In this document: positions 1 through 64,000 of the stretch, piece after piece
Layout: every line of letters begins with the position of its first letter
How positions within the stretch are numbered: the first letter of the stretch is position 1
Position numbers and translations under genes: made by a program
Notes under the pieces: model-generated
Databases searched by the model: none
Seen by the model: only the letters and a program-made list of their open reading frames with translations
Told to the model about the DNA's origin: nothing
Source of the DNA: an uncultured Elusimicrobia bacterium
Lineage (GTDB): Bacteria > Elusimicrobiota > Elusimicrobia > UBA1565 > UBA9628
Assembly (NCBI GenBank): GCA_964510095.1
Contig: CAZEAE010000001.1
Span: 1-64,000, forward strand
Reading direction: 5' to 3'
DNA: 64,000 nucleotides

Positions 1-118
1 GCTAAAACGCAGTGATCCCCAGCTGTGCCTTCAACTTTAACCGGACAGGAGTGATCCGAATAGAGTCCTACAACCCTGGCACCCGGCTCGACCGCCGAAC
101 TTTATATACTGGCACTCG

Positions 119-1825
119 ATGGGCTTCTCCCGGAAGCTGACGCTCTCCTTCTGCCTGCTCACCGCCTTGGCCATGGGCTTGGCCGACCTTTTGATCACCC
201 ACGCCGTCAAAGCCGACCTAATCCGCGGCTTGGAGGGCACCCTGATCACCCAAGCCCGCCTCATCGCGCAGTCCGGCAAACCGACCGACGCCCGCCGCTT
301 CGCCGAGGCCTGCGGATGCCGCGTCACCTTCATCAGCGCCGACGGCAAGGTGCTTGGAGATTCGGAGGTCCCCCCCGCGGAGCTCGCCGCCGTCGAGAAC
401 CATAAGGACCGTCCGGAGGTCGCCGCGGCCTTGCTGGGCCGGACCGGGCTCGATATCCGACATAGCCGCACCGTCGGCCATGACTTCCTTTACGCTGCAG
501 TGCCTCTGAACCACGCGGGGGTGGTGCGCGCCGCCCTGCCGCTCACCCAGATCCAGAGCCGCGTCGCGGCCACCCGCCGGGCCATCGGAGGCGCCGCGCT
601 TATGGTGCTGGTCGCCGGCCTCCTGGCGGCCTTGTGGCTGTCGCGCTCGCTGAGCCGTCCCGTGCTCGAGATGTCCGCCGTCGCCGAACGACTGGCCCGC
701 GGCGATCACGCCGCTCGCGTCAGGGACCTCGCCCAGGACGAGCACGGACGCTTGGGCGCCACGCTAAACCTGCTGGCCGAGACGGTGCAGCGGCAAGTCC
801 GGGAGCTTTCCCAAGAGAAGGGGCGTTTGCTCTCGATCCTCTCCAATATGGTGGAGGCCGTCGTCGCCGTCGACTCCCACGCCCGCGTCCTGGCCGTCAA
901 CCCCGCCGTCACCGCGCTCTTCGGCGTGAAAGAGGAAGACGCCCTCGGCAAGCCGTTCCTGGAGGCCCTGCGCCACCATCAGCTCAACGTCCTGCTGGCC
1001 TCGGTCCTCAAGGAGCAGGCCCCCCGGTCCGGAGAGGTCCGCATCTTCGTCCCCGCCGAGCTCGTCTTCGAGGCCCACGCCGTGCCGCTGGACGGCGGCG
1101 CGCTGCTGGTCCTGCACGACATCACGCGCCTGCGCCGGCTGGAGCAAGTGCGCCGCGAGTTCGTGGCCAACGTCTCCCACGAGCTGCGCACGCCGCTGAC
1201 CTCCATCCAAGGCTTCGCCGAGACCCTGCGCGGCGCGGCCAAGGACGACGCCGCCGCGCGCGACGAGTTCCTGGGAGAGATCGAGTCCGGCGCCCAGCGC
1301 CTGACCCTGCTAGTCGACGACTTGCTGGAGCTCTCGGCCATCGAGTCCGGCAAGCGCGCCCCGCGCTTGGAGACCGTCGACCTCGCCGCCTTGGCGCGCG
1401 AAGTCGCGCAGAGCCTGGAGCCCGTGGCCCGGCGCAAGGACGCGCGCGTCTCCGTGGAGGCGGAGGCCGGCCTACCTCCCGCGCAAGGCGACCGCGCCCA
1501 ACTGCGGCGCGTCTTGACCAACCTGCTCGACAACGCCCTCAAGTACAACCGCCAGGGCGGCACGGTCACCGTGACGACTCGCATGGAAGGCGCCCTGGTC
1601 GCCCTGCGCGTCGCCGACACCGGCGCCGGCATCCCCCCGCAGGATCTGCCCCGCATCTTCGAACGATTCTACCGCGTCGACAAAGCCCGCTCCGTAGAGC
1701 TGGGCGGCACCGGGCTGGGGCTTTCCATCGTCAAGCACATCGTCGAGGCCCACGGCGGCTCGGTCGCCGTCGAGAGCCGGCTGGGCGAGGGCTCCGCGTT
1801 CACGTTCACCATCCCAAAATGTTAG
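119..1825 (+). CDS. phoR: PhoR-like sensor histidine kinase (2 TM, periplasmic loop, HAMP, PAS, HisKA, HATPase_c)
   Basis: H-box [19 protein letters not shown]; PAS-like [16 protein letters not shown]; G-boxes [13 protein letters not shown]; two N-terminal TM helices; followed by PhoU-like + PiT + ppk genes. Cognate phoB not in window (may lie upstream of position 1). Confidence 0.85.
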
Positions 1826-1853
1826 ACTCTCGCATCTTGAGCGTGGAGGAACG

Positions 1854-2480
1854 ATGGCCTGGAATCTGATCCCCAAGGAAGAGAAGTTCTATGAGCTCTT
1901 CGAGACGCAAGCCGCCCACAACGTGGAAGCGGCCAAGATCTTCCTCGCGCTGGCCAAGAACTGGGACCTCGCCTCCGACAAGTTCAAGACCCTGCACGAC
2001 CTCGAGCATGAGGCCGACATCACCACCCACGAGATCTACGACAAGCTCAACCGCACCTTCGTCACCCCCTTCGACCGCGAGGACATCCACGAGCTGGCCT
2101 CCGAGCTCGACGACGTCGTCGACCTGATCCAGTCGATCTCCTCGCGCATGCAGCTCTACCACGTCGACCATTCCACCGAGGACCTCAAAGGCATGGCCGA
2201 GATCCTGGTGGACGCCACCGAGGCCGTCAAGCGCGCCATCACGGAGATGAAGAATCCGGAAAAGACCCGCCGCGTCCTTGATTATTGCATCGAGATCAAC
2301 CGCCTGGAGAATGCGGGAGATCGCGCCCTGGAAGTGGCGCTGAGCAAGCTCTTCGACGGCAAGCCCGATCCGCTCGAAGTCATCAAGTGGAAGGAGATCT
2401 ACGAGACCTGCGAGACGGCCATCGACAAGTGCGAGGACATCGCCGGCATGATGGAATCGATCCTGGTGAAGAACTCCTAG
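1854..2480 (+). CDS. DUF47 family protein (PhoU-like phosphate transport regulator, pairs with PiT)
   Basis: 208 aa, helical, DUF47/YkaA-like sequence (NWDLASDKFKTLHDLEHEADITTHEIYDKL...REDIHELASELDDVVD); 10 bp upstream of a PiT transporter gene (classic DUF47-PiT pair). Confidence 0.8.
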   Translation: MAWNLIPKEEKFYELFETQAAHNVEAAKIFLALAKNWDLASDKFKTLHDLEHEADITTHEIYDKLNRTFVTPFDREDIHELASELDDVVDLIQSISSRMQLYHVDHSTEDLKGMAEILVDATEAVKRAITEMKNPEKTRRVLDYCIEINRLENAGDRALEVALSKLFDGKPDPLEVIKWKEIYETCETAIDKCEDIAGMMESILVKNS

Positions 2481-2490
2481 CGCCAACAGC

Positions 2491-3501
2491 TTGAACATCG
2501 TCTTCGACAACCACTTCGCCGTCGTCGCCTCCGTCTGCGCCCTGGCGTATCTCTTCGATTTCCTCAACGGGATGCATGACGCGGCGAATTCGATCGCTAC
2601 CGTGGTCTCGACCCGGGTCCTTTCGCCGCGCAACGCCGTCCTATGGGCCGCCTTCTTCAACTTCATCGCCGCCTTCGTCTTCGGCGTGCACGTGGCCAAC
2701 ACCATCGGCAAGGGCCTGGTCGACCCCAAGATCATAGATAACGCGGTCATCGTCGGCGCGCTGGTCGGCGCCAGCCTCTGGGACTGGATCACGATGCACT
2801 ACGGCATACCGGTCAGCTCCTCACATGCGCTCATCGGCGGACTCTGCGGTGCCGGCATCGCCAAAGCCGGCTTCGCCTGCCTCCTAAAAGAAAAGCTCAC
2901 CATGACCATCATATTCATCTTCCTATCTCCCGCCATCGGCCTCTTCTTCGGCTTCACCCTCATGGTGGCGGTCTTCTGGCTGTTCCGAAATCGCGCGCCG
3001 GGCCAGGTCGACGCGACCTTCCGTGTCGGCCAGCTCGTCTCCGCCGCCCTCTACAGCCTCTCCCATGGCGGCAACGACGCGCAGAAGACGATGGGCATCA
3101 TCTCCGTGCTGCTCTTCGCCAATGGGTACATGGGCGACAAGTTCCACGTACCCTGGTCCGTCATCCTCTCCTGCCATGCCGTGATCGCGCTGGGTACAAT
3201 GATGGGCGGCTGGAAGATCATCCATACCATGGGCAACAAGATCACCAAGCTGCGGCCGGTCGGCGGCTTTTGCGCCGAGACCGGCGCGGGCCTCTCGATC
3301 TTGATCTGCTCGCACTTCGGCATCCCGGTATCGACGACGCACACCATCACCGGCGCGATCGTAGGGGTGGGTTCGACCCAGCGGCTCTCCGCCGTGCGCT
3401 GGGGCGTGGCCGGGCGCATCGTCTGGGCCTGGGTGCTGACGATCCCCTGCGCCGCGCTGACGGCCGCGCTGGTCTACCTGGCCGTCTCACGCTTCATCTA
3501 G
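2491..3501 (+). CDS. pit: Inorganic phosphate transporter, PiT (PHO4) family; TTG start
   Basis: Signature NGMHDAANSIAT near the N-terminus and a second GNDAQKTMGI repeat; ~10 TM segments; the ORF track start at 2491 is a TTG codon, which places the GxHDAAN motif at the usual distance from the N-terminus. Confidence 0.85.
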   Translation: MNIVFDNHFAVVASVCALAYLFDFLNGMHDAANSIATVVSTRVLSPRNAVLWAAFFNFIAAFVFGVHVANTIGKGLVDPKIIDNAVIVGALVGASLWDWITMHYGIPVSSSHALIGGLCGAGIAKAGFACLLKEKLTMTIIFIFLSPAIGLFFGFTLMVAVFWLFRNRAPGQVDATFRVGQLVSAALYSLSHGGNDAQKTMGIISVLLFANGYMGDKFHVPWSVILSCHAVIALGTMMGGWKIIHTMGNKITKLRPVGGFCAETGAGLSILICSHFGIPVSTTHTITGAIVGVGSTQRLSAVRWGVAGRIVWAWVLTIPCAALTAALVYLAVSRFI

Positions 3502-3742
3502 CGCCGGAGCTCCGCCTCTAGATCGTCCAAGACGTACCCCTCTGCTTCTTGCTGGGGGCCGGACGCTCCAAGCGGAAGGCCAAAGCCGCCAGCACCGTCA
3601 CCACCGCCAGGCAGATCATCTCGCTCTCCAGGGTGCCTCCGTGCTGAGGCTAGTATAGGCCCGGCGCCCGGGATATCAAAGAGCTAAGCGGTTACACGCG
3701 GGTGTGATTTTCAGCACAAGACGCCGCTTCCTCCAGCCCCGG

Positions 3743-3760
3743 CTGTCACCGTGCTGTCAC
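3743..3760 (+). promoter_or_regulatory. Pho box-like direct repeat CTGTCAC-cgtg-CTGTCAC upstream of ppk1
   Basis: Two 7-bp CTGTCAC repeats with a 4-bp spacer (11-bp periodicity) match the PhoB consensus CTGTCAT-N4-CTGTCAT; a TATAAT hexamer lies at 3806-3811; ~150 bp upstream of the likely ppk1 ATG at 3911. Confidence 0.35.
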
Positions 3761-3910
3761 CCACCGTTGACCCTGCCGCCACATGGGCGTGGTACCCTTC
3801 ATATTGATATAATGCGAGAAATCCCCCCGGCCCCCCCATTGAGAGCCCCTCGAGCCAAGCCCGTCTCCCCCTTTTCCCCCTTCCGCGTCGAGCTCGGCCG
3901 CTCGCCCAAG

Positions 3911-6007
3911 ATGCCGGAAGGCGCGGCCGCCTCCCGCAGCCTGGAAAAGCGCCTCTTCAACCGCGACTTGTCCTGGCTGCGCTTCAACGACCGCGTGCTG
4001 GCCGAAGCCGCCGACCGCGGCGTGCCGGCCCTGGAGCGCCTGCGCTTCGCCACCATCGTCAGCTCGAACCTCGATGAATTCTTCATGGTCCGCGGCGCCG
4101 AGATCGCCCGCATCGCCCGCCGCCAGCCGCAGATGCGCTTTCCCGACGGCATGACCGCCTCTCAGGTCCATGCCCAGATCCGCGAGCAGGTCCTGCGGCA
4201 GAAGGGCCGCCAAGCGGAGATCCTCGATGACCTCCTCTTGGACCTTCAAACCGAGGGCATCAAGGTCCACGCCGACTTCGATTCAGACCGCAGCCTCGAC
4301 GCCTTGATCCAAAGCCGCCTGCCGAAGCTGACCCTGTCGCTGCGCCGGTCCTCCGAGCCCCTGCCGGCCTTGCCCAGCGCGCGCATCCACGTCTTCGTGC
4401 GCTTCCCGGGCCAGTACGCCGTCATCGCCATCGAGGAGCGCCAGGCGCGCCTCTTGGAGCTGCCGCCGGACGGCAAGCAGCGGCGCTACGCCTTGACCGA
4501 ACGCTGGCTGAGCGCGCGCGCCGCCGAGATCTTCCCCGACCTGGAGGTCATCGAGGCCTTCCCCTTCAAGATCATCCGCGACGCCGACCTGCGCTACCAC
4601 CCCGACGACGAGGAATCCCTGGAGGAGCAGATCGTCACCGCGATCCAGAAGCGCCAGAAGGCGCGCGTCGTGCGCCTGGAGGTCGACGCCCCGACGTATT
4701 CCGAAGGCGCGCTCTTCCTGGCCACGGCCCTCGGCCTGGATTCCGCCGCCCTTTATCGTTTCGACCTGCCGTTGGACCTGCGCACCCTGGCCCTCCTCTA
4801 TAACGAGCCCGGCGCCGACCGTCTGCGCTACGCGCCCATCCAGCCCCAGATCCCCGCCCCTTTCCGCAAGAAGACGACGGTCTTCGACGCCATCCGCCGC
4901 AAGGACCGCCTGCTCCACCACCCTTACGACTCCTTCGACATCGTCGTGCGCTTCCTGCAGGCCGCCGCCGTCGACCCGCAAGTCAACGAGATCAAGCACA
5001 CCCTCTACCGCACCAGCCGGGAGTCTCCGGTCATCGAGGCCCTGAAGGACGCCGCCCAGCGCGGCAAGCGCGTGACGGTCTACGTCGAGATCAAGGCCCG
5101 TTTCGACGAGCTCAACAACGTGCGCACCTCCGGCGAGCTCAAGCGCGCCGGCGTGCGCGTCGTGCAGCCCTTGGGCCGCCACAAGGTGCACAGCAAGCTG
5201 ACCCAGGTCATCCGTCTCGAGGACGGCAAGGAGGTCTCCTACCTGCACCTAGGCACCGGCAACTACCACCCGGTCACCGCGCGCCAATACACCGACCTCG
5301 GCCTGCTCACCGCCGACCAGGACCTGGGCCGCGACATCGCGGCGTATTTCACCGCGCTGTCGAAGGGCAGCCGTCCGGCCGGCTCCGAGGACCTCATGGT
5401 CGCCCCCGGCAGCCTTCACGGGCGCTTCCGCAAGCTGATCCAAGAGGAGATCGACCTTCATAAAGAGAAGGGCGGCGGCCGCATCATCGCCAAGGTGAAT
5501 TCCCTGGTCGACCCGGAGATCATCGAGGCCCTCTACCAAGCCTCGCAGGCCGGAGTCTCCGTCGAGCTGCTGGTGCGCGGCATCTGCTGCCTGCTGCCCG
5601 GCCTCAAGGGCCTGAGCGAGAACATCCGCGTCGTCAGCGTCATCGACCGCTTCCTCGAGCACTCGCGGATCTACTACTTCCACGCCGGCGGAGCGGAGAA
5701 GCTCTACCTGTCGAGCGCGGACTGGATGCCGCGCAATTTCTACAACCGCTACGAGATAGCGTTCCCCGTGAAGGACCCCATCCTGAAAGGCTACGTCCGC
5801 GACGTTATCATGGCCAAGGGGCTCAGCGACAATGTGAAGGCCTGGACGCTCAAGCCCGACGGCTCCTACACCAAGCTGCCGGCTCCCGCCGGCGCGGCCG
5901 AGGTGCGCTCCCAGCTCTACTTCGAGGCGCTGGCCAAGGAAGACTACCGCGACACGGGCCTGGAGCTGCGCGGCAAAGCCAAAAGGAGCGAACCAGCCCC
6001 CTCTTAA
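3911..6007 (+). CDS. ppk: Polyphosphate kinase 1
   Basis: N-terminus LFNRDLSWLRFNDRVLAEA and RFATIVSSNLDEFFMVR are PPK1 hallmarks; two PLD-like C-terminal domains with conserved His (KVHSKLTQVIR; FLEHSRIYYF). The ORF opens at 3704, but the 3812 ATG overlaps the putative -10 and the upstream residues are non-homologous, so 3911 is preferred. Confidence 0.9.
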   Translation: MPEGAAASRSLEKRLFNRDLSWLRFNDRVLAEAADRGVPALERLRFATIVSSNLDEFFMVRGAEIARIARRQPQMRFPDGMTASQVHAQIREQVLRQKGRQAEILDDLLLDLQTEGIKVHADFDSDRSLDALIQSRLPKLTLSLRRSSEPLPALPSARIHVFVRFPGQYAVIAIEERQARLLELPPDGKQRRYALTERWLSARAAEIFPDLEVIEAFPFKIIRDADLRYHPDDEESLEEQIVTAIQKRQKARVVRLEVDAPTYSEGALFLATALGLDSAALYRFDLPLDLRTLALLYNEPGADRLRYAPIQPQIPAPFRKKTTVFDAIRRKDRLLHHPYDSFDIVVRFLQAAAVDPQVNEIKHTLYRTSRESPVIEALKDAAQRGKRVTVYVEIKARFDELNNVRTSGELKRAGVRVVQPLGRHKVHSKLTQVIRLEDGKEVSYLHLGTGNYHPVTARQYTDLGLLTADQDLGRDIAAYFTALSKGSRPAGSEDLMVAPGSLHGRFRKLIQEEIDLHKEKGGGRIIAKVNSLVDPEIIEALYQASQAGVSVELLVRGICCLLPGLKGLSENIRVVSVIDRFLEHSRIYYFHAGGAEKLYLSSADWMPRNFYNRYEIAFPVKDPILKGYVRDVIMAKGLSDNVKAWTLKPDGSYTKLPAPAGAAEVRSQLYFEALAKEDYRDTGLELRGKAKRSEPAPS

Positions 6008-6051
6008 TTGCTAGATTAAGGACCTCATAGCAAAAGCCGTACGGAGGCCCC

Positions 6052-8160
6052 ATGGAACTGCTGAGCTCGTTTGCCGCCCTCTTCGGATTGAAGGCCGGGG
6101 AGTTCGGGATCCTGATCGTCCCCATCCTCGCCGCCCTGCTGCTCTTCGTCCTCTTCCACACCATCGTCATCGTCGGCGGCACGCAGGTCGCCGTCTTGGA
6201 GCGGCGCTGGCTGGGCGGCTCCATGCCGGAAGGCCGCGTCGTCGCCATGGCGGCCCAAGTCGGCATCCAGGCGCGCATCCTCGGCCCCGGCCTGCACTTC
6301 CTGGTCCCGTTCCTCTATAAGGTCGAAAAATTCCCGATGCTCGAGGTCAAGGAGACCGAGGTCGGCTTGGTCGAGTCCATCGACGGCGACCCCGTCTCCC
6401 CCGGCCGCATCTTCGCCAAGGTCGTCCAAGGCCATAATCTTTTCCAGGACGGCGAAGCCTTCCTCACGAATCAAGGCGAAAAGGGACCGCAGATCCAGAT
6501 CCTGCCGCCCGGCCTCTACCGGATCAACCCGTACCTGTTCAAGGTGGCCAAGGTAGCGGCGCTCAACATCGGCAACAACCGCATCGGCATCGTGGTGGCC
6601 GCCGACGGCCAGCCGCTGGCGCCGGGACGTCTGCTCGCCCGGCGCGTCGATGGCCATGAGAGCTTCCAGAACGGCCAAGCCTTCCTTGAAAAAGGCGGCC
6701 AGAAGGGCCCGCAGATCGACATCCTGTTCCCGGGCTCCTACCGCATCAACTCGAAGCTCTTCCAGGTCGAGGTCCGCGAAGCGGTCATGGTCCCGGCCAA
6801 GAAGGAAGGCCTGGTCACGGCGCGCGACGGCGAGCCCTTGCCGCCCACCGAGTACGTGGCCAAGACCGTGGCCGGCCACCGGGATTTCCAGGACGCGGCG
6901 GGCTTCCTCGCCAACGGCGGGCAGCGCGGGCCGCAGCTGGACTTCCTCAAGCCCGGCACCTACTACATCAACCCGCTGATGTTCGACATCAGCTCCGACG
7001 AGGTCCTGGGCGTGCAGCGCGGCGAAGTGGCCGTCATCGTCTCCAACATCGGCAAGGACCCCGCCGGGGAAGCCCTCAGCGGCAAGGTGCCGATGACGGC
7101 CGACGAGGCGGTCAAATTCGGCGTCGAGCGCTACGTCGTCGACTCCGGCTATCGCGGCATCCAGCGCGACGTGCTGGGGCCCGGCACCTACTACCTCAAC
7201 AAGCTGGCCTTCACCCCGCACATCATCCCGACGACCAACATCACCATCGACTGGGCGGAGGAAAAGGTGGCGGGCAAAGGCGCCCGCGGCTTCGACCCCT
7301 TAGCTATCGTGTCTAAAGACGGGTTCGAGATGACCGTCGAGGTCAAAGTCATCCTGCGCGTCCAGCCCCAGCAGGCGCCCCACATGGTGGCCCGCATCGG
7401 CACCATCGAGAACTTAGTCGAGCACGTCATCCATCCCTTGATCGACTCCTCCTTCCGCAACCAGGCGTCCTCGTCGGAAGCGATGAAGTTCATGCAGGAC
7501 CGCTACGAGGAGCAGCGCAAGGCCGAGCAGCACGTCATCGAAGAGCTCAAGCGCTACCACGTCGAGTGCGTCAGCGTCTTGATCTGCCAGATCGGCCTGC
7601 CCGAGCGCCTGATGCTGACGCTCACCAACAAGGTCGTGGCCTCCCAGCAGAAGTCGATGTACGACTCCCAGCAGGAAGCCGAAGCGCGCCGCCGCGAGAT
7701 GGAGAAGACCAAGGCCCAGGCCGACCTGCAGCCGAGCCTGGTCAAGGCCGAGATCGATGTGGAGATCGCCGCCCAGCAGAAGCAGCAAGCCGTCATCCTG
7801 GCCGAAGGCCGCGGGCAGGCCACGCGCCTGGAGCAGGAGGGCATCGCCGCCGGCGTCGCGGCCGTCGGCAAAGCCGAAGGCGAGAAGATCCTGGCCATCG
7901 GAAACGCCACGGCCGAAGCCTACACCAAGCAGGTGCTGGCGATGGGGCAGGCGCCTTTGACGATCATCGAGGTGATGAAGCACGTCTCCGGCGGCAAGGT
8001 CAAGATCACGCCGGACATCATGGTCAGCGGCGGCGGCCAGGGGCAGGGCGACGGCAACTCGTCGAACGTCCTGTCGGCGTTCATGGCCAGCCTCATGACC
8101 AGCGGGATGAAGCTCGTGCCCGCGAAGCCCGAGACGCCGCCTCCGGGCAAAGCCGGCTAG
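6052..8160 (+). CDS. Flotillin/YqiK-like (SPFH superfamily) membrane protein with N-terminal triple ~75-aa repeats
   Basis: N-terminal TM helix; three tandem repeats (GH.LFQDGEAFL..G.KGPQI.IL.PG.YRINP.LF.V at ~6410-7260); C-terminal region with flotillin-like coiled-coil (EAEARRREMEKTKAQADLQ...AEGRGQATRLEQEGIAAG...AEGEKILAIGNATAEAY). Confidence 0.5.
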   Translation: MELLSSFAALFGLKAGEFGILIVPILAALLLFVLFHTIVIVGGTQVAVLERRWLGGSMPEGRVVAMAAQVGIQARILGPGLHFLVPFLYKVEKFPMLEVKETEVGLVESIDGDPVSPGRIFAKVVQGHNLFQDGEAFLTNQGEKGPQIQILPPGLYRINPYLFKVAKVAALNIGNNRIGIVVAADGQPLAPGRLLARRVDGHESFQNGQAFLEKGGQKGPQIDILFPGSYRINSKLFQVEVREAVMVPAKKEGLVTARDGEPLPPTEYVAKTVAGHRDFQDAAGFLANGGQRGPQLDFLKPGTYYINPLMFDISSDEVLGVQRGEVAVIVSNIGKDPAGEALSGKVPMTADEAVKFGVERYVVDSGYRGIQRDVLGPGTYYLNKLAFTPHIIPTTNITIDWAEEKVAGKGARGFDPLAIVSKDGFEMTVEVKVILRVQPQQAPHMVARIGTIENLVEHVIHPLIDSSFRNQASSSEAMKFMQDRYEEQRKAEQHVIEELKRYHVECVSVLICQIGLPERLMLTLTNKVVASQQKSMYDSQQEAEARRREMEKTKAQADLQPSLVKAEIDVEIAAQQKQQAVILAEGRGQATRLEQEGIAAGVAAVGKAEGEKILAIGNATAEAYTKQVLAMGQAPLTIIEVMKHVSGGKVKITPDIMVSGGGQGQGDGNSSNVLSAFMASLMTSGMKLVPAKPETPPPGKAG

Positions 8161-8678
8161 CCGGGCTTGGCCGGTTCCGGCGCCTTGGCCTTCAGCGCTT
8201 TTTTGATGTCCGAGGCGTACAGGAAGCTGGGGCTGATGCGCAGCGCGATGCGCCCGTAGGGGTCGATGATGAAGACCTCCGGGCGCACCCGCGAGCCGTA
8301 GGCGCCGGCCAGCGCGCCGTCCAAGCCGATCCAGGCATGCATGGGATGGAGCTTCATGAAGGCCTCCACCGTCTCGCGAGGCTCATCGGTGACCGAGAGG
8401 AAGCGCACCGGTTGGTCCTTGAATGAGTCCACCAGCTTGTTCATGTGCGGCAGCTTCTCGAGACATGGCCCGCACCAAGTGGCCCAGAACTCCAGCACGA
8501 CGACCTGCCCGCGCAGGTCCTTGAGCGAGGCCAGGGACGTCATCGGAGCCTGAAGCAGTTCCTGGACGCCCGCGTCGGGGGCCCAGACGACGGGCTTGGG
8601 CGCGCGGCAGCCGGTGATGAACGCCCCCAGCAGAAGGCTTAACACTTGTCGACAAAGGCACTTCATCCCTGGCACCAA
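8157..8678 (-). CDS. TlpA-like thiol-disulfide oxidoreductase (thioredoxin fold, redoxin family), secreted/lipoprotein
   Basis: WCGPC active site in VLEFWATWCGPCLEKLPHM; N-terminal signal/lipobox-like LLLGAFITGC; convergent 4-nt stop overlap with the upstream plus-strand gene. Confidence 0.7.
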   Translation of the reverse strand: MVPGMKCLCRQVLSLLLGAFITGCRAPKPVVWAPDAGVQELLQAPMTSLASLKDLRGQVVVLEFWATWCGPCLEKLPHMNKLVDSFKDQPVRFLSVTDEPRETVEAFMKLHPMHAWIGLDGALAGAYGSRVRPEVFIIDPYGRIALRISPSFLYASDIKKALKAKAPEPAKPG

Positions 8679-8683
8679 ACGTT

Positions 8684-9475
8684 TCAGTGGTTCTTCAGGA
8701 AGAACGACTGGCAGCGGTGGTACTTGTCCAGGGGCTCGCGGCGCAGGCTGAATTCGCGGCCCAAGGCGGCGTTGAAGTCGGTCAGCTCGTCGACGTGCGC
8801 GAGCTTGGCTTCCAGGCTGCCGCCCGGCGACTTGATCTCGTTCTCGAACTCGCAGAAGGTCGATAGGGGATGCGGCCCCGTCTTGCCGATATGGAAGGCG
8901 AAGATGCGGTCCAAGGACGGCTCGAGAAAAGCATTGCCGAGCTCGACCAAGAACTTCTCTTTTTGATATATCGACAGGATCGGGCCGACGTTGATCCTCG
9001 CGATGACGCTCTTGCCCAGGTGCAGGCGCATGGCGCGCGCCATGGCCGGCTCGGCGTGGTTGTCCAGGATATCGCGGACGGAGGTGCGGGAGAACTTGAC
9101 GATATCATGCCGGCTCTCCTCCATCAAGACGTGCTTGAGCCGCTCGGTGGAGAACTCGGAGCGGAAGAGCATGCCGTTGCGGTGGAAGCCCGGGCCTTTG
9201 TACTGCAGATAGACGCTGGAGCCGCCCTTTTTGTACCGTAACCGCAGGCTGGCCCCGACGCGGAAGACGTCCATGTTCGGGGTATCGAGGAATTGGTCGA
9301 AAAAGAAGGAACTCTTTTCGACTTGGACCTTCTTGCGCTTGAGCAGGAACTTGCGGATGTCCTTGACGTCCTCGGGGCGCACGCGGTGCTTGGACTCGAC
9401 TTCGACGTACTTCCAGTCCTCGATGCCCAGGCGCCGGCAGATCTGGTCGGATTCGCTCTCTGAATCTCGTCTCAT
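8684..9475 (-). CDS. CYTH/VTC-like triphosphate tunnel metalloenzyme domain protein (putative inorganic triphosphatase/polyP-related)
   Basis: N-terminal ExExK motif (YVEVESKHRV) characteristic of the CYTH superfamily; 263 aa; located in a ppk1/PiT neighbourhood. Family assignment from motif and context only. Confidence 0.45.
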   Translation of the reverse strand: MRRDSESESDQICRRLGIEDWKYVEVESKHRVRPEDVKDIRKFLLKRKKVQVEKSSFFFDQFLDTPNMDVFRVGASLRLRYKKGGSSVYLQYKGPGFHRNGMLFRSEFSTERLKHVLMEESRHDIVKFSRTSVRDILDNHAEPAMARAMRLHLGKSVIARINVGPILSIYQKEKFLVELGNAFLEPSLDRIFAFHIGKTGPHPLSTFCEFENEIKSPGGSLEAKLAHVDELTDFNAALGREFSLRREPLDKYHRCQSFFLKNH

Positions 9476-9628
9476 CGCAGTGCCGCAAGGATAACATATT
9501 TGCGAGCGCGGCCCTCCGCCGCGGGGCTCTTTGCCGCTTTTTTACTCAGACGCCATCTCCTGGAAATCAATTCGCTCGATCGCGGGGCTACCCTATGGCG
9601 AGGGAAGACCCTTCCCAGGAGGCTGCCC

Positions 9629-10195
9629 ATGAACATCAAGATGATATCCCTGATGGCCTTGCTCACAACACTGACTGGTTGCGCCGGACACCGGGAGACG
9701 GCCCGCCCTGAACCCGCCGCGCCGCCTCTGGAAGCACCGCAAGCGCCCTTTTCCCTCGAACCGCTGGGCTGCCCGGTCTATGCCGGAGACGACCGGCCGG
9801 ACTATGACGCGCAAGCTCTCGAGTGCATCGTCAAGTGGATGGGGGAAGCCCACGAGTACCTCGCCAAAGGCGGCAAACCGACGAAGCATACCAGCGATGA
9901 GAGCTTCGAGCAATACCGGGTGACGGCCCAGAAGCTCGTCGCCCGCGTCTCAAGATCGCTCACGCAGGCCCGCCCGAACGCCGCCGCGGCCCCGCCCGCA
10001 AGCGGCATGACCGCCCGAACACCGTCTGGCGCCGACGCCAGCCGGGAATCTCAGCAGCACTACCTGAGCGGCGTCATCTTCTACCAGAAGGGCGATCTCG
10101 AAGGCGCGCGCCGGGAGTGGCTGCGGGCCAAACGGCTCGACCCCGCGAACTCCGATGCCGAGGCGGGCCTGGACCGCCTCGAGAAGACCCGCTGA
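9629..10195 (+). CDS. TPR-containing lipoprotein, hypothetical
   Basis: Start MNIKMISLMALLTTLTGCAG (lipobox LTGC); C-terminal TPR-like YLSGVIFYQKGDLEGARREWLRAKRLDPANSDA. The longer ORF from 9500 lacks a signal peptide. Confidence 0.5.
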   Translation: MNIKMISLMALLTTLTGCAGHRETARPEPAAPPLEAPQAPFSLEPLGCPVYAGDDRPDYDAQALECIVKWMGEAHEYLAKGGKPTKHTSDESFEQYRVTAQKLVARVSRSLTQARPNAAAAPPASGMTARTPSGADASRESQQHYLSGVIFYQKGDLEGARREWLRAKRLDPANSDAEAGLDRLEKTR

Positions 10196-10255
10196 CTCCG
10201 CGTGATGATCCAGGATATCTCGGACCGAGGTACGTGAGAACTCGGGAGGCGAAGG

Positions 10256-11026
10256 CTACTTCCAGAACTGAGCCTTGTCCGCTAAACGGCCAAGGAAGGA
10301 ACGCTGGTTGCCCTTCGCGGCTTGCAGCGCCGCGTCCCCTGGAGGGGCAGGCTCCGCGACGTCGGCTTGCGCGTTCCTAGGGGTCGACCTTGCCAGAGCA
10401 AGGCGTATCTTCCCGTCATGGCCCGCGGGGCTGCCTGACTGCGCAAGCACGCTCGGAGCGGGTTCGACCAGGGCTTGAGCTGTATTTTCCCCAGTAAAAA
10501 ACCCGTCCAGCGCCGCTTTCATCCCCTCCGGGGAATCGAGCGACAGCCCGATAGATGACAACTGCTTGCTGAGGGGAGCGATCGTGGTGGCGAAGGCCGC
10601 CCGCGCCTTAGGGTTGCCCTGAAAGGGCCGCAAGAAGGCCTGAAGATGATCGTTGACTTCGGCGCCGACAGGCGGCAGGCCTGCGTCCAATCGGATATCG
10701 CTAAAAAGCGCCTGCACCGCGGGCAGAGCCTCCGGCCGTTCGATCGCCTCGATAAGAAGCGCTCCCGCCGTGGCTTGGGTCGGCGTCACTTCCGGACCGA
10801 CCAAGCTTTTGGTCAGGGCTTGGGCCATCAATTGAGGAGAGCCGGCCAACGGAGTCAAGGCCAGGATCTGAGCATTGAGGTCCAGGGCAATCTTGGGCAA
10901 TTGCCCGGCCAAACCGGGACGTTCCGCGCGGATCCCGGAATTCCCGATCGATACCGCGGCGAAGGCCTGCGGGGCAAGAGAGCCGCTCAGTAAAAACAAC
11001 CACGCCGCTACCTTCAATAGGTTCAT
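10256..11026 (-). CDS. Secreted hypothetical protein
   Basis: Start MNLLKVAAWLFLLSGSLAPQAFAAV (signal peptide); Ala/Leu-rich, no recognisable domain. Confidence 0.4.
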   Translation of the reverse strand: MNLLKVAAWLFLLSGSLAPQAFAAVSIGNSGIRAERPGLAGQLPKIALDLNAQILALTPLAGSPQLMAQALTKSLVGPEVTPTQATAGALLIEAIERPEALPAVQALFSDIRLDAGLPPVGAEVNDHLQAFLRPFQGNPKARAAFATTIAPLSKQLSSIGLSLDSPEGMKAALDGFFTGENTAQALVEPAPSVLAQSGSPAGHDGKIRLALARSTPRNAQADVAEPAPPGDAALQAAKGNQRSFLGRLADKAQFWK

Positions 11027-11209
11027 GATGCTTTTATGTGAATCTCTCCTAAGTATTAAGCTGCGCCCCTCTTTTGTCAAGGCCCGCAGTCAAACCCGGT
11101 TTTTCATCGACCTCCGAAACACGCAACCCCGTTTCTGGAGCCGATGCCGCCGACCGCCTTCCCTTCCGCCTCAGGACTTGATCGCGGCCCAGGGTTACAA
11201 TACGATGAG

Positions 11210-13840
11210 ATGAGAAAAGCCTCTCGGCTGGTCCGAAAGTCCCTCCTGGGGTTGTCCTTGCTCCTCTTGCAGCCCTCGGCGTTCGCCGCCCCGGTCAAGA
11301 TCGACGAGGCAGGCCTCGGAGGAGAGATCATGTCCCTGGTGGGCGCGCGGCCCGAGCGCTTGCGCGACTACGCCGTCGCCATCGAAGACGGCCGCTTCGT
11401 CCGCCTGGACCGGCGGATGGGCAAGCCGCTTAAGCCGACCCGGTTCGCCGACCGCGCGGAGTTGGCGAAGATCGCCCGAGAGCTGCGCGACCTGGACCGC
11501 CGCTCGACGCAGAGCGACACGCGGCGCGACACGCAGATCGACCGCCAGGCCGCCGCGACGCTCGCCGCCATCCCCGCGCCCGAGGCCTGGAGGACAGGCG
11601 CGGCCCTGCTCTTCGACGGCGGCAGGCTTGAAGCCGAGACCAGCCTTCAGGGCGACTGGAGCGCGCGCGCGGATTTTGCCAACGGGCGGCTGCGGCGCTG
11701 GAATATGAAGAGCCCTTCCAGCGACACCGAAGTCGAGGTGGGAGACCTGGCCGCAGGCGGCTTGAGCCCCGCTCTAGGGTCAAGCCCGTACTGGAGCGTG
11801 ACCAAGGGGCATGCCGGCTCCGGCGACTGGCTGGATCACCAGTTCCGCGGCCAGGCCTCCTATGTGAACCTGGAGGCGCGGAATTTTCCCGAGGTCCCCG
11901 CGCCGCAATACCAGGGCGGCTTCACCAAGGAGTCCTATTACGTCTTCAGCGGCCTCGCCCAGGCCGGGCGGGCCTATCCCCTCTACGGTCCGGTGGACGC
12001 GGCCTGGAGCGCCCTCGGGGTTTTTCGCCGCACCCAAGCCTTCCCCAACGCCTCCTTCGATGAGAGCGTGGGGCTGCGGGCGAGGATAGGGCAGGATCAT
12101 TCGCTCGGGCTCTTCACCGGCGTCACCCAGGCCGTGGGCCTGCTCAGCGAGGACTGGGCCAACCGGGCCGTCTCGGGCTTGGAGCAACAGGCCGGCATGG
12201 AAAAAGCCCCGCATTCCAATATCTCCCTTTGGGGCCGGCTCCCCTGGCGCCAGGCCGACTACGCGGTGGACCTGGGGCGCCAGGACAACCCCATGACCGA
12301 GGTCTCCAGCCTCCGGGCCTCCTTGGGCGCGCCTGCCGGCGCGGGGCGGCTCTCCGTGTACGGGGCCGGGGAGACCGAGGTCGGCCGACGTATCGAGTTC
12401 GACCGCCGCCGCTCCAGCCTCGGCGCAAGCTGGGCTCCGGACGGCAGGACCCGTTGGTTCGCCGAGTACGGCCGGCAGGACTTTCGCTTTGGAGACGCCG
12501 AGGTAAAGAGCCGCCAGGTTATGGTCGGTCTTGAGCTCTCCGATAAATACCGCACCGGCGCCGGCGTCACATTAGAATCGAGCTTCGGGGGCCGTGAGAA
12601 GCTCACGGCCGGCGGCGCCGATTTCCAAGCCCTGGCCGGCCCCCTGGCCGCGGGGCTTTCCCAGCTCGAGACGGCCTTGAACCAGGCGCTGGCGGTCCTC
12701 GAGACGACGAACGAGGACCAGGCCTGGCTGTCCTTCACCGCTTACTATAACCACCTGCCGGCCGACACCCGCGCGGCCATCGAGGCGGAACTGGGGCCCG
12801 CCGACCGCGACGACTTCGACTTGCCCGCCTGGATCACGGTCATTCGCCAGGGGGCCGGCGGCCTAGCCCAAGCAAAAGCCCTGGTGGGAGACCCCGCCTT
12901 CCTCGATCGGACCTTCACGCGCTACGCCCGCGCCGCGCTGCAGAAGAGCATCGGCGAGACCGAACTGGAGGTCTTGGGCGCGCAAGTGCGCCTGACGCCC
13001 CCCGCCCTCCTCGCGCTGCTTCACGCCTACAGCCTCGGGGTCAGCCCCCTGCCGCCGGTGGGCCGCGACCTGCTCTCCGGCCCCCTAGACCAAAGGGTCC
13101 TCGACCAGATCAACAGGAAGTTCGGCAGCGCCTGTTCCGGAGATTTTAAGACCGTCTCCGCCTGCCTGATCGAGCACGTCCCCGCCGATAAAAAAGCGGC
13201 CCTCGAGGCGGCCTATGGCAAAGATTTGCCGATCGTCCTGGGCGACTCCATGGCCCTCATGGCCCAGGTCCTGCGCCGGGAGCTCAACGTCTTCCTTCTT
13301 TCCGCGATGCTGGCGGCCGAGAAGCTCGACGCGCTCAGCGTGGACCGCGGCCAGCGCCTCGGCGAGATGAACAAGGCGGCCCTGACGCGCTCCTTCGCCC
13401 TCCTAGACCAGCGCCGGCGCGCGGAAAGCGCGCCCCCGCGGGTCCTGGCGCGAGCCGAGGGCAGGCTCCGGGAAGAGCTGGCCCGGCAGGACGCCGACAT
13501 CGCCGGGCGGCTGCGCGAGCACGGCCCCAAGCTGCTGGCCAGCCTGGTCTCCCAACCCTCCTGGCCGAGCAACGTCTCGGTCAGCGTGCCCCAAGAGCAC
13601 TGGCCCGCCCTCTTGTCCCGATACGGCTCCGAGAGCCTGGCCCTCTTCCTGCGCCAGGCCGCCTCCAAGCTCGGGCAGAAGGCGGGATTCAGGATGGTTC
13701 GTTTGCGCCTTGAGTTCAAGAACGACCCCGACCTGGGCCTCTCTTTGACGCGCGGAGATATCCTGCGCCTCACGCTGCCGCCGCTGGGTCCCGGCCGCGA
13801 CCCCGCCTCCGCTCTAGAGGCGATCCTTTCGGCGCTTTGA
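11210..13840 (+). CDS. Large secreted hypothetical protein (~876 aa)
   Basis: Signal peptide MRKASRLVRKSLLGLSLLLLQPSAFAAP; the N-terminal half is Gly/Ser/aromatic-rich with alternating patterns compatible with beta strands, the C-terminal half is helical Ala/Leu-rich; no recognised domain. Confidence 0.5.
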   Translation: MRKASRLVRKSLLGLSLLLLQPSAFAAPVKIDEAGLGGEIMSLVGARPERLRDYAVAIEDGRFVRLDRRMGKPLKPTRFADRAELAKIARELRDLDRRSTQSDTRRDTQIDRQAAATLAAIPAPEAWRTGAALLFDGGRLEAETSLQGDWSARADFANGRLRRWNMKSPSSDTEVEVGDLAAGGLSPALGSSPYWSVTKGHAGSGDWLDHQFRGQASYVNLEARNFPEVPAPQYQGGFTKESYYVFSGLAQAGRAYPLYGPVDAAWSALGVFRRTQAFPNASFDESVGLRARIGQDHSLGLFTGVTQAVGLLSEDWANRAVSGLEQQAGMEKAPHSNISLWGRLPWRQADYAVDLGRQDNPMTEVSSLRASLGAPAGAGRLSVYGAGETEVGRRIEFDRRRSSLGASWAPDGRTRWFAEYGRQDFRFGDAEVKSRQVMVGLELSDKYRTGAGVTLESSFGGREKLTAGGADFQALAGPLAAGLSQLETALNQALAVLETTNEDQAWLSFTAYYNHLPADTRAAIEAELGPADRDDFDLPAWITVIRQGAGGLAQAKALVGDPAFLDRTFTRYARAALQKSIGETELEVLGAQVRLTPPALLALLHAYSLGVSPLPPVGRDLLSGPLDQRVLDQINRKFGSACSGDFKTVSACLIEHVPADKKAALEAAYGKDLPIVLGDSMALMAQVLRRELNVFLLSAMLAAEKLDALSVDRGQRLGEMNKAALTRSFALLDQRRRAESAPPRVLARAEGRLREELARQDADIAGRLREHGPKLLASLVSQPSWPSNVSVSVPQEHWPALLSRYGSESLALFLRQAASKLGQKAGFRMVRLRLEFKNDPDLGLSLTRGDILRLTLPPLGPGRDPASALEAILSAL

Positions 13841-13878
13841 TGTCCGACAAATCCGACCGACGCTGTGAGGTGAAAAAC

Positions 13879-14757
13879 ATGAGAAGCAATAGCTATCGGA
13901 GCCTGGCGGGAGTTCTCTGCCTGCTCGCCCATGCGAGCCTCGCTTGGGCCGGCGCGGGGTTCGGCCCGGGGCAAAACCTGGATGTCGAAGAGTTCTTGCG
14001 CGCAGCCCGGGCCGGCGACGGCCCGGCCGCGCCGCGGTCATGCCACCCCGGCCAAGCGGTCGAATGGGTGGCCATCAAAGGAGGGAAATTCGCGATGGGC
14101 GCCGACAACGGCGATAGCGATGCCAAGCCGCTCCACGAGGTCGCCATCAAAACCTTTGAGATGTCCAAGGCCTTGATTACCGTGGAGCAATACGCCGAGT
14201 GCGTAATCAAAGGCGGTTGTACGGAGCCGGGCGCCGGTGAGTACTGCAATTGGGGGAAGACGGACCGGCAGCGCCACCCGGTCAATTGCGTGGACTGGAA
14301 ACAGGCCGACCGGTACGCGAAATTCAAGGCCGCGCGGTTGCCCAGCGAGTCCGAGTGGGAGTACGCGGCGACCAGCGGGGGCAGGAACCAGAAATACCCT
14401 TGGGGCAACGAGGAGCCGAGCTGCGAGAGGGCCGTGATGCACGGCGAGGACGCCTATGGCTGCGACGGCGGGGGCACGATGCCGGTCTGCTCGAAGCCCG
14501 ACGGGAACACCGCGCAGGGTCTGTGCGACATGGCGGGAAACGTCTGGCAGTGGGTGCAGGACAAATATCAGGACTCGTATGCCGATGCGCCTGCGGACGG
14601 CAGCGCGTTTGAGGCTGCGGGCTCCTACCGGGTATGGCGTGGCGGCTCCTTCATCAACGGCGGCGCCAGGTACCTGCGGGCCAAATACCGCAACAACGTC
14701 GGCCCCGGCTACCGCGGCAGCCTCGTTGGCTTCCGCGTGGCGAGGTCGAGCCGTTGA
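13879..14757 (+). CDS. Secreted FGE-sulfatase (SUMF1/formylglycine-generating enzyme) domain protein
   Basis: Signal peptide then SUMF1 domain motifs: VTVEQYAECV, HPVNCVDWKQADRYAKFKAARLPSESEWEYAA, GNVWQWVQDKY, RVWRGGSFINGGARYLRAKYRN...GFRVARS. Confidence 0.75.
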   Translation: MRSNSYRSLAGVLCLLAHASLAWAGAGFGPGQNLDVEEFLRAARAGDGPAAPRSCHPGQAVEWVAIKGGKFAMGADNGDSDAKPLHEVAIKTFEMSKALITVEQYAECVIKGGCTEPGAGEYCNWGKTDRQRHPVNCVDWKQADRYAKFKAARLPSESEWEYAATSGGRNQKYPWGNEEPSCERAVMHGEDAYGCDGGGTMPVCSKPDGNTAQGLCDMAGNVWQWVQDKYQDSYADAPADGSAFEAAGSYRVWRGGSFINGGARYLRAKYRNNVGPGYRGSLVGFRVARSSR

Positions 14758-14821
14758 CCAGGAGGAAGGCCCGATTCGGGGCTGCCAGGAGTTCGATAAG
14801 ACTTGAAGCAAAGGAGAAACC

Positions 14822-15394
14822 ATGAAAAGCAAAAGGACGCCTTCACGACTCAAGATCGCGCTGGCCCTGACGGCGCTGTGCCTTTCCAGCCAGGCCGTCG
14901 CCGCGGAGACTTCCCTCGGCGAAGCCTTCGGCTCCGTGCAGGAAACGGTCCAAGCCGGCAAGACGCGGCTCAAGGCGACCCGCGCCGCCCCGGTGATCAT
15001 CGCCGAGCGCGGCGTATACAAGGCCTCGCTGACGACGCTTCTCGCCAAGCAGAAGTGCTCATCGCAATTCGAGCAGGTCAACGGCCGCGAGCCTCTGGCG
15101 ACGTGCGCCGTTGACGCCGGCGCGCCGGGAATGATCAAGCCCGTCGCGATCCTTCCCTTCGGGCTTCACGGCGAGTTCGACTCCGAGATCGGCGCGGGCT
15201 CAAAAGTGGGCTGCACCGGCGGCATCCGCGCAGACGCGGGCCTGGCGGGCCAGTTCCAGATATTCGTCGGCCTCAGCCCCTACAGCCTCGATTATTCGAA
15301 GGAGCAGTTCCAGCAGTGCTTCGAGTCCGTGATCTCCAAACTCCAGGCCAAGGACCGGGTCATGTACTTCGAAGCGGTTCAGACGGCGAAATGA
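14822..15394 (+). CDS. Secreted Cys-containing hypothetical protein, paralog family A (member 1)
   Basis: Signal peptide + conserved leader MKSKRTPSRLKIALALTALCLSSQAVAAETSLGEAFGSVQETVQAGKTRL shares ~85% nt identity with the 5' end of the 17336 gene; AAGGAGA RBS. Confidence 0.5.
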   Translation: MKSKRTPSRLKIALALTALCLSSQAVAAETSLGEAFGSVQETVQAGKTRLKATRAAPVIIAERGVYKASLTTLLAKQKCSSQFEQVNGREPLATCAVDAGAPGMIKPVAILPFGLHGEFDSEIGAGSKVGCTGGIRADAGLAGQFQIFVGLSPYSLDYSKEQFQQCFESVISKLQAKDRVMYFEAVQTAK

Positions 15395-17226
15395 GACGGC
15401 AGGCGATCCCGCTCGCGGCCTTGGCCGCGCTGCTGGCGGCGCTTGTCCTGCCCGTCGGCGCGGCGGACGGCCCGGCCGCCTCCGAGGTCGACCTGAGCGC
15501 GCGCTACCTGCCGGGCGGGTCATGGTTCGACGTGGGCGACCAGGGGCTGGCGATACGCCTGACAGGCCGCCCTGCCGTCAACGGGATCGTGGATTTCCGC
15601 GGCCAAGCGGGGGGCGCCTTGGCCTTCGAGGCCCGTCCGCTCTCTTCGGCGCAGCCGCCCTACGGCTACTCCTTGATCGGAAGCGCGGTCTCCGCGCGCG
15701 TCACGCGCTTCGGCGCGGGCTTCCTTCTAGAAGGCCAAGCGGGCGGCAGACCCCTGGCGCTGACCTTGGAGCGCCTGCGTGATCAAGACTACCAGGTCGT
15801 CGGCCGCGACGGAACGAAGCTCAAGGCCTGGATCACCCCCTCCCTGGCCCGCCTGCAAGGACGCTTCGAGCCGGAGAAAACATCGCGAGAGGGGCTGGCC
15901 GTCCTGGGCGCGGCGCTGGCCCTGATGTTCTCGGAGCAACCCGCGACGCCGCCTCGCGCCGCCTCCGACGCCGGCGCAAGCGAAGCAGCTCACGAACCCG
16001 CCGCTGCTTTGAATGAGAGCGTCTCCGCCGAGGGATTGGACTTGGACGCCCTTTTCGACGGCGTGAAGGACTTCCGCGGAGCCGTCCATGTCCACACCTC
16101 CCTCTCGCGCGACAGCCACGCCTCGCCGGAGGATCTGGTCAAAGCCGCCAATGAGATCGGCCTGGACTTCGTGATGACCTCCGATCACCGGGGGCAGGAC
16201 GTCTACGCGAAGTCGCTGCGCGGCATGCAAGGCGGCACTCTCTTCATACCCGGGATGGAAGTCATCCAAGGAGGCTCCGGGCTCTTCGGGAACTGCTGGC
16301 CGCCCTCGGTCTGCAACTCGGCTCTCTACTTGAACATGAGCGATTCGACCACGGTCACCAATCCAGATCTTGAGCGGCTGCTGACGGGCCCGCGCGGCCC
16401 GGAAGAACTTGTGATCGTGGCCCATCCCTTGGGTTTCAAAGATTGGGAGCACGGAAACATCGACGGGATGGAGATCTACGATCTGGCCGATGAGTTCATG
16501 CCGCCCTGCGTCTGGGGGACCTTGCGCAGGATCCTCGCGCTGGTCCTGCGGGCCGTCGGCGTCCGGTTGTTCGACCAGCCCACGGAGGACATCCTGATCG
16601 ACCGGCTGCAAAGGCCCGACGCGCACCTCAAGAAGTGGGACGAATTGCTCTCCCAGGGCCGGCACGTCGTGGGCGTCGGGGCTCCCGACGCCCATCAGAA
16701 CATGAGGATCTTCGGGGTGCAGCTGGACCGCTACGTCTTGACCCTGCGCTTTCCTTCCGTGCACATCCTGGCGCGCGAGCTGACCGCGCAGGCGCTGGCG
16801 GCCGCTCTCAAGAACGGCCGCAGCTACACCTCCTTCGACCTGCTCGCCGATCCCTCGGGGTTCAGATTCTCCGCCGCGGACGGCCAATCGTCGTATACAC
16901 AGGGAGACAGCATGCGCTTGGCCCGGGATCGGCCGGTGGTCTTCACCGCGATGTCGCCCCGCGAAGGCAGGATCAGGCTATTCAAGAACGGAGCGCTCGT
17001 CCAGGAGGCGTCCGGGGCACAGTTGGGCTTTACGACGCACGACCCCGGGGCGTATCGGGTCGAAGTCGAGCTGAACCTCAAAGGAGAATGGAAGCCTTGG
17101 ATCTTCTCGAACCCCATCTACTTGGAGCCAAGCCCCGAGACTCCAGAGCAGAAGGAATCGTCGCGGGACAACAACGCTTCGGCTGGCAGTCAAACCGGGC
17201 TTTCCAACGGCGGACCAAATGGATAG
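15391..17226 (+). CDS. Secreted PHP-domain (polymerase/histidinol phosphatase-like) metal-dependent phosphoesterase
   Basis: Start MRRQAIPLAALAALLAALVLPVGAADG overlaps the upstream stop (ATGA); PHP motif AVHVHTSLSRDSHASPEDLVKAANEIGLDFVMTSDHR. Confidence 0.6.
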   Translation: MRRQAIPLAALAALLAALVLPVGAADGPAASEVDLSARYLPGGSWFDVGDQGLAIRLTGRPAVNGIVDFRGQAGGALAFEARPLSSAQPPYGYSLIGSAVSARVTRFGAGFLLEGQAGGRPLALTLERLRDQDYQVVGRDGTKLKAWITPSLARLQGRFEPEKTSREGLAVLGAALALMFSEQPATPPRAASDAGASEAAHEPAAALNESVSAEGLDLDALFDGVKDFRGAVHVHTSLSRDSHASPEDLVKAANEIGLDFVMTSDHRGQDVYAKSLRGMQGGTLFIPGMEVIQGGSGLFGNCWPPSVCNSALYLNMSDSTTVTNPDLERLLTGPRGPEELVIVAHPLGFKDWEHGNIDGMEIYDLADEFMPPCVWGTLRRILALVLRAVGVRLFDQPTEDILIDRLQRPDAHLKKWDELLSQGRHVVGVGAPDAHQNMRIFGVQLDRYVLTLRFPSVHILARELTAQALAAALKNGRSYTSFDLLADPSGFRFSAADGQSSYTQGDSMRLARDRPVVFTAMSPREGRIRLFKNGALVQEASGAQLGFTTHDPGAYRVEVELNLKGEWKPWIFSNPIYLEPSPETPEQKESSRDNNASAGSQTGLSNGGPNG

Positions 17227-17335
17227 GGCCGTTTCTGGGGCCAATGCCAGGCTCGGCTTGCCCTTGCGCCTCAGGCCGAGCGCCCGACTTGGGGCTACAA
17301 TGAGTTCAAGAGAACTTGCCGGAAAAGGAGAAGCC

Positions 17336-18043
17336 ATGAAAAACAAGATGACGACTTCACGCCTCAAGATCGCGCTGGCCCTGACGGCGCTGTGCGCTTC
17401 CAGCTGGGCCGCCGCCGCGGAGACATCCCTCAGCGAAGCCTTCATCTCCCTGCAGGCGACGGTCCAAGCCGGCAGGGCGCGGCTCGACCAGGCCGCGGAA
17501 AGTTCGAAGCCCGCCGATATGGATGAGGACGACGTCGTCGTCACCCCTGGAATTGGCCATTGGGTCATGGACAAAGAAGACCGGGTCGGCCAAATCATCG
17601 AGATTTATCCAAACGGAGCCGCGCGTTATCAGGTCGGGAGCGACGTCTATATCTCGAACTATCTTTCCCTGGAGCAGGAACATGGAGACGGCGTGTGGAC
17701 CGGGGACACGGTGATCGATACCGACAATGAGATCGGAACGGTCATGCGCATCTTCTGCACGCGCAACCCGCGGGCTTTGCGCGATCCGGCCTGCCGCATC
17801 CAGTACAAGGTGAGAAACAGCTTCTATATCGCCAAAGGCGGCCTCAAGCGCGAGGTCCAGGAATATGTCAAGTCGGACTTCCCCCACCTCGGCCAGAAAG
17901 TTTCGCGAGGCTCCATGATCATCACCTCGGAGAACAATACGTTAACGGTGGATCAGCTCTTCTCGGACGGCCGCGTCCGCTTTCGCGTCGGCGCAAAATC
18001 AGAGATCCTGACCAGAGACCGCTACACCGCGGTCCAGCGTTGA
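17336..18043 (+). CDS. Secreted hypothetical protein, paralog family A (member 2), with three ~50-aa SH3-like repeats
   Basis: Leader MKNKMTTSRLKIALALTALCASSWAAAAETSLSEAFISLQATVQAGRARL matches family A; AAGGAGA RBS at 17324-17330; lower GC than surroundings. Confidence 0.5.
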   Translation: MKNKMTTSRLKIALALTALCASSWAAAAETSLSEAFISLQATVQAGRARLDQAAESSKPADMDEDDVVVTPGIGHWVMDKEDRVGQIIEIYPNGAARYQVGSDVYISNYLSLEQEHGDGVWTGDTVIDTDNEIGTVMRIFCTRNPRALRDPACRIQYKVRNSFYIAKGGLKREVQEYVKSDFPHLGQKVSRGSMIITSENNTLTVDQLFSDGRVRFRVGAKSEILTRDRYTAVQR

Positions 18044-18062
18044 ACGAAATGAAGGGGGGAAT

Positions 18063-18752
18063 ATGAAAAAATCGATATCCATCCGCCGCGCGGGGTCTTC
18101 CGTCGCCGTGATCCTAGGCGCCCTGGGGATTCTTGCCGCGACGAGCTCTGCTCAAAGCCCGGTCGAATGGAACGCCGGCGACCCGGTGATCCAGCTTCAG
18201 CAGCGCCTGGCCGAACAGCCCGCCGCGGCGACTCCACCGGCCAGGCCCGTGTCCATCAAACCCGAGGAGAAGGAGGTTAGCGGGATCGCCGACCCCGCTT
18301 TGACCGGAGACTACCGGCTCAAGGAGATCCGCGCCCAGGGCTTCCCTGAAAAACTGCGTTCGCATTACTGCCCCGACCGCCTCAGGGTCGTGCTCGACGA
18401 CCCTTCCCGCCGCGTCACCGTCTTCGGGAAGATGGACGACGAAGAGGGACCCGACGGCGAGTATCCTGGATACCGCCTCCTCAAGACTTTCTCCCCCTCT
18501 CGCCTGGTCAAGGAACCGGACGAGGTCGACCGCGGAGCCGTGACCGAAACGGCATTCGACGGCAAAGAGGTGCGCACCACCCATAACGGCTTCATGCTGC
18601 TGATCTTCAGCGTAGTGCATGAATACACCGGCCTGCGCCTGACCAGCCAGGACGTCTTGGTCTGGAAGCATTCCGAGACCGTCGTGCCGGCCGGCGCACT
18701 GCTCTCCAACGATGAAGACTACACCTGTCACTATGACAGAGCCGCCCGCTGA
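18063..18752 (+). CDS. Secreted hypothetical protein, paralog family B (member 1)
   Basis: MKKSISIRRAGSSVAVILGALGILAATSSAQSPVEWNAGDPVIQLQQRLAEQ shared with the 22001 gene (~88% nt identity over ~70 nt); RBS AAGGGGGG. Confidence 0.5.
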   Translation: MKKSISIRRAGSSVAVILGALGILAATSSAQSPVEWNAGDPVIQLQQRLAEQPAAATPPARPVSIKPEEKEVSGIADPALTGDYRLKEIRAQGFPEKLRSHYCPDRLRVVLDDPSRRVTVFGKMDDEEGPDGEYPGYRLLKTFSPSRLVKEPDEVDRGAVTETAFDGKEVRTTHNGFMLLIFSVVHEYTGLRLTSQDVLVWKHSETVVPAGALLSNDEDYTCHYDRAAR

Positions 18753-18767
18753 CGAAACACCTCGAGG

Positions 18768-20348
18768 TTGAACATGAAACGCTTGATGAACCCTGTCGCG
18801 CCGCTCCTGTCGCTCTCGTTGATTTTGACGGCCCCAGGCTTGGGCTGCTATGAAGCCGCGGCCGCCAGCTTCAAAGCCTTGCGAGTGGCGCCGCCGTCGA
18901 GCGCCATGAGCTTCAATCCGGGAGCTCTCGGCCGCTTCCCTGTCTCTTATCAGGGCGCCGGTTTGACCGCGCCGGGGTTTTTGACGCCGCTGCCCGTGAT
19001 CTCCGCGTTGACGCAGCCTGCCAGCATCCCCCAATTGAGCCCTTCGGCGCCTTCGGCGCTTGAGGGCGCGGCAGTCCCCGCGGCAATCGCGGCCACAGTC
19101 GAGGCGGGCCCCTCTTGGCAGCAGCGGCTTTCGGCCCTTGGTGAAGAGGTCAAGGGAATCGTTTCCTCCCGAGATGTCGGCGACCAAGCCGCGGTCCTGC
19201 GCCGCATATTCGAAGCCGGCCTAAGGCTTTCAGTCGCGCCCGAGACTCCCGAGGGCGCGCCAAAAGCCGCCTCCATTGGCTCTCCGCGGACGCGAAGGAT
19301 GCCCGAGGTCCTGGAGATATCCGAGTCCCGACGCCTCGACACGCTCGAAGGCCTATACGTCCGGACTCAGCCCCAAGGAGCGGTGGCCCCGCGCTCGTCG
19401 CCCCTCAAGAATAGGACCGCAGGAAAAATATCCCCGGAGCTCGATAGGATGCTGCGGCCCGAGAACGTCTATGACGTGACCGTCAGCTTGATAGCTCATC
19501 CTTCCGTGACCGAGGAAGACCAGCTGGTCTACTATTTGTCCGAGCTCGAAGGAGCCTCCTACCGGCACGACCACAGGAGCGGAAAGATATCCGTCCAGGG
19601 GATCAGCGGCCGGGATATCCGCGTCATCGCGGGCTTTCCCGCCGTGAGCCGCATCGCGGGGACATCCAAGGCGCCGACAGACGCCGCCACAAAAGGCCAG
19701 GGCGACAATCCGGAGGAAAAGACGCCCGTCATCTTCGTCGACAAGAAGCTCCGCCCGGACGTGGCCCTGCGCGTCCTGGAAGGCGCCGAACGGAACGACT
19801 TGGCGGCGCTCGACGGCAAAATCAATATCACCGTCGAAATCCGATCCAACCCGCGCAACCCCATGATCCTGATGAAGGGCGCCAACGGCTTTAGGACGAT
19901 GTTCTATCTGCACGAGGCCGGGGAGATGATCCGCGAACTGCAGTTTCGTTGGCACAAGCCTTCGACCTGGCTCCCGCGCGATGCCGACCCCGACAAGATG
20001 GACGCCGCCGAGCAGATGGACCTGGTGATCGCTTACGCGAAGGAAGCGTTCAAAGGGATCGTTTCCCGGGAAGGCAAGCCGAAAACGCCTTCAGAAAACT
20101 CCGGAATCTCCGGACTCTCGACAAAGAACGTCGTGCTGACGCTGACCGGACTCCTTAGCATAACCGGTCTCTTGGGCACATTGGGAATATTGACCGGGTT
20201 TTTCGCCTCCCTCCTGCCCCAAGTCCCTATTGAAGTCGCAGATTACATCTATGCCGTCAGCGGCAAGGCTCTCATAGGAGTGGCGGCCGGGACGGTTACT
20301 CTGGCCCTAGCGGGCATAGCCGCCTACCTTCTCTGGGCAAGAGAGTAA
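18768..20348 (+). CDS. Exported hypothetical protein, paralog family C (member 1), C-terminal double TM anchor
   Basis: First ~150 aa (signal + LSLSLILTAPGLGCYEAAAASF...PPSSAMSFNPG.LGR.PVSYQGAGLTAPG...SWQQRLS.LG.E.K.IVSSRD.GDQAA) conserved with the 20354 gene; unique C-terminal domain ending in two hydrophobic helices. Confidence 0.5.
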   Translation: MNMKRLMNPVAPLLSLSLILTAPGLGCYEAAAASFKALRVAPPSSAMSFNPGALGRFPVSYQGAGLTAPGFLTPLPVISALTQPASIPQLSPSAPSALEGAAVPAAIAATVEAGPSWQQRLSALGEEVKGIVSSRDVGDQAAVLRRIFEAGLRLSVAPETPEGAPKAASIGSPRTRRMPEVLEISESRRLDTLEGLYVRTQPQGAVAPRSSPLKNRTAGKISPELDRMLRPENVYDVTVSLIAHPSVTEEDQLVYYLSELEGASYRHDHRSGKISVQGISGRDIRVIAGFPAVSRIAGTSKAPTDAATKGQGDNPEEKTPVIFVDKKLRPDVALRVLEGAERNDLAALDGKINITVEIRSNPRNPMILMKGANGFRTMFYLHEAGEMIRELQFRWHKPSTWLPRDADPDKMDAAEQMDLVIAYAKEAFKGIVSREGKPKTPSENSGISGLSTKNVVLTLTGLLSITGLLGTLGILTGFFASLLPQVPIEVADYIYAVSGKALIGVAAGTVTLALAGIAAYLLWARE

Positions 20349-20353
20349 AAACC

Positions 20354-21811
20354 ATGAGACTCCTAATGAAGCCCATCGCGCCGCTCCTGTCGCTCTCCTT
20401 GATCCTGACGGCTCCGGGCTTGAGCTGCTTTGAAGCGGCGGCTGCCAGTTTCAATATCGTGAGGGTGACGCCGCCGTCCAGCGCCATGAGCTTCAATCCG
20501 GGATCGCTCGGACGCCTCCCTGTCTCTTACCAGGGCGCAGGTTTGACCGCGCCGGGGCTTTTGCCCCCGCCGTCCTTAACCTCCGCGCTAACGCTGCCTA
20601 GAGGCTATCCCCAATCAAGCGCCACGGCGCTCCCGACGCTTGCGGGCGCGGCCGCCCCCGCGGCGGTCCCCGCCGCAGTCGAGCCCGGAGCCTCCTGGCA
20701 ACAGCGGCTCTCCTCTCTTGGAGACGAGATCAAGGCAATCGTTTCCTCCCGGGATATCGGCGACCAAGCCGCGGGCCTGGGCCGCATCTTCGAAGCCGAC
20801 CGAATACTTTCAGCCACGACGCCAGGAGAAGGGGGCTTTGTGCCCGCAACCCGCAAGGCAGCAAGCGGCCTGAAGACGCCCAAGGCCGCCGCTGGCGGCG
20901 CAGGCCAGATCTCCCCGGAGGGAATGCGCGAGCACCGCTTCGAAGCCCTCATGGACGAGCGCGCCGAACGATATCGATCCGCTCACGCCCGGCTCGAATT
21001 CCTAAGCGGACACGCGAACGGCCTGAGCTCCGCGCTGGTGTCGCACATGGATTGGATGCTGCTTCCGATAGTCGGCTTCACGCTGGCGTGGAACATGCCC
21101 GTCTTGGCGGCCGTCGCGCTCCTGACGTTAGCCGCGACCGCAGCCCGATCCTACGCGCTGTACAAGGTCGCCGACCGCATCGGAGGCTTGTACGAGTCCT
21201 GGGGCCAGGGGCTGCAATCACTGCTTCGCTTGGAGCCTTCCTTGGATGGATCGGAGAAGGCACGCCTGGCCCAGGGAATGTACGACCTGCTGAGCTTCCC
21301 GCGCCGCGTCAGGGTTTTCGGAAGATACTACCCCATAAGCGTCGACGAGAACTGGCATCGCTGGGCCTCGATATTCCGGACTCATCTCGCCTCATTCCTA
21401 GACGACAGAAGCAGGCGAGAGTTGGTCCGATTGAGTTTTGAGCGCTCTCAGTACGCTCTCGGAAGGATCAGCCAACGCGACACCACGGACGCGAACGCCT
21501 ATTTTTCAGTTTTGATGCCTCTGCGGCTGCATACCCTGCTTAACGAACGGCAAAAAAAAGACTCTATCGAGTCCATGCTCGAGTTCTATGAGAGGGCGCT
21601 CTGGGTCCAGGGCTTCACCTACCCGATGGATGGCCAGGGCTTCGACGAGGTCGATCAAATGCTGCGCGACCGGCAGATACCGCGCGAATCAATCCGAAGC
21701 TTTTACCCCAGGTTCTACGCCTTGCTCGACCGGCAGCCATTCTTGGAGAGCCGGCCGTTACTGCTTAAGGTATTGAACCGCATGCGCGAGAACTTTAAGG
21801 AAAAGATATGA
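20354..21811 (+). CDS. Exported hypothetical protein, paralog family C (member 2), with internal TM hairpin and unique C-terminal domain
   Basis: N-terminal 150 aa paralogous to the 18768 gene; its own C-terminal ~230-aa domain is unrelated to member 1. Confidence 0.5.
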   Translation: MRLLMKPIAPLLSLSLILTAPGLSCFEAAAASFNIVRVTPPSSAMSFNPGSLGRLPVSYQGAGLTAPGLLPPPSLTSALTLPRGYPQSSATALPTLAGAAAPAAVPAAVEPGASWQQRLSSLGDEIKAIVSSRDIGDQAAGLGRIFEADRILSATTPGEGGFVPATRKAASGLKTPKAAAGGAGQISPEGMREHRFEALMDERAERYRSAHARLEFLSGHANGLSSALVSHMDWMLLPIVGFTLAWNMPVLAAVALLTLAATAARSYALYKVADRIGGLYESWGQGLQSLLRLEPSLDGSEKARLAQGMYDLLSFPRRVRVFGRYYPISVDENWHRWASIFRTHLASFLDDRSRRELVRLSFERSQYALGRISQRDTTDANAYFSVLMPLRLHTLLNERQKKDSIESMLEFYERALWVQGFTYPMDGQGFDEVDQMLRDRQIPRESIRSFYPRFYALLDRQPFLESRPLLLKVLNRMRENFKEKI

Positions 21812-21981
21812 AGAAGACGATCTTGATGCGCCGCGGCGGGGTCGGCCCAGACAAGAAATCGGGCCTGTCAAACCCTGTTTTTCAGCGACCGTCGGAATGC
21901 ATAACGGCGCTTCTGGAGCCAATGCCGCGCGCCGCCTTACCCGCAGCCCCAGGCCGAGAACCCGACATGGGATTACACTGA
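21808..21981 (+). pseudogene. Remnant 5' end of a family-B gene (MKKTILMRRGG...) fused to the conserved upstream element
   Basis: ATG overlapping the stop of the 20354 gene (ATGA); first ~35 nt match the family-B starts (atgaaaaagatgatcttgacgcgccgcg / atgaaaaaatcgatatccatccgccgcg), then diverges into non-coding-like sequence; 57 codons. Confidence 0.3.
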
Positions 21982-22000
21982 GGATATGAAAGGAGAAGAT

Positions 22001-22807
22001 ATGAAAAAGATGATCTTGACGCGCCGCGCCGGGCTTCCCGTTGCGCTGATACTCTGTACGTTGGGGACCATGGCCGCGACGGGCTCGGCCCAGAGCCCGG
22101 TCGACTGGAATTCCGGCGACCCCGTGCTCCAGCTTCATCAGCGCCTGGCCGAACAGACGCCGGCCGCCGTCTCACCCACCGGCGCGGCGGTGCTGGAAAC
22201 GGGACGCCCCGTGCTTGATCTCGTGAACAAAGTCGCCGGGTTGTATATGGGAGACAAGAACCCCGACACCGCCGTTCTAGAACCCGACCGCCGCAAGAAT
22301 CAACTGAGAGTCTCCTCGTGGCTTCAGAAGAAGTCCGAGATCCGAGCGGAAATCCTTGAGCCCGTTGGAATCAAAAAAGGAGACGCGATTTTAGTTTATG
22401 ATAAAATCGCGCCTTTATCCTCCAAGATCCTGGGGGTTTATGAAGAAGGTTACCTCTATTTCGAGGGACGAAGCCGCTGGGTCGCCACTTCTGATTACTC
22501 AGACACCACGGCTCCGACCTATGTCATCAAGAAAGCTGAGGACATCTTCCTCGAAGTCGGCGAGATCGATGGCATGCGGGCGGGGCAGGCCGTCTGCTTG
22601 AAGGAAGACCATGACTCCGGTGGAGACAAATTCAAGGCAGGAAAAAAAGGAAAGATCGAGCATGTTTTCTCGAACGGCGTCGCTGAAGCCTCCTTCAGCC
22701 CCCCGCTGAATATCGTTCGATTGCCCTTGGCTTTTTTGGGGATGAAAGAGAGTCTTTTTTTGAAGATCGCGGATTTGAAAGACTGTTCAACCAGGAGGAA
22801 AAAATGA
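22001..22807 (+). CDS. Secreted hypothetical protein, paralog family B (member 2), SH3-like repeats
   Basis: AAGGAG RBS 6 nt before ATG 22001 (the ORF track start at 21986 includes the RBS); leader MKKMILTRRAGLPVALILCTLGTMAATGSAQSPVDWNSGDPVLQLHQRLAEQ; the body is ~50% GC. Confidence 0.5.
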   Translation: MKKMILTRRAGLPVALILCTLGTMAATGSAQSPVDWNSGDPVLQLHQRLAEQTPAAVSPTGAAVLETGRPVLDLVNKVAGLYMGDKNPDTAVLEPDRRKNQLRVSSWLQKKSEIRAEILEPVGIKKGDAILVYDKIAPLSSKILGVYEEGYLYFEGRSRWVATSDYSDTTAPTYVIKKAEDIFLEVGEIDGMRAGQAVCLKEDHDSGGDKFKAGKKGKIEHVFSNGVAEASFSPPLNIVRLPLAFLGMKESLFLKIADLKDCSTRRKK

Positions 22808-23436
22808 AACGCCAGGAACATAGCCCCCTATTGTCCGCCGGTCTGAGTCTGCTGCTCCTCTCCGCGGCGGGCAAACCGCTCAGCGCGGCAAGCCTCGCGC
22901 CGGCCCCGCTGGAAGCCTCCCTGGAGGCCGCGTTCGCCCAGGCGCGCGTCGCCGTCGCCGACGCCGCGATCAAGGATTTCTCGGACGCCGACGCCCTGGC
23001 TTCGGCCGCCGGCGTCTGGGTCATGCGCCTGCGCGCCGACGCCAATGCCCTTGCCGCCCGGGCCCAAGCGCGTCCGGCCGACCCGGCCCTGGGCCGGGAG
23101 CTTCAGGCCCTGGAAGACCACACGCAGGACCTGGATTCCGATTTAGCCGGGCTCGACCGCGACCTGAGGGGGCTCATCGCGCGGGCGCCGGCGCTCATTT
23201 CCATCAAAGACCGCGTCTCCTTCCTTCCGGACATGATCTTCGCCGCGCGTAGCAGCCTCTGGCTCGCCTGGCAGGAGGCGTTCCCCCGAGCCGAGGTCTT
23301 CCGCCGGTCGGATCTGGCGACCTCCTTCGCGCGCTTCCAACGCGCGCTCGAGCACGCCGAGGCCGCCGCCCAGAAATGCGAGGAGTCCGCCCTAGAGCTC
23401 AAACACGCGGTGGACGCGGCGTCCCGCGGGCGCTGA
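22804..23436 (+). CDS. Secreted Ala-rich helical hypothetical protein
   Basis: Signal peptide LLSAGLSLLLLSAAGKPLSAASLA; ATGA overlap with the upstream gene; coiled-coil-like composition. Confidence 0.4.
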   Translation: MKRQEHSPLLSAGLSLLLLSAAGKPLSAASLAPAPLEASLEAAFAQARVAVADAAIKDFSDADALASAAGVWVMRLRADANALAARAQARPADPALGRELQALEDHTQDLDSDLAGLDRDLRGLIARAPALISIKDRVSFLPDMIFAARSSLWLAWQEAFPRAEVFRRSDLATSFARFQRALEHAEAAAQKCEESALELKHAVDAASRGR

Positions 23437-23443
23437 CCCCATC

Positions 23444-23800
23444 ATGCGCGCTCTCATCGTAGACGACGACGTAAACGTCGCCAAGATCCTGCGGCGGCAT
23501 TTGACCGCGTGGGGTTGGGAGACCGACGTAAGCACCACCGTGGCCGACGCTATCATGCTCTTCAAGGAAGGCCGGTATGACCTAGCGCTTTGCGACGTGG
23601 ACTTGCCGGACGGCGACGGTATATCCTTGGCCAGTGTCTTTCTAGGGGCTTTGCCGTCGCTGTCGGTCATCATCGCTTCCGGCGATCCCAAGAATCTGGA
23701 ACGCGCCCAAGAAGCCGGTTTCGCGCGCTGCCTCGAGAAGCCTTTTTCTCTGGAGAATCTCAAAGCCTTGCTCGAAGAAGCCCTGAAGGGCCGGCTGTAA
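23444..23800 (+). CDS. Stand-alone response-regulator receiver (CheY-like) protein
   Basis: MRALIVDDDVNVAKILRRHL...LALCDVDLPDGDGISLA with the phospho-acceptor Asp context (LCDVDLPDGDG); 118 aa, no output domain. Confidence 0.8.
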   Translation: MRALIVDDDVNVAKILRRHLTAWGWETDVSTTVADAIMLFKEGRYDLALCDVDLPDGDGISLASVFLGALPSLSVIIASGDPKNLERAQEAGFARCLEKPFSLENLKALLEEALKGRL

Positions 23801-23828
23801 TGACGTATACTTTCCCGGAGAGCGTCCC

Positions 23829-24698
23829 GTGACCAATAAGCCGATGGCCTTCGCCGCCGTCCTCACCCAGTTCAGAAAGGAGGCCGGCTACTCCTCCGCC
23901 CGCGACTTTTATAGGGCCGTCGGAGCCCAGGGCACCTTCGGCTGCACCTACGCGCAATACCTCAACATCGAGGCGGGCCGCTCGACGCCGAAGCCCACCC
24001 TGGTCCGCAAGATCATGGCCCTGCTGGAACTCTTCCCCCGCGACGCCAAGGGCCGCGAGTTCATCACCGCCTATTTCAGGGCGCTGCTCAAGGATGAAGA
24101 TTTTTTCGAACTGGCCCTTCAGGCCCTCTCGGGGGGGCCTTCGGCGCAGGGACAGGACGACGCGCCATTGAGCCAGGCCCTGAAGACAAGCGTCGCGCTA
24201 AAACAGGTCTGGCTGACCGACAAGCAAGTCGCCGTGATCGAGGGCGACCGGACCGCCTACTGGTGTTTCGAGGTTTTTTGCAATGACGGCCGGGACTGGG
24301 GAACGCTGGAGCTTTCCCACCTGCTCGGCCACAATGTGAAGGCGATCTCGGCGGCTCTTAAAAAACTACAAAAAGCCGCTCTGATCGTGGCGGCCCCGGA
24401 TGGGCGCTACCGTTGCTTTGCCAAGGACAAGATCCTCGCTTTCCCCCGGAAGGACATGTTCCTCCCGGAGAACATCGACCGCGCGCGCGGCTATCTGGAG
24501 GAGATGGCGCAAAGCCGCGGCCGCTTCGAGCTGTACCAAAACCTCAGCCTGCGCGCTTCCTCGAAACGTCTCAAGCAATACTACCCCCACCTGGCCCAAA
24601 GCGTCGCCGGCGCCAATATCTATTCGAGCCCGGAAAAGGGCGACGACACGGGCTTCTACGTGATCGAGACCATCGTCCGCAGGCTGTTCGACTTCTAA
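23829..24698 (+). CDS. HTH-domain protein (XRE-like N-terminus; resembles the TIGR02147-type paralogous family)
   Basis: N-terminal FRKEAGYSSARDFYRAVGAQGTFGCTYAQYLNIEAGRSTPKPTLVRKIMALL fits an HTH-XRE fold; the remaining ~200 aa have no recognised domain. Confidence 0.5.
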   Translation: MTNKPMAFAAVLTQFRKEAGYSSARDFYRAVGAQGTFGCTYAQYLNIEAGRSTPKPTLVRKIMALLELFPRDAKGREFITAYFRALLKDEDFFELALQALSGGPSAQGQDDAPLSQALKTSVALKQVWLTDKQVAVIEGDRTAYWCFEVFCNDGRDWGTLELSHLLGHNVKAISAALKKLQKAALIVAAPDGRYRCFAKDKILAFPRKDMFLPENIDRARGYLEEMAQSRGRFELYQNLSLRASSKRLKQYYPHLAQSVAGANIYSSPEKGDDTGFYVIETIVRRLFDF

Positions 24699-24699
24699 G

Positions 24700-25329
24700 A
24701 TGAAGCGCTGGCGAGAAAGTCTGGCGATGATCAGCCTTCTTATCCTGGCGATGGATGCATCCGCGGCCGGCGTCCCGGTGCGCGGCCCTCAGCCGGTCGT
24801 GCAGGCCGAACTGAGCTTCAGCCGCACCTGCGCCGACGGCACGCCCCGCTATGCGCTGGCCGATGTCTCGAAAGACCTCGGCCCCTCGCTCGATATCACC
24901 ACGGAAAAGAGCAAGATCGGCTATCTCTACGTCCTGGAGGCCGGCTACCGCCCCATCATGGACGCCGACCAACCCGGAGCGCCCATCTTCCTCAGCGACG
25001 CTTCGACCGGCAACCGCCTCCCTTTCGCCGTCCTGGACCCCAAGGACATCCCCCCTTGCAGGAGCGGGGGCGGCCGGGAATACGCGTCGCCGGTGCGCAT
25101 CCGGCTGGAGCCTTCGGTCCGAGCGGAGCTTGAGATCAAGCCTCGGACGGGGATCTTCCGGCCGGCCTGCTACAAGAACGTGACCACGGGCGCCTACAAG
25201 CTCGACCTCTGGAACATACTGACCCTCAAGCTGCCGGATCGCAAGATCGAGGTCAAAAGCGCCGACTCCGAATCCTTCCAGGATGAAGAAGAATGCCGTA
25301 GATTCTACGAGGCGATGAAAAGTCCTTAG
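24700..25329 (+). CDS. Secreted hypothetical protein
   Basis: Signal peptide MISLLILAMDASAAG; no recognised domain. Confidence 0.4.
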   Translation: MKRWRESLAMISLLILAMDASAAGVPVRGPQPVVQAELSFSRTCADGTPRYALADVSKDLGPSLDITTEKSKIGYLYVLEAGYRPIMDADQPGAPIFLSDASTGNRLPFAVLDPKDIPPCRSGGGREYASPVRIRLEPSVRAELEIKPRTGIFRPACYKNVTTGAYKLDLWNILTLKLPDRKIEVKSADSESFQDEEECRRFYEAMKSP

Positions 25330-25368
25330 GGCCCTTGATAATCCCGCCCTCCCGGTTATACTAGCCTT

Positions 25369-26319
25369 ATGCCGGTTCGATCCAGGCTTCTATGCGTCAT
25401 GTCTCTCTGTTCCATGGCTTTTCTCCTTGGGACACCGCGGATCTTCGCCGAGGGGACATCCATCCGACTCTGCGAGGAGGCCGGGGAGGGCAAAGACTGC
25501 CTCGGAAACCTCAAGAAGCCCGCCACGCCCTCCTCGAACCCCGCTCCCTGGCCGGAGAGCGTCGGCCGGAAGACTTGTCCCGCTGACTGGCTCCAGTCAC
25601 GCAAGGGCGGTTGCCTGACCCAGGTCACCACCGTCGATGGACAAAGAGGGTCGGCCTATGTCCATCCGGGAGGCTGGCTGGTCGATGCGCGGTGCTTCAG
25701 CGATAAGCGCTTCAAAGCCTCGGAGCTGCTGGCGGCGCTCGAACTGGTGCAGCGGAAGATCAGCCCGACGGCAGGCTTGGACAAAGGAGGCTGCCTCTCC
25801 AAGTTCAACCCGGAGTGGGGCGCGGAATTGGTCAATGCCTCCTGGGAGAAGGGCATCTACGTCGACTGCCCGCCGCTCGACCCCTCGGACTCCGAACCCT
25901 CCTGCGCCGCGCACGTCACCCAGGGAATCCGCGCTTCGATAGGCAGCCGCGGCTATCGCCGCGAGACCGAACTCTCCTTGCTGTCGCTCGAAAACGTCGC
26001 GGGCTGCATGGGCAGCGGGACCACGGGGCTTGCGGGCGTCCTGTTCCACGAGTTCCTGCACGCCGCCGGAGCCGACAACTATCCCACGGAGAAGCATAAC
26101 ACGGCCTGGCGGCTCCAAGACTACGTCTTCGTGTCCGACCGGGTGTATGGGACCGAGGCGCTCTGCTTCTTCGGCGTGGACGACGCGCGCAAGGACTTGG
26201 TCAACGTCCTGCAGTGCCGGCAGGCGGCCTCCTACCGCGCCATCGCCCCCCGCTTCGACCTCTGCCGGGGCTTCAGCACCTCTTTCACCGACATGCCCGC
26301 CAAATTCATCAAGCACTGA
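25369..26319 (+). CDS. Secreted Cys-rich protein with HExxH motif (putative zinc metallopeptidase)
   Basis: Signal peptide LLCVMSLCSMAFLLGTPRIFAEG; HEFLH at ~residue 225 (VLFHEFLHAAGADNYPTEKHNTAW); 14 Cys. Confidence 0.45.
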   Translation: MPVRSRLLCVMSLCSMAFLLGTPRIFAEGTSIRLCEEAGEGKDCLGNLKKPATPSSNPAPWPESVGRKTCPADWLQSRKGGCLTQVTTVDGQRGSAYVHPGGWLVDARCFSDKRFKASELLAALELVQRKISPTAGLDKGGCLSKFNPEWGAELVNASWEKGIYVDCPPLDPSDSEPSCAAHVTQGIRASIGSRGYRRETELSLLSLENVAGCMGSGTTGLAGVLFHEFLHAAGADNYPTEKHNTAWRLQDYVFVSDRVYGTEALCFFGVDDARKDLVNVLQCRQAASYRAIAPRFDLCRGFSTSFTDMPAKFIKH

Positions 26320-26332
26320 GGCCGGCGATCCC

Positions 26333-26830
26333 ATGGAACTGCTCATCATACGACATGGCTTGGCCGGCGACAAAGCCGATTGGGCCAAGGCCGGCAAGGA
26401 CGATGCCGAGCGCCCGCTTACCAAGGAAGGGCGACGCAAGCTCAAGCAAGAGGCGCCGGGCCTGGCCGAAGCCTTCGGTCGGGCCGGCCTGCTGGCCTCG
26501 AGCCGGCTGGCGCGCGCCCTGCAGACCGCGGAGCTCCTGCGCAAGGCGCTAGGCAAGCCGCCGCTGACTCTGACCGAGGCTCTTAGCCCCGCGGCCCCCC
26601 CGAAAGCGGTCTTGGCTTGGCTGTCCACCCTCAAGCAGGAGAAAGTGACCCTCGTCGGCCACGAACCTCACCTGAGCCGGTTGATCGCGCTGCTTTGCAC
26701 CGGAAGAACCGCGCCCTTCACCGAGCTGAAGAAGGGGCAGGCCTGCCTCCTGGAGTTCGCCGGTCCCGTCAAAGCCGGCGCGGCCAAGCTGCGGTGGTCG
26801 CTGAGCCCTGGACAACTGCGAGCTCTCTGA
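26333..26830 (+). CDS. sixA: Phosphohistidine phosphatase SixA
   Basis: MELLIIRHGLAGDK...AERPLTKEGRR...LASSRLARALQTAE...VTLVGHEPHLSRL: histidine-phosphatase RHG motif and SixA-like length (165 aa). Confidence 0.75.
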   Translation: MELLIIRHGLAGDKADWAKAGKDDAERPLTKEGRRKLKQEAPGLAEAFGRAGLLASSRLARALQTAELLRKALGKPPLTLTEALSPAAPPKAVLAWLSTLKQEKVTLVGHEPHLSRLIALLCTGRTAPFTELKKGQACLLEFAGPVKAGAAKLRWSLSPGQLRAL

Positions 26831-26833
26831 AGG

Positions 26834-27544
26834 TCAACCCTTGGGCTCCGGCCAGACCCAGACCTTGATCGTGTAGCCTAAGTAATACAGGGCCCCTCCG
26901 AAGAAGGGCCAGATCAGCAGCACGCTGGCCATGATCCCGATCTGGGCCGCGAAGGCGTCCTTGGGATCCCCGCGGAACCCCCCCATCCCCTCGATCACGC
27001 CGCTCGAGACGTTGAGCATCGTCATCCCCATGACGATCGCGGCGACCGGCAGCAGCGTCGCGACGAGCGCCGACAGGCCCGAGAGACCCGCCGCCACGCG
27101 GAAATAGCGGTGGAGCAGCACGACGCGCCAGGACGCGACGATGGAGAGCGCCACCGAGTTATAGGCGAGCGCGCCCTCCGTCGACAGGAACATCTCGACG
27201 GGGACGACGTAAAGGAGGCCCGGCGCGGCGCAGAGGGCGATGTAGGCCGCCAGCGCCTTATAGCGCCAATGAGGCAGGCGCCACGGCCAGAACAAGAGCC
27301 AAAGCAGCGCGCCCAGCACGAAGGGATAAGCCACCGAGCCCAGCCCGAGCTTCTGGACGAGCTGCGCCGTCGGGTCGTCCCACCAGCGTCCGATCCCGAC
27401 GATCCAGCATGCGGCCGCGCCGACCGCGAGCTCCCGGCCGCCGAAGGCGCGGACCTCGTCGGCCGTCGCCCGCATGAACAGCACGCGCCAGAGCGCGGTC
27501 CAAGGCAAAACACGCGGGTCAAACGCCGCTTGCGGCTCGTTCAT
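26834..27544 (-). CDS. Integral membrane protein (Yip1-like?), hypothetical
   Basis: Five or six predicted TM helices; no catalytic motif; its 5' end overlaps the upstream radical SAM gene by 26 nt. Confidence 0.5.
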   Translation of the reverse strand: MNEPQAAFDPRVLPWTALWRVLFMRATADEVRAFGGRELAVGAAACWIVGIGRWWDDPTAQLVQKLGLGSVAYPFVLGALLWLLFWPWRLPHWRYKALAAYIALCAAPGLLYVVPVEMFLSTEGALAYNSVALSIVASWRVVLLHRYFRVAAGLSGLSALVATLLPVAAIVMGMTMLNVSSGVIEGMGGFRGDPKDAFAAQIGIMASVLLIWPFFGGALYYLGYTIKVWVWPEPKG

Positions 27545-28868
27545 GAGTCCTCCTGGCTCGCCGACAATCGCGGAAAGCGCCGCGGCGGCGAGCGACCGCG
27601 GTCTTCGAATAAAGCCGACCCATCAATGATATAAAACCGTCCCGGAGCTCGCCCAGGCTCATGCGCCGGGGCGTGAAGACGGGGTCGAAGAGGGTCAGCC
27701 GATCCCAAAAAGGCGCCGTCGGGAGCCGACCCTCGGACTCGAGCGTCCGAAAGAGCGGGGTCCCGGGAAACGGGGTGGGGACCGTGATCTGGACCTCCGC
27801 CAGCCCGCTGTCCGAGACGAAACGCTCGGTCTCGTCGAAGCACTCCGGCCCGTCGGAGTCGAGCCCCAGGATGAAGCAGCCGTTGACGCTGATCCCATAG
27901 GACTGGATGCGGCGGATCTTCTCCAGATAGCCGTCGAATCGCCGGCGCTTCCAATCGCGGCTATCAAGGCCGCGCAAAGACTCGGGCGAGGCGGACTCCA
28001 GCCCGATCAAGAGCTGGACGCAGTTCGACTCGGCCAGCAGCTCGAGCAGCTCGGGGTCGTCGGCCACCGAGATATCGGTCTCGGTGAACCAGCGCAGCGG
28101 ATACTCCTTGAACAACCGCGCGAGCTTCCGCGACCAGGGCTTGCTCGCGAAGCTGTTGTCGTCGGCGAGCTCGAGGAACGGCCGGGGCCAGCGCGCGAGC
28201 AGCGCCTCGAGCTCGCGCCGGACCTGGAAGATGGGCTTCAGCCGGTAGGGGCTGATCGTGCGCGAGGCGCCGCAGAACGAACAGTCGAGCGGGCAGCCGC
28301 GCGCGGTCTGCAGCGTCAGGCGGTTGTAGCGCGAGACCTCCAGCAGCTCATAGCGCGGCGGAGGCGCCGGTCTCGTCCAAAGAGCCCGCGCGCGCCGACG
28401 GTAGAGAGGGCGCAGCCGCCCGGCCGCGGCGTCTTCGAGCAGGCCCGCCCATACCGGCTCGGCCTCGCCGACGACGAGCGCGTCGGCGTGCGCGGCGGCC
28501 TCCTCCGGCATCGCCGAGACGTGGAGTCCGCCGAGCGCGACGGCGACGCCCCGCGCGCGAAGCTGGTCGCTCAAACGATAGGTCTCCAGGATCCTCGGCG
28601 ACAGGCTGGAGATCGCGACGAGGTCGAATCCTTCCAAGGCGATGGCGTCGGCCGCCCCCTCTGGGAGCTCGTCATATTCGCGGTAGACCGGCTCCCAGTC
28701 CGCCGGACAAAGCGCGGCGAGCGTCAGCAAAGACAGGCTCGGCAGGCTGGCGATGACGCGGCCGCGCTCCACGAACCCGGGCAGCGTGAGGCCGGCCTTC
28801 TGCAAGCGCGCGTCCTGGATGCGCAGCCCGCTCATCGCGAGCAACAGCACGCGCCGGGTCGTCGCCAT
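27519..28868 (-). CDS. B12-binding domain-containing radical SAM protein
   Basis: N-terminal Rossmann-like B12-binding region; radical SAM CxxxCxxC in LTLQTARGCPLDCSFCGAS. Confidence 0.8.
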   Translation of the reverse strand: MATTRRVLLLAMSGLRIQDARLQKAGLTLPGFVERGRVIASLPSLSLLTLAALCPADWEPVYREYDELPEGAADAIALEGFDLVAISSLSPRILETYRLSDQLRARGVAVALGGLHVSAMPEEAAAHADALVVGEAEPVWAGLLEDAAAGRLRPLYRRRARALWTRPAPPPRYELLEVSRYNRLTLQTARGCPLDCSFCGASRTISPYRLKPIFQVRRELEALLARWPRPFLELADDNSFASKPWSRKLARLFKEYPLRWFTETDISVADDPELLELLAESNCVQLLIGLESASPESLRGLDSRDWKRRRFDGYLEKIRRIQSYGISVNGCFILGLDSDGPECFDETERFVSDSGLAEVQITVPTPFPGTPLFRTLESEGRLPTAPFWDRLTLFDPVFTPRRMSLGELRDGFISLMGRLYSKTAVARRRGAFRDCRRARRTHERAASGV

Positions 28869-28963
28869 CCGCTAGATGATACATCACAAAGACGGGGTCG
28901 CGAGGCTCTTTGGCGTTGACGGGCCTCAATACGATTTCGCCCGTTTTGTGGTAGAATCGGCTC

Positions 28964-30754
28964 ATGACCAACAATTTAAAGCTCAAAGCCTGGGTCGACG
29001 ACATGTCCGCCCTCTGCCAGCCCGACCAAGTCGTCTGGATCGACGGCTCGGAAGAAGAAAGGTCGCACCTGGAGGCCGAGGCGGTGGCCTCCGGTGAGAT
29101 GGTCCGGCTCGACCAGAAGAAGCACCCCGGCGGGCTCTATCATCGCACGGACGAGAACGACGTCGCCCGCACCGAGCATCTGACCTTCATCTGCACCCGC
29201 AGGAAGGAAGACGTCGGCCCCACCAACAACTGGATGTCCCCGGAAGACGGCTACAAGAAAGCCGCCGACATCTTCCGCGATTCGATGAAAGGCCGCACGA
29301 TGTACGTGATCCCCTTCTCGATGGGCGTCGTAGGCTCGCCTTTCTCCAAGATCGGCGTCCAGCTGACCGATTCCATCTACGTCGTCCTCAACATGCGCAT
29401 CATGACGCGCGTCGGCCAGAAGGTCATCGACCAGCTCGGCAAGGACGGCCTCTTCACCAAATGCCTGCATGGCAAGGCCGACCTCGACGTCACCAACCGC
29501 CTGATCCTCCACTTCCCCCAGGACAACGCCATCTGGAGCGTCGGCTCCGGCTACGGCGGCAACGCCCTGCTCGGCAAGAAGTGCCTGGCCCTGCGCATCG
29601 CCAGCTTTCTGGCCCGCAAGGAGCACTGGCTGGCCGAGCATATGCTGATCCTGGGCGTCGAGGACAGCAAAGGCCGCGTCGAATACATCACCGCCGCTTT
29701 CCCCAGCGCCTGCGGCAAGACCAACCTGGCCATGCTCATCCCGCCCGAAGGCCTCAAGGCCAAGGGCTACAAGATCTGGACCGTGGGCGACGACATCGCC
29801 TGGCTGCGCATCGGCCCCGACGGCCGCCTCTGGGCGATGAACCCCGAAGCCGGCTTCTTCGGCGTCGCTCCGGGCACCAACAGCAAGAGCAACCCTAACG
29901 CGCTGGCCACCGTCCAAAAGAACACGATCTTCACCAACACGGTGCTGACCAAGGCCGGCTCGGTCTGGTGGGAAGACGGCGAAGGCCCGGCTCCCGAGAA
30001 CGCCTGGGACTGGCGCGGCCAAGAGTGGCATCCGGGCGAGAAGGACGCCAACGGCAAGGCCATCCCTGGCGCGCACCCCAACAGCCGCTTCACCGCCCCC
30101 GCCGCGCAGTGCCCGTCGATCTCGTCGCATTGGGAAGACGCTCAGGGCGTGCCGATCTCGGCCATCGTCTTCGGCGGAAGGCGCGAGACCGTCGCGCCCC
30201 TGGTCTACGAGTCCTTGGACTGGAACCACGGCGTCTATGTCGGCGCCACCGTGGCCTCCGAACGGACCGCCGCCCAGGTAGGCGCCCTCGGGGAGGTGCG
30301 CCGCGACCCCATGGCCATGCTGCCCTTCTGCGGCTACAACATGGCCGACTACTTCGCCCATTGGATGGACATGGGCACGCGCATCCCCAAGCCGCCGAAG
30401 ATCTTCCACGTCAATTGGTTCCGCAAGGACGAGAAAGGCAAGTTCCTCTGGCCCGGCTTCGGCGACAACCTGCGCGTCATCGAATGGGTCCTAGCCCGCA
30501 CCCGCGGCGAGGGCAAGGCGCAAAAGACGCCGATCGGCTTCGTGCCGACGCCCGACGCCATCGACCTCTCCGGCCTGAAACTGGCGCCCGGCACGATGGA
30601 GAAGCTCGTCGAAGTCCGGACGGAGGACTGGGAGCGCGAGCTCGAAGGCCATAAGAAGTTCTTCGAGACCTTCGGCGAACGCCTGGGAGTCTCCATGTGG
30701 CAGCAATACGACGCCCTGAAGGGCCGCCTCAAGCAGAAAGTCGGCGCGCGCTAG
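28964..30754 (+). CDS. pckG: Phosphoenolpyruvate carboxykinase (GTP)
   Basis: Full-length GTP-PEPCK: LKAWVDDMSALCQPDQVVWIDGSEEE, kinase-1a FPSACGKTN, P-loop region, C-terminal nucleotide-binding motifs. Confidence 0.95.
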   Translation: MTNNLKLKAWVDDMSALCQPDQVVWIDGSEEERSHLEAEAVASGEMVRLDQKKHPGGLYHRTDENDVARTEHLTFICTRRKEDVGPTNNWMSPEDGYKKAADIFRDSMKGRTMYVIPFSMGVVGSPFSKIGVQLTDSIYVVLNMRIMTRVGQKVIDQLGKDGLFTKCLHGKADLDVTNRLILHFPQDNAIWSVGSGYGGNALLGKKCLALRIASFLARKEHWLAEHMLILGVEDSKGRVEYITAAFPSACGKTNLAMLIPPEGLKAKGYKIWTVGDDIAWLRIGPDGRLWAMNPEAGFFGVAPGTNSKSNPNALATVQKNTIFTNTVLTKAGSVWWEDGEGPAPENAWDWRGQEWHPGEKDANGKAIPGAHPNSRFTAPAAQCPSISSHWEDAQGVPISAIVFGGRRETVAPLVYESLDWNHGVYVGATVASERTAAQVGALGEVRRDPMAMLPFCGYNMADYFAHWMDMGTRIPKPPKIFHVNWFRKDEKGKFLWPGFGDNLRVIEWVLARTRGEGKAQKTPIGFVPTPDAIDLSGLKLAPGTMEKLVEVRTEDWERELEGHKKFFETFGERLGVSMWQQYDALKGRLKQKVGAR

Positions 30755-32250
30755 CCGGCGATAAGGCTCAACGAACCCTTGAGGCCGGCGTCCAGGCTCT
30801 GAGCCTTGGCCTGGTCCTTGATGCCGCCCAGGTTGATGCGCACGTTCTCCGCGGCGCAATGAGCGGCGGCCTTGAGCAGGTGCGCGGCGCAGTTCATGTC
30901 GGAAGCCACCGCGCTGCCCGATAAGGGCAGAGTCGCCAGCACCAAACCATAGGCCTCCACGGCCTTGCCCGTCGTCTGAAGCGGGACCTCCGCGGCATGG
31001 ATCAGGGCAGCCTGCATCCGAGGGGCGCGATCGACGTCATCCTTAGGCATGCCCGCGGCGGCCATAAAGAGGTCGAAGGCCGCGGCGTCCTTGGAGGTCA
31101 GCTCATCGAACTCCGCCTTATACCGCTTGAACGCCGTATGCGCATCCTCGAGGGCGGGTTTTTTAGCGGAATCGAGCTTCTTGGACTTGAGCGTGATCCC
31201 CACAGCCATCATGCCCAGGCCGCAGCCCATGGCGGCGGCGATGCCGGCCGCCGAGCCGCCGCCGGGCGTGGCCTCGGTGTTGGACAAGGCGTCGGCCACG
31301 ACGCGGGCCGCTTTCCGCCAGTCCAGGCCCGGTCCCGTCGAGGCCCCCACGGCCGCCAAACGCTCCTCCAAGACCTGCACGGCGGGATCGAAATGCTCGA
31401 GCCCCAGGGTGTCCAGCGCGAAGTCGAGCAAGGCCTGGCGAGGAAGAAGGCCGACGATCTCCGTGGAGACGATCTTGGCCTTATGACCTGCGGCCAGCTT
31501 CATGGTCTCGGCCAGGACGCGCACCATCGAGGTCTTCTTATAATCGGTGAGCACGGTGGAGATCTGCACCTGTTTGCGAGACGCCAGATCGATCTCCTTG
31601 GCGCGCACGGCGGGCAGGCCCCCGCCCGAGGCGCGCAGGCGCTTGGCGATATCCTTGCCGGCGGCCATGTCATGGATGTCCAGGTTCAGGTTGAAGTTGA
31701 TGATCTGCTGGCGCGCGCCGACGGCCACGGCGCCGGCGGTGGGGTGGATCCGGTCGGGGCCGTAGTCCGGCGTCCGAGAGGCGTCCTTGCCGATGAGCTC
31801 GCGCAGGCCTTCGAACTGCCCTTTGCGCACCGCCGCCAGATCCTTGCGCCCCTCCACCTTGGCGGCCTGGTCGTAAAGATAGGCGGGGATCTCCAGCTCA
31901 CGGCCTATGCGCTCGGCCAGCTTCTCGGCCAGCGCGACGCACTCCGAGATGGTGATGCCCGTCACGGGAATGAACGGGATCACGTCTACGGCGCCCATCC
32001 GCGGGTGCTCGCCCTTATGCTGCGTCAAGTCGATGAGCTCCTTGGACTTTTGGGCGACCCTGAAGCAGGCCTCGAGCGCGGCCTCCGGCGGAGCCACGAA
32101 GGACAGCACGCAGCGGTTATGGTCGGCATCGATCTCGACGTCGAGCAAGGAGACTCCGGGCACCGCGGTGGCGGCGTCGACGATCTTGCCGACCTTCACC
32201 TTGTCCCGGCCTTCCGAAAAATTAGGAACGCATTCGACGAGCACGCTCAT
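30751..32250 (-). CDS. ftcD: Glutamate formimidoyltransferase / formimidoyltetrahydrofolate cyclodeaminase (bifunctional FTCD)
   Basis: N-terminus MSVLVECVPNFSEGRD (formiminotransferase hallmark); C-terminal ~190 aa with cyclodeaminase-like PGGGSAAGIAAAMGCGLGMMAVGI. Confidence 0.85.
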   Translation of the reverse strand: MSVLVECVPNFSEGRDKVKVGKIVDAATAVPGVSLLDVEIDADHNRCVLSFVAPPEAALEACFRVAQKSKELIDLTQHKGEHPRMGAVDVIPFIPVTGITISECVALAEKLAERIGRELEIPAYLYDQAAKVEGRKDLAAVRKGQFEGLRELIGKDASRTPDYGPDRIHPTAGAVAVGARQQIINFNLNLDIHDMAAGKDIAKRLRASGGGLPAVRAKEIDLASRKQVQISTVLTDYKKTSMVRVLAETMKLAAGHKAKIVSTEIVGLLPRQALLDFALDTLGLEHFDPAVQVLEERLAAVGASTGPGLDWRKAARVVADALSNTEATPGGGSAAGIAAAMGCGLGMMAVGITLKSKKLDSAKKPALEDAHTAFKRYKAEFDELTSKDAAAFDLFMAAAGMPKDDVDRAPRMQAALIHAAEVPLQTTGKAVEAYGLVLATLPLSGSAVASDMNCAAHLLKAAAHCAAENVRINLGGIKDQAKAQSLDAGLKGSLSLIAG

Positions 32251-32278
32251 GGGAGTCTCCTGTAAGAGGCCTATTATA

Positions 32279-32313
32279 ACAATAACCGAATAACCGAGGG
32301 CCTGGCACCGGTT
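32279..32313. repeat. Solo diverged copy of the REP-like repeat that flanks the transposase at 47.5 kb
   Basis: caataaccgaataaccgagggcctggcaccggttg vs caataaccgaacaactgtggtgcctggcccc (first 11 nt identical, ~21/31 overall); located in the ftcD-methyltransferase intergenic spacer. Confidence 0.3.
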
Positions 32314-32314
32314 G

Positions 32315-33133
32315 CTAGAAGGGGCGGCGGGCTAGGGCCAGGATGCGGGAGGGCTTGGCGCCGGCGCCCTGCTCGATGAGGCCGCGGCCAAGGGCGACGC
32401 GCTCGAAGCCGGCTTTCTCAAGCGCCGCCTTCAGCCGCGGCCGTGAGTACATCCGCACGAAGGTCCTGGTGCGGCTGGTCCGGCCGTTCGGGGCGATGAT
32501 GAAGCGCTCGGCGATCATCGCCGGGTCTTTGCCTTCGCGCAGCGAGGTCGCCTCCAGCATCCAATAGCCCCGGATGCGGTCCCAATGGCGCGGCGGAAAA
32601 CCGCCGGTGAAGCGCGCCGGGTCTACGACCTCCAGCACCAGCCACCCCCCCGGCTTGAGCGCCCGACGCATGGAGCGCAGGGTCCGTTCGTCGTCGGCGC
32701 GGCTCGGGAAGTAGCCGAAGCTCGTCCAAAGGTTCAAGACGACGTCGTAGGCCTTCTCAAAGCCCAGCCGCCTCATGTCGCCTTGGACGAATCGGACGGC
32801 CAGTTTGGCCCTTTGCGCCCGGCGGCGAGCCTGCTTGAGGTAAGAGGTCGAGTAGTCCAAACCGGTGACGTCATAGCCCGCCGCGGCCAGCGGCACGCTA
32901 TGGCGGCCTACCCCGCATGCGACGTCTAAGACCCGCGCGCCGCGCCCAGCCGGCAAAAGGCGTCTTAACTCCCGGACTTCCAGCTGGGTTGCGTCTATAT
33001 CGATGAGGCTGGCAAGCGGATAGACCCCTTCCCTGAAGAAGCCCTTCCACCAATCCTTCAAGGCCGCACCGCCGGCATCAAGCCAAGCGCGACTGCACCC
33101 ACTCCAAGAACCGCCGAGCGAGCTTCTCCGCAT
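32315..33133 (-). CDS. Class I SAM-dependent methyltransferase
   Basis: Motif I VLDVACGVGRHSVPLAAAGYDVTGLD; start chosen at MRRSS (the ORF extends to 33271 but then overlaps the HEPN gene extensively). Confidence 0.7.
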   Translation of the reverse strand: MRRSSLGGSWSGCSRAWLDAGGAALKDWWKGFFREGVYPLASLIDIDATQLEVRELRRLLPAGRGARVLDVACGVGRHSVPLAAAGYDVTGLDYSTSYLKQARRRAQRAKLAVRFVQGDMRRLGFEKAYDVVLNLWTSFGYFPSRADDERTLRSMRRALKPGGWLVLEVVDPARFTGGFPPRHWDRIRGYWMLEATSLREGKDPAMIAERFIIAPNGRTSRTRTFVRMYSRPRLKAALEKAGFERVALGRGLIEQGAGAKPSRILALARRPF

Positions 33134-33485
33134 CCCTGCCTTCCGCCTCGGTAACTTCCCGATCCTCATAGGCGGAGAGGTTCTTGTATCCCAGCACTTT
33201 CGAAAGAGTCTGTATCTTGGAGCCGAGTTGGTCGTCTTTGATATGCTGCCGCAAGAGGCCGGCAACATCATGATGGGAGTCGCCTATCGATCGGACGCCG
33301 CCATAGTAGACCAAGAGCGCGTCCGCCGCCGAAATCGCCGCATGAACGGCGTTTAAGCCCACGGCGTCCCAATCGCCTATGTTCAAGGCCGACTCCGAGG
33401 CTCGAAGGAATTCCAGCGCCTTCTTAAGATACGTCCCATGGCGCTCGCGAGAGACGGTGCGCGTCTTGAGCTTCTTTGGGGTCAT
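33078..33485 (-). CDS. HEPN domain protein (toxin of HEPN/MNT toxin-antitoxin pair)
   Basis: 135 aa helical; downstream of and overlapping the nucleotidyltransferase gene by 4 nt; ~55% GC. Confidence 0.6.
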   Translation of the reverse strand: MTPKKLKTRTVSRERHGTYLKKALEFLRASESALNIGDWDAVGLNAVHAAISAADALLVYYGGVRSIGDSHHDVAGLLRQHIKDDQLGSKIQTLSKVLGYKNLSAYEDREVTEAEGRDAEKLARRFLEWVQSRLA

Positions 33486-34093
33486 GACAGCAACTCCTTG
33501 ATGTCCTTGCCGTAAATGGTCCGTCCATCCTTAAGAATCTCGCGGATCAGCGGAAGCTTCTGATGGTGTTTGCGCAGCAACTCCGGCAAGGTTTGAATGT
33601 AGTGAGACAGCGGGACGTTGAAGCGCTTGAACAACAGCGCGCTGAGCCGTTCGACGCGCGGCTCCAGAGCTTCCAGGCCTTCCTTTGCGGGAATAACGAC
33701 CAGGAGGTCAAGATCGCTGCCGAGCTGCTCCGTGCCTCGCGCCATGCTGCCAAAAAGCACGATGGCGAGGATATCGGACCCGCGGGAATCGACCAGGGAC
33801 CTCCTAACAACGGCCTCAAGTTGCTTGGGCATGGCCGCTTCTGCCTTAAATAGTAGCGCGAAGACATTCCGGATGAGATAATTGTCGGGATTGATCTTGT
33901 AGAGATGGACGTTTGAGACCCGCCTCAAAAGGACAAGCCCCCGGGCGTCTAGCTTTTTGAGGGTCTCGTGACAGGCGGGCGCGCTCAGGCCGATCTTGCG
34001 CGCGATCTCCCGTCCGCTCCATTCGCCTTGGCTGCGCCAAAGAAACCTCAAAACGCGCGATTGAGCGTCTTCATGAAGAGGAGTGTTAGGCAT
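33482..34093 (-). CDS. Nucleotidyltransferase (MNT/minimal NTase) with N-terminal winged-HTH (antitoxin partner of HEPN)
   Basis: NTase motif LFGSMARGTEQLGSDLDLLVV (GS...DxD); N-terminal wHTH SGREIARKIGLSAPACHETLKKLDARGLV. Confidence 0.75.
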   Translation of the reverse strand: MPNTPLHEDAQSRVLRFLWRSQGEWSGREIARKIGLSAPACHETLKKLDARGLVLLRRVSNVHLYKINPDNYLIRNVFALLFKAEAAMPKQLEAVVRRSLVDSRGSDILAIVLFGSMARGTEQLGSDLDLLVVIPAKEGLEALEPRVERLSALLFKRFNVPLSHYIQTLPELLRKHHQKLPLIREILKDGRTIYGKDIKELLS

Positions 34094-34155
34094 ACATTAC
34101 AGTTGTTATATTAACCTAACAAGTATAGCAGGAAACCATGAGTGCGGCCAGTCCC

Positions 34156-35496
34156 TCAAGGCTTGAGGACCAAGGTCCGCAGTTCCGTGAACTCCTCCAT
34201 CGCGTAGCGCACGCCTTCCCGCCCCGTGCCCGAGTCGCGCACGCCGCCGTAGGGCATGGCGTCGGAACGGTAGGCCGGGATGTCGTTGACGATCAGCCCT
34301 CCGACGGGCAGGCGGCCCCAGGAGCGGAACACCGCGCCCATGTCGTTGGTGAAGAGCCCGGCCTGCAGGCCGTAGGAGCCGCTGGCCAGCTTGTCGAGGG
34401 CGGCTTGGCGCGAGGCGACCTTCTCCAAAGTCGCCACCGGGCCGAAGGCCTCCTCGCAGGACAGCTTGCAGGAATCCGGCGCGTCCTCCACGAGCGTCGG
34501 CGCGACGCGGTCGCCGCTGCGCTTGCCGCCGAGGACGAGCTTGCCGCCGCCGGCCACCGCCTCCTGGATCCAGCTTTCGACGCGGACGGCGGCGGCCTCG
34601 TCGATGAGCGGTCCGATGTCGGTGTTCTCGTCCATCGGGTCGCCGGTCTTGAGTTCGGCCACGTTCTTGAGGAACAGGTCCTTGAACTCGGCGTAGACCG
34701 GCGCTTCGACCAGGATGCGCTGCACCGAGATGCAGACCTGCCCCGAGTAGTAGTAGGCGCCCCAGGCGCAGCGGGCCGCCGCCCAAGGCACGTCGGCGTC
34801 GCTCGCCACGAGCACCCCGGCGTTGCCCCCGAGCTCGAGCACCACATGCTTCTTGCCGGCGATAGACTTGAGGAACCACCCCACCTTCGCGCTGCCCGTG
34901 AACGAGAGGACTCCGAAGCGCTCGTCTCGGACCAGCGCCTCGGCCGCCTCGATGGGGGCCGACACCACCGCCATGGCCTCCTCCGGCCAGCCGGAGGCGA
35001 GGATCAGGGCCGCGAGCTTGAGCGCCGTGCGCGGCGCCGCCGGCGCGGGCTTGAGCACGAAGGGCGTGCCGACGGCGATGGCGGGCGCGACTTTATGCGC
35101 CACCAGATTGAGCGGGAAATTAAAAGGCGTGATGAAGAGCGCGGGGCCGCGCGGGAAGCGCCGCGTCAGAGCGATGCGCCCTTCCGAATTGGCGTCGAGG
35201 TCCAGCGGCAGGATCTCGCCTCCGAAACGCTTGGCCTCCTCGCTGGCCCAGCGGAAGCAAAACACGGCCCGGCCCACCTCCCGGCGAGCCTCCTTGAGGG
35301 GCTTCTTGACCTCCGTGACGATCAGCCGGGCGAAGGCCTCGGCATCCTTCTCCAGGCCTTCGGAGATCGACAGGAGGATCTTCGCGCGCGCATGGGAAGG
35401 CAGCGCCGCGGCGATCGGCGCCGCCTTGGCGATGCGCCCGACCAGCTCGTGCGCCTCACGCGCGTTTAAGACTCGATCTTGAACCATTTCAGCCAT
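34156..35496 (-). CDS. NAD(P)+-dependent aldehyde dehydrogenase family protein
   Basis: ALDH catalytic Cys context (YYYSGQVCISVQRILV), Glu-active-site motif LELGGNAG, Rossmann GSAKVG; start MAEMVQDRV preceded by a GGGGGA RBS. Confidence 0.9.
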   Translation of the reverse strand: MAEMVQDRVLNAREAHELVGRIAKAAPIAAALPSHARAKILLSISEGLEKDAEAFARLIVTEVKKPLKEARREVGRAVFCFRWASEEAKRFGGEILPLDLDANSEGRIALTRRFPRGPALFITPFNFPLNLVAHKVAPAIAVGTPFVLKPAPAAPRTALKLAALILASGWPEEAMAVVSAPIEAAEALVRDERFGVLSFTGSAKVGWFLKSIAGKKHVVLELGGNAGVLVASDADVPWAAARCAWGAYYYSGQVCISVQRILVEAPVYAEFKDLFLKNVAELKTGDPMDENTDIGPLIDEAAAVRVESWIQEAVAGGGKLVLGGKRSGDRVAPTLVEDAPDSCKLSCEEAFGPVATLEKVASRQAALDKLASGSYGLQAGLFTNDMGAVFRSWGRLPVGGLIVNDIPAYRSDAMPYGGVRDSGTGREGVRYAMEEFTELRTLVLKP

Positions 35497-36164
35497 TTTT
35501 CGATCCCCCTGAAATCTCGCGCCAGATGATCCGGCTTGGCCGCCACGAGGCAATCCCAAGCGGCGAAACCGGTGCCGACGGCCACGGTCCTATAGCCCGC
35601 CTTCTTGCCGGCGGCCACGTCCAACGGGGTGTCTCCGATGACGTAGACGTCGGCGTGCCTGATCCGTTGGGCGGTGAGCTTTTGGGCGCGTGCCACGGCC
35701 TTCTTCAGCAAGTTCGCCCGATGCAGGCTGTCGGAGCCGAAGCCGCCGAAGCGGAAATAGGCGTTGAAGCCCGAGGGCTCAAGCTTGATGCGGGCGCCCT
35801 TCTCCATGTTTCCCGTGCCCAAGCCCAGCAAGACCTCGTCGCGGCGGTGGAGGGTCTTGAGCAAGGCGCGGATGCCGGGCGGCAGGATATAGTCCTTTTC
35901 CCTGATCGCGCGGCGCACGTAGCGCGGCAGGAGCCGAAGGTACTCCTGATGCAAGCGCTCCACCTCGCTGGCCGGCACGCGCCGGGACAAAGAGACTTCG
36001 CAGGCCCGGCGGAAATTCCAAAGGTCGGTGCGACCCGCCAGGTTGAACTCGCTGCAGGCGCCCTTCTTTCCGTAGAGCCGGTAGGCCGCCAGGTTGAGAG
36101 CCTTGCGTCCCGCGCCTCCGGCGCGGATCAGCGTGCCGTCGATGTCGAAGAGCAGGACCTTCAT
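35466..36164 (-). CDS. HAD-superfamily hydrolase (phosphoglycolate phosphatase-like, subfamily IA)
   Basis: Motif I MKVLLFDIDGTLI; motif III/IV region YVIGDTPLDVAAGKKAG. Confidence 0.75.
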   Translation of the reverse strand: MKVLLFDIDGTLIRAGGAGRKALNLAAYRLYGKKGACSEFNLAGRTDLWNFRRACEVSLSRRVPASEVERLHQEYLRLLPRYVRRAIREKDYILPPGIRALLKTLHRRDEVLLGLGTGNMEKGARIKLEPSGFNAYFRFGGFGSDSLHRANLLKKAVARAQKLTAQRIRHADVYVIGDTPLDVAAGKKAGYRTVAVGTGFAAWDCLVAAKPDHLARDFRGIEKWLKWFKIES

Positions 36165-37432
36165 CAGAGCTTGAGGCCGTCGCGGGAATGGACCACCGCG
36201 CCTCGCTTCATGACCCAGGCCGCTCCTGAAGCGCCGAAGTAGTAAGGTATCTCGCGGTGGTCCTCGGCATCGTAGCAGAGCAGGTCCGCCGTCTTCGATA
36301 CCTCAAGGGAGCCATGCGACTTTCCCAGGCCCAAGGCATGAGCCCCGTTGATCGTGGCCGCGACGAGCGCCTCGGCCGCGGAGAGCTTGAGCTGCGTGCA
36401 GGCGATCGAGAGGATCATGCGCATGTCCCAGCAGGGGCAGGTCCCCGGATTGAAGTCGGTGGCTAGCGCGACCGCGGCCCCCGAATCGATGAGCTTGCGC
36501 GCCGGGGGGTAGGGTTTGCCGAGGAAATAGTTCGAGCCCGGCACCAGGCAGGCTACGGTCTGGCCTCCGACCAAGCCGCCGAGGTCGTCGTCCAGGAGGC
36601 AGTCGAGATGATCGGCGGAGGCCGCCTTGAGCTCGGGCGCCAGGGAGCAAGCCCCGGTGCGCGAGAGCTGCTCGGCGTGGATCTTGGGGCGCAGACCGGC
36701 CTTGAGACCCGCTTCCAGGACCTGACGCGCCTGCGGGAGCGTGAAGTAGCCCCGATCGCAGAAGACGTCGACGAAGGCCGCCAGCTTCTCGGCCGCCACC
36801 GCGGGGATCATCGACTCGCAGACCTGCCGGACGTACTCCTCCTGCCGCCCAGCCATCTCCGGAGGCAAGGCATGGGCGCCGATGAAGGTGGCGACCAACT
36901 CGAGCGGGCCCCGCTCGCCGGCGGCCTTGATGGCCCGCAGCATCTTGAGCTCGTTGTCTAGATCCAGGCCGTAGCCCGATTTAGCCTCGAGGGTGGTCGT
37001 GCCGCATTCCAGGAAGCCCTGGCCCCTCTGGAGAAGGCCCTCGGTCAATGCGGCCTGGGTGGCGCCGCGCACGCCGTCGACGGTGGACAGGATGCCGCCG
37101 CCGCCTGCCGCCAGCTGCTCATAGCTCCGGCCCTTGATCCGGCCCTCGAAATCATCCAGCCGCGGCCCGGCGAAGACCGGATGGGAGTGGCTGTCGACGA
37201 AGCCGGGCAGCACCACGCGGCCGCCGGCGTCGATGAGGCGCGCGCTGCCGCAGCGGCTGTCGCGCAAGACCAGGTCCCTGAGGCCCGCCGCAAGGATGCG
37301 GCCGTCCTCTATCAGAACGGCGCCGTCGCGAACCAGCCCCAAGGAGGACATCTCCTTGCCGCAGCGCGCGCGGTCGGGGCCGCTCATCGTCAGCAGCTCC
37401 GCGATATTGACTACGAGGGTCGCCTTACCCAC
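36164..37432 (-). CDS. hutI: Imidazolonepropionase
   Basis: Amidohydrolase fold with HutI-type motifs (PGFVDSHSHPVFAG, GTTTLEAKSGYGLDLDNE, DHLD); in a cluster with hutU/hutH. Confidence 0.85.
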   Translation of the reverse strand: MGKATLVVNIAELLTMSGPDRARCGKEMSSLGLVRDGAVLIEDGRILAAGLRDLVLRDSRCGSARLIDAGGRVVLPGFVDSHSHPVFAGPRLDDFEGRIKGRSYEQLAAGGGGILSTVDGVRGATQAALTEGLLQRGQGFLECGTTTLEAKSGYGLDLDNELKMLRAIKAAGERGPLELVATFIGAHALPPEMAGRQEEYVRQVCESMIPAVAAEKLAAFVDVFCDRGYFTLPQARQVLEAGLKAGLRPKIHAEQLSRTGACSLAPELKAASADHLDCLLDDDLGGLVGGQTVACLVPGSNYFLGKPYPPARKLIDSGAAVALATDFNPGTCPCWDMRMILSIACTQLKLSAAEALVAATINGAHALGLGKSHGSLEVSKTADLLCYDAEDHREIPYYFGASGAAWVMKRGAVVHSRDGLKL

Positions 37433-38739
37433 TAGAGCAGGCGGCCTTCGAGCATGGTCGCTAATCCTAGGAACGCGAAAAACCCAACTACGTCGGTGAC
37501 GGTGGTCAGGAAGATGCCGGAGCTCTGAGCCGGGTCGAAGCCCAGGCGCTTCATCATCAAAGGGATGCCCGCGCCGGCCAGGCCCGCGGCCACCATGTTG
37601 ACGACCATCGCCAAGCCCACGACGAGCCCAAGATAGGGGTTGCCCTTCCAGAGCCAGGCCGCCAGGGCCGTGACCACGCCGATGGCGACGCCGTTGGCCA
37701 GGCCGACGCCCACCTCGGTCAAGATCAAGCGCACGGCCACGTCATCCTTAGGCCGCACCTCGCGCATGACGAGGGCGCGCAGGACGACCGACAGGGTCTG
37801 GATCCCGGCGTTGCCGCCCTGGCCGGCGACGACGGGCAGGAACACGGCTAAGACCGCGACCCGGCCGATGATGGGCTCGAAATGGGAGACGACGGCGGCG
37901 GCGATGAAAGCGGTGCCCAGGTTGACCGTCAGCCACGGCAGACGCCGGCCCACCTTGAAACCCAAGGGGGAGAAGACGCGCTCCTCGCCGCTGGCGCCGA
38001 AGAGCATCTGAAGGTCCTCGGTGGCCTCCTCATGAGAACTCTCGAGAAGGTCCTCGCTGCGGATGGCGCCGATAAGGCGCCCCTGAGGGTCGATGACCGG
38101 GATCGAGATGAGGTTCTTGCCGCTGACCTGATGCATGATCTCCTCGCGGTCGGTGAAGGCCGCCACGGAGAAGACCTCGGTGCGCATGATGCTCTCGACC
38201 GTGGCCGAGGCGTCGGCCAGGATCAGGTCGCGCATGTTGAGCACGCCGACGAGCTTATTATTGTCGCCGACGACGTAGGTGTAGGTGTTGAAGCGCTTCT
38301 GCGCCCGCAAGCGCGCGATGACCTCCTTGACCTTGAGGTCCTTGTGGAACGCCGCCACGTCGGTCTTCATGATGCGCCCGGCGCTGTCCTCGGGATAGCT
38401 CAAGATCTCCTGGACCTGCGTCTTGAGCTCGGGCGTCAAAGCCCCGACGGAAGCCTGGCGGGCCGCGTCGGACATCGAACGAAAGACGTCGGCGACGCGG
38501 TCGGGAGACATCCGCCCCAGGATCGAGCTGGCCGGCTCGGGCAGGAGGGTCTCTAGGACCTGGGCGGTGAAGGCCAGCTGGGTGTGCTGAAGACAGGCCG
38601 CCGAGGCCGGGATGCCGAGCTCGCGCAGCAGCGAAGCGGCCGCGGCCGGAGACTGCGCCTCCAAGGACAACGCCGCCTGCTGGGCGTCGATGTCGATGAA
38701 GCGCCGCAGCATGGCCGTGCCCGCCGTTCTCTCCGGCAT
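37432..38739 (-). CDS. mgtE: Magnesium transporter MgtE
   Basis: MgtE N-domain, tandem CBS domains, C-terminal 5-TM MgtE domain (GNAGIQTLSVVLRAL, DVVGFFAFLGLA). Confidence 0.85.
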   Translation of the reverse strand: MPERTAGTAMLRRFIDIDAQQAALSLEAQSPAAAASLLRELGIPASAACLQHTQLAFTAQVLETLLPEPASSILGRMSPDRVADVFRSMSDAARQASVGALTPELKTQVQEILSYPEDSAGRIMKTDVAAFHKDLKVKEVIARLRAQKRFNTYTYVVGDNNKLVGVLNMRDLILADASATVESIMRTEVFSVAAFTDREEIMHQVSGKNLISIPVIDPQGRLIGAIRSEDLLESSHEEATEDLQMLFGASGEERVFSPLGFKVGRRLPWLTVNLGTAFIAAAVVSHFEPIIGRVAVLAVFLPVVAGQGGNAGIQTLSVVLRALVMREVRPKDDVAVRLILTEVGVGLANGVAIGVVTALAAWLWKGNPYLGLVVGLAMVVNMVAAGLAGAGIPLMMKRLGFDPAQSSGIFLTTVTDVVGFFAFLGLATMLEGRLL

Positions 38740-38741
38740 GG

Positions 38742-39239
38742 TCAGCGGAAGTTCTTGAACTGCAGATCGACCCCGAAGCTGCCCTGGCGCAAGAAAGCCA
38801 TGGCGGCCTGAAGTTCGTCCTTGGATTTGCTCGACACCCGCAGCTGATCGCCCTGGATGGAAGCGTTCACCTTCATCTTCTGCGCCTTGAAGGCCGCCTG
38901 CATCTCCTTGGCCTTATCCGTGGGGATGCCCGCGTTGATCGCCACCTCGGCGCGAGAGGTCTGCCCCAAGGCCGAGAGCGTGTCTCCCTTCTTGAAGTTC
39001 TTCAGCGGCAAGCCGCGCTTGGCCATGCGCGTCATCAGCATGTCGAAGACGGCGTCTATCTTCATCTCGTCCTCGGCGCGGATGACGAGCTTCTTGTCCT
39101 TCGCGTTGAGCTCGATGTCGGCGACGGAACCCTTGAAGTCGTAGCGATTCGAGATCTCCTTGAGCGCCACCTGGACCGACTCGGTGACCAGGTTCATGTC
39201 CACTTCGCTGACGACGTCGAACGAGAAATCGGAAGCCAT
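38742..39239 (-). CDS. yajQ: YajQ family nucleotide/c-di-GMP-binding protein (UPF0234)
   Basis: MASDFSFDVVSEVDMNLVTESVQVALKEISNRYDFKGS is the typical YajQ N-terminus; 165 aa. Confidence 0.8.
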   Translation of the reverse strand: MASDFSFDVVSEVDMNLVTESVQVALKEISNRYDFKGSVADIELNAKDKKLVIRAEDEMKIDAVFDMLMTRMAKRGLPLKNFKKGDTLSALGQTSRAEVAINAGIPTDKAKEMQAAFKAQKMKVNASIQGDQLRVSSKSKDELQAAMAFLRQGSFGVDLQFKNFR

Positions 39240-39249
39240 GGTTTTCCTC

Positions 39250-40890
39250 CTATCCGGGTATCTTCAGGCCCTGACGGCGGGCGGTCTTTGCGGCCAGAGC
39301 GTAGCCGGCGTCGGCGTGGCGGGCCACGCCCAGGCCGGGGTCGTTGGTCAGCACGCGCTCGAGCCGCCGGTCCATCGCCTTGGTGCCGTCGGCGACGGTG
39401 ACCTGGCCGGCATGCAGCGAATAGCCCATGCCCACGCCGCCGCCATGATGGAAGCTGACCCATGAAGCGCCGGAGGCCGTATTGAGCAAGGCGTTCAAGA
39501 TCGGCCAATCGGCCACCGCGTCGGAGCCGTCCTTCATGCCCTCGGTCTCTCGATAAGGGCTGGCCACCGAACCCGTGTCCAGATGGTCGCGGCCGATGAC
39601 GATCGGCGCCTTGACCTTGCCTTTGCGCACCAGCCAGTTCATCTTGAGCCCCATCTCGGCGCGCTGCCCCAGGCCCAGCCAGCAGATGCGCGCGGGAAGC
39701 CCTTGGAAAGCCACCTTCTCGCCGGCGAGGCGGATCCAGCGCGCCAAGGCCTCATCTTTGGGGAAGAGCTCGAGCACGGCCTTGTCGGTGACATCGATGT
39801 CGGCCGCTTCGCCGGAGAGCGCCACCCAGCGGAAAGGTCCCTTGCCCTGGCAGAACAGAGGCCTGATGAAGGCGGGCACGAAGCCGGGGAAGGAAAAAGC
39901 CTCTTTAACCCCGGCTTCGAAGGCCATCGTGCGGATGTTGTTGCCGTAGTCGAAGGTCACCGCGCCTTGTTTTTTGAGCGCGAGCATGCCGCGCACGTGC
40001 TCGGCGATAGAGGCCATCGAACGCTTGAGGCAGGCCTTGGGGTCGCGCCTGCGCAGGCTTGCGGCCTCATCGACGGACAGGCCTTTAGGGATATAGCCCA
40101 CCAACGGGTCATGAGCCGAGGTCTGATCGGTGAGCAGGTCGATGGGAACACGGCGGCGGGCCAGCTCCGGGATGATCTCGGCCGCGTTGCCGAGCAGGCC
40201 GACCGAGACCGCTTCCTTGTCCTTCTTCGCCCGCAAGACACGCGCCAGCGCGCGGTCAAGGTCCGTCTCCATGAAATCAAGGTAGCGGGTCTTATGACGC
40301 AGGCGCAGGCGCGTGGCGTCGGCCTCGATGCCGAGGAACGCCCCTCCGTTCATCGTCGCCGCCAACGGTTGGGCGCCGCCCATCCCCCCCAGGCCGGCGC
40401 TGACGACGAGCCGGCCCGCCAGCGTGCCGCCGAAGCGTTGGCGCGCGGCCTCGGCGAAGGTCTCGTAGGTGCCCTGCAGGATGCCTTGGGTGCCGATGTA
40501 GATCCAGGAGCCGGCCGTCATCTGGCCGTACATCATCAGGCCTTTTTTCTCCAACTCGTTGAAGTGCTCCCAGTTGGCCCAGCGCCCGACCAGGTTCGAG
40601 TTGGCGATCAAGACGCGCGGCGCCTGGTCGTGGGTCTTGAAGACCGCCACGGGCTTGCCGGACTGCACGAGCAGGGTCTCATCGCCCTCGAGCGCCCGCA
40701 GCGAGCGGACGATGGCGTGATAGCTCTTCCAGTCGCGCGCCGCCTTGCCTCGGCCGCCGTAGACGACGAGGTCCTGAGGACGCTCCGCCACCTCGGGGTC
40801 GAGGTTGTTCATCAGCATGCGCAGCGCCGCTTCCTGCGCCCAGCCCTTGCAGGACAGCTTGCGCCCTCGCGCCGCGCGTATGGAGGTCAT
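39250..40890 (-). CDS. hutU: Urocanate hydratase
   Basis: Full-length urocanase (546 aa) with conserved NAD-binding [12 protein letters not shown] and the C-terminal region. Confidence 0.95.
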
Positions 40891-42386
40891 GCGAAATATC
40901 CTTCCAGGATCAGCTCGCGCACCCGCTCCATCCGCGGCCCGAAGACCTCGTCTCCCTTGGCCGGCGGGACCTTGGCGCGCAGGCGCCGCAAGCCCTCGGC
41001 CGCGCCGCGCCCGGGCTTGAGCGGAGCGTGCACCTCGACGCCCTCGGCGGCGCAGAGCAGCTCGATGGCCACGATCTGGGCCGCGTTGAAGACGACCTGC
41101 TTGAACTTAAGGGCGGCCCACATCCCCATGCTGACGAAGTCCTCCTTGTTGGCGGAGGTCGGCACCGAGTCCGCCGAGGCGGGATGAGCCAAGGTCTTGT
41201 TCTCGGAGGCCAGCGCAGCCGCCGTCACCTGGGCGATCATCCAGCCTGATTCGAGGCCGGGGTCCCTGGCCAAAAACGGGTTCAAGCCCGGAGCCTGGCC
41301 GCTGATGAGCTGGAAGACCCGCCTTTCCGAGATCCCCCCCAAGGCCGTCATCGCGGTGGCCGCAGCGTCGCAGGCGAAGGCCAACGCCTGGCCATGGAAG
41401 TTCCCGCCGGAGATGACGCGGCCGCTCACGACCAAGGGGTTGTCGGTGACGCTGCCCAGCTCGATCTCGTAGGTCCGCCGCCCATGCTCCAATTGGTCGC
41501 GCACGGCGCCGTGCACCTGCGGCATGCAGCGCAGGCTGTAGGGATCCTGGACGCGCGGGTCGTTCTCGAGGTGGGAGTCGCGGATCTGGCTGCCCGCCAA
41601 AAGGCGCCGCAGCCGGCGCGCGGTCTCCACCTGCCCCGGGTGGGGCTTGAGGCGCGAAACAGCCTCGTCGAAAGGCGCGGGCGTGCCGGTCATCGCTTCC
41701 AGGCTCAGCGCCCCCGCCAGGTCGGCGGCGGAGAGCACCAGCTCGGAGCGGTGCAGCGCCAAGCCGCCCACGGCCTGCATGGCCTGGGTGCCGTTGAGCA
41801 GCGCCAAGCCTTCCTTGGCCTCCAGGACGGCGGCCCTAAGCCCGAGGCGCTTGAGCGCGGCTGCGCCCTTCAATCGCTTTCCCTTGAGAGTAAGCTCGCC
41901 CTCCCCGATGAGCGTCAGCGCCATGTGCGCCTGAGGAGCGAGGTCGCCGCTGGCGCCCACCGAGCCCCGGCTGGGGATGACGGCGGCCGCCCCCGCGTTG
42001 AGCAGCGCGGCCATCAGCTCGATGAGCTCGGCCCGCGCGCCGGAATAGCCCCGCGAAAGCTCGTTGGCCCGCAGGAACATGATCCCGCGCGCCTCGGCCT
42101 CGGAGAGCGGCTCCCCGATGCCGCAGGCATGAGAGAGGACCAGGTTGCGCTGCAGCTGAGCCAAGGACCCGGCCGGAACGCGCTTGGAGGCCAGCTCGCC
42201 GAAGCCGGTGTTGACCCCATAGAGCGGAGCGCCGGAGGCGGCCAGCTTGAGCAGCAGACGGCGCGACGCGGCCACGCGCGCCTTGGCGCCGGAGCCCAGC
42301 GCGACCTTGCGGCCGCCCTGCGCGACAGCGACGAGATCCGGCAGCGCCGTGGCGCCGCCGAGGCCGAAAGGATTAGAGGGCTTCAA
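40887..42386 (-). CDS. hutH: Histidine ammonia-lyase
   Basis: MIO-forming ASG triad in [17 protein letters not shown]; 499 aa. Confidence 0.95.
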
Positions 42387-43518
42387 TGGCGACCGCCACC
42401 GCTTCCCCGCCGCCCAGGCAGATGGCGGCGATGCCCTTCTTGCCGCCGCGCTGGCGCAGCGCGTGGGTCAGGGTGACCAGGATACGGGCGCCGCTGGCGC
42501 CCAAAGGATGGCCCAGGGCCACCGCGCCGCCGCGCACGTTGACCTTCTCGGCGGGCAGCCCGGCCAGCTTCATGACGGCCAAAGACACCACGGCGAAAGC
42601 CTCGTTGACCTCGAAGAGGTCCACCGAATCGGCGCGCCAACCCGTCTTCTTCAAGAGCTTCTCGATGGCCCCGGCCGGCGCCGTCGTGAACCACTGCGGC
42701 TCCTGGCTGAAGGTGGCCCAATCCACGATGCGCGCCAGCGGTTTCCTGCCGGCGGCGCCTTTAGCACCGCACAGGACCAGCGCCGCAGCGCCGTCATTGA
42801 GCTTGGAGGCGTTGGCCGCGGTGATCGTGCCCCCGGCCTTGAAGGCGGGCTTGAGCTTGCTGATCTTATCGAGCTTGGCCCGGCCCGGCTCCTCGTCGAG
42901 GACGAGGCCGTCGACCGCGCAGACCTCGGCGGAAAAGGCGCCTTCCTTCTGGGCGTCCAGGGCCCGCTGATAGCTGCGCGCCGCGAACTCGTCCTGCTGC
43001 TCCCGGCTGATGCCGTGCGTCTCGGCGCAGAGCTCGCCGCAATCTCCCATATGGGTGTTGGTGTAGGGGTCGGTCAGGCCGTCCTTGAGGATGGCATCGA
43101 GCAGGGTGGCGTTGCCGTAGCGATAGCCGCCGCGAGCCTTGTCCAGGAGAAAAGGGGCCTTGGACATCGACTCCATGCCGCCGCCCAAGCCGTAGGCCTG
43201 CTCGCCGAGCCGGATCGACTGTCCGACCATCATGACGGCCTTCATCCCGGAGCCGCAGACCTTGTTGACGGTGGTGGCGCCGACCAAAGCCGGCACGCCG
43301 GCCAAGACCATAGCCTGCCGGGCCGGGGCTTGCCCGACGCCGCCGGAGATGACATTGCCCATGACGACTTCGCCCAACTCCTCCGGCTTGACCTGGGCCG
43401 CGGAGAGCGCCGCGGCGACGGCCTTGGCGCCCAGCTGGGGAGCGGTATAGGCGGACAAGGCCCCGTTGATCGAGCCGATCGGGGTGCGGACGGCGGAGAG
43501 TATCAGGACTTCTTCCAT
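42373..43518 (-). CDS. Acetyl-CoA C-acetyltransferase (thiolase II)
   Basis: Start MEEVLILSAVRTPIGS with an AAGGGAG RBS; active-site Cys in NKVCGSGMKAV, C-terminal GHPLGASGARIL and [15 protein letters not shown]. The ORF track extends to 44178, but that reading runs antisense through the next gene. Confidence 0.9.
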   Translation of the reverse strand: MEEVLILSAVRTPIGSINGALSAYTAPQLGAKAVAAALSAAQVKPEELGEVVMGNVISGGVGQAPARQAMVLAGVPALVGATTVNKVCGSGMKAVMMVGQSIRLGEQAYGLGGGMESMSKAPFLLDKARGGYRYGNATLLDAILKDGLTDPYTNTHMGDCGELCAETHGISREQQDEFAARSYQRALDAQKEGAFSAEVCAVDGLVLDEEPGRAKLDKISKLKPAFKAGGTITAANASKLNDGAAALVLCGAKGAAGRKPLARIVDWATFSQEPQWFTTAPAGAIEKLLKKTGWRADSVDLFEVNEAFAVVSLAVMKLAGLPAEKVNVRGGAVALGHPLGASGARILVTLTHALRQRGGKKGIAAICLGGGEAVAVAIEAL

Positions 43519-43541
43519 GGTGGGCTCCCTTGGCGCCAGGC

Positions 43542-44252
43542 CTACAGATAATACACGAAACGGGCGCAAAGCCCGCCCCCGACGGCAACCGCGCCGCCGA
43601 GGTAATAATTGAACCAAGACAGATCGAGCAGCCGCCTGTCCCGCAGGACATACATGAGGACCAGCCAAGCGGGGACCAGGATGAGCCAGCCCCCGTTGGG
43701 CACCAGGAACAGCATCGCCAAGACGAGACGCTCCACCATGGCCAAGTATTTCTCCTCGAAGCCGGGGAACGAGACGTCGTAAAGGTCCTTCTCGATGAAA
43801 TAGACCAGCACCGTGCAGGCATGCGTGACGGCGACGAAGAGGCAGCCCAAGACCGGCCATTTCTCGGGCAAGAGGCTGACCGAGGGGTTCTGGAAGGCGA
43901 CCGGGATGACGGCAAAGATGACGGCGTAATGGATGACCTGGTCCCAAAGGAAGTAGAGCGTGTTGTCGGGCGTGTTGTACTTGAAGATGGTGAAGACCCG
44001 CCACTCGTCCTCGATGAAATGCACCACGAACACGATCAGCACGCAGGCCCAGCCGGTGAGCTTCACGACCGGCGTGTTGATCCAGAATTCCTTGAGATAA
44101 GGATAGGTGAGAAGCACGTAGAAGAGCGGATGGGTGGCGCAGTGCGCCATCATGCCCCAGAAGCTGCTGCGCTTCCACTGGTTGATGAAGTTCGTCTGGA
44201 ACGTGAAATCAGCCAGCAGATGCCCGAAGAGCAGCCGCCAGAAGATCAGCAT
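43542..44252 (-). CDS. DUF3307-like integral membrane protein
   Basis: N-terminus MLIFWRLLFGHLLADFTFQTNFI (H..ADF.FQ motif typical of DUF3307); 6-7 TM helices; TAGATG junction with the upstream cyclase gene. Confidence 0.45.
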   Translation of the reverse strand: MLIFWRLLFGHLLADFTFQTNFINQWKRSSFWGMMAHCATHPLFYVLLTYPYLKEFWINTPVVKLTGWACVLIVFVVHFIEDEWRVFTIFKYNTPDNTLYFLWDQVIHYAVIFAVIPVAFQNPSVSLLPEKWPVLGCLFVAVTHACTVLVYFIEKDLYDVSFPGFEEKYLAMVERLVLAMLFLVPNGGWLILVPAWLVLMYVLRDRRLLDLSWFNYYLGGAVAVGGGLCARFVYYL

Positions 44253-46412
44253 CTATTTCGCCGTCAGGTTGAAGACGATTTCCTTGTCGTCAGGCGGGAT
44301 CGCGGCGTAATCCTTGGAGGTGTTGAGATAAAGGGTGGCGGGGCCGTCGTCAGGCAGCAGCTTGAGGACCTCCTGGAACACCGTGACAGCCTGCTCATAG
44401 TCGGCCTTGTTGAACAAGACCAAGCCCTTCTCGTAAAGCGGCTTAGCCTGCCGCCATTGGGCGGAAAGCTCCCCTTTCTTCGCCAAGAGTTCGTAGACGC
44501 GGATGGGGATGGCCTTGCCGACCACGCGCACGCGCCCCAGCTCGCGAGCTTCGATGACGCTCTCGGCGCCCTTGTAGCAAGCCTCGCTGATCATGATATG
44601 GGAGCCGAAGAACTTGTTGGCGCCCTCCAGGCGCGAGGCCAGGTTGACCTCGTCGCCGATGACGGTGTAGGCCAGCTTCTTCTCGGAGCCGGTCAGGCCG
44701 ACGGTCATGTCGCCGGAGTTGAGGCCGATGCGGATGGCCGGCATCTCCGGAAGGTTGGGGTCCAGGTTCTCGTTGAGCTTGGCCATGACCTGCTGGCATT
44801 CGATGGCCGCCAGGCAGGCGTTGGCGTGATGATCGGCGTCGTCGAGCGGGGCGTTCCAGAACGCCATGATGCAGTCGCCGATGTACTTATCCACCGTGCC
44901 CTTGCGCTCCTGGATGACGTGGCTGAGGGCGGAAAGATAGCGGTTCAAGAAGATGATCAGCCCCTCGGGCGACATCTTCTCGGAGATGGTCGTGAAATGC
45001 GCGATATCGAGGAAGAACACCGTCATCTCCCGCTTCTCGCCGCCGAGCTTGACCAGGCTGGGGTCCTGGACGAGCTTCTCGACGATGTCCGGGGAGACGA
45101 ACTGGCCGAAGGTCTGCTTGATGAACTTCTTCTCCGCGCCCTCGGTCAGCACGCGGTGGACGGTCTGGACCAAAAACGAGCTGACCAATGCCAGCGCCGG
45201 CGCGATGAAGTCGATCCGGACGCCCTGACCGAACTTCCAGTAGGTGAAGGCGAACCAGCCGCCCAGGACCCCGACGACGGCGAGGTTGCCGACGGCCGGC
45301 GAAAAGCGCAGCAGCAGCAGCGGCAGCCAGATCATCACCAACAGCATGAGGAGGATGTACATCCGCGGAGTGTTCCGCAGGAAGTCGTCATGGAGGATGT
45401 TGTCCATGTTGTTGCAATGCAGCTCGGGCCCCGGCGCCGAGGCGACGAAAGGCGTCGGATAGTGGTCGAAATAGCCCAGCGCGGTGGAGCCGACGATGAC
45501 GATCGAGTTCTTAAGGTCGGCCTTCTGCGTGGCCGTCAGGTGTCCCGCCAGGACATCGAGCGCCGAGATGGTCTGGTAGGGGGCGGAGATCGTCGCCAGG
45601 TTCATCACCGTCGTGCTGGAAGCCTCGTCGGCGTAAGCATGCTGCAGCCAATCCTTGGGACGGCGGAAGTTGATCCGGTGCTCGATGACGCCCCCCCCCT
45701 CATGGGTGAAGCGCTCGATGAGCTCTTCGACGGGCTTGTCGAGGTAGCTGGCGACGGCGACCAAGTCCATCGAAAGCGCGGGGCCTTTGCCGGTCTTAGG
45801 GTCGATCACCCGCGAGTCGACGAACTGGGAACGGCGGATGTGGCCGTCGCTATCGAGCACCGCCTGGATGTTCGGGTGGCCCAGGTACTGAGCGGTCGCT
45901 TTCAGAGCGCCGATGGGCTCGGTGACCGACATGACCTCGCCGTGCTCGTTGCCCTCGGAGTCGACGGCCAGCTTGCCCTCGAAAACGAAAAGATGGATGA
46001 CCCGCTTGAAGCGCTTGGTGGCGGCCGCCAACGCCCGGTCCCCCTCCCGGGGCTCGAAGAACATGACGTCGAAGACCAGCGTCTTGACGCCGAAGGCCTT
46101 GAGCTTGTCCGTCAGCTGGGCCAGCACGGGACGCGGCACCGGGAAGCCGTATTTGCCGCCGGTCTCGGCGTCAAGGGCGACCAGCAGGATCTTGGGGTCG
46201 GCGGGCGGCAGGACTTCCTTGCGCAGCACGAAGAGCCGATCCGTCCAAACGTCCTCGGCATGGCCGAACACCCCGGTATCGATATCCAGCCCGGTGAGGC
46301 CGGGCCAATAGAGGATGAGGAATAAGACGGAAAAGACGATGGAGAAGTTGCGGGGAAACCGCGGCTTGCCCTTTTTCTCGGCCGGCTTCTCCGCTTTCTT
46401 GTCAGCGCTCAT
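44253..46412 (-). CDS. CHASE2 sensor domain-containing class III adenylate/guanylate cyclase with C-terminal TPR
   Basis: N-terminal TM + CHASE2-like extracytoplasmic region, 3 TM helices, cyclase domain (EKREMTVFFLDIAHFTTISE...KYIGDCIMAFWNAP...LNSGDMTVGLTGSEKKLAYTVIGDEVNLASRLEG), TPR-like tail. Confidence 0.85.
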   Translation of the reverse strand: MSADKKAEKPAEKKGKPRFPRNFSIVFSVLFLILYWPGLTGLDIDTGVFGHAEDVWTDRLFVLRKEVLPPADPKILLVALDAETGGKYGFPVPRPVLAQLTDKLKAFGVKTLVFDVMFFEPREGDRALAAATKRFKRVIHLFVFEGKLAVDSEGNEHGEVMSVTEPIGALKATAQYLGHPNIQAVLDSDGHIRRSQFVDSRVIDPKTGKGPALSMDLVAVASYLDKPVEELIERFTHEGGGVIEHRINFRRPKDWLQHAYADEASSTTVMNLATISAPYQTISALDVLAGHLTATQKADLKNSIVIVGSTALGYFDHYPTPFVASAPGPELHCNNMDNILHDDFLRNTPRMYILLMLLVMIWLPLLLLRFSPAVGNLAVVGVLGGWFAFTYWKFGQGVRIDFIAPALALVSSFLVQTVHRVLTEGAEKKFIKQTFGQFVSPDIVEKLVQDPSLVKLGGEKREMTVFFLDIAHFTTISEKMSPEGLIIFLNRYLSALSHVIQERKGTVDKYIGDCIMAFWNAPLDDADHHANACLAAIECQQVMAKLNENLDPNLPEMPAIRIGLNSGDMTVGLTGSEKKLAYTVIGDEVNLASRLEGANKFFGSHIMISEACYKGAESVIEARELGRVRVVGKAIPIRVYELLAKKGELSAQWRQAKPLYEKGLVLFNKADYEQAVTVFQEVLKLLPDDGPATLYLNTSKDYAAIPPDDKEIVFNLTAK

Positions 46413-47491
46413 GGCGTGCCCTTCTTGGGTTGAGCCTTCATGGGCTTAGCCGCCGGCTTCGGGGAGATCTTGGACTTCGCCGCGGCCCCGGGAGCCGGCT
46501 TGATCTCGACGGGCGGAGGAGGCGGAAGCTTCAGGCGCGCGCGCAGCTGGCTCCTGGAGAAATCGATCACGCTCTTCGTGTTGACGTCCTTTTCCGCCGC
46601 GGAGGCGGCGTCCAGGGCCGCCAGGCCCTGCTTCTCATCGCCCACCATGCCCACGATGGAGGCGGCCTGCTGCCGGCTGTTGGGGTCGCGGGACTTGAGA
46701 GCCTCGAAAGCCGCCGGCAAGCCGGCCGCGTTGCCGAAGCGCGATAAGCCCTGCGCCGCCTCCAGCCGGACCGACGGCTGTGAGTCTTGAAGGGCCGCGG
46801 CCAAGGCCGGCAGGACAGAGGGGTCCGGGAGGGAGCCGAGAGCTCTGACGGCGGCGGCGCGCAAGTCGTTGTCCGGGTCGGCGAGCAAGCCCTGCAGCGC
46901 GGGTATGCTCTCCAGCGCCTGCAGCTGCCCCAGCGCCGCCACGGCGGAACGGCGCAGGCCGGAGTCCTTGTCGGACAAGGCCCGAACCAAGGCGGAAGCC
47001 GCTTTGGGCGCGCGCAGGACCCCCAGGGTCCTCACGGCGGCGTAGCGCACGCCGGGAACCGGATCTCCCACCGCGGCGATCAAGGCATCGGCCGCCGCAG
47101 GGTCGCCGAGGTAGGCCAGCGCAGTCGCCGCGCTCTGGCGGGCCGAAGGCTCTTTATCGGAGGTCAGCATCTTGACTAAGCCCGGCAAGGCCTGGCTGGC
47201 ATGGAGCATGCCGAGCGAATCGGCGGCCATGGAACGCACGAGGGGGTGGGGATCGCTGATCGTCTCAAGCAGGGCTGGGATGGCGTCGCCGCGGCGCAGC
47301 TGGCCTAATTCCTCGGCCCCTTGGCGCCGGAGCATCGGGTTGTCGGACTTAAGCTTTCCCAGCGCCGCCTGGTAGTGGTCGATGGGGGCCGGGGCGGTCG
47401 GGGCAGGCTCAGCCGCGACTACCGTGGAAGGCCGAGGAAGACCGAGGAACAAGAAAAGAAAGAATACCGCCAGGACAGGCCATGGTCGCAT
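46409..47491 (-). CDS. Secreted HEAT-repeat (PBS lyase HEAT-like) protein
   Basis: Signal peptide; at least 7 repeats of the ...ALG.LGD..A...L...L.D.D..VR..A..AL form; Pro/Ala/Lys-rich C-terminal tail; ATGA overlap with the cyclase gene. Confidence 0.7.
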   Translation of the reverse strand: MRPWPVLAVFFLFLFLGLPRPSTVVAAEPAPTAPAPIDHYQAALGKLKSDNPMLRRQGAEELGQLRRGDAIPALLETISDPHPLVRSMAADSLGMLHASQALPGLVKMLTSDKEPSARQSAATALAYLGDPAAADALIAAVGDPVPGVRYAAVRTLGVLRAPKAASALVRALSDKDSGLRRSAVAALGQLQALESIPALQGLLADPDNDLRAAAVRALGSLPDPSVLPALAAALQDSQPSVRLEAAQGLSRFGNAAGLPAAFEALKSRDPNSRQQAASIVGMVGDEKQGLAALDAASAAEKDVNTKSVIDFSRSQLRARLKLPPPPPVEIKPAPGAAAKSKISPKPAAKPMKAQPKKGTP

Positions 47492-47531
47492 CGGCTGATT
47501 CTAGCTTTCCTATATAGTTAAGGTCAACCCC

Positions 47532-47562
47532 GGGGCCAGGCACCACAGTTGTTCGGTTATTG
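47532..47562. repeat. Left 31-bp inverted repeat (ggggccaggcaccacagttgttcggttattg)
   Basis: Perfect reverse complement of 48396-48426. Confidence 0.8.
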
Positions 47563-47609
47563 CTGAAAAGTGGAACAAAATGAGGGGTTCAATCGTATAT
47601 AGATTAGGT

Positions 47610-48401
47610 ATGCCCAGAAAAACCAGGATCGACGCGCCAGGCGCCATAAACCACATCCTCTCCCGCGGCAACGACAAACAAGCCATCTTTAGGGATTCTG
47701 AGGATTTCCTAAAATTCATCCGGCTGCTCGCTCAAACGAAGAAGATGTTCCCATTCCGACTCTACTCCCAATGCCTGATGCCCAACCACTTTCATCTGCT
47801 TACCCAGACGCTTTCACACTCCCCTGCGGTATTCATGCAGCGGCTCTTGACCTGCTATGCCCAATACTTCAACCGCCGGCACGGCCATGTCGGCCATGTG
47901 TTCCAAGGCCGCTACAAGGCATTCCCATGCACCACAGATTCCTATTTCCACTCGCTGAGGAAGTACATCCATAATAATCCAGTCCGAGCCGGATTGGTCT
48001 CCCGCCCCGAAGATTGGCCTTGGTCCGGACATAATCAGATGGCGGACCCTCCAGGATGGGGGTTGATAGACTCATCCTCCGGCCTCCTGTTGTTCGATCA
48101 GAGCCAGACCAGCCACAGAAACGCTATGCCCGAAGAAGACGAGCGTCACGTTTTCACCGACAAGCCTCGGCTGGAAGCTCGCCACAGTCTTCTAGCACAA
48201 CTGGCGCAGCAAGCGGCGGGGCGAACAGGGGTATCGGCAGGAATGATGCTCGGGCCCAGACGCCTACGAAGCCTTACTCCCGCGAGAAAGCTCTTCGCCT
48301 CAATGGCAGCAGCGAACGGCTACAAGGTCGCAGAGGTCGCGTCCTTCCTAAATCGGACAAAAAGCTCGGTATTTAATCTTTGCCGACAGTGTCCCCAATA
48401 A
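47610..48401 (+). CDS. REP-associated tyrosine transposase-like (IS200/Y1_Tnp family) with C-terminal DnaA-C-like HTH
   Basis: HUH motif LMPNHFHLL and catalytic Tyr in HVFQGRYKAF; N-terminus INHILSRGNDKQAIFRDSEDF typical of the Y1_Tnp family; C-terminal helix-turn-helix region. Confidence 0.75.
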   Translation: MPRKTRIDAPGAINHILSRGNDKQAIFRDSEDFLKFIRLLAQTKKMFPFRLYSQCLMPNHFHLLTQTLSHSPAVFMQRLLTCYAQYFNRRHGHVGHVFQGRYKAFPCTTDSYFHSLRKYIHNNPVRAGLVSRPEDWPWSGHNQMADPPGWGLIDSSSGLLLFDQSQTSHRNAMPEEDERHVFTDKPRLEARHSLLAQLAQQAAGRTGVSAGMMLGPRRLRSLTPARKLFASMAAANGYKVAEVASFLNRTKSSVFNLCRQCPQ

Positions 48402-48426
48402 CCGAACAACTGTGGTGCCTGGCCCC
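48396..48426. repeat. Right 31-bp inverted repeat (caataaccgaacaactgtggtgcctggcccc)
   Basis: Reverse complement of 47532-47562; overlaps the transposase stop codon. Confidence 0.8.
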
Positions 48427-48436
48427 GCCCGCCTGC

Positions 48437-51400
48437 TTAGTGGATGACGCCGATCTTGCGGATGACGGTGCTGCTGCCGCCGGGGGACTTGACCTTGATG
48501 CGGGCGATGTAGCCGCCCTTGGAGACGAACATGCCCGCGCCGTTCTTGCCGTCCCAGAGCACGAAGTTGGGGCCGGAGCGGCCGCCTTCACCGCCGGGGG
48601 TGATCGAGATGGTCTTGACGATGTAGCCCATCAGGTCATAGATGGTGATCGTCACGTCGGAGTCGGCGCCCAAGGTATAGGTGATCGTGGTCTTGCCGGC
48701 CGGGCCGCCTTTGCGCGTGTCGAAGGGGTTGGGGTAGTTGCTGACGCCGGCCACGATGACGGAGTTGACGCCCGTGTTGACGCTCGTGGCCAGCGGCGAC
48801 CAGGGAGAGAAGACGCCGGCGGCGCTCAGGGCGCGCACGCGATAGGAGAAGTACTGGCCGGGCGGCCGCGGGCCCTCGCCCGGGAACGCGGGGTCGCCGA
48901 CGCCGTAAGTGGCCTGCTTGCCGTTGACCATCCCCAGCGTGCGCCAGATGACCTGCGCCGAGAGGTCCTTGGCCTCTCCGCCGCGCTCCTGGACCTCATA
49001 GGCGGCGACCCCGGAGTTCGCCTGGAGCGACGCCGCCCAACGCAGGCCGTAGACGGGCTTGCCCTGCTCCAGCGGCTGCGCGGCGCCAGGGACCGAGGGC
49101 GCCGTCGTATCGGGACGGAACATAAGGACCGGCTTGGCGGCCGAGGCGGCGGCGCCGGCAGGCACGAAGCGCGCGAAGATGATGGCGGCGGAATCCGAGA
49201 CCGGCTCGCCGGTCAAATGGGTGATGGCCACCGAGCCATGCAGCCCGCGTCCGTTGCCGGGCGCCGGGTCGCCATCCTGCGCCACGGTGCGCAAGGTGGT
49301 CTTATCGACCTTCTCGACCCGGATGATCTCGCTGCCGACGTAGACGATGCCGGGTAGATTGAGCTTGTTGGCGTCATCGACGATGAGCATCGTCGCATCG
49401 GGGGTCAAGGACACCGTCAGCCGGATCACGTTGGGCACGGGCAGGCTCAGGTTCGGGATCTTGGCGGTCGTGACCGGAGCGCCGGCGGCCAGCGCCCCGA
49501 AGCTCTGGGCGCTCAGCCCCGCGGCGGAGATCAGCGTCACGCTCGACCAGCTGTTGCTATAGGAAGATTGGCTGTCGTAGAACGCGCCGACTGAAACCTC
49601 GTAATAACCGGCCGTCGAGATCACGGGGAGAGAAGCGCTCAATTGACCGCTCTTGCCGCTCCAGGCCGAGGGCACGAAGCCCTGGGAGGGCATCTCGGTG
49701 CCCTTGGCGGGATTGCCCTGATCGGTGAGGTCGTTGCCTAGGAGTATTCGGAAGCCGCCGAAGCCGTTGTCCATGATCATGTCCACGATGCCGTCCGCGT
49801 TGAGGTCCATGTCGAGGACCCCGGTGCCGGTCAGGTCGCGGGAAGGATTGCCGTCGCCGGCCAAGGACACCTGGGTCGCCCGCGTGCTCTCGCCGATCTT
49901 GAAATTGTCGGGGATGCCGTCGCCGTTGATATCGATGAGCGGGCCCTGAGTGATGCAGTTGGCCGTCCAGCTCGAGCCGTCGATGCAGATCCACTTGCTC
50001 TGGTCCGGGATCGGGTTGTTGGCGGCGTCGCGGCAGATGTTCTTCCTCGGGTTGCTGACCGCGGCGCCGGCGCAGCCGGACGGCCTCACCTTGGCGAAGG
50101 CAGGGAACCCGACCGCGATGCCCGGTACGCCGGCCTGCGCCCGAGTCATGATGACCGGAGAAGCTATCTGCTGAGAGCTGATCGAGACCTCGGGGACGCC
50201 CACCAGCTCGATGGTCACCAAGCCGGAGGCCAGCGGCGGACGCTTGGAGGAGTTGGCGGCGGCCGTCAGCGGCGCGCCGTTAGGGCCGATCAAATCCGCG
50301 AACGCCCCGAGCAGGACGCCGATCTTATGCCCCAATGTCGACTGGCTGGCCGCGTCCGTCGAACCGATCACCGGCATGTCGGCGGAGACCAGCAAGGTGA
50401 CGGGAGCGACGCCGACCATCAGATAAGGATTGGCCTGCTCCGTGAGGTTGACGACCAGCGAGCCTCCGGCGAAAGCGCCGGTGCCCAGAAGGACGTCGGT
50501 GTTCGGGGTATCGGTGCTGGGCGTGACGACCCCGTCGCCCTTGTCGAGCCAGATGCTGATGCGGCCCAGGTCCCCGTCGCCCAAGCCGGTGGCGTCGACC
50601 AAGCCGGTGGTCGTGCTGATGATCGTGCCCTGCTGGGTGAGGCGCATGCGCGAGATCAGGACGGTGCTGAGGTTGGTCTGCAGGTCGATCTTGAGCAGCG
50701 GCACGTTGCGCTGGCCTTGCGCCGCGCCCACGGGCGCGATATTGGCGCCGGAGACCGACAGGTCGACGACCGGGGCCCCCGGCGCGACGCGGAAGACCGC
50801 CATCGCGCGCGCCGCCGAGGGATTGCCGCTGATGGGGACGTAGCGCGCGAAGAAGATGGCCGCCGAGTCGGAGACGGGCTCGCCTGCCATATGCACGATC
50901 GGCGCCGAGCCGCGCAGCCCGCGGCCGGTGCCCGGAGGCGGGTCCAGCTCCTGGCCCACGACCCGCAGCAGCGTGCTGCTGAGGCGCTCGGCGCGCAGCA
51001 CCTCGCTGCCGACGTAGATGATGCCCGGCAGGTTCAGCTTGGAGGCGTCATCGACGAAGAACGTCGTGGCGTCGGGGGTCAGAGCCGTGGCCAATCTCGT
51101 GATGTTGGGCACCGGCAGGTCCAGGCCGGTCACCCGGGCGGCCGTCATCGGCGAGCCCGCGGACAAGGAAGAGAACGCTTCGGCCGTCAGCCCGGTGATA
51201 TCGGGAGCCGTGACCGAGGACCAGTTGATGCTGTAGGTCAAAGGCGCGTCGTAGAAGGCGCCGACGGCGACCTCGAAATGGCCGGAGACCGCGACGGCCG
51301 GCAGCAGCATGGCCAACTGGCCGCTCTTGTCCGTCATCGCCGAAGGCGAGAAGCCCTGGTCGGGGACGGGGGTGGCCTTGGCCGCGTTGCCCTGGTCGGT

Positions 51401-54400
51401 GACGTCGTTGCCGAGCATGATCTGGAGGCCGCCGAAGCCGTTGCTGAACACCATGTCGACGATGCCGTCGCCGTTCATATCCATGTCGTAGACGCCCGTG
51501 TTGGTCATATCCCGAGACGGGCTGCCGTCTCCGACCAGGGTGACGCGGGTCGCCATCGTGCTGCCCAGGATGGAGAAGTTGTCGGGGACGCCGTCGCCGT
51601 TGACGTCGATGAGCGGGGGCTTCGTGGGACAGAAGGCCGACCAGGCCCGACCGTCGGCGCAGAGCCACTTGCTGGCGTCGGCCTTCGGGTTGTTGTTGCT
51701 GTCGCGGCAGATGTTGTTGCGCGGATTGCCCGCCGCCCGGCCGTTGTTGCAGTTGACCGCGTCCACCTGCGCGTAGGCCGGGTAGCCCACGGTGACCGAC
51801 GACACATTGAGGCCGGCCCGCGTCAAGATGATCGGGATGCCGGAGGAGCTGATGGAGACCGCCGGCAGGGTCAAAGGCGCGATGCTCACCAGCCGGGATT
51901 CGAACGGCGGGCGGATGACCGGGTCGGGAGCGGCGGCCACCGGCGCGCCGTCGGAACCCAGGAGGTCGGTGAACGCGACCAGCTTGAGCCCCGCCGTGTG
52001 GTCCAGCGTCGACTGCGGGACCTCGTCGAAGAACCCGATATCGGCCGTCACGTAGACCAGCGAGGTCGCCGTCGAGACCCGGAGGTAGGGGATGCCGTTC
52101 TGGGCCAGGCTGACGACGGCCACGCCGTCCGAGAAAGCTCCCCCCGCAGACCATGTGACCGAGCCCAAGAGGACGTCGGTCGTCGGCGTGAAGACCTTGT
52201 CGCCGTTGTCCAGCCAGGCGCTGACCTTGGAGAAGTCCCCGTCGCCGACCTTCGTCGAGACGCCGACGTCCATCGTGCCCAGCTGAGCGAAGCGGATCTT
52301 GGAGACGTTGACGAAGTCGGAGTTCACCTTCATCGTCATCTGCAGGATGGGCACGTTCTGCGCGCCTTGGCCGGCGCCGGCCGGCGCGATCGTGAACCCC
52401 GCCACCGCCAGGTTGATCGGATTGATGGCGATGTTGGTGCCGACGAACGGATACGACGTCGTGCCGGTGCCCAGGGTATTGGACCGCGTCACCCCGGTGC
52501 GCACCGAAGGCTGGACGTTGTCGCCGCGCGGCATGACGATCCAGGAAGGGTCTCGGATGACCAGCGAGACCAGGTCGTTCTGGATGGCGGCGTCTCCGAT
52601 GTCGTAGGCCACGAAGAAGGCTTGCGCCGACGGGCCTATGAACTGGTCGTTCTTCAGCGTGATGAGCGACTGGACGTTGGCGTCGTTGGTCTGGTCGTAG
52701 ACGTCGACCTTCTTGACGTTGCGGCCGACCGGGATATCGAGGGTGGGCGTCGGGCTCGTGCCCAAGCGGTCGCCGCGCGAGGTGATCCACAGGCAGGGCA
52801 GGCCGGTGTTGCGGCTGAGCGTGGGCGTGGCCGGGTCCGAGCAGCCGCCGGCCGCGAACGTCATCAACTCGGCTCCATGCACGAAGACGCGCCCGCCGAT
52901 CGCACTGCCGTCGGTGTCGGTCGGGAAGCCCGCCGTGGAGACGACGACCATGCCGAAGGGCGGAGCCGAGGTGATCGACACCGCCACGGCCAGCGACGTG
53001 TTGACCTGGGAGATGTCCACATCCTCGAGCCCGAGGACGTCGTCCTGGTTGATGTCCTTGAAGATCCGGATGAATTTGACGTCCGTGTTGCGGCCCAGGG
53101 GCTTGGCCGGGTCCTGCGAGCCGCCGCCGCGCTCCAGGCGCAAGGCGCGCCAAGGGGCCAGCGCGATGTTGGTGGCCATATTGAAGCGCAGGAACGGCAC
53201 GTTGGTCTGGGCCTGGGTGACGCCGGGGATCTCGGAGGCCACGTTGTTGACGCCGAGGGTCACTTGCGAGATGACCTTCTTGACGGTCACCAGGGGATTG
53301 CTCTGGAAGGTCGGCGTCGTGAAGATCACGACGTTGGGCACCTGGATCGTGAAATAGGCCGGCCCCGCGATCTGCACGCCGGTCTGGGCGTTCTCGGCCG
53401 CGAACTCGGAGATGTCGTAGGTGACGAAATAATCGGCCGGCACCGTGCTGACCAGGATCGGCTGGCGCAGGGTGATGTTGACCGTCCCCGAGCTATAGGT
53501 CTCGTTGCCGAAGGAGAGCAGGTTGGGCGTCAAGCCGGCGCCGGTCCGGGTGGAATCCACGGCGTCGAACACGCCGTTGGAGTTGGCGTCCCGCCAAACC
53601 TTCATGAGCTTGACGTCGCTGTCGAGGCCGTTGGCGCCCATGCGGTCCAGGCGGAGCTTCTGCACGATGGCCGAGTTGCGGTCCGTGCTCAGCCGCAGGC
53701 GCACCATCGGGACGTTGATATCGTTCTGCAGGGCGCTGTTGCCCGAGATCTGGTCGAACTCGGCCCTGATCGTGTTGAGCGTCGGCGTCACCACGTAGGT
53801 GGGCGCCGCCACCGGCGCCTGGAAGATGGTCACGTGACCGGCGTTGGCCGGGGTCAAGAGGAACTTGGCCCCGTCGGTGACGGCCGCGCCGAAGACCTCG
53901 TTGGGAGGCGTCAACGTGATATGAGAGAACTTGGCCGACGGCGAGACGTCGAGGGCCACGTAGTAGGTCTTGGTCGAGGAGGTGATCAGCGCATACCCCG
54001 GCCGGCCCAGCGTCGGGTCGTCGATGGGGATGGTCGTGCGGCCGTCGGTGTCCGGCGGCACGCCGAAGCGGTTGGAGCCCATGACGTAGTCGCTCAGGTT
54101 GAAGCCCGTATCCGGGTCGCGGTGGAAGACCCCGTCGGGCGTGGCCGACTTGTAGATCGTCACGACATCGACGTCGGAGTCCTCGCCGTTGAGGCCGGCG
54201 GGCAGGGTGCGGTTGAGCTTGAGTCCGCTCAGCTGGATCTGGAAGTTGCCCGACCACAGCTCCAGCTTCATCATGGCCAGGTTCCGCTCGCCTTGGGCGA
54301 TCTGCGGGCCGATGACCGTGCCGGTGGAGTGCGCCGTCGGGATGCTGTTGAGCTCTCCGCGCCGGACGTTCTGCAGCAAGGGCAGGGTCGGATGGAAGCC

Positions 54401-57400
54401 CGTATAGCTGATGATCTCGCCGTCGATCATGGCGTAGGTCGTGGCGCCGACGAGCGGGATGGGCAGGCCCTGGGTCGAGCTCAGCACCCAGAAAGAGTCC
54501 ACGGCGCCGACGGGCTGGCTCGACACGGAGGCGCCGGCCGGGTCGAGCAGGGGCGCCGGGAAGGTCCCGCTGGAGTTGCTGAACATCGGCGTCGACCTGA
54601 CGTACAGTATCTGGGGCGAGGCGATGATGGCCCGGAGCTTGGAGACGAAGGGCACCGGCGAGGCCGGGTTGAAGACGTTGGGCAGGGTCAGCGAGTTCTG
54701 CAGCGGGTCGTCGGTGACCGAGCTCAAGGTCGGCAAGGAGGTGTTGAGGATCTGCACGCCCACCGTGCGCGGCTTGGCCGTCACTGGGTCGACCGGCAGG
54801 GCCGTCGGCGACATATGATAGGCGACGAAGTAGCGCTGGGGCTGGGAGGCGCCCGCGGCCGTGACGATCTTGCGCTTGGGATAGAGGTTGACCTGCGCCA
54901 CCAAAGGCAGGCCGGAGTAGTTGCCGAAGGTGCCCGTGCCGACCAGGACGTCGCCGGAGGCCGGGTTGAAGATGGCATCGCCGCTGGCGTCGTACCACAG
55001 CGAGACCATGTCGACGTCTCCGGCCATGCTGCCCTGCGCCGCCGCGGTGCCGGTGGCGTAGAAGAGCATCCAGCGCCAGCCGGAGTCGGCGATGTCGGTG
55101 TCCAGCGTGAAGACGCCGACCGCCACGGTGCTGAGCTGCTGGACGAACGGCCCCAGCGAGCCGTCGATGGTGTCGGAGGAGATCACGCGCACCAGGTCCT
55201 TGACCTCGGCCACGTTCGAGATGAACGACACCGTGCGCCCGCCGTTGACGGCGGGGATGCCGATGTTGAGCGTCGACATGGACTTAGGGGCCTTGACCTG
55301 CAGATACGTGGTGTTGGCGATGATCATGCCGAGGTTGGCCGCCGGCGACACCGAGGCGAAGGCGTCGATATCATAGGCGATGAAGTAGTCCTGCTTCTCC
55401 GTCGTGAGGATCTGGCCGCCGCCGCCGATGAGGCCGACGACCGGGATGCGGGCCGAGCCGGAGAGCACCGTGCCGGTGGCGAAATCTAGGCCGATGGTGC
55501 CCTCCTGGGCCCGGTAGCAGTCGTTGTAGGTGTTGGAGGCCAGATCGACCGAGTAGCACCTGACGACCTCCTTCTTCGTCTCGTCGGCCGTGTCGTCGCC
55601 CAGCACCAGCCGCTGCTGCGGGTCGCCGGAGAACGGGTTGTCGGCGGGATAAAGGGAGAGGATGCTGTTGACCGCGATGCTGACCGGCGTCAGGCTGCTG
55701 ACCCCCACCGAGCTCAAGGGGTCGCGCAGCGTGGTCTGAGGGAAGTTATGGATCGTCGCGTTGAACGGGCTGACCTGCGTGTCGCTGGAGACGTTGAGCA
55801 GGCCGTTGCCGTCCATATCCCGCCAGATGCGGATGTTCGTGACGTCGGCGGCCTTGTTGTTCAAGGCGAAGAGCGGGTCGTAGAGCCCCGTGCCGCTGTT
55901 GAGCGTCGAGGCCATCCAGCGGTCGAGCTTGACGCCCGTCCACTCGGCGGAGCCGGTGTCCACCTTCATCGTCAGCTTGGCCACGGGCTTGTTCTTATCG
56001 TTCTGCGAGATCTTCGAGGGGATGGCGTCGATGGGATCGAGGTTGGCGTCCAAACCCTGGCGGTTGACGTCGGAGAGCTTGACCAGGTCGGGCGTGGCGA
56101 TGATGATCGTCTGCGTGGACGCCACCGGGGAGAACGAGTTCACCGTGCCGTTGCCGAGCAAGGGGATGACGTCCGACTGCGTCACGATCGCGCCGTGGGT
56201 CTGCCCGGATTCCGCGGCCGCGTCGAAATCGTAGGCGACGAAATAGGTGCGGGTCGAAGCGCCGATCGTGCCGTTGGAGCCGCTCGGGTTGGCGATCGCC
56301 AGCGTCACGGTGCGCTCCTCGCCCTCCGGAAAGGACGCCGAGGCCACCAGCTTGTCGATGGAGAACTCGAAGACGCCGTTGCCCGGAGGGCTCTGGTTGG
56401 CCTGCGTGTCCTGGAAGAGCTTGACCAGCTTGATGTGCCGGTCGAGGCCGCTGCCGGTATGCGTGATGCGCAGGCGGCTCAAGACGGCCGTGAACACGTC
56501 GGTCCACATGTCGAACTTCATGATGCCGACGTTGGCCTCGCCTTGGTTGATATAGGAATAGGTCGACAAGGACAAGGCCGGCGGCTGCCAGAAAGCGTTG
56601 ATGTCGGTGCCCTTGACGTTGATGGCGGCGGGCTCGCGCTGCACCGACGAGGTCGCCGTGCGCACGCCGAAGTTGTTGAGGCCGACGGCCACCGCGCTGC
56701 CGGTCGACAGCGTGATGTAGGAGGGGTTGGTCAGCTCCAGGCCGAAGCTGGCCGGCAGCTCGCCGACGGCGTAGCCGCTGGAGGAGACGCGCACGGTGAT
56801 GAAGAAGAAGGACGGCAGCTGGCCCAGGGTGCTCTCCGTAGGCTTGGCTTGCTCGATGCGCTCCTGGCCGAAGAAGGGGTTGCCGAAGAACCAGGCGCCG
56901 TCGGCCGCGCTGTAGGCGCCGCTGGCGAGGAACACGTCGACGGCGGCGTCGAAGCGTCCGTTGGGCGTGGTCGGGTTGTCCCGGTAGATGGCCACTTCCG
57001 TGATATGGCTGTTGTTGAGGTTGCCCTCCACCCGGCTGTTGATGCGCATCTGCGACAACTGGGCGGGCAAGGCGGGGCTGGGCGCGCCCGGCGTCACCTG
57101 CATCGCCATGCGCAGCATGGGGATGGGGTCGGGCGAGGACGCCACGTTGCCGTCGCCCTGGTTAAGCACCTTCTTGGTCACGCCGAAGGCCACCTTGACC
57201 GGCGGGATCGGGCCGTCGGGCGGCGGCGTGGACTCCGGCGAGAAATCGCTCGGGGTCACGACGACGCCGGCCAGGTTGACGTCGCCGTCGGAGCGCTTGG
57301 ACGGGTCGGCGGGCAGCCCGATCCGGCCGACGTCGTTGGTAAAGCCGGTCATGGCCATGTTGCTGTAATCGGTGACCCCGATCTTGAGGACCTCCTGGAC

Positions 57401-60400
57401 CAGATCGACCAAGCGCATGTTGTTGAACGACCCCTGCTCGGCCGGCGTGAAGATATGATAGGTGGTGTTGGCGATGGTGTCGCGCAGGCTGACGGTGGCC
57501 GTCGAGCCCGAGCTTTGGAAGTTCACCTGGCTGGTATAGTACTGGCCGTTGACGGGGTCGCCCTTGGCGATGTTGCCGAAAAGGTCGCGCGCCGTGATGC
57601 CGACCTGATCGGCGCCGATCAGCCGGGTCAGCGTGCCGGGCTGCGTGACCTTCAGCGGGTTGCCTTCCGAGAACTGATGGTGGATCGTGAGATAGGTCGC
57701 CTTGGCGGAGGTGATCGTCTCATCCTGGAAGATCGTCGTGAAGACGAAAGCGCTGTTGAGCTGGGCCCGAGCGGAGATCGTCACGGTGCCGGCGATGGTG
57801 TCCCAGAAGTAGAACGGCGCCTGGCTCAGGCCGGAGCCGCCGGGGATGTCGATGTCGATCTGCGTGCCCGGGGTGATGTTGTTCCAAGCCGCCGAGGGCG
57901 CGGTGCCCACGATGACGGCCGTCGGGTCGATGCCGGCGTAGGTGGAGTTGCGAGACGAGTTGTAGCGGATGATGTAGGTCTCCGTCGAGGTGGTCGTGTT
58001 GCCGAACTGGTCCATCAAGCGCGCGGCGACGACGGTGCCGGTCGGCACGCCGAGGTTGTATTCGATGGTCGTGCCGGCGATCAGGCGGCGCGACGGCGTG
58101 CCCCAGCCGATCTGGGCGGGAGGGCCGGCCGTGACCGAGTAGGAGGAAACGCCCGGGTCCCAGACGGGATAGGTCACGCCGGTGACGGTCAGCTGGAACG
58201 TCGGGTTCGACAGGAGGGTGTCGATCATGTAGAAGCTGGTGGCCGACTGGCCGACGGAGATATAGGCGTTGACGGGAGCGGTCATGAAGTTGCCGGTGGC
58301 AGGCGTGGAGAAGCGGACGTTGCCGGAGGAGTTGGTGTCCAGCCGGAAGGCCACCACGCCCTCGCCCAAGTCCTGACCGGGGCGCAGGGGCGAGGGGTTG
58401 CCGTAGAAATCCCGCGTCTCCAGCGAGAAGGCCTGGGAGGTAGCGCCCGCCAGCAAGGTTTGGCCGGAGCCGGTCGAGAAGGCGATGCGGTCGATGACGT
58501 CGGCGATCACGGTCACCGACTGGCTGGCGGGGAAAAGGCCGGGCACGGAGATGTTGATGACGGGCTTGGTGCCGCCTCCGGCGGCGTATTGCGTGGAAGC
58601 GGTGGTGTCCATGTAGTAGAAGGTCGCTTGATAGGCGTCCAGCGGCACGGTCAGGGTCTTCGTCGAGTAGGTGAAGAACGGGGCACCGAAGCGCGAGCCG
58701 GGAGAGACGTAGGGGGCGGAAGAGAAGCCCACGAAGTCGTTGAGCAGCGTGCTCTGGCGCGTGATGGTGGTGAGCGTGACGACGTAGGTCTGGGTAGCCA
58801 CCGTGGGGTTGTTGAACTGGTCCTGGAGCTGCGCCCGGAAGACGGCCGGCGCGTTGGCGAAATCGACGATCTTGCCCGCCACCTCGGAGTTCTGCGCGTT
58901 GGCGAAGTTGACCTTGTTGGTGATGTTGGGGTCCATGCGAAGGTCATGGGAGGCCAGCAGGGTGCCGCCGATCCAGCCCTGGATCGTCCAGCGTCCGGGG
59001 CGGCCGCTCTCCGCCGTATTGGACGACGGCGAAACGCCTGAATAGGAGCTGAAGCGATCATGGTAGCGGAACGTCGTCTCCGCGCCGGTGAAGCCGTCGA
59101 AGATCGTGTAGCCGGTGATGAAGTTGTTGTTGCCGGAGTCGCGGAAGCCGTAGTCGCCGGTGTTGCCGAAGACCCCCAGCGCGTAGCCTCGGGCGGTATG
59201 GACGGCCGTCTGCGCGACCTTAAGGAGCACCGAGGTGTCGCCTTGGCGCGTGATGTTGTCAAAATCGTCATGGCGCTCGATGACGTAGGCGCCGCCGGCG
59301 GCGGCCACCTCGTTGATGCCGGCGGTGGCCGCCGTAGGCGTCGAGATGAAGAGCAGGCGGGTCGGCAGGCCGCCCACCGTCACGAAGGCGCCGGAGATGT
59401 TCTTCGCCGCGTTGATGTAGCCCTGCAGGGCGGTCGGGTCGGTGGGAGCCGAGATCGTGCCGATCCAGACCCGCGCCGTGTCGCTGCTGGCCTTGGTGCC
59501 GACGAAGTAGGAGAGCAGCGTGCCCAAGCCGACCTTGCCGGCGGCGTCGGTGACGACCTGGGTGGAGCCGCCGACGAGCAGCCAGCCGGCGCCCGTGTCC
59601 CAGGCCAACTGGCCCGGTGCGCCGGTGACGGCGACGCGCTGGACCTGGACGGCCTGCGAGTTGGTGATCGGGTTGTCGAAGGCATCCGTCAGCTGGCCGG
59701 AGAATTGGATCATGCCGGGGTTGTTGGGGACCAGGGAGCCGGCCGAGATCAGCTGGTCGGCGCTGGGCGTGACCTTCACGGAATCGGGCGCGGCCGGGGA
59801 GATGACGACGAAGGGCTTGACCGCGGGGGCCACGCTGCTGGTGATGCCCTGCAAGACCGAGTCGTAAGCCTCGATCCAGCGGCTGCCCACCTTCTTGAGC
59901 TTGACCATGTTGATCAGGTTCTTGACGCCTTGGTCCGTCACGGACGAGAAGGCCACGCTCGTCGGCGTGAACTCCGGGTCCTGGTTGCCGCCGAACATCT
60001 CGGCCAGGAACTGCACCGTGCCCCGGTAGGCGTTGGGGCCCGTCGACAGGATGTTGTCGAACTGGTCGAGCGCGCTCAAGTCGACCGTGATGAAGGAGCC
60101 GGCCGTCGTGCTGGCGGCGACGTTATAGAGGCGGAAGTGATGGAGCGGACCGGGCAGGACCCAGAGCGGGGCCGAGGTCCCCGAGCGGTAATCGACCACC
60201 GGGGCGAGCCCCGTCGAAGCGACGATGGTGTAGGTCGAGATGGCCGCTCGCGGCGTGACCGAGAAGGAGCGCTTGCCCAGGAACAAGCTCTGGCTGGCCG
60301 GAGGCGTCGCGAAAGGGTCGCCGGGCAGCGTGATGTAGACCGCCGGCATCACGGCCGGAGGGTTGGTGTCCTGCAGCGGATTGCCCACGCCGATGTCGGT

Positions 60401-63400
60401 GCAGACGTTGTAGTAGGAGTCGACCAGGTTGACCCCCGCCAGGAACGACGTCTGCGGCGAGGTCATCGCGAAGGGCGTGGGGATGCCGGTCTTGCCGAAG
60501 CCGGGCTCGGACGTCTCCCCCGGCAGAAGCACCTGCAGAGCCACCGCGGAGGAAGCATAGACCTTGAACTGGGGGCTCGTCGCGGCCTGCGCGTGGCAGG
60601 TGTTGGTGGTCGGCGGGCTGTCCTGGCAGATCGGGTCGTTGACGAAAAGGCTGGCCGAGATGACCGCCGACGTCGTCTTGCGCAGGAGCTTGAAGTCGGT
60701 GATCGCCAGGGTCCCGGCCGCGCTCAGCGCGACGTCGGTGAAGCTCGGCGCGTAGGGATCGTTGCTCGTCACGTTGATGCCCGGGCAGCCCGGCGAGCAG
60801 GTCGGCGCGGCCAAGTTCATGAAGCGGTCCACGAAGTTGACCGTCACCGTGAAGGTCGAGCCCGCCGTGCCCGTCGAGATCGAACCGGTCAGGCCCCCGT
60901 AAGGCGGGCCGCTCAGGTAGTTGCCCGAGCCCGGTTGGGCGGTCTGTCCGGGCAGGAGCATCTGCAGGCCCACCGGCTCGGCGGCGGCCACCGTGAAAGT
61001 CGATGAAAGGATGTCGTCGAACAAGCCGGTGGCGTTGAAGTCCAAAGCCTGCAGGAAGTGGTCCGTCGCCGCCCGCCGCAGCACCGCCGTGAAGGCCGGC
61101 GTGAAGCCCAACGATGTGTCGATAGCCACCGTCGTGATCGACGCGGCGAAGGCGTCGGTGAACGCGACGAGCTTGACCTCGGCCACGCACTTCGGGTTGG
61201 CGGGGCAGTCCTTGACCAGGTTGAAGAAGTCGTCGACGACGCCCACGCGCAGGTCGGGCACGATGCCCGAGCCCACCTGGCTGCCCAGCGCCGTGCCGGC
61301 CTTCTGCGAGACGGCGACCCCGGACTTGCCGGTGGGCGAGCCCTGGCTGAAATCCTCGCCGGGGAGCTTGACCAGCAAGCGCGTCGGCAGGCCGGCGGCG
61401 ATGGTGATCACGCTGCTGGTGTCCTTGGTCACGGCGTAGACCCAAGGGGAGACGATGCCGGGATTGACCGTCTCGGCGAAGAACTTCGACGTGCCGGCCC
61501 GCTTCATGTAGACGGTGTAGGTCGCAGACGTCGTGACGACCTGCGTCGTGGGCACGATGACGGCGAAGGGGTCGTCGGAGGTCAGGCGGATCTCCTGGCT
61601 CGCCCCGGGCGTGAGGTTGAAGTAGGAGTCGGCGATGTCGACGATGACGGGGAAGGAGAACACGGGCCCGGCCTGGGTATTGAAAGCCGCGCCGGTGCGG
61701 CCGGTGGTCGTGACGACGGACCCGGGGCTGCGGGTCTCCGTCGGCAGCAGCACGCGCAGATGGTTCGGGCTGCCGGGCACCAGCGGGAAGACCTTGGCCG
61801 GAGACGCCGTCAGGTTGGGCGCCGAGCCGTCGAGGTCGGTGGCCGTCAGCGTGGGGAACCCGGCGGAGATCAGGTTGACGTTCTTGATGGTGGCGCTGCC
61901 GTTGGCCATGGCGAAGCTGCCGACCAAGCCCACCGGCGGCCCGAGCAAGGTCGCGTCGCTGGAAACGACGCGGATGGCGGTCTGGCTCACGGTGGGCACC
62001 CAGTTGTACTGGCTGTCGACGGCGTAGGCGCCGGCGTCGAACAAAACGCCCGCGGTCTGCGTCGAGGCGTTGCCGCTGACGCCCTGGGGGGCCGTCGTCT
62101 TGCCGGCCACCAGGGTTTCCCCCGGCATCACGGTCAAGAGCTTGACCGGGGCGCCCGGCACGACCGAGATGCTCGCCGTGGTCTGCGAAGCCAGCGGGGG
62201 CCCGATGATATCGCTGTCGGTGACGGTCACCGTCAGGTTCGCCGTCGCCGCGCTGACGATGAAGCCTCCGAAGTCCCTAGTGCCGGCCGACAAGATGGCC
62301 GGCGCCGGCATCGTCGCGTAGATGTCGTTGCTCGTCAGCGCCACGTTGCGTCCGTCGTTCGCCAGGTTGTTATAAAGGTCGACGGCGTTGACCGTGACGG
62401 TGTACGGGGTGCCCGCCACCAGCGGGCCCGGGGTCGCCGCGGTCTTGCCGGTGGGGCTGCCCTCCAAGGCCGTCTCGGGAGGCACCAGCAGCTGCAGGCC
62501 GATGGCGCTGTTCGGGCCGACGGCGATGCCTGCGACCGTGTCCGAATAGAAGGTCGTGCCCGCCAAGGCGTTGACGACCTTGACCTGGAAGGAGCCGTTG
62601 CGCGTGACCGGGATGACGCTGAAGTTCGTCGTGCCGGCGACCAAGGCCTTCTGATACAGAGCCGGCGCCAGGCCCCGCAGCTGGATGTTCGTGTCGTTGG
62701 GGAAGCGCATCTCGATGGCCGCCGTATAAGAGGAGACCGGCAGGACGGTCTGGGGCAGGAACGGCGTCGTGCCTTTGACGACGTTGAAGTAGCGGTCGAC
62801 CAGGTTGACCGTGATCTGCGTCGTCACGCCTGCCGTCAGCGCCGACGGCAGGTCCGCGGCGCGGCCGCCCGTGGTGGGGTCCTGGTCGTAGGGCTGGGCG
62901 CCGGGGGAGGCCTTCTGCCCGGCGGCCAGCACCTGGAGCTTCTCGGGCCGCGACCACCAGACCGTCACCGGGTTGGGGGTGATATAGGTCGAGGTCAAAG
63001 CCGGCAGGCTGGCGCTCTGCACGATGACGTTGTGCGTCGACGCCGTCACCGGGACGAAGAAGAAGCGAGTCGTGCCGCCGACCAGGTTGAGCGCGGCGGG
63101 GTTGACGTCGTTGGGGTCCGAGAAGACGTTGCCCGTGACGAGCATGCCGGCGGAGGTGTCGGTGTTATAGTACTGGTCGACGCCGACGACGGTGACCGTC
63201 GTGATGGACCCGGCCTGGAAATCCATCGCGGCCGGCGTCGTCTTGCCCGCGGGCGCGGCGGTCTTGCCCTGCACGCGCGTCTCACCGGGGAACAGGGCCA
63301 GCAGACGGTCGGCCGGCTGGCCGGTCACGGTGATCACGGAGGACGGGTTGGATTCGTTCAAGGCATAGTTGTCGACCTGGGCCTTGCGCGCCCCGTCGAC

Positions 63401-63994
63401 GCTGGCGGAGACCAGCGTGCAGGTGACCGTGGTGGAGCCCGTGAAGACCACCGGGTTGACCGGGGCGCAGGCCGCGTTGTTGGGATCGGTGTCCGAGACC
63501 GTCACGCTGGCCGCCGACGACAGCGAGAGGTTCCAATAGTGGTCGACGACCTGGACGAGATAGGTGACCGGGCTGCCGGCCAGCTTCGAGCGCGGCGTGC
63601 CCGTGCGGCCCTCGAAGCCCGAAGGCGCCATCTTGCCCGGCGCGGGCTGCTCGCCGGCCGGGTCGTAGTCGGCGATCAGCTGGATCTTCTCGGCGCCGGC
63701 GGGCTGGACCGTGACGTTGAGCGTGCCGGCGGGCGACTGCGTGACGTTCTCCTCGACGCGCAGCGTGCGCGCGCCGGCCTTGCGCAGGCGGATCGGGAAG
63801 GTCTTGATGCCGTTGTTGCCGCCGGCGCCGACCGTGAAGGAGTACTGCTGAGGCAGGCCGGTCAGGTCGTCGGGGACGCCGTCGTTGTCCATGACCTCCG
63901 GGCCGCCCGGCACGCCGTCGACGTAGAAATTGACGGTCTTGTCATAGGCGGTGGCGCGCGCGCCGCCGCCGTTGGCGCCGTCCTTGGCTTCCAC
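48437..63994 (-). CDS. Giant surface/adhesin-like protein (>5185 aa, N-terminus beyond window end) with C-terminal T9SS-type (Por/FlgD-Ig-like) sorting domain
   Basis: Continuous minus-strand ORF to the window edge; C-terminal ~90 aa NYPNPFD..TTITYTL..DSDVTITIYDLMGYIVKTI...GPNFVLWDGKNGAGMFVSKGGYIARIKV matches the Por secretion/FlgD Ig-like C-terminal domain; FN3-like domain just before it; Ca-binding DxDxDG loops (DINGDGIPDN, DMDLNADGIVDM); Thr/Ser/Val/Gly-rich beta-rich composition. Confidence 0.85.
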   Translation of the reverse strand: MEAKDGANGGGARATAYDKTVNFYVDGVPGGPEVMDNDGVPDDLTGLPQQYSFTVGAGGNNGIKTFPIRLRKAGARTLRVEENVTQSPAGTLNVTVQPAGAEKIQLIADYDPAGEQPAPGKMAPSGFEGRTGTPRSKLAGSPVTYLVQVVDHYWNLSLSSAASVTVSDTDPNNAACAPVNPVVFTGSTTVTCTLVSASVDGARKAQVDNYALNESNPSSVITVTGQPADRLLALFPGETRVQGKTAAPAGKTTPAAMDFQAGSITTVTVVGVDQYYNTDTSAGMLVTGNVFSDPNDVNPAALNLVGGTTRFFFVPVTASTHNVIVQSASLPALTSTYITPNPVTVWWSRPEKLQVLAAGQKASPGAQPYDQDPTTGGRAADLPSALTAGVTTQITVNLVDRYFNVVKGTTPFLPQTVLPVSSYTAAIEMRFPNDTNIQLRGLAPALYQKALVAGTTNFSVIPVTRNGSFQVKVVNALAGTTFYSDTVAGIAVGPNSAIGLQLLVPPETALEGSPTGKTAATPGPLVAGTPYTVTVNAVDLYNNLANDGRNVALTSNDIYATMPAPAILSAGTRDFGGFIVSAATANLTVTVTDSDIIGPPLASQTTASISVVPGAPVKLLTVMPGETLVAGKTTAPQGVSGNASTQTAGVLFDAGAYAVDSQYNWVPTVSQTAIRVVSSDATLLGPPVGLVGSFAMANGSATIKNVNLISAGFPTLTATDLDGSAPNLTASPAKVFPLVPGSPNHLRVLLPTETRSPGSVVTTTGRTGAAFNTQAGPVFSFPVIVDIADSYFNLTPGASQEIRLTSDDPFAVIVPTTQVVTTSATYTVYMKRAGTSKFFAETVNPGIVSPWVYAVTKDTSSVITIAAGLPTRLLVKLPGEDFSQGSPTGKSGVAVSQKAGTALGSQVGSGIVPDLRVGVVDDFFNLVKDCPANPKCVAEVKLVAFTDAFAASITTVAIDTSLGFTPAFTAVLRRAATDHFLQALDFNATGLFDDILSSTFTVAAAEPVGLQMLLPGQTAQPGSGNYLSGPPYGGLTGSISTGTAGSTFTVTVNFVDRFMNLAAPTCSPGCPGINVTSNDPYAPSFTDVALSAAGTLAITDFKLLRKTTSAVISASLFVNDPICQDSPPTTNTCHAQAATSPQFKVYASSAVALQVLLPGETSEPGFGKTGIPTPFAMTSPQTSFLAGVNLVDSYYNVCTDIGVGNPLQDTNPPAVMPAVYITLPGDPFATPPASQSLFLGKRSFSVTPRAAISTYTIVASTGLAPVVDYRSGTSAPLWVLPGPLHHFRLYNVAASTTAGSFITVDLSALDQFDNILSTGPNAYRGTVQFLAEMFGGNQDPEFTPTSVAFSSVTDQGVKNLINMVKLKKVGSRWIEAYDSVLQGITSSVAPAVKPFVVISPAAPDSVKVTPSADQLISAGSLVPNNPGMIQFSGQLTDAFDNPITNSQAVQVQRVAVTGAPGQLAWDTGAGWLLVGGSTQVVTDAAGKVGLGTLLSYFVGTKASSDTARVWIGTISAPTDPTALQGYINAAKNISGAFVTVGGLPTRLLFISTPTAATAGINEVAAAGGAYVIERHDDFDNITRQGDTSVLLKVAQTAVHTARGYALGVFGNTGDYGFRDSGNNNFITGYTIFDGFTGAETTFRYHDRFSSYSGVSPSSNTAESGRPGRWTIQGWIGGTLLASHDLRMDPNITNKVNFANAQNSEVAGKIVDFANAPAVFRAQLQDQFNNPTVATQTYVVTLTTITRQSTLLNDFVGFSSAPYVSPGSRFGAPFFTYSTKTLTVPLDAYQATFYYMDTTASTQYAAGGGTKPVINISVPGLFPASQSVTVIADVIDRIAFSTGSGQTLLAGATSQAFSLETRDFYGNPSPLRPGQDLGEGVVAFRLDTNSSGNVRFSTPATGNFMTAPVNAYISVGQSATSFYMIDTLLSNPTFQLTVTGVTYPVWDPGVSSYSVTAGPPAQIGWGTPSRRLIAGTTIEYNLGVPTGTVVAARLMDQFGNTTTSTETYIIRYNSSRNSTYAGIDPTAVIVGTAPSAAWNNITPGTQIDIDIPGGSGLSQAPFYFWDTIAGTVTISARAQLNSAFVFTTIFQDETITSAKATYLTIHHQFSEGNPLKVTQPGTLTRLIGADQVGITARDLFGNIAKGDPVNGQYYTSQVNFQSSGSTATVSLRDTIANTTYHIFTPAEQGSFNNMRLVDLVQEVLKIGVTDYSNMAMTGFTNDVGRIGLPADPSKRSDGDVNLAGVVVTPSDFSPESTPPPDGPIPPVKVAFGVTKKVLNQGDGNVASSPDPIPMLRMAMQVTPGAPSPALPAQLSQMRINSRVEGNLNNSHITEVAIYRDNPTTPNGRFDAAVDVFLASGAYSAADGAWFFGNPFFGQERIEQAKPTESTLGQLPSFFFITVRVSSSGYAVGELPASFGLELTNPSYITLSTGSAVAVGLNNFGVRTATSSVQREPAAINVKGTDINAFWQPPALSLSTYSYINQGEANVGIMKFDMWTDVFTAVLSRLRITHTGSGLDRHIKLVKLFQDTQANQSPPGNGVFEFSIDKLVASASFPEGEERTVTLAIANPSGSNGTIGASTRTYFVAYDFDAAAESGQTHGAIVTQSDVIPLLGNGTVNSFSPVASTQTIIIATPDLVKLSDVNRQGLDANLDPIDAIPSKISQNDKNKPVAKLTMKVDTGSAEWTGVKLDRWMASTLNSGTGLYDPLFALNNKAADVTNIRIWRDMDGNGLLNVSSDTQVSPFNATIHNFPQTTLRDPLSSVGVSSLTPVSIAVNSILSLYPADNPFSGDPQQRLVLGDDTADETKKEVVRCYSVDLASNTYNDCYRAQEGTIGLDFATGTVLSGSARIPVVGLIGGGGQILTTEKQDYFIAYDIDAFASVSPAANLGMIIANTTYLQVKAPKSMSTLNIGIPAVNGGRTVSFISNVAEVKDLVRVISSDTIDGSLGPFVQQLSTVAVGVFTLDTDIADSGWRWMLFYATGTAAAQGSMAGDVDMVSLWYDASGDAIFNPASGDVLVGTGTFGNYSGLPLVAQVNLYPKRKIVTAAGASQPQRYFVAYHMSPTALPVDPVTAKPRTVGVQILNTSLPTLSSVTDDPLQNSLTLPNVFNPASPVPFVSKLRAIIASPQILYVRSTPMFSNSSGTFPAPLLDPAGASVSSQPVGAVDSFWVLSSTQGLPIPLVGATTYAMIDGEIISYTGFHPTLPLLQNVRRGELNSIPTAHSTGTVIGPQIAQGERNLAMMKLELWSGNFQIQLSGLKLNRTLPAGLNGEDSDVDVVTIYKSATPDGVFHRDPDTGFNLSDYVMGSNRFGVPPDTDGRTTIPIDDPTLGRPGYALITSSTKTYYVALDVSPSAKFSHITLTPPNEVFGAAVTDGAKFLLTPANAGHVTIFQAPVAAPTYVVTPTLNTIRAEFDQISGNSALQNDINVPMVRLRLSTDRNSAIVQKLRLDRMGANGLDSDVKLMKVWRDANSNGVFDAVDSTRTGAGLTPNLLSFGNETYSSGTVNITLRQPILVSTVPADYFVTYDISEFAAENAQTGVQIAGPAYFTIQVPNVVIFTTPTFQSNPLVTVKKVISQVTLGVNNVASEIPGVTQAQTNVPFLRFNMATNIALAPWRALRLERGGGSQDPAKPLGRNTDVKFIRIFKDINQDDVLGLEDVDISQVNTSLAVAVSITSAPPFGMVVVSTAGFPTDTDGSAIGGRVFVHGAELMTFAAGGCSDPATPTLSRNTGLPCLWITSRGDRLGTSPTPTLDIPVGRNVKKVDVYDQTNDANVQSLITLKNDQFIGPSAQAFFVAYDIGDAAIQNDLVSLVIRDPSWIVMPRGDNVQPSVRTGVTRSNTLGTGTTSYPFVGTNIAINPINLAVAGFTIAPAGAGQGAQNVPILQMTMKVNSDFVNVSKIRFAQLGTMDVGVSTKVGDGDFSKVSAWLDNGDKVFTPTTDVLLGSVTWSAGGAFSDGVAVVSLAQNGIPYLRVSTATSLVYVTADIGFFDEVPQSTLDHTAGLKLVAFTDLLGSDGAPVAAAPDPVIRPPFESRLVSIAPLTLPAVSISSSGIPIILTRAGLNVSSVTVGYPAYAQVDAVNCNNGRAAGNPRNNICRDSNNNPKADASKWLCADGRAWSAFCPTKPPLIDVNGDGVPDNFSILGSTMATRVTLVGDGSPSRDMTNTGVYDMDMNGDGIVDMVFSNGFGGLQIMLGNDVTDQGNAAKATPVPDQGFSPSAMTDKSGQLAMLLPAVAVSGHFEVAVGAFYDAPLTYSINWSSVTAPDITGLTAEAFSSLSAGSPMTAARVTGLDLPVPNITRLATALTPDATTFFVDDASKLNLPGIIYVGSEVLRAERLSSTLLRVVGQELDPPPGTGRGLRGSAPIVHMAGEPVSDSAAIFFARYVPISGNPSAARAMAVFRVAPGAPVVDLSVSGANIAPVGAAQGQRNVPLLKIDLQTNLSTVLISRMRLTQQGTIISTTTGLVDATGLGDGDLGRISIWLDKGDGVVTPSTDTPNTDVLLGTGAFAGGSLVVNLTEQANPYLMVGVAPVTLLVSADMPVIGSTDAASQSTLGHKIGVLLGAFADLIGPNGAPLTAAANSSKRPPLASGLVTIELVGVPEVSISSQQIASPVIMTRAQAGVPGIAVGFPAFAKVRPSGCAGAAVSNPRKNICRDAANNPIPDQSKWICIDGSSWTANCITQGPLIDINGDGIPDNFKIGESTRATQVSLAGDGNPSRDLTGTGVLDMDLNADGIVDMIMDNGFGGFRILLGNDLTDQGNPAKGTEMPSQGFVPSAWSGKSGQLSASLPVISTAGYYEVSVGAFYDSQSSYSNSWSSVTLISAAGLSAQSFGALAAGAPVTTAKIPNLSLPVPNVIRLTVSLTPDATMLIVDDANKLNLPGIVYVGSEIIRVEKVDKTTLRTVAQDGDPAPGNGRGLHGSVAITHLTGEPVSDSAAIIFARFVPAGAAASAAKPVLMFRPDTTAPSVPGAAQPLEQGKPVYGLRWAASLQANSGVAAYEVQERGGEAKDLSAQVIWRTLGMVNGKQATYGVGDPAFPGEGPRPPGQYFSYRVRALSAAGVFSPWSPLATSVNTGVNSVIVAGVSNYPNPFDTRKGGPAGKTTITYTLGADSDVTITIYDLMGYIVKTISITPGGEGGRSGPNFVLWDGKNGAGMFVSKGGYIARIKVKSPGGSSTVIRKIGVIH
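49223..52571 (-). repeat. Intragenic tandem duplication: 2 x 1674 nt (2 x 558 aa, ~60-65% aa identity) within the giant gene
   Basis: Two successive units each ending ...GEPVSDSAAI(F/I)FAR(Y/F)VP and containing the same Cys6 region (V.C.....C....C...C..C) and DxDxDG loops; mirrored by near-duplicate spurious plus-strand ORFs 49347 and 51018 (offset 1671 nt). Boundaries are approximate (+/-100 nt). Confidence 0.8.
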
Positions 63995-64000
63995 GGTGAG

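Follow-up and report, generated by a model that had tools for sequence, protein, structure and literature searches.

The 57-codon ORF between the family-A gene A2 and the family-B gene B2 of an uncultured groundwater Elusimicrobiota raises the question of whether it is a small gene in its own right or the leftover of a larger one, and, if a leftover, how it came to lie there. The window analysed here is a stretch of 64,000 nucleotides, the relevant features of which are collected in Table 1. A sequence-only reading of this DNA had taken the ORF for a gene-start remnant, the scar of a recombination event that placed a 5' cassette ahead of an existing gene. The features that it described are all present: the ATG (21808-21810) overlaps the TGA of A2 (21809-21811), the ORF opens with MKKTILMRRGG and stops at 21979-21981, and an AAGGAG Shine-Dalgarno sequence (SD; 21990-21995) precedes an ATG at 22001. 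We find that positions 21797-21851 are very probably a pseudogene stump, i.e., what is left, orphaned and decayed, of a portable B-type 5' module consisting of SD, ATG, and signal peptide; this degree of confidence belongs to the remnant as such and not to the direction of the event behind it.

Table 1. Features of the A2-B2 junction and related elements and genes elsewhere in the window
Feature	Positions	Strand	Description
Element copy 1	11081-11213	+	Ahead of the 876-aa gene
Element copy 2	17181-17335	+	Ahead of C2 (ATG 17336); lies partly within the 3' end of the PHP-like gene
B1	18046-18752	+	Other family-B gene of the window; 5' module 18046-18246; 20 nt after the C2 stop, without element
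A2	20354-21811	+	Family-A gene, 485 aa; from ORF and gene calls; orthologs P0007-P0010
Stump block 1	21797-21829	+	Weakened SD AAGGAA (21797-21802), ATG 21808, first 7-8 module codons (MKKTILMR)
57-codon ORF	21808-21981	+	Codons 1 to about 8 authentic module; rest out-of-frame c-region remnant, filler, and non-coding element up to the first stop
Stump block 2	21830-21851	+	c-region homolog (B2 22073-22094), out of frame via the 50-nt deletion
Terminator-like hairpin	21836-21882	+	Stump end, filler, and left edge of the element, then TTTTT (21878-21882)
Filler	21852-21860	.	Short, unique, between stump and element; CAAGAAATC
Element copy 3	21861-21982	+	Ends in the TAnnnT box TACACT (21974-21979), 22 nt before the B2 ATG
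B2 5' module, intact	21983-22190	+	SD AAGGAG 21990-21995, ATG 22001, signal peptide to about 22094, conserved N-terminal motif to about 22190
B2	22001-22807	+	Functional gene 3' of the stump, 268 aa; from gene calls

The window-wide blastn search aligns 21797-21840 to the B2 start (21990-22033) with 39 of 44 nucleotides identical (88.6%, E=8e-9), and a degenerate 33-nt pattern matches at the stump and the B2 start only, with no match in 100 shuffles. The similarity to the starts of the two family-B genes, which had been put at about 35 nt, is therefore real, being strong for B2 and weaker for B1 (30/44, at 18063), but its extent was underestimated. The match begins 11 nt 5' of the ATG and includes the SD (AAGGAaAAGAT versus AAGGAGAAGAT), and a second block follows, in which 21830-21851 (GCCGCGGCGGGGTCGGCCCAGA) agrees with B2 22073-22094 at 20 of 22 positions, a score reached by none of 2000 shuffles. 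The start closest to the stump is that of gene X in the related contig L016 (41/44), and the corresponding start in L019 shares 37 of 44 nucleotides.

The stump still presents the start of a B-type gene, which is characterized by an AAGGAG-type SD 5 nt before an ATG and then the pattern MKK(T/M)(I/V)L(M/T)RRAG. One G-to-A change weakens the SD, and it is synonymous in the frame of A2 (GAG to GAA), the last codons of which, K-E-K-I-stop, are encoded by the SD/ATG region of the stump. A 50-nt internal deletion between GCCGCGNCGGG repeats has removed the in-frame hydrophobic h-region (codons about 12-24); an alignment may place the 11 nt of 21830-21840 on either side of this deletion. The signal-peptide c-region, for which the pattern of B-type modules is (T/S)(G/S)SAQ(S/T), is present and out of frame, appearing as AAAGSAQT in the +1 frame of 21830-21851. 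No protein body follows it, only about 10 nt of filler, for which no significant match was found in the window or in any related locus, and then the promoter-like element.

This element corresponds to the conserved upstream sequence into which the duplicated start had been said to run. Three copies occur in the window, with 69-71% identity between the region at about 21861-21982 and those at 11089-11213 and 17189-17349 (nhmmer, E=5e-43 and 2e-27), and the left edge of the third copy can be placed at about 21860-21867. In relatives, the element is also found upstream of differing gene starts. It ends in a box of the -10 type TAnnnT, with the consensus TAC(A/G)(A/C)T, in which T, A, C, and the final T are invariant in 10/10 copies. 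Its distance to the start codon is about 8-105 nt, 22 nt in the case of B2, and gene-specific sequence starts directly after the box. A -35 hexamer resembling TTGACA is lacking at the suitable spacing of 16-18 nt; by our reading of the alignment of the copies, the sequence conserved 17-19 nt upstream of the box is CCAGGC, and a consensus scan detected no promoter there. The Rfam scan of 10000-26000 (E<=1) gave no match and thus no family for the element, and RNAalifold predicted stems for six relatives' copies and the three window copies, with unfavourable covariation terms (+1.9 and +2.8 kcal/mol). We considered a mini-ORF of 19-20 codons at the conserved ATGCC motif of the element and rejected it, as relatives have no ATG there or a shifted frame. 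The unit behind the third copy comprises B2, a 210-aa gene, a response regulator, and so on.

A consensus promoter and terminator scan detected nothing convincing at the junction of stump and element and reported no hairpin there. The terminator-like hairpin listed in Table 1 has a minimum free energy of -17.3 kcal/mol and is followed by UUUUU; its z-score is -1.7, and 11 of 200 shuffles fold equally well. A comparable hairpin is missing at the other two element copies. The junction hairpin may end the C2-B1-A1-A2 transcript.

Judged from its sequence, the 57-codon ORF is an accidental read-through of non-coding DNA and not a gene, since the stump lacks the h-region, is shifted in frame, has no body, and adjoins the promoter-like element. 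We regard it as very unlikely that the ORF is functional, either as a small protein or as an upstream ORF acting on B2, by carrying translation over from A2 or by regulation. Such a function would agree with the intact ATG and usable SD, the ATGA overlap with A2, and the prediction of the ORF by a gene caller, which is the only one to predict it. It would also agree with the position of the stop codon, which overlaps the last base of the TACACT box and lies 8 nt before the SD and only 19 nt before the ATG of B2; we estimate the chance of such a stop placement near the B2 SD at about 0.05, and it could in principle permit coupling. A comparable signal-peptide mini-ORF in L012 ends 23 nt before the ATG of an A gene. 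The protein itself, however, forms a singleton cluster among about 15 billion sequences, has no Pfam match, and lacks a hydrophobic core, and beyond the module no relative shows homology to it, with L016, L019, and L006 each continuing differently. Past the module, the GC content at the three codon positions is 0.67/0.55/0.60, without the GC3 enrichment of a coding-type pattern (neighbouring genes have a GC3 of 0.67-0.87). Furthermore, the region past 21851 is common to the two other intergenic element copies, so that the ORF reads a non-coding element, and in the copy upstream of C2 this sequence falls in a different frame of an ORF continuous with the gene. By our estimate, a run of about 46 stop-free codons arises by chance with a p of about 0.2 at the local GC content. 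Any present-day effect is incidental and could be residual translation of a 57-aa peptide, which is possible because the SD of the stump is only slightly weakened and its ATG is intact, or a contribution to the weak terminator hairpin. The main practical value of the finding is a warning for annotation, as the ORF, called by one pipeline, should not be annotated as a protein.

The comparison with the same locus in relatives supports the stump as the remnant of a longer gene. Positions 20953-21840 of the window are collinear with L016 2701-3591 at 84.7% identity, across the 3' end of the A gene and into the start of gene X. The A ortholog of L016 ends in NFKEKI and a stop that forms the ATGA overlap with gene X, a full-length secreted-protein gene of 240 aa (MKKTVLMRRAG...) beginning at the position identical to that of the stump. 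The sequence-only reading had named a conserved full-length gene in relatives as the finding that would make the ORF an independent small protein. Such a gene is found in L016, yet the 5' module alone is common to gene X and the ORF, and the comparison confirms the remnant instead of refuting it. An intact homolog with a collinear flank is thus present at the same position, while the window copy carries a frameshifting deletion and a truncation and has no coding signature in its non-homologous part.

The other relatives depart from this arrangement in their own ways. The KEKI end is common to the A orthologs of L016 and L019, and the A gene of L006 ends in KEQDARKL. The A-adjacent start in L019/P0016 is fused into the middle of the 210-aa gene, joining MKKAILMRRA to DANAL... 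at the microhomology ATGCGCC(T)GCGCGCCG. The start is absent from L006, where the A stop leads straight to a response regulator and similarity to the window is lost within the SD of the stump, at about 21802/21803.

A chance resemblance or an assembly chimera built from repeated 5' modules is, in practice, already refuted. The shortness of the repeats (44-55 nt), their high GC content, and the origin of the sequence from a metagenome assembly would suit this explanation, but it is contradicted by the E value and the shuffles given above, by the collinearity of the junction with an independent relative, and by five contigs that are 100% identical across the region and come from four Hainich samples and two assembly sources (ENA and Logan).

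We propose that the stump lies in the ancestral place of the module, where it would have been translationally coupled to the family-A gene through the ATGA overlap, and that it suffered two lesions. One is the loss of the hydrophobic core and the frame shift caused by a slippage-type deletion between the GCCGCGNCGGG repeats, and the other would be the loss of the entire protein body. The stump now stands within about 10 nt of the promoter-like element that heads the B2 unit, which would be a result of these lesions. The underlying process was probably illegitimate recombination at microhomologies, within a tandem array whose secreted-protein genes have 5' modules that are 75-90% identical.

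For the body loss, we favour a deletion that ended where the next promoter begins, a route to which we give an even chance. It is suggested by analogy, because the predicted ancestral order (A, full-length gene, element, B2) occurs in no relative. The analogous case is a second, independent stump in L012/L013, where the element is followed by a C-type signal peptide, a stop, and then the A gene. The order element-C2-B1-A is conserved in the window and L006 (L016 has no B1), indicating that the L012 stump arose by body loss; as this stump clearly originated by deletion, it argues for the same route at A2.

We do not favour the insertion of a 5' cassette before an existing gene, as first suggested. 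By its position, the stump is orthologous to the A-adjacent starts of L016 and L019, and body loss accounts for the data at least as well. In an insertion, B2 would once have been coupled to A2 via the start at 21808, and the filler, the element, and a fresh B-type SD/signal-peptide module would have recombined in, with an illegitimate left junction and a homologous right junction inside the module, leaving the old start as a scar. We consider this route as a whole possible but rather unlikely. It draws on the B-type modules that directly follow another gene (0-20 nt) without an element in L009, L010, L006, L016, and at B1 of the window; since the B-type modules in all relatives are without it, the element ahead of B2 looks derived. 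The B2 module shares 89-89.5% identity with the modules next to C2 in L009 and L010 and only 75% with that of B1 (18046-18246), which is compatible with import, and the 210-aa gene lies just 3' of the A-adjacent start in L019. An insertion requires, however, a donor that already combined the element with a B module, of which none was seen, and both an illegitimate and a homologous crossover plus the later 50-nt deletion. In addition, deletions or fusions account for the L012 stump and every other rearrangement in the relatives, and the three element copies, being only about 70% identical, give no sign of a recently mobile cassette.

Whichever route produced the stump, modular shuffling at this locus, which had also been claimed, is supported by the B-type 5' module, which heads at least four unrelated protein bodies. 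The body of B2 is unique to its lineage, and its homologs correspond only over the N-terminal 15-32% of the protein. Deletions, fusions, and module swaps, precise to the gene boundary, set the relatives apart: B1 has been deleted precisely between two ATGAA starts in L016, and L016 and L017 have the mature protein X behind different signal peptides. The recombination junctions lie at assorted microhomologies. The description of this shuffling as active is not supported by the Hainich contigs, which are identical across the region. An assignment of the L016 X body as a split ortholog of the window gene 24727-25329 was rejected at 39% amino acid identity, compared with about 80% in true orthologs. 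A scan of metagenome contigs with the degenerate B-start pattern gave no match, none of 379 pattern matches was confirmed in a protein-guided scan based on the A-family alignment, and a scan of genome contigs with the element pattern recovered the L012 contig only.

Neither Pfam nor NCBIfam matched the 57-aa ORF or the proteins A, B, C, and X and those of 210, 289, and 876 aa; the 611-aa gene showed a sub-threshold match to PHP. No integrase, invertase, or transposase was found among the window proteins scanned. The structure model of B2 has a pLDDT of 33, and the GC3 of the gene, 0.67, is the lowest of the locus. The A2 model has a mean pLDDT of 48.6 with a confident, all-helical C-terminal domain, and its Foldseek search against the PDB returned only weak and uninformative 14-3-3 and helical-repeat matches (E>=0.06, TM<0.35).

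The stump represents a dated breakpoint in an orphan secreted-protein locus where, in a comparison of about eight related contigs, genes are lost, fused, and re-headed with gene-boundary precision, and these events use common SD/signal-peptide modules and a common promoter-like element. Should the proteins prove to act at the surface or as effectors, the locus would illustrate in nature how new secreted proteins are put together from a reusable export module. It is a bolder and, in our view, improbable suggestion that the A, B, and C modules together with the element form a dedicated system for diversifying secreted proteins in this Elusimicrobiota clade. The conserved 5' modules would then serve as recombination handles that re-pair leaders, promoters, and bodies, and the stump at 21797-21851 and the L012 mini-ORF would be regular by-products, or coupling ORFs ending about 20 nt before the next start.

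In isolation, the stump is a pseudogene fragment of the ordinary sort, a known kind of feature. It resembles the 5' stumps left in bacterial multigene arrays by illegitimate or microhomology-mediated deletion in its partial homology to functional gene starts, the frameshifting deletion between short direct repeats, the missing body, and the positional orthology with an intact gene. It differs from them in that a usable SD and ATG are kept, because both also encode the last codons of the upstream gene, and in that its end nearly coincides with the border of the promoter-like element of the next gene.

The vsp, vlp, and vsa arrays of Mycoplasma combine highly conserved 5' regions, containing a promoter or leader, with divergent bodies, and recombination in these 5' regions yields chimeras and silent remnants. 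They rely on site-specific recombinases and defined recombination sites and switch at high frequency. The Elusimicrobiota locus departs from such programmed cassette switching, with no recombinase gene among the scanned window proteins, junctions at assorted rather than defined sites, and five identical Hainich assemblies.

A pattern of promoter or leader plus variable body, as in the erp genes of Borrelia burgdorferi, has to our knowledge not been described in Elusimicrobiota. The erp genes are located on cp32 prophages, whereas the genes described here are chromosomal and tandem. The signal peptides also differ from lipoprotein leaders, no lipobox cysteine being seen at the cleavage site, and the promoter-like element occurs independently of the leader, preceding genes of several families. 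The two systems are alike in their general plan, as the ospE, ospF, and elp genes share an "upstream homology box" and a single SD and signal-peptide module is placed here in front of at least four unrelated bodies.

A 57-codon ORF, MKKTILMRRGG..., opens with the ATG at 21808, which overlaps the stop codon (TGA, 21809-21811) of the 485-aa gene A2 (20354-21811), and has its own stop at 21979-21981. It is followed by B2 (268 aa), which begins at 22001 with AAGGAG ahead of it at 21990-21995. The overlapping ATG and the start-like match to the family-B genes, both noticed in the sequence-only reading, are confirmed, with 39 of 44 nucleotides identical between 21797-21840 and 21990-22033 (window-wide blastn, E = 8e-9). 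A degenerate 33-mer of the gene start matches only at this stump and at the B2 start (0 in 100 shuffles), and the second family-B gene, B1 (18063-18752), is a weaker match (30/44). The previously proposed match of about 35 nt is real but too short. It starts 11 nt ahead of the ATG, so that the Shine-Dalgarno sequence (SD) is part of it, and downstream a second block, 21830-21851 (GCCGCGGCGGGGTCGGCCCAGA), is identical to B2 22073-22094 at 20 of 22 positions in a gapped alignment, a score reached in 0 of 2000 shuffles. This second block implies a 50-nt internal deletion in the stump between two GCCGCGNCGGG repeats, by which the signal peptide lost its hydrophobic core and the frame shifted; translated in the +1 frame, the block still gives AAAGSAQT, which is the c-region of B-type signal peptides. 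A promoter-like element starts about 10 nt beyond it. The stretch 21797-21851 is probably a pseudogene stump of a gene formerly coupled to A2. Within the B2 coding region, an AT-rich near-perfect palindrome (22381-22414, CGCGATTTTAGTTTATGATAAAATCGCG) is terminator-like on both strands, and the locus has its lowest GC content (0.586 per kb; GC3 0.67) in B2 and in the 3' portion of A2.

The contig that contains the window is 257 kb long and comes from groundwater well H51 at Hainich. Across the region, five contigs, drawn from four samples and two assembly sources, agree at 100% identity, so that the stump/element junction is no assembly artefact; these five show no variants within the population. 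Chance resemblance or artefact can for practical purposes be dismissed. Ordinary chromosomal genes (pho/ppk, hut, PEPCK) make up the flanks, and no recombinase was seen there or among the window proteins scanned. Elsewhere in the window, a giant ORF of >5185 codons (48437-63994, minus strand) continues past the window end and contains repeats with a 1674-nt period (49137-49939 versus 50811-51613, 73-74% identity), and a 702-aa SPFH/Band 7 gene (6052-8160) carries four tandem repeats of about 222-228 nt at 6458-7206 (61-70% identity).

Comparison with orthologous loci, which the sequence-only reading had proposed as a check, supports a remnant. Window 20953-21840 aligns collinearly with the related contig L016 (JGI 3300045502) at 84.7%, and the A ortholog of L016 ends in ...MRENFKEKI* with the same ATGA overlap as in the window. 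The ATG of this overlap, at the position of the stump, is the start codon of X, a full-length gene for 240 aa (MKKTVLMRRAGPSVALILWALGTMPCRAQT...). The start of X is the best match of the stump (41/44, versus 39 for B2), and codons 2, 4, and 7 (AAG, ACG, ATG) are common to both. L019, which is 96% identical to the downstream window region 23353-26152, has one A gene ending in KEKI*, followed by MKKAILMRRA joined to about codon 77 of the 210-aa gene at the microhomology ATGCGCC(T)GCGCGCCG, and has neither the element nor B2; the related protein P0016 is an independent in-frame version of this type of fusion. In L006, the A gene ends in KEQDARKL* with a response regulator 3 nt after it, and the sequence ceases to be homologous to the window and L016 within the SD. 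The states in L016, L019, and L006 indicate that the A-adjacent B-type start is old, and it has met four fates: functional fusion, truncated fusion, stump, and complete loss.

The B-type module (SD, ATG, and signal peptide) is joined to four bodies that are unrelated to one another: the B1 type, B2, P0002, and X. Mature X is 96% identical in nucleotides between L016 and L017, but the signal peptides differ, being B-type in L016 and MKRKKILILAAVVLTSA in L017, which continues L006 (27-nt overlap and one unbroken receiver-domain ORF). B1 is absent from L016 by a precise deletion from the B1 ATGAA to the A ATGAA (L016 1488-1503 versus L006 6338-7013). In L006 and L016, the FGE-sulfatase signal-peptide start is joined in frame to the C1 body, whereas the window has two separate genes. 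Both rearrangements are precise at gene boundaries. The single A gene of the relatives corresponds to A1 plus A2 in the window, which have an N-terminal module in common (80% nucleotide identity over about 300-466 nt); the relatives' gene (567-799 aa in complete copies) combines an A1-type middle region with an A2-type C-terminal domain. The L006 B1 ortholog (6338-6991, P0005) has lost signal-peptide codons 7-19 in frame (MKKMIL|WALATMAATGS), which places another lesion in the GC-rich part of the module where the window stump and L019 are also broken.

Coordinates and gene content of features at the locus and in related contigs
Feature	Window	Related contigs	Genes
Element copies	11081-11213; 17181-17335; 21861-21982	L006 2410-2555, 4925-5077; L012 4594-4750; L014 3713-3862, 8544-8698; L016 96-248; L008 906-1033	
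Element-headed unit 1			876-aa gene through PHP-like gene
Element-headed unit 2			C2-B1-A1-A2
Element-headed unit 3			B2, 210-aa gene, response regulator and beyond
FGE-sulfatase/C1 fusion and window counterpart	13879-15394	L006 5072-5647; L016 213-809	
A-family genes	18774-20348; 20354-21811	L006 7013-9412; L016 1499-3562; L019 2-1459	

The third element copy in the window (from about 21861) is 69-71% identical to 11089-11213 and 17189-17349, and a profile search of related contigs placed copies ahead of seven more gene starts. All ten copies close with TAC(A/G)(A/C)T, in which T, A, C, and the final T are invariant, and gene-family-specific sequence (5' UTR and SD) starts directly after this box. 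The Rfam search gave no match, covariation lends little support to an RNA fold, and the -35 region does not resemble that of a sigma-70 promoter. The element is a putative promoter or regulatory region heading three window units. It is conserved, about 125-150 nt long, and precedes genes from several unrelated families. The 5' half common to the three window copies (GTCAAACC..TTTTTCA..TTCTGGAGCCAATGCC) differs from that common to all copies in the relatives (GGTCTCA..TACCAACTGC..GATGAGACGGCC), which points to concerted evolution inside this genome or to a compensated structure.

The 57-codon ORF reads through this element. The ORF is unlikely to work as a uORF or to encode a functional small protein: at the copy ahead of C2, the gene-continuous ORF lies in another frame, the part beyond the module has GC1/2/3 of 0.67/0.55/0.60 (GC3 is 0.67-0.87 in neighbouring genes), and the peptide is a singleton with no cluster partner in a collection of 15 billion proteins. 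A hairpin with a U-run across the stump/element junction (21836-21882; -17.3 kcal/mol, z=-1.7, not significant) might be a terminator of the upstream operon.

A second stump occurs in the related contigs L012/L013, where the order is element, C-type SD and start, signal peptide, a stop after 36 codons, and an A gene 23 nt further on. In L012 it lies at 4746-4855, with a GTG start and a signal peptide only; it resembles the window stump, whose ORF stops 19 nt ahead of B2. The conserved order element-C2-B1-A (window, L006), or element-C2-A in L016 without B1, shows that the L012/L013 stump arose by deletion of bodies. For the window stump, the body would likewise have been deleted as far as the border of the following promoter-like element, a route that we favour, with about even confidence, because all other rearrangements found, the L012 stump included, are deletions or fusions. 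The sequence-only reading had instead proposed a scar from a 5' cassette inserted in front of an existing gene, which here would mean that the element with a new B-type module entered a formerly A2-coupled B2. This is possible but less probable; in its favour, the element stands ahead of a B-type gene in no relative, and the B2 module is closer to the C2-adjacent modules of L009/L010 (89-89.5%) than to window B1 (75%). A recombination remnant and modular shuffling are upheld, while the direction of the event and the word "active" are not.

Searching public collections for further relatives yielded nothing, or the L012 contig alone, and no family or fold assignment was obtained for the locus proteins. 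Compared with programmed switching at the Mycoplasma vsp and vsa loci, this locus falls outside the category, having no recombinase, junctions at varied microhomologies, and no visible population heterogeneity. It behaves like the Borrelia erp family, in which, as described in PMC10016077, recombination has joined one promoter, leader, and localization sequence to many diverse bodies. The stump belongs to a familiar category, the truncated gene remnants of recombining multigene arrays.

What the first reader, a model, noticed from the sequence alone, without database searches (positions are those of the whole stretch)
47532..48426. HUH/Y1 transposase flanked by perfect 31-bp inverted repeats (REPtron-like), plus a diverged solo repeat at 32279-32313
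IS200/IS605 elements lack terminal inverted repeats, whereas REP-associated tyrosine transposases are flanked by inverted REP sequences. This element has a RAYT-like protein (HUH + single Tyr) with a C-terminal HTH, ~52% GC, and 31-bp perfect IRs. A related 35-nt sequence sits alone in the ftcD-methyltransferase spacer. That suggests a dispersed REP-like family mobilised by this protein, possibly an undescribed REP class for this lineage.
Basis: partly seen in the sequence, partly recalled or inferred. Interest (0 to 1): 0.5.

Follow-up and report, generated by a model that had tools for sequence, protein, structure and literature searches.

The report
Tyrosine transposase gene with inverted-repeat ends
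This is a small gene for a RAYT-like HUH/tyrosine DNA-cutting enzyme, bracketed by perfect 32-bp inverted repeats; it belongs to a kind already described in 2013 ("TIRtron"/TIRYT), here in a groundwater Elusimicrobiota genome, and single copies of its end-repeat are scattered elsewhere.

Summary
A perfect 32-bp inverted repeat (47531-47562 / 48396-48427) brackets a 263-aa ORF with an HUH/Tyr core and a C-terminal DnaA-domain-IV-like HTH. The element has lower GC than its flanks (0.55 vs 0.67-0.69).

The arms are not hairpins and carry no GTAG, so they are not REPs. This is a TIRtron encoding a TIRYT (Di Nocera 2013), which Quentin 2018 place in TnpA-Y1 subclass 2.1.

In 80 related loci from many phyla, 50 of 75 testable genes carry the same architecture:
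- the outer end of the repeat reads GGGGTCAGGYCTT (here GGGGCCAGGCACC);
- the right arm overlaps the stop codon;
- extra repeat copies often lie nearby.

The "diverged solo repeat" at 32280-32311 is an exact (31/31) copy of the repeat of a sister element. That element sits at the same locus in a related strain: flanks about 97% identical, element about 70%. A solo copy of the window's own repeat (33/33) lies on another contig from the same aquifer.

The "REPtron-like, dispersed repeat" reading is therefore broadly right. The kind is already described, the repeat is not a REP, and genome-wide copy number could not be measured. How the repeats are cut and moved is inferred, not shown.

The parts
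47531..47562 (.). Left terminal inverted repeat, CGGGGCCAGGCACCACAGTTGTTCGGTTATTG. The outer end carries a G-rich motif, GGGGCCAG. The inner part holds two tandem 8-mers, CAGTTGTT and CGGTTATT.
   Evidence: perfect 32-nt inverted repeat, none in shuffles; no hairpin in a single arm; the homologous position in relatives reads GGGGTCAGGYCTT.
47610..48401 (+). TIRYT gene (263 aa; an in-frame upstream ATG at 47580 would give 273 aa). HUH/Y1 core at residues ~13-145, low-confidence linker at 166-183, DnaA-domain-IV-like HTH at 185-259.
48162..48386 (+). Part of the gene that encodes the C-terminal helix-turn-helix domain (residues 185-259).
   Evidence: helices 185-206, 210-213, 220-235, 240-247 and 251-259, block-mean pLDDT 92-97 over residues 191-260; 1J1V, rmsd 1.9 A over 68 columns; weak profile hits to DnaA, E 0.2-0.4.
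48396..48427 (.). Right terminal inverted repeat. It overlaps the last sense codon (CAA) and the stop codon of the gene.
   Evidence: In most relatives the right arm overlaps the 3' end of the ORF by 3-27 nt.
32280..32311 (+). Solo repeat unit of the sister (L002) type, CAATAACCGAATAACCGAGGGCCTGGCACCGG. It sits between the methyltransferase stop (32315) and the ftcD start (32250), and its inner end faces ftcD.
   Evidence: 31/31 identity to the L002 right arm and 34/36 to the left arm; identities of the neighbouring genes.

Best explanation
The 897-bp unit at 47531-48427 is a TIRtron. It consists of one gene for a TIR-associated tyrosine transposase (TIRYT) bracketed by its own 32-bp terminal inverted repeats. 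A TIRYT is a RAYT-like HUH/Y1 single-strand DNA nuclease-ligase fused through a flexible linker to a DnaA-domain-IV-like HTH.

Proposed mechanism (inferred, not shown here). The protein recognises its repeat unit: the catalytic domain acts at or next to the conserved G-rich outer end, and the HTH holds the protein on the repeat. It then cuts and rejoins one DNA strand through Tyr119. This copies or moves the 31-33-nt repeat unit to new intergenic sites, by analogy with RAYTs and REPs. The gene-carrying unit itself stays at about one copy per genome and is only rarely transferred or replaced as a whole.

The confidence given (0.8) is for the identification as a TIRtron/TIRYT; the mechanistic steps alone would rate about 0.4.
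For: Shown here:
- The perfect inverted repeat and the gene.
- An HUH/Y1 core closest to E. coli TnpA_REP.
- A C-terminal DnaA-IV-like HTH.
- The same architecture in 50 of 75 testable relatives from many phyla, each with an IR score of 17 or more; the highest shuffle score at any locus was 16.5. The outer end reads GGGGTCAGGYCTT or GGGGACGT, and the right arm overlaps the ORF end.
- The outer motif co-varies with the catalytic domain (Mantel r 0.56, p<=0.0005).
- The inner part is enriched in a tandem direct repeat of period 7-9: 16 of 50 arms, against 2.2+-1.4 in shuffles.
- Isolated repeat units whose ends coincide with those of the terminal repeats: window 32280-32311 for the sister type, and L097 527-559 for the window type, 33/33 identical with no Y1 gene on that contig.
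- About 27 further copies of 17 nt or more within 2.5 kb of relatives in 16 loci. They include arrays (L077) and inverted pairs (L062, L052).
- 78 of the 80 loci come from different assemblies, and the one assembly with two loci holds dissimilar copies.

Literature:
- Di Nocera 2013 defines TIRtrons/TIRYTs with a GGGGWSAS motif, 3' overlap, and moderately abundant TIR families occurring single, as dimers or in groups.
- Quentin 2018 describe subclass 2.1.2 with Bac_DnaA_C/HTH_23/HTH_28 tails.
Against: - No biochemical or genetic test of any TIRYT turned up. A search of the held library (open-access PMC and bioRxiv) for the terms TIRYT/TIRtron returned only the two papers above.
- Binding, cleavage site and strand are all inferred.
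- A single arm has no hairpin, whereas known Y1 enzymes (IS608, ISDra2, TnpA_REP) recognise hairpins. The analogy may therefore fail at the recognition step.
- Co-variation between the HTH domain and the inner repeat was not detected (partial Mantel r 0.03, p 0.28).
- The outer motif here is GGGGCCAG, one base off the published GGGGWSAS.
- Only one solo copy of each repeat type was found. The source genome is absent from the searchable collections (0 hits), so real copy number is unknown.
- No target-site duplication or empty site was found.
Confidence: 0.8

Rival explanations
1. An autonomous insertion sequence. The whole 897-bp unit moves end to end as a minimal transposon, and the solo repeats are by-products or remnants.
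For: - GC 0.55 against 0.67-0.69 in the flanks, and GC3 0.64 against 0.83-0.93, suggest foreign origin.
- In the related strain on L002, divergence is confined to the stretch from repeat to repeat while the flanks stay ~97% identical. This is what replacement or re-insertion of a whole unit would give.
- The repeat is perfect, 32/32.
- The family has a patchy distribution across phyla, and a few relatives are on plasmids (22 of 72,556 records; one 24-kb Pseudomonas plasmid has 3 places).
Against: - 78 of 80 loci come from different assemblies, the two loci from the one shared assembly are dissimilar, and only one pair among all 80 loci shares DNA similarity (87.6%, between different assemblies).
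- P0033 sits in the same context in all 9 places shown (14 contigs read).
- No target duplication was seen.
- Both solo units have boundaries that match the repeat at the inner and the outer end. Deletion remnants would rarely show that.
Confidence: 0.25
2. A domesticated DNA-binding protein with no mobility role. The HTH binds the repeat as an operator, and the solo units next to gene starts are regulatory sites.
For: - The solo unit in the window ends 29 nt before the ftcD start codon.
- The left arm ends 4 nt from a promoter-like TTGACC-18-TAGAAT for the HEAT-repeat gene.
- The gene is single-copy, as with domesticated RAYTs (Bertels 2017).
Against: - All catalytic residues (HUH, Tyr) are invariant across 32 diverse homologues, so nuclease chemistry is under selection.
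- The L097 solo lies just after a stop codon.
- Arrays and inverted pairs of units near relatives look like REP/BIME-type proliferation rather than operators.
Confidence: 0.1
3. A classical REPtron: a RAYT flanked by inverted REP hairpins of a new REP class.
For: - The protein is RAYT-like.
- The flanking units are in inverted orientation and occur elsewhere as single units.
- Some relatives really are flanked by palindromic units (L037, L091).
Against: - The arms do not fold (z -0.6 to +0.9).
- They carry no GTAG tag.
- The NCBIfam REP_Tyr_transpos score of 72.6 is below the cutoff of 80.
- Density is one solo unit per 64 kb.
Confidence: 0.05
4. The repeats are the ends of an unrelated DDE-type element or MITE that happens to enclose a Y1 gene.
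For: 32-bp terminal inverted repeats are typical of DDE insertion sequences.
Against: - The gene-repeat association holds in 50 of 75 distant relatives, with repeat sequences that change along with the protein.
- No other ORF lies in the 897 bp.
- There is no target duplication.
Confidence: 0.02

Closest known systems
TIRtrons encoding TIRYTs (Di Nocera, De Gregorio, Rocco 2013, BMC Genomics 14:522)
   Same: - A RAYT-like HUH/Tyr gene flanked by long terminal inverted repeats instead of REPs.
- A G-rich motif at the outer end of the repeat.
- The downstream repeat overlaps the gene's 3' end.
- Repeat units also occur elsewhere as single, paired or grouped copies.
   Different: - The host phylum: this member is in Elusimicrobiota, which is not mentioned in the passages of the paper read here (its list of 26 examples was not seen).
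- The outer motif is GGGGCCAG (GGTGCCAG in the sister element), where the published consensus is GGGGWSAS.
- Only one solo copy of each type was seen here.
TnpA-Y1 subclass 2.1, subgroup 2.1.2 (Quentin, Siguier, Chandler, Fichant 2018, BMC Genomics 19:475)
   Same: - The core HUH/Y1 domain.
- The serine motif after the catalytic Tyr (WPWSGH).
- A C-terminal Bac_DnaA_C/HTH_23-like helix-turn-helix.
   Different: - Placement in their classification was not computed here.
- Those authors reported finding no REP-like sequences near subclass 2.1 genes.
REPtrons: RAYT/TnpA_REP with REP/BIME or REPIN (Nunvar 2010; Bertels and Rainey 2011; Ton-Hoang 2012; structure 4ER8)
   Same: - Best structural and sequence match of the catalytic domain.
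- A single-copy gene flanked by inverted copies of a short unit that is also dispersed in intergenic DNA.
   Different: - The unit is not a palindrome and has no GTAG.
- The protein carries an extra HTH domain.
- Copy number appears low.
IS200/IS605 insertion sequences (IS608, ISDra2)
   Same: - The HUH/Y1 fold (Foldseek E 1e-5 to 1e-4).
- No target-site duplication.
   Different: - Those elements have subterminal hairpins and no terminal inverted repeats.
- They are multi-copy.
- Their transposase is ~130-150 aa with no HTH.

Membership tests
TIRtron / TIRYT (Di Nocera 2013) | Gene encodes a RAYT-like protein with an HUH motif and a single catalytic Tyr | tested here: met
   Pfam Y1_Tnp 1.8e-11. 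H60, H62 and Y119 invariant. 4ER8 is the best hit by sequence profile (5.9e-8) and by fold (1.1e-8).
TIRtron / TIRYT (Di Nocera 2013) | Gene flanked by long terminal inverted repeats that are not REP hairpins | tested here: met
   Perfect 32-nt inverted repeat. Single arms fold no better than shuffles. No GTAG in the arm (read).
TIRtron / TIRYT (Di Nocera 2013) | GGGGWSAS motif in the repeat (frequent in the family, not universal according to the paper) | tested here: inconclusive
   The arm reads GGGGCCAG, which is 7 of 8 with C at the W position. The sister element reads GGTGCCAG. Relatives read GGGGTCAG, GGGGACGT or GGTGTCAG at the same place.
TIRtron / TIRYT (Di Nocera 2013) | Repeat units also present elsewhere in the genome (reported for some TIRtrons only) | tested here: inconclusive
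   One solo unit of the sister type is in the window. One solo unit of the window type is on another contig from the same aquifer. The genome itself could not be searched.
TnpA-Y1 subclass 2.1.2 (Quentin 2018) | C-terminal extension related to Bac_DnaA_C / HTH_23 / HTH_28 | tested here: met
   The model's C-terminal domain matches 1J1V at rmsd 1.9 A over 68 columns. 14 hits among 32 homologues: HTH_23 in 8, Bac_DnaA_C in 6. This protein alone gives no Pfam HTH hit at E<=0.1.
TnpA-Y1 subclass 2.1.2 (Quentin 2018) | Conserved serine motif shortly after the catalytic Tyr | tested here: met
   W136, W138, S139 and H141 (WPWSGH) are at least 90% conserved in alignment A1.
TnpA-Y1 subclass 2.1.2 (Quentin 2018) | Clusters with subclass 2.1 in the authors' MCL/phylogenetic classification | not tested
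REPtron / RAYT (Nunvar 2010; Bertels and Rainey 2011) | Flanking units are REPs: short imperfect palindromes with a GTAG (or similar) tag | tested here: not met
   Folding z-scores run from -0.6 to +0.9 on both strands of both arms and of the solo unit. No GTAG.
REPtron / RAYT (Nunvar 2010; Bertels and Rainey 2011) | Protein passes NCBIfam NF047646 (REP-associated tyrosine transposase, equivalog) | tested here: not met
   72.6 bits against a cutoff of 80.
REPtron / RAYT (Nunvar 2010; Bertels and Rainey 2011) | Units highly abundant in the genome (typically >100 copies) | not testable with these tools
   The source genome is not in the collections. In the 64-kb window there is one solo unit.
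IS200/IS605 | Subterminal hairpins, no terminal inverted repeats, several identical copies per genome | tested here: not met
   Terminal inverted repeats are present and hairpins absent. No second copy in the window. 78 of the 80 loci come from different assemblies, and the two from one assembly are dissimilar.

The most novel reading that the evidence does not exclude
In this aquifer population, one chromosomal site holds alternative TIRtron alleles. Their catalytic domains are ~70% identical and their HTH domains barely alignable, and their repeat sequences differ, while the flanks are ~97% identical. Each genome also carries solo units of the other allele's repeat. This would mean that TIRtrons are swapped or re-targeted to one site, and that protein and repeat change specificity together, leaving successive 'generations' of repeat units in the genome.
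Probability: 0.2. Interest if true: 0.5.

Novelty: new member of a known kind. Interest (0 to 1): 0.3.

Why it matters
TIRYTs are widespread: at least 572 relatives in one genome per species and 1,566 protein clusters. I found no experimental study of them, and only two papers in the held library use the name.

This locus adds three things:
- A member in Elusimicrobiota.
- A broader survey showing that the inverted-repeat architecture and its GGGGTCAGGYCTT end are the rule in this family.
- A natural pair of alleles at one site, each with a matching solo repeat.

The allele pair gives a concrete system for asking how an HUH enzyme can use non-hairpin repeats, and whether the DnaA-like domain sets specificity. 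It does not change what is known about the kind of element.

Tried and rejected
- Hairpin potential of each arm and of the solo unit, both strands: none. The REP reading was dropped.
- Target-site duplication or a conserved target next to the ends, in 58 elements: none seen. The inverted repeat often includes one base before the G run, and degenerate partial copies of the G-rich motif often lie just outside.
- DNA pattern scan of one genome per species for both repeat types: 0 hits, so no genome-wide count was possible. The same scan of metagenome contigs gave one hit.
- Empty-site search through contigs carrying the identical HEAT-repeat or ftcD proteins: only the same arrangement, or short contigs that start at or inside the repeat.
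- Co-variation of the HTH domain with the inner tandem repeats: not detected (partial Mantel r 0.03, p 0.28). Distances are near saturation, so this is weak evidence either way.
- Similarity of the inner repeats to the DnaA box TTATCCACA: at best 5 of 9 by eye. Not pursued.
- Rfam and tRNA scans of the window: nothing.
- DDE-element capture: rejected, because the gene-repeat association is conserved across distant relatives.
- Walking further along the 257-kb source contig: not possible, since only proteins encoded in the window may be looked up.

Full report
**What is in the sequence.**
- The window holds a perfect 32-nt inverted repeat at 47531-47562 and 48396-48427, with 833 nt between the arms.
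- No match to the 32-mer with up to three mismatches occurred in 100 shuffles of the window.
- Between the arms there is a single long ORF on the + strand, 47580-48401. All homologues begin at the residue that corresponds to the ATG at 47610, so the product is most likely 263 aa.
- The stop codon lies inside the right arm.
- The element has GC 0.55 against 0.67-0.69 in the flanking genes. Its third-codon-position GC is 0.64 against 0.83-0.93.
- It sits between the stop codon of a giant minus-strand gene (48437) and a promoter-like site for the minus-strand HEAT-repeat gene, TTGACC-18-TAGAAT at 47527-47498.
- The source is a 257-kb contig from Hainich groundwater. NCBI files the same protein under an Elusimicrobiota MAG.

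**The protein.**
- Pfam gives Y1_Tnp at E 1.8e-11.
- NCBIfam's only hit is the REP-associated tyrosine transposase model, at 72.6 bits against a cutoff of 80.
- In an alignment of 32 diverse homologues, the HUH histidines (H60, H62) and Y119 are invariant, and a WPWSGH motif follows the catalytic Tyr.
- A profile of that alignment finds E. coli TnpA_REP (4ER8, E 5.9e-8) and no IS200/IS608/ISDra2 chain at E<=10. It also gives weak hits to DnaA domain IV at profile positions 210-288.
- The AlphaFold model (mean pLDDT 87.6) has three parts: an HUH/Y1 core to about residue 145, a low-confidence linker at 166-183, and a helical domain at 185-259.
- Foldseek ranks 4ER8 first (1.1e-8) and IS200-type transposases at 1e-5 to 1e-4. 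It matches the C-terminal domain to DnaA domain IV bound to a DnaA box (1J1V) at rmsd 1.9 A over 68 columns.
- Of the 32 homologues, 8 hit HTH_23 and 6 hit Bac_DnaA_C.

**The arms are not REPs.** Neither arm, on either strand, folds better than shuffled sequence, and neither does the solo unit (z from -0.6 to +0.9). There is no GTAG.

**The repeats belong to the gene family.**
- I fetched the DNA around homologues. A 59%-identical protein (L002), a Candidatus Liberimonas magnetica protein (L012, perfect 30-nt repeat) and others are flanked by inverted repeats as well.
- A scan of one genome per species gave at least 572 relatives, of which 80 loci from many phyla were kept.
- Of 75 loci with a complete ORF and enough flank, 50 have a flanking inverted repeat scoring 17 or more; the highest shuffle score at any locus was 16.5. 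Six or seven more have a weaker repeat with the same motif.
- Laid side by side, the arms start with GGGGTCAGGYCTT (less often GGGGACGT or GGTGTCAG). The left arm mostly ends about 20-80 nt before the start codon. The right arm usually overlaps the last 3-27 nt of the ORF.
- The window's arm, CGGGGCCAGGCACC..., is a variant of this.
- Across 50 elements, the outer 11 nt change together with the catalytic domain (Mantel r 0.56, p<=0.0005, also after controlling for the C-terminal domain).
- The inner part of the arms is enriched in a tandem direct repeat of period 7-9. 16 of 50 arms have a perfect 5-mer repeated at that spacing, against 2.2+-1.4 (maximum 8) in shuffles. In the window these are CAGTTGTT and CGGTTATT.
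- I expected the inner repeats to co-vary with the HTH domain. They do not detectably (partial r 0.03, p 0.28), although both distances are close to saturation.

**Dispersal of the repeat unit.**
- The unit at 32280-32311 matches the resident arm at 27 of 32 positions with one gap. It is identical over 31 nt to the right arm of the L002 element.
- A pattern scan of metagenome contigs found one more locus, L097, from a third well of the same aquifer. It is a solo unit identical over 33 nt to the window's right end (48394-48426). It lies just after a stop codon, with no Y1 gene on the 1,079-bp contig.
- In both solo units, identity starts and stops at the boundaries of the terminal repeat. This fits copying of a discrete unit better than decay of a whole element.
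- Around relatives, about 27 extra copies of 17 nt or more occur within 2.5 kb in 16 of 58 loci. They include an array of nine (L077) and inverted pairs (L062, L052).
- Short Logan contigs start three bases inside the solo unit (L099, L100) or inside the left arm (L095, L096). A sequence repeated in those samples would produce such breaks, but this is only indirect evidence.
- The source genome is not in the genome collection (0 hits), so the copy number per genome is unknown. In the 64-kb window there is one solo unit.

**A sister allele at the same site.**
- L002 turned out to be the same locus in a related population. Its flanks align to the HEAT-repeat gene and to the giant gene's 3' end at about 92-100% per 60-nt block on the left, apart from a 27-nt indel in the HEAT-repeat gene's 5' end, and 82-100% on the right.
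- From repeat to repeat, identity falls to about 65-78% in the catalytic half, and to about 50% or unalignable in the HTH half.
- The two alleles share the innermost 9-mer of the arm (CGGTTATTG) but differ in the second 8-mer and in the outer motif (GGGGCCAGG against GGTGCCAGG).
- L002 also has partial copies of its outer motif just outside both arms.
- Both alleles have low GC (0.55 and 0.54).
- Whether this reflects replacement of a whole unit, re-insertion at a preferred site, or fast divergence cannot be decided from a 2-kb contig.

**Comparison with what is known.**
- Di Nocera et al. 2013 (PMC3733652) describe RAYT-like genes flanked by long terminal inverted repeats instead of REPs, and named them TIRtrons and TIRYTs. 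They report a shared GGGGWSAS motif, overlap of the repeats with gene ends, and moderately abundant repeat families occurring as single, dimeric or grouped units.
- Quentin et al. 2018 (PMC6006769) place 20 of those 26 proteins in TnpA-Y1 subclass 2.1. They describe the Bac_DnaA_C/HTH_23/HTH_28 tails of subgroup 2.1.2, and note that the repeat consensus does not look like a DnaA box.
- The element here meets the defining features of a TIRtron. It fails two features of a classical REPtron (palindromic REP; NCBIfam cutoff) and those of IS200/IS605.
- Bertels et al. 2017 describe a large, widely distributed RAYT Group 1 with moderately frequent flanking 16-mers. That group may be the same clade, but I did not test this.
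- A search of the held library (open-access PMC and bioRxiv) for the terms TIRYT/TIRtron returned only the two papers named above, and I found no experimental work on these proteins.

**How it most likely works.**
- Shown: the domain make-up, the conserved gene-repeat architecture, the co-variation of outer motif and catalytic domain, and the existence of isolated units with exact boundaries.
- Inferred: the protein binds its own repeat, nicks and rejoins one strand at or beside the G-rich end through Tyr119, and thereby spreads the 31-33-nt unit, as proposed for RAYTs and REPs. The gene-carrying unit stays near one copy per genome.
- The open problem is recognition. Known Y1 enzymes read hairpins, and these arms have none. 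The HTH domain, the tandem half-sites, or pairing between the two arms on single-stranded DNA are possible substitutes, and none has been tested.
- Rivals are kept at lower weight: whole-unit transposition like an insertion sequence, a purely regulatory domesticated protein, a true REPtron, and capture by a DDE element.

**Verdict.** This is a new member of a known kind, with some added detail on the family and an interesting allele pair.

Noticed in passing
window 48437-63994 (- strand), running off the window end: A giant ORF, 5,185 aa inside the window. The contig's own gene call gives a 12,696-aa product with no Pfam family on record. It ends 10 nt from the right arm of the element.
   Followed up: no
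window 47498-47527 (- strand): A promoter-like site, TTGACC-18-TAGAAT (10 of 12), lies 4 nt outside the left arm and 7 nt upstream of the HEAT-repeat gene start at 47491. The element is therefore inserted directly upstream of the -35 box.
   Followed up: partly
L002 790-800 and 1648-1660; also the flanks of L020, L038, L039, L041, L053, L069, L071, L076: Degenerate partial copies of the G-rich outer motif often lie just outside the terminal repeats. In L002, CGGTGCCAGAA sits in tandem with CGGTGCCAGG. They may be footprints of repeated cutting and rejoining, or of earlier units.
   Followed up: partly
window 47428-47487 compared with L002: A 27-nt indel in the 5' end of the HEAT-repeat gene (the signal-peptide-like region) distinguishes the two strains. 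Otherwise they are ~97% identical there.
   Followed up: no
window 33078-34093 (- strand): A HEPN-domain ORF (135 aa) and a nucleotidyltransferase ORF with a MarR-like N-terminus (203 aa) overlap by 4 nt. This looks like a HEPN/MNT toxin-antitoxin pair, just upstream of the methyltransferase gene.
   Followed up: no
L095, L096 (starts) and L099, L100 (starts): Independent short-read assemblies break at or inside the left arm and 3 nt inside the solo unit. A 31-mer repeated in those samples would produce such breaks.
   Followed up: partly
L037 2306-2398 and 3081-3174; L091 570-659 and 1794-1883; L077 176-1046: Some relatives are flanked by something other than one simple repeat. L037 (Rossellomorea) has four palindromic units (TGTACCWGGTACA) on each side. 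L091 has 90-nt arms that each contain an inverted pair. L077 has an array of nine units. These look like intermediates between TIRtrons and REPtrons.
   Followed up: partly
plasmid NZ_CP116719.1 (Pseudomonas aeruginosa, 24 kb), hit H8: Three places matching the catalytic domain on one small plasmid. This is the only multi-copy case seen among the plasmid hits.
   Followed up: no

Follow-up and report, generated by a model that had tools for sequence, protein, structure and literature searches.

The stretch of DNA analyzed here (the window, 64,000 nucleotides) corresponds, in reverse complement, to the final 64 kb of the ENA contig Hain_H51_02um_R1_2_length_257441 (ERZ1292641), from a Hainich groundwater Elusimicrobiota MAG. 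Its flanking proteins correspond to NCBI entries MEK78575xx (MEK7857574–MEK7857590 belong to this MAG), annotated as 'Elusimicrobiota bacterium', in agreement with an earlier reading of the window (the original prediction) that had placed the genome outside Bacteroidota. The principal feature is the 3′ part of a giant gene, whose stop codon occupies positions 48437–48439 on the (−) strand and whose frame continues without interruption to position 64000. The ORF was tabulated from the first GTG at 63994, and the two further codons 5′ of this GTG are likewise open. On the source contig the full gene, at 170,915–209,005, is called at 12,696 aa, so that ~7,509 residues (22.5 kb) of the protein lie past position 64000; the window ORF is the C-terminal 41% of the protein, and the start of the gene is ~22.5 kb outside the window. 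Extension of the contig thus bore out the prediction of a giant gene truncated by the window, with its N-terminus beyond position 64000. GC content by codon position (GC3 0.94 versus GC1 0.58 and GC2 0.50) identifies the ORF as coding and not as a high-GC shadow ORF, and the gene is also called on independent contigs, confirming it as genuine.

Table 1. Features of the giant gene and its downstream neighbors. Residue numbers refer to the part of the giant protein encoded in the window.
Feature	Coordinates	Strand	Remarks
Giant gene, C-terminal 5,187 codons plus stop	48437..64000	(−)	Open frame up to the window edge
About nine tandem ~128-aa β-rich repeats, aa 60–1220	60341..63823	(−)	Found by self-BLAST; without Pfam match
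Conserved non-repetitive region with recurring D-x-F-G-N motifs, aa 1240–2279	57164..60283	(−)	Collinear with orthologues
Divergent series of ~200-aa modules, aa 2280–3799	52604..57163	(−)	Internal similarity 20–31%
~555-aa module, copy 1, aa 3862–4411	50768..52417	(−)	Four conserved Cys, two D-x-N-x-D-G-x-x-D loops
~555-aa module, copy 2, aa 4412–4970	49091..50767	(−)	Tandem duplication of copy 1
FN3-fold domain, aa ~4980–5072	48785..49063	(−)	
C-terminal seven-strand β-sandwich, aa 5084–5187	48440..48751	(−)	T9SS-type-A-like, FlgD-Ig-like
IS200-like Y1 transposase between giant and HEAT genes	47580..48401	(+)	PF01797, 44.7 bits
HEAT-repeat protein, conserved downstream neighbor of the giant gene in the window's clade	46409..47491	(−)	
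CHASE2 sensor–adenylate/guanylate cyclase–TPR protein, second conserved downstream neighbor in the clade	44253..46412	(−)	

The long β-rich repeats of the original prediction are present as the ~128-aa repeats, the ~200-aa modules and the duplicated ~555-aa module. The ~128-aa repeats share the motif LLxPGE...G...AG..f.vtV.avD.yyN and align to one another by self-BLAST at offsets that are multiples of 127–132 aa, with 26–32% identity. The two copies of the ~555-aa module are 50–60% identical to each other, and we interpret the pair as a tandem duplication because the module is single copy in 40 of 43 orthologues. Copy 1 shows a weak match to FG-GAP_3 (E 0.04), while copy 2 has only five database homologues, at 46–57% identity, the two with an organism name being Elusimicrobia/Elusimicrobiales. 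The 'Cys6 module' that had been described contains four conserved cysteines per ~555-aa module, not six. The predicted DxDxDG-type loops are found as five D-x-[DN]-x-[DN]-G-x-x-D sequences in the window part of the protein; they are putative Ca2+ sites, and those in the ~555-aa module are invariant across orthologues.

Pfam and NCBIfam searches with the whole window protein and with ten pieces of ~519 aa, at lenient E-values, returned the FlgD_ig tail only. Profiles of three passenger segments built from 33–35 orthologues each gave nothing credible against PDB sequences; among these, the profiles for aa 1240–1759 (33 orthologues, alignment A7) and aa 2280–2739 (35 orthologues) gave no match, and a Pfam scan of the 35 orthologues of aa 2280–2739 found nothing recurrent. 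The passenger thus contains no enzymatic or recognizable domain in Pfam and PDB profile searches.

The C-terminal tail is a compact seven-strand Ig-like sandwich positioned at the extreme C-terminus, as is required of a T9SS type A C-terminal domain (CTD). It begins with N-x-P-N-P and reads NYPNPFDTRKGG ... YDLMGY ... WDGKNGAG.FVSKGGY ... IRKIGVIH-COOH. In structure, FN3 folds aside, it most resembles the CTDs of PorU and PorZ, which are not cleaved, and a PDB profile search with the tail matched FlgD Ig domains and the PorU tail. The Por-secretion/FlgD-Ig domain of the original prediction is therefore present, but no T9SS or FlgD model scores it above its cut-off: PF13860 (FlgD_ig) gives 23.4–26.3 bits against a gathering cut-off of 27, TIGR04183 gives 18.6 bits against 23, and PF18962 does not match the giant protein even at E up to 5. 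Apart from TIGR04183, the NCBIfam matches are only to the C-terminal tails of PorU and T9SS-dependent-protease models, and the type B CTD models (CHU_C PF13585 / TIGR04131) find no match on the giant protein. The predicted FN3 domain that precedes the tail was likewise recovered as a fold, though PF00041 (fn3) has no match on the giant protein at E up to 5. In precomputed annotation, most homologous tails are assigned to PF13860. An AlphaFold model of the last 828 aa, built from a 7-sequence alignment, reached a pLDDT of 43 and was unusable for fold search.

An alignment restricted to the tail contains 34 invariant columns, among them the terminal R-K-x-G-x-I-H. The lysine of RKIGVIH and the glycine of YDLxG are invariant in 12 of 12 sequences and nearly so in 124. 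Two functional CTD motifs, a lysine in the last strand and a glycine in the β3–β4 loop, have been described previously (PMC11285876), and the last-strand lysine and the YDxxG-loop glycine of the present tail are candidate equivalents of these. Other proteins contain 5–15 tandem copies of the same domain type internally, and by its fold alone the tail is thus a generic Ig-like module.

Unrelated secreted proteins also end in this tail. These include proteins of ~168 aa composed of a signal peptide and the tail only, and P0395, a paralogous 1,659-aa protein (PF18962 16.7 versus 27 and type B CTD 17.8 versus 27, both sub-threshold) that also has a signal peptide; the signal peptides on both point to Sec dependence of these tail-bearing proteins. 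By a strict pattern-based scan, the exact tail type is found once or twice per genome and not on dozens of cargoes.

Searching with a tail profile gave 126 genomic places, of which the best 80 are almost all in Elusimicrobiota and represent both classes. The tail closes an ORF of >1,000 aa in 57 of these best 80 places, and most of the 57 ORFs fill the entire 10-kb flank (>3,400 aa) or reach the contig end. The orthologues align with the window protein as single collinear BLASTP HSPs of ~3,200 aa at 30–59% identity, and one has been called at 12,492 aa. Collinear orthology extends to at least 57 species of Elusimicrobiota, with residues conserved across >50 species; the protein is a phylum-wide orthologue and not a generic repeat adhesin. 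Surveys of giant proteins report that Elusimicrobiota are enriched in uncharacterized proteins of 5,000–10,000 aa or more (West-Roberts et al., bioRxiv 10.1101/2023.11.21.568195; PMC11573180), and the very large proteins described from the PVC group in the first of these are among the closest known counterparts of the present protein. The available portions of the two surveys give size statistics and make no mention of the present family, its tail or its neighborhood.

In the window's clade, the HEAT and CHASE2 cyclase genes follow the giant gene. The giant stop codon is 946 nt from the HEAT start in the window versus 13–129 nt in clade relatives, and the Y1 transposase found between them is an insertion specific to the window's genome among the loci compared. 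The HEAT protein is probably periplasmic, since the clade HEAT orthologues carry N-terminal signal peptides. That it might be a diverged FliG was considered and rejected (hhalign probability 0.2% versus the FliG-TPR protein described below). No T9SS genes were found within the 64-kb window, and SprA, PorU and PorKLMN were seen neither in the window nor among the annotated genes beside orthologues. The FGE-sulfatase protein at 13837–14757 was rejected as PorK/GldK: it scores 73.7 against a cut-off of 350, PvdO/EgtB fit better, and gldLMN neighbors are absent. In the literature searched, we found no report of a T9SS in Elusimicrobiota, and the T9SS-bearing phyla of a 2024 review are Bacteroidota and other FCB phyla, with Elusimicrobiota not among them.

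A different set of genes adjoins the giant gene in relatives, where the order on its 3′ side is PorV-TPR, FliG-TPR, coiled coil, (FlbD), MotA, MotB and lipoprotein. By tblastn, PorV-TPR is present in 37 loci, FliG-TPR in 30 and MotA in 24. Gene order, strand and short spacers are maintained in 37 loci from two classes, between which the giant proteins are ~30% identical. The first downstream gene encodes a barrel fused to TPR that PGAP names 'PorV/PorQ family protein'. In orthologous loci it passes the PorV_fam model NF033709 (113 and 103.6 bits versus a cut-off of 90) and falls far below both equivalog models (PorV 29.9 versus 250; PorQ 59 versus 220); on sequence, it is a PorV_fam member at the family level only. 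The barrel also matches the spirochaetal UPF0164 family and so does not in itself prove a T9SS.

The FliG-TPR protein contains the middle and C-terminal domains of FliG (FliG_MC; match to PDB 1lkv, E 1e-54), combined with two TM segments, a periplasmic loop and TPR repeats, and the MotB of the cluster has plug and OmpA-like domains. All flagellar-type matches in the cluster are below equivalog cut-offs, and it contains no genes for an export apparatus, a rod, a hook or a filament. For the periplasmic loop, YscJ_FliF_C matches in four of six proteins (E 0.001–0.11) are sub-threshold, and a PDB profile search gave no confirmation; a FliF-like ring-building motif was accordingly not accepted. The cluster does not adjoin the giant gene in the window's clade (13 loci), where the HEAT and CHASE2 cyclase genes replace it, nor in five other loci. 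A tblastn search for the cluster within the window gave 0 matches, and no PorV-TPR homologue among the 120 matches listed and 10 looked up was assignable to the window's genome. Of the type IX-like export originally proposed, support was found for the T9SS-like tail and, in 37 loci, for a PorV-like partner, but not for a canonical T9SS; besides the PorV/PorQ-family barrel, the partners in relatives are flagellar-type rotor and stator genes (FliG, FlbD and MotAB), not PorKLMN, SprA or PorU. A search of the literature for the combination of PorV, FliG and MotA found nothing relevant.

We consider it somewhat better than an even chance that the window encodes the C-terminal part of a surface protein that is exported through Sec, anchored by its tail to a barrel and, in most lineages, powered by a motor. 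The signal peptides on other tail-bearing proteins suggest that the giant protein would likewise be a Sec substrate. The FN3 domain and the β-sandwich tail with its IRKIGVIH end are predicted to act in the manner of the PorU and PorZ CTDs, which remain uncleaved, and to dock on the PorV/PorQ-family outer-membrane barrel, which would present and anchor the huge β-rich, probably Ca2+-stabilized passenger on the cell surface. Because the barrel gene is followed downstream by those for a membrane-embedded, rotor-like FliG-domain protein, FlbD and a MotA/MotB stator, a proton-driven motor of flagellar type probably powers export or movement of the fibre, the sole evidence for this coupling being gene adjacency. 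Such a motor would be functionally analogous to GldLM/PorLM, which drive the T9SS and the SprB adhesin, and would be built from different parts.

The tail shares with the PorU and PorZ CTDs of Porphyromonas gingivalis, which are bound to PorV/PorQ, the seven-strand Ig-like fold and the N-x-P-N-P start, with its conserved glycine and lysine as candidate equivalents of theirs, and a PorV/PorQ-family barrel gene adjoins the orthologues of the giant gene. It differs from T9SS type A in lying below the TIGR04183, PF18962 and PF13860 cut-offs and in belonging to a host outside the FCB group, and its terminal IRKIGVIH signature is phylum-specific; the fusion of the barrel to TPR is a further difference from the T9SS. 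The SprB adhesin of Flavobacterium johnsoniae is a 6,497-aa gliding protein with a type B CTD, encoded alongside the PorP-like outer-membrane barrel SprF, which anchors it, and driven by the GldLM proton motor. The present system would likewise combine a giant β-rich surface protein, a C-terminal sorting or anchoring domain, an outer-membrane barrel gene directly 3′ (in most relatives) and a predicted link to a proton-driven motor, but its CTD is type-A-like, its barrel PorV/Q-like, and FliG, FlbD and MotAB take the place of GldLM among its motor genes. To our knowledge, gliding has not been demonstrated in Elusimicrobiota. The cluster resembles the flagellar rotor and stator (FliF/FliG, MotA/MotB, FlbD) in having a true FliG middle and C-terminal domain followed by FlbD, MotA and MotB in orthologous loci, and differs in the FliG fusions described above and in its position beside the gene of a giant CTD protein.

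The giant protein might instead be a static fibre, S-layer-like coat or adhesin, with the tail as a structural or wall-binding module and the barrel and motor genes unrelated to it and adjacent by ancestry. We regard this as unlikely, if deserving of consideration: FlgD-Ig-like domains are also found as internal tandem repeats in other proteins, the giant gene has been kept without these neighbors in the window's clade and in a few others, and the passenger has no enzymatic or recognizable domain. However, a gene arrangement maintained across two classes while the giant protein itself has diverged to ~30% identity argues against adjacency by ancestry alone, a near-invariant extreme C-terminus is more in keeping with a recognition signal than with a spacer domain, and the same tail is carried by unrelated secreted proteins. 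An ordinary cargo of a canonical T9SS encoded elsewhere in the genome, with a SprA translocon, a PorK/L/M/N motor and ring, and a PorU sortase that cleaves the tail, is quite improbable. Neither the 64-kb window, where the FGE-sulfatase protein lacks gldLMN, nor the literature searched for Elusimicrobiota offers such a system, the conserved neighbors are FliG, FlbD and MotAB rather than PorLMN, the strict pattern-based scan found the exact tail type too rarely in each genome for a set of dozens of cargoes, and the closest counterparts of the tail are CTDs that are not cleaved. In its favor are the type A resemblance of the tail in sequence and fold and the PorV/PorQ-family gene beside orthologues.

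Size, β-rich repeats and putative Ca2+ loops are also typical of giant adhesins exported by type I (RTX/LapA-like) or type V (autotransporter/two-partner) systems, and β-sandwich repeats are shared with the RTX/LapA proteins. Export by either route is nonetheless very unlikely. The giant protein has neither a GGxGxD nonapeptide nor RTX repeats, lacks a T1SS signal and shows no RTX, autotransporter or TPS Pfam match; it ends in FN3 and an Ig-like sandwich rather than in a C-terminal β-barrel translocator, for whose families no match was found, and for thousands of residues its sequence is collinear and free of repeats. ABC, MFP and TolC genes, as for a T1SS, are absent from its surroundings, and T1SS substrates lack the Sec signal peptides seen on other same-tail proteins. 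A spurious long ORF or an assembly chimera has next to no probability: high-GC DNA does yield long antisense ORFs, several of which (100–1,720 aa) overlap the giant ORF, but the high GC3 is combined with typical GC1 and GC2, independent contigs carry the same gene, and conservation across the phylum refutes the idea.

The preferred reading, Sec export with barrel anchoring and a motor in most lineages, may be taken one step further, to an undescribed envelope-spanning machine in which a flagellum-derived rotor and stator are coupled via the PorV/PorQ-like TPR barrel to a CTD surface protein of ~12,500 aa and power its secretion or movement. The rotor would be the two-TM FliF/FliG-like protein, the stator FlbD-MotA-MotB, and the window ORF would provide the surface component. 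We offer this as a tentative proposal that is possible but on balance doubtful. If true, it could amount to a novel form of gliding or surface motility, and it would account, in a testable manner, for the orphan motAB, flbD and fliG of non-flagellated Elusimicrobiota, which have been reported as unexplained (bioRxiv 10.1101/2022.07.08.499144).

The >5,000 passenger residues, for which Pfam, NCBIfam and PDB sequences yield no detectable relative, constitute a large block of uncharted protein space. If the preferred reading is true, collinearity over ~12,500 aa across a phylum would be unusual among giant adhesins, and one of the largest conserved bacterial proteins gains a concrete hypothesis for its export and anchoring. 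The CTD/PorV logic of type IX secretion, either pared down or re-engineered, would then also operate outside the FCB superphylum.

The minus strand is open for 5,187 codons from the giant gene's stop codon at 48437-48439 to the window edge; the ORF listing gives GTG at 63994 as the start, and the two codons upstream of it are open too. GC content is 0.94 at third, 0.58 at first and 0.50 at second codon positions, a pattern that marks a genuine gene where genomic GC is 65%, and the overlapping antisense ORFs are its shadows. An exact sequence match to the neighbouring HEAT protein places the window on ENA contig Hain_H51_02um_R1_2_length_257441 (Hainich groundwater), whose last 64 kb it reproduces in reverse complement; on that contig the full gene is called as a single 12,696-aa product, so the window holds the C-terminal 41% and the gene starts about 22.5 kb past position 64000. 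The original prediction of a giant ORF running off the window is thereby confirmed. The entries for the flanking proteins (MEK78575xx) read 'MAG: ... [Elusimicrobiota bacterium]'.

Run against a single genome from each species, the tail profile gave 126 confirmed places, the best 80 of which are almost all in Elusimicrobiota, spanning Elusimicrobia and Endomicrobiia. At 57 of them an ORF of >1,000 aa ends in the tail, most taking up all of the 10-kb flank (>3,400 aa) or reaching a contig end; the gene call for one orthologue is 12,492 aa long. BLASTP aligned the window protein to the tail-ended ORFs in single, collinear stretches of ~3,200 aa that are 30-59% identical, results that by sequence comparison mark the giant protein as a phylum-wide orthologue rather than a lineage-specific repeat adhesin. 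Elusimicrobiota are described as enriched in proteins above 5,000-10,000 aa, left uncharacterised in the portions of the sources consulted (bioRxiv 10.1101/2023.11.21.568195; PMC11573180).

The window protein contains 9-10% each of A, T, G, V and S and 0.4% Cys, and self-comparison resolves the repeat map tabulated below. Each copy of the ~555-aa module carries two D-x-N-x-D-G-x-x-D loops and four conserved cysteines, not the six of the 'Cys6 module' originally proposed. The module varies from one to three copies by species (for example L026, L061 and L076, homologous loci): one copy in 40 of 43 orthologues, two in the window protein and two others, and three in one. Pfam and NCBIfam matched none of the >5,000 residues ahead of the last ~100, even with the sequence cut into 519-aa pieces and searched leniently; Pfam also found nothing in 35 orthologues of one passenger segment, and profiles of three passenger segments (33-35 orthologues) matched no solved structure by sequence.

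The model of the last 215 residues, built from a 124-sequence alignment, shows two β-sandwiches (pLDDT 89). The predicted FN3 domain ahead of the tail is recognised by its fold only, and the predicted T9SS-type C-terminal domain holds in kind, the tail being T9SS-type-A-like, yet it scores below threshold in every curated model searched. An exhaustive search returned 8,224 representatives (E up to 1e-3), with two notable kinds among them. Some proteins, up to 6,506 aa long, end in a single copy at 50-78% identity; others hold the domain 5-15 times in internal tandem, at about 30-35%. The fold by itself is therefore generic, and the specific feature is the terminal IRKIGVIH subfamily. Proteins such as P0257-P0270 (1,200-2,500 aa) carry 5-15 tandem internal FlgD-Ig-like domains ~30-35% identical to the tail, so the fold serves as a repeat unit too.

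The tail search returned two classes of protein, the ends of long FN3-plus-tail proteins and a widespread family of small tail-only proteins. The latter, ~165-172 aa in this search, pair a Sec signal peptide and a brief conserved 'DQVAMAYVPGNPLMQLPGM' stretch with the tail, and all terminate in RKIGVIH; in two genomes the gene lies in the conserved order HNH endonuclease, small gene, HisKA histidine kinase. The small protein is a tail-only 'cargo'. In P0395 (1,659 aa) a clear signal peptide precedes fn3 and the tail, and together these signal peptides indicate that proteins with this tail are Sec substrates.

Features of the window and of homologous loci (L-numbers, locus-local coordinates)
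Feature	Size	Position	Remark
Repeats, about nine	~128 aa	aa 60-1220	self-comparison
Stretch without repeats		end of repeats to about aa 2280	self-comparison
Divergent modules	~200 aa	to about aa 3800	self-comparison
Four-Cys, Ca-loop module, two tandem copies	~555 aa	aa 3862-4411, 4412-4970 (49091-52417)	50-60% identity between copies
IS200-like Y1 transposase	273 aa	47580-48401 (+)	between giant-gene stop and HEAT gene
Genes after transposase			HEAT-repeat protein, CHASE2-cyclase, DUF3307, histidine-utilisation genes
Histidine-utilisation set		30751-42386 (-)	HutH, urocanase, formiminotransferase-cyclodeaminase
About nine same-strand ORFs	274/229/526/485/273/210/289/209/316 aa	17219-26319 (+)	no Pfam/NCBIfam match
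Protein without family match	898 aa	11144-14757 (+)	slightly overlaps FGE-sulfatase-domain protein; coordinates span both
Cluster (i) PorV-TPR	~540 aa		PorV/PorQ-family model 113 and 103.6 bits (cut-off 90); C-terminal TPR
Cluster (ii) FliG-TPR	~650 aa		two TM segments, periplasmic loop, FliG middle and C-terminal domain, TPR
Cluster (iii)	590-880 aa		Pro-rich N-terminus, long coiled coil
Cluster (iv) FlbD
Cluster (v) MotA
Cluster (vi) MotB			plug and OmpA-like domains
Cluster (vii) lipoprotein	~235 aa
Cluster examples		L027/L085 10001-19056; L019 10435-18909; L024 10528-19214; L064 5646-14545
Small tail-only family	~146-172 aa	P0048: L004 10001-10507	also P0130, P0132 and about 80 others

The genes downstream in orthologous loci are very consistent, lying on the same strand as the giant gene with short spacers. 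PGAP names the ~540-aa barrel 'PorV/PorQ family protein'. The FliG middle and C-terminal domain of FliG-TPR is genuine (PDB 1lkv, E 1e-54), and its periplasmic loop gives recurrent FliF-like matches, all sub-threshold; the cluster contains no other flagellar genes. In 37 loci PorV-TPR comes next after the giant gene, HEAT and CHASE2 genes replace the cluster in 13 (the window's clade), five have neither set, and two have convergent motBA. In one sub-clade (L077 12568-17397, also L066, L067 and L069) the PorV-like barrel and the coiled-coil protein have between them, in place of FliG-TPR, a protein of ~1,600 aa that ends in TPR.

In related genomes compared, which lack the transposase, 13-129 nt separate the giant-gene stop from the HEAT gene, and clade orthologues of the HEAT-repeat protein have signal peptides. 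The histidine-utilisation region, where an amidohydrolase-family protein may be the imidazolonepropionase, is interleaved with MgtE, a YajQ-like DUF520 protein, a HAD hydrolase and an aldehyde dehydrogenase, and is ordinary housekeeping context. The FGE-sulfatase protein at 13837-14757 was considered as GldK and rejected, its best matches being PvdO and EgtB.

The best-supported reading is that the giant protein is a Sec-exported, barrel-anchored surface fibre. Its passenger would be β-rich and probably Ca2+-stabilised, and its C-terminal sandwich would dock onto the PorV/PorQ-family outer-membrane barrel and remain attached, as PorU and PorZ CTDs stay on PorV/PorQ. SprB held by SprF offers a parallel. 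The rotor- and stator-like genes conserved beside the orthologues suggest that a proton-driven motor energises the fibre's export or movement, which would be a functional analogue of GldLM built instead from flagellar-type parts. The same arrangement would extend to the clade of the window, whose loci lack the cluster next to the giant gene.

Several rivals bear on this reading. Were the protein canonical T9SS cargo, the T9SS-like tail and the PorV-like partner in relatives would fit, and to that extent the original interpretation is supported; no core T9SS genes were seen, however, and none lies within the 64-kb window. Nor did the literature searched yield a report of T9SS in Elusimicrobiota, and the associated motor is flagellar-type. 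A T1SS or T5SS adhesin would also be a large surface protein; the window protein has no RTX nonapeptides and ends in the T9SS-like tail. A static fibre would have the cluster beside it fortuitously; the consistent gene order, strand and short spacers of the orthologous loci count against this. An artefactual ORF, of the kind that high-GC DNA produces, has codon-position GC and the collinear orthologues against it.

For the barrel-anchored fibre, coupling to a motor in a new kind of surface machine is a tentative and rather doubtful proposal. The genes motAB, flbD and fliG, their role unclear, occur in most free-living non-flagellated Elusimicrobiota (bioRxiv 10.1101/2022.07.08.499144), and our literature search found no paper tying them to a PorV-like barrel or a giant protein. 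The cluster described here may be the home of these 'orphan' genes.
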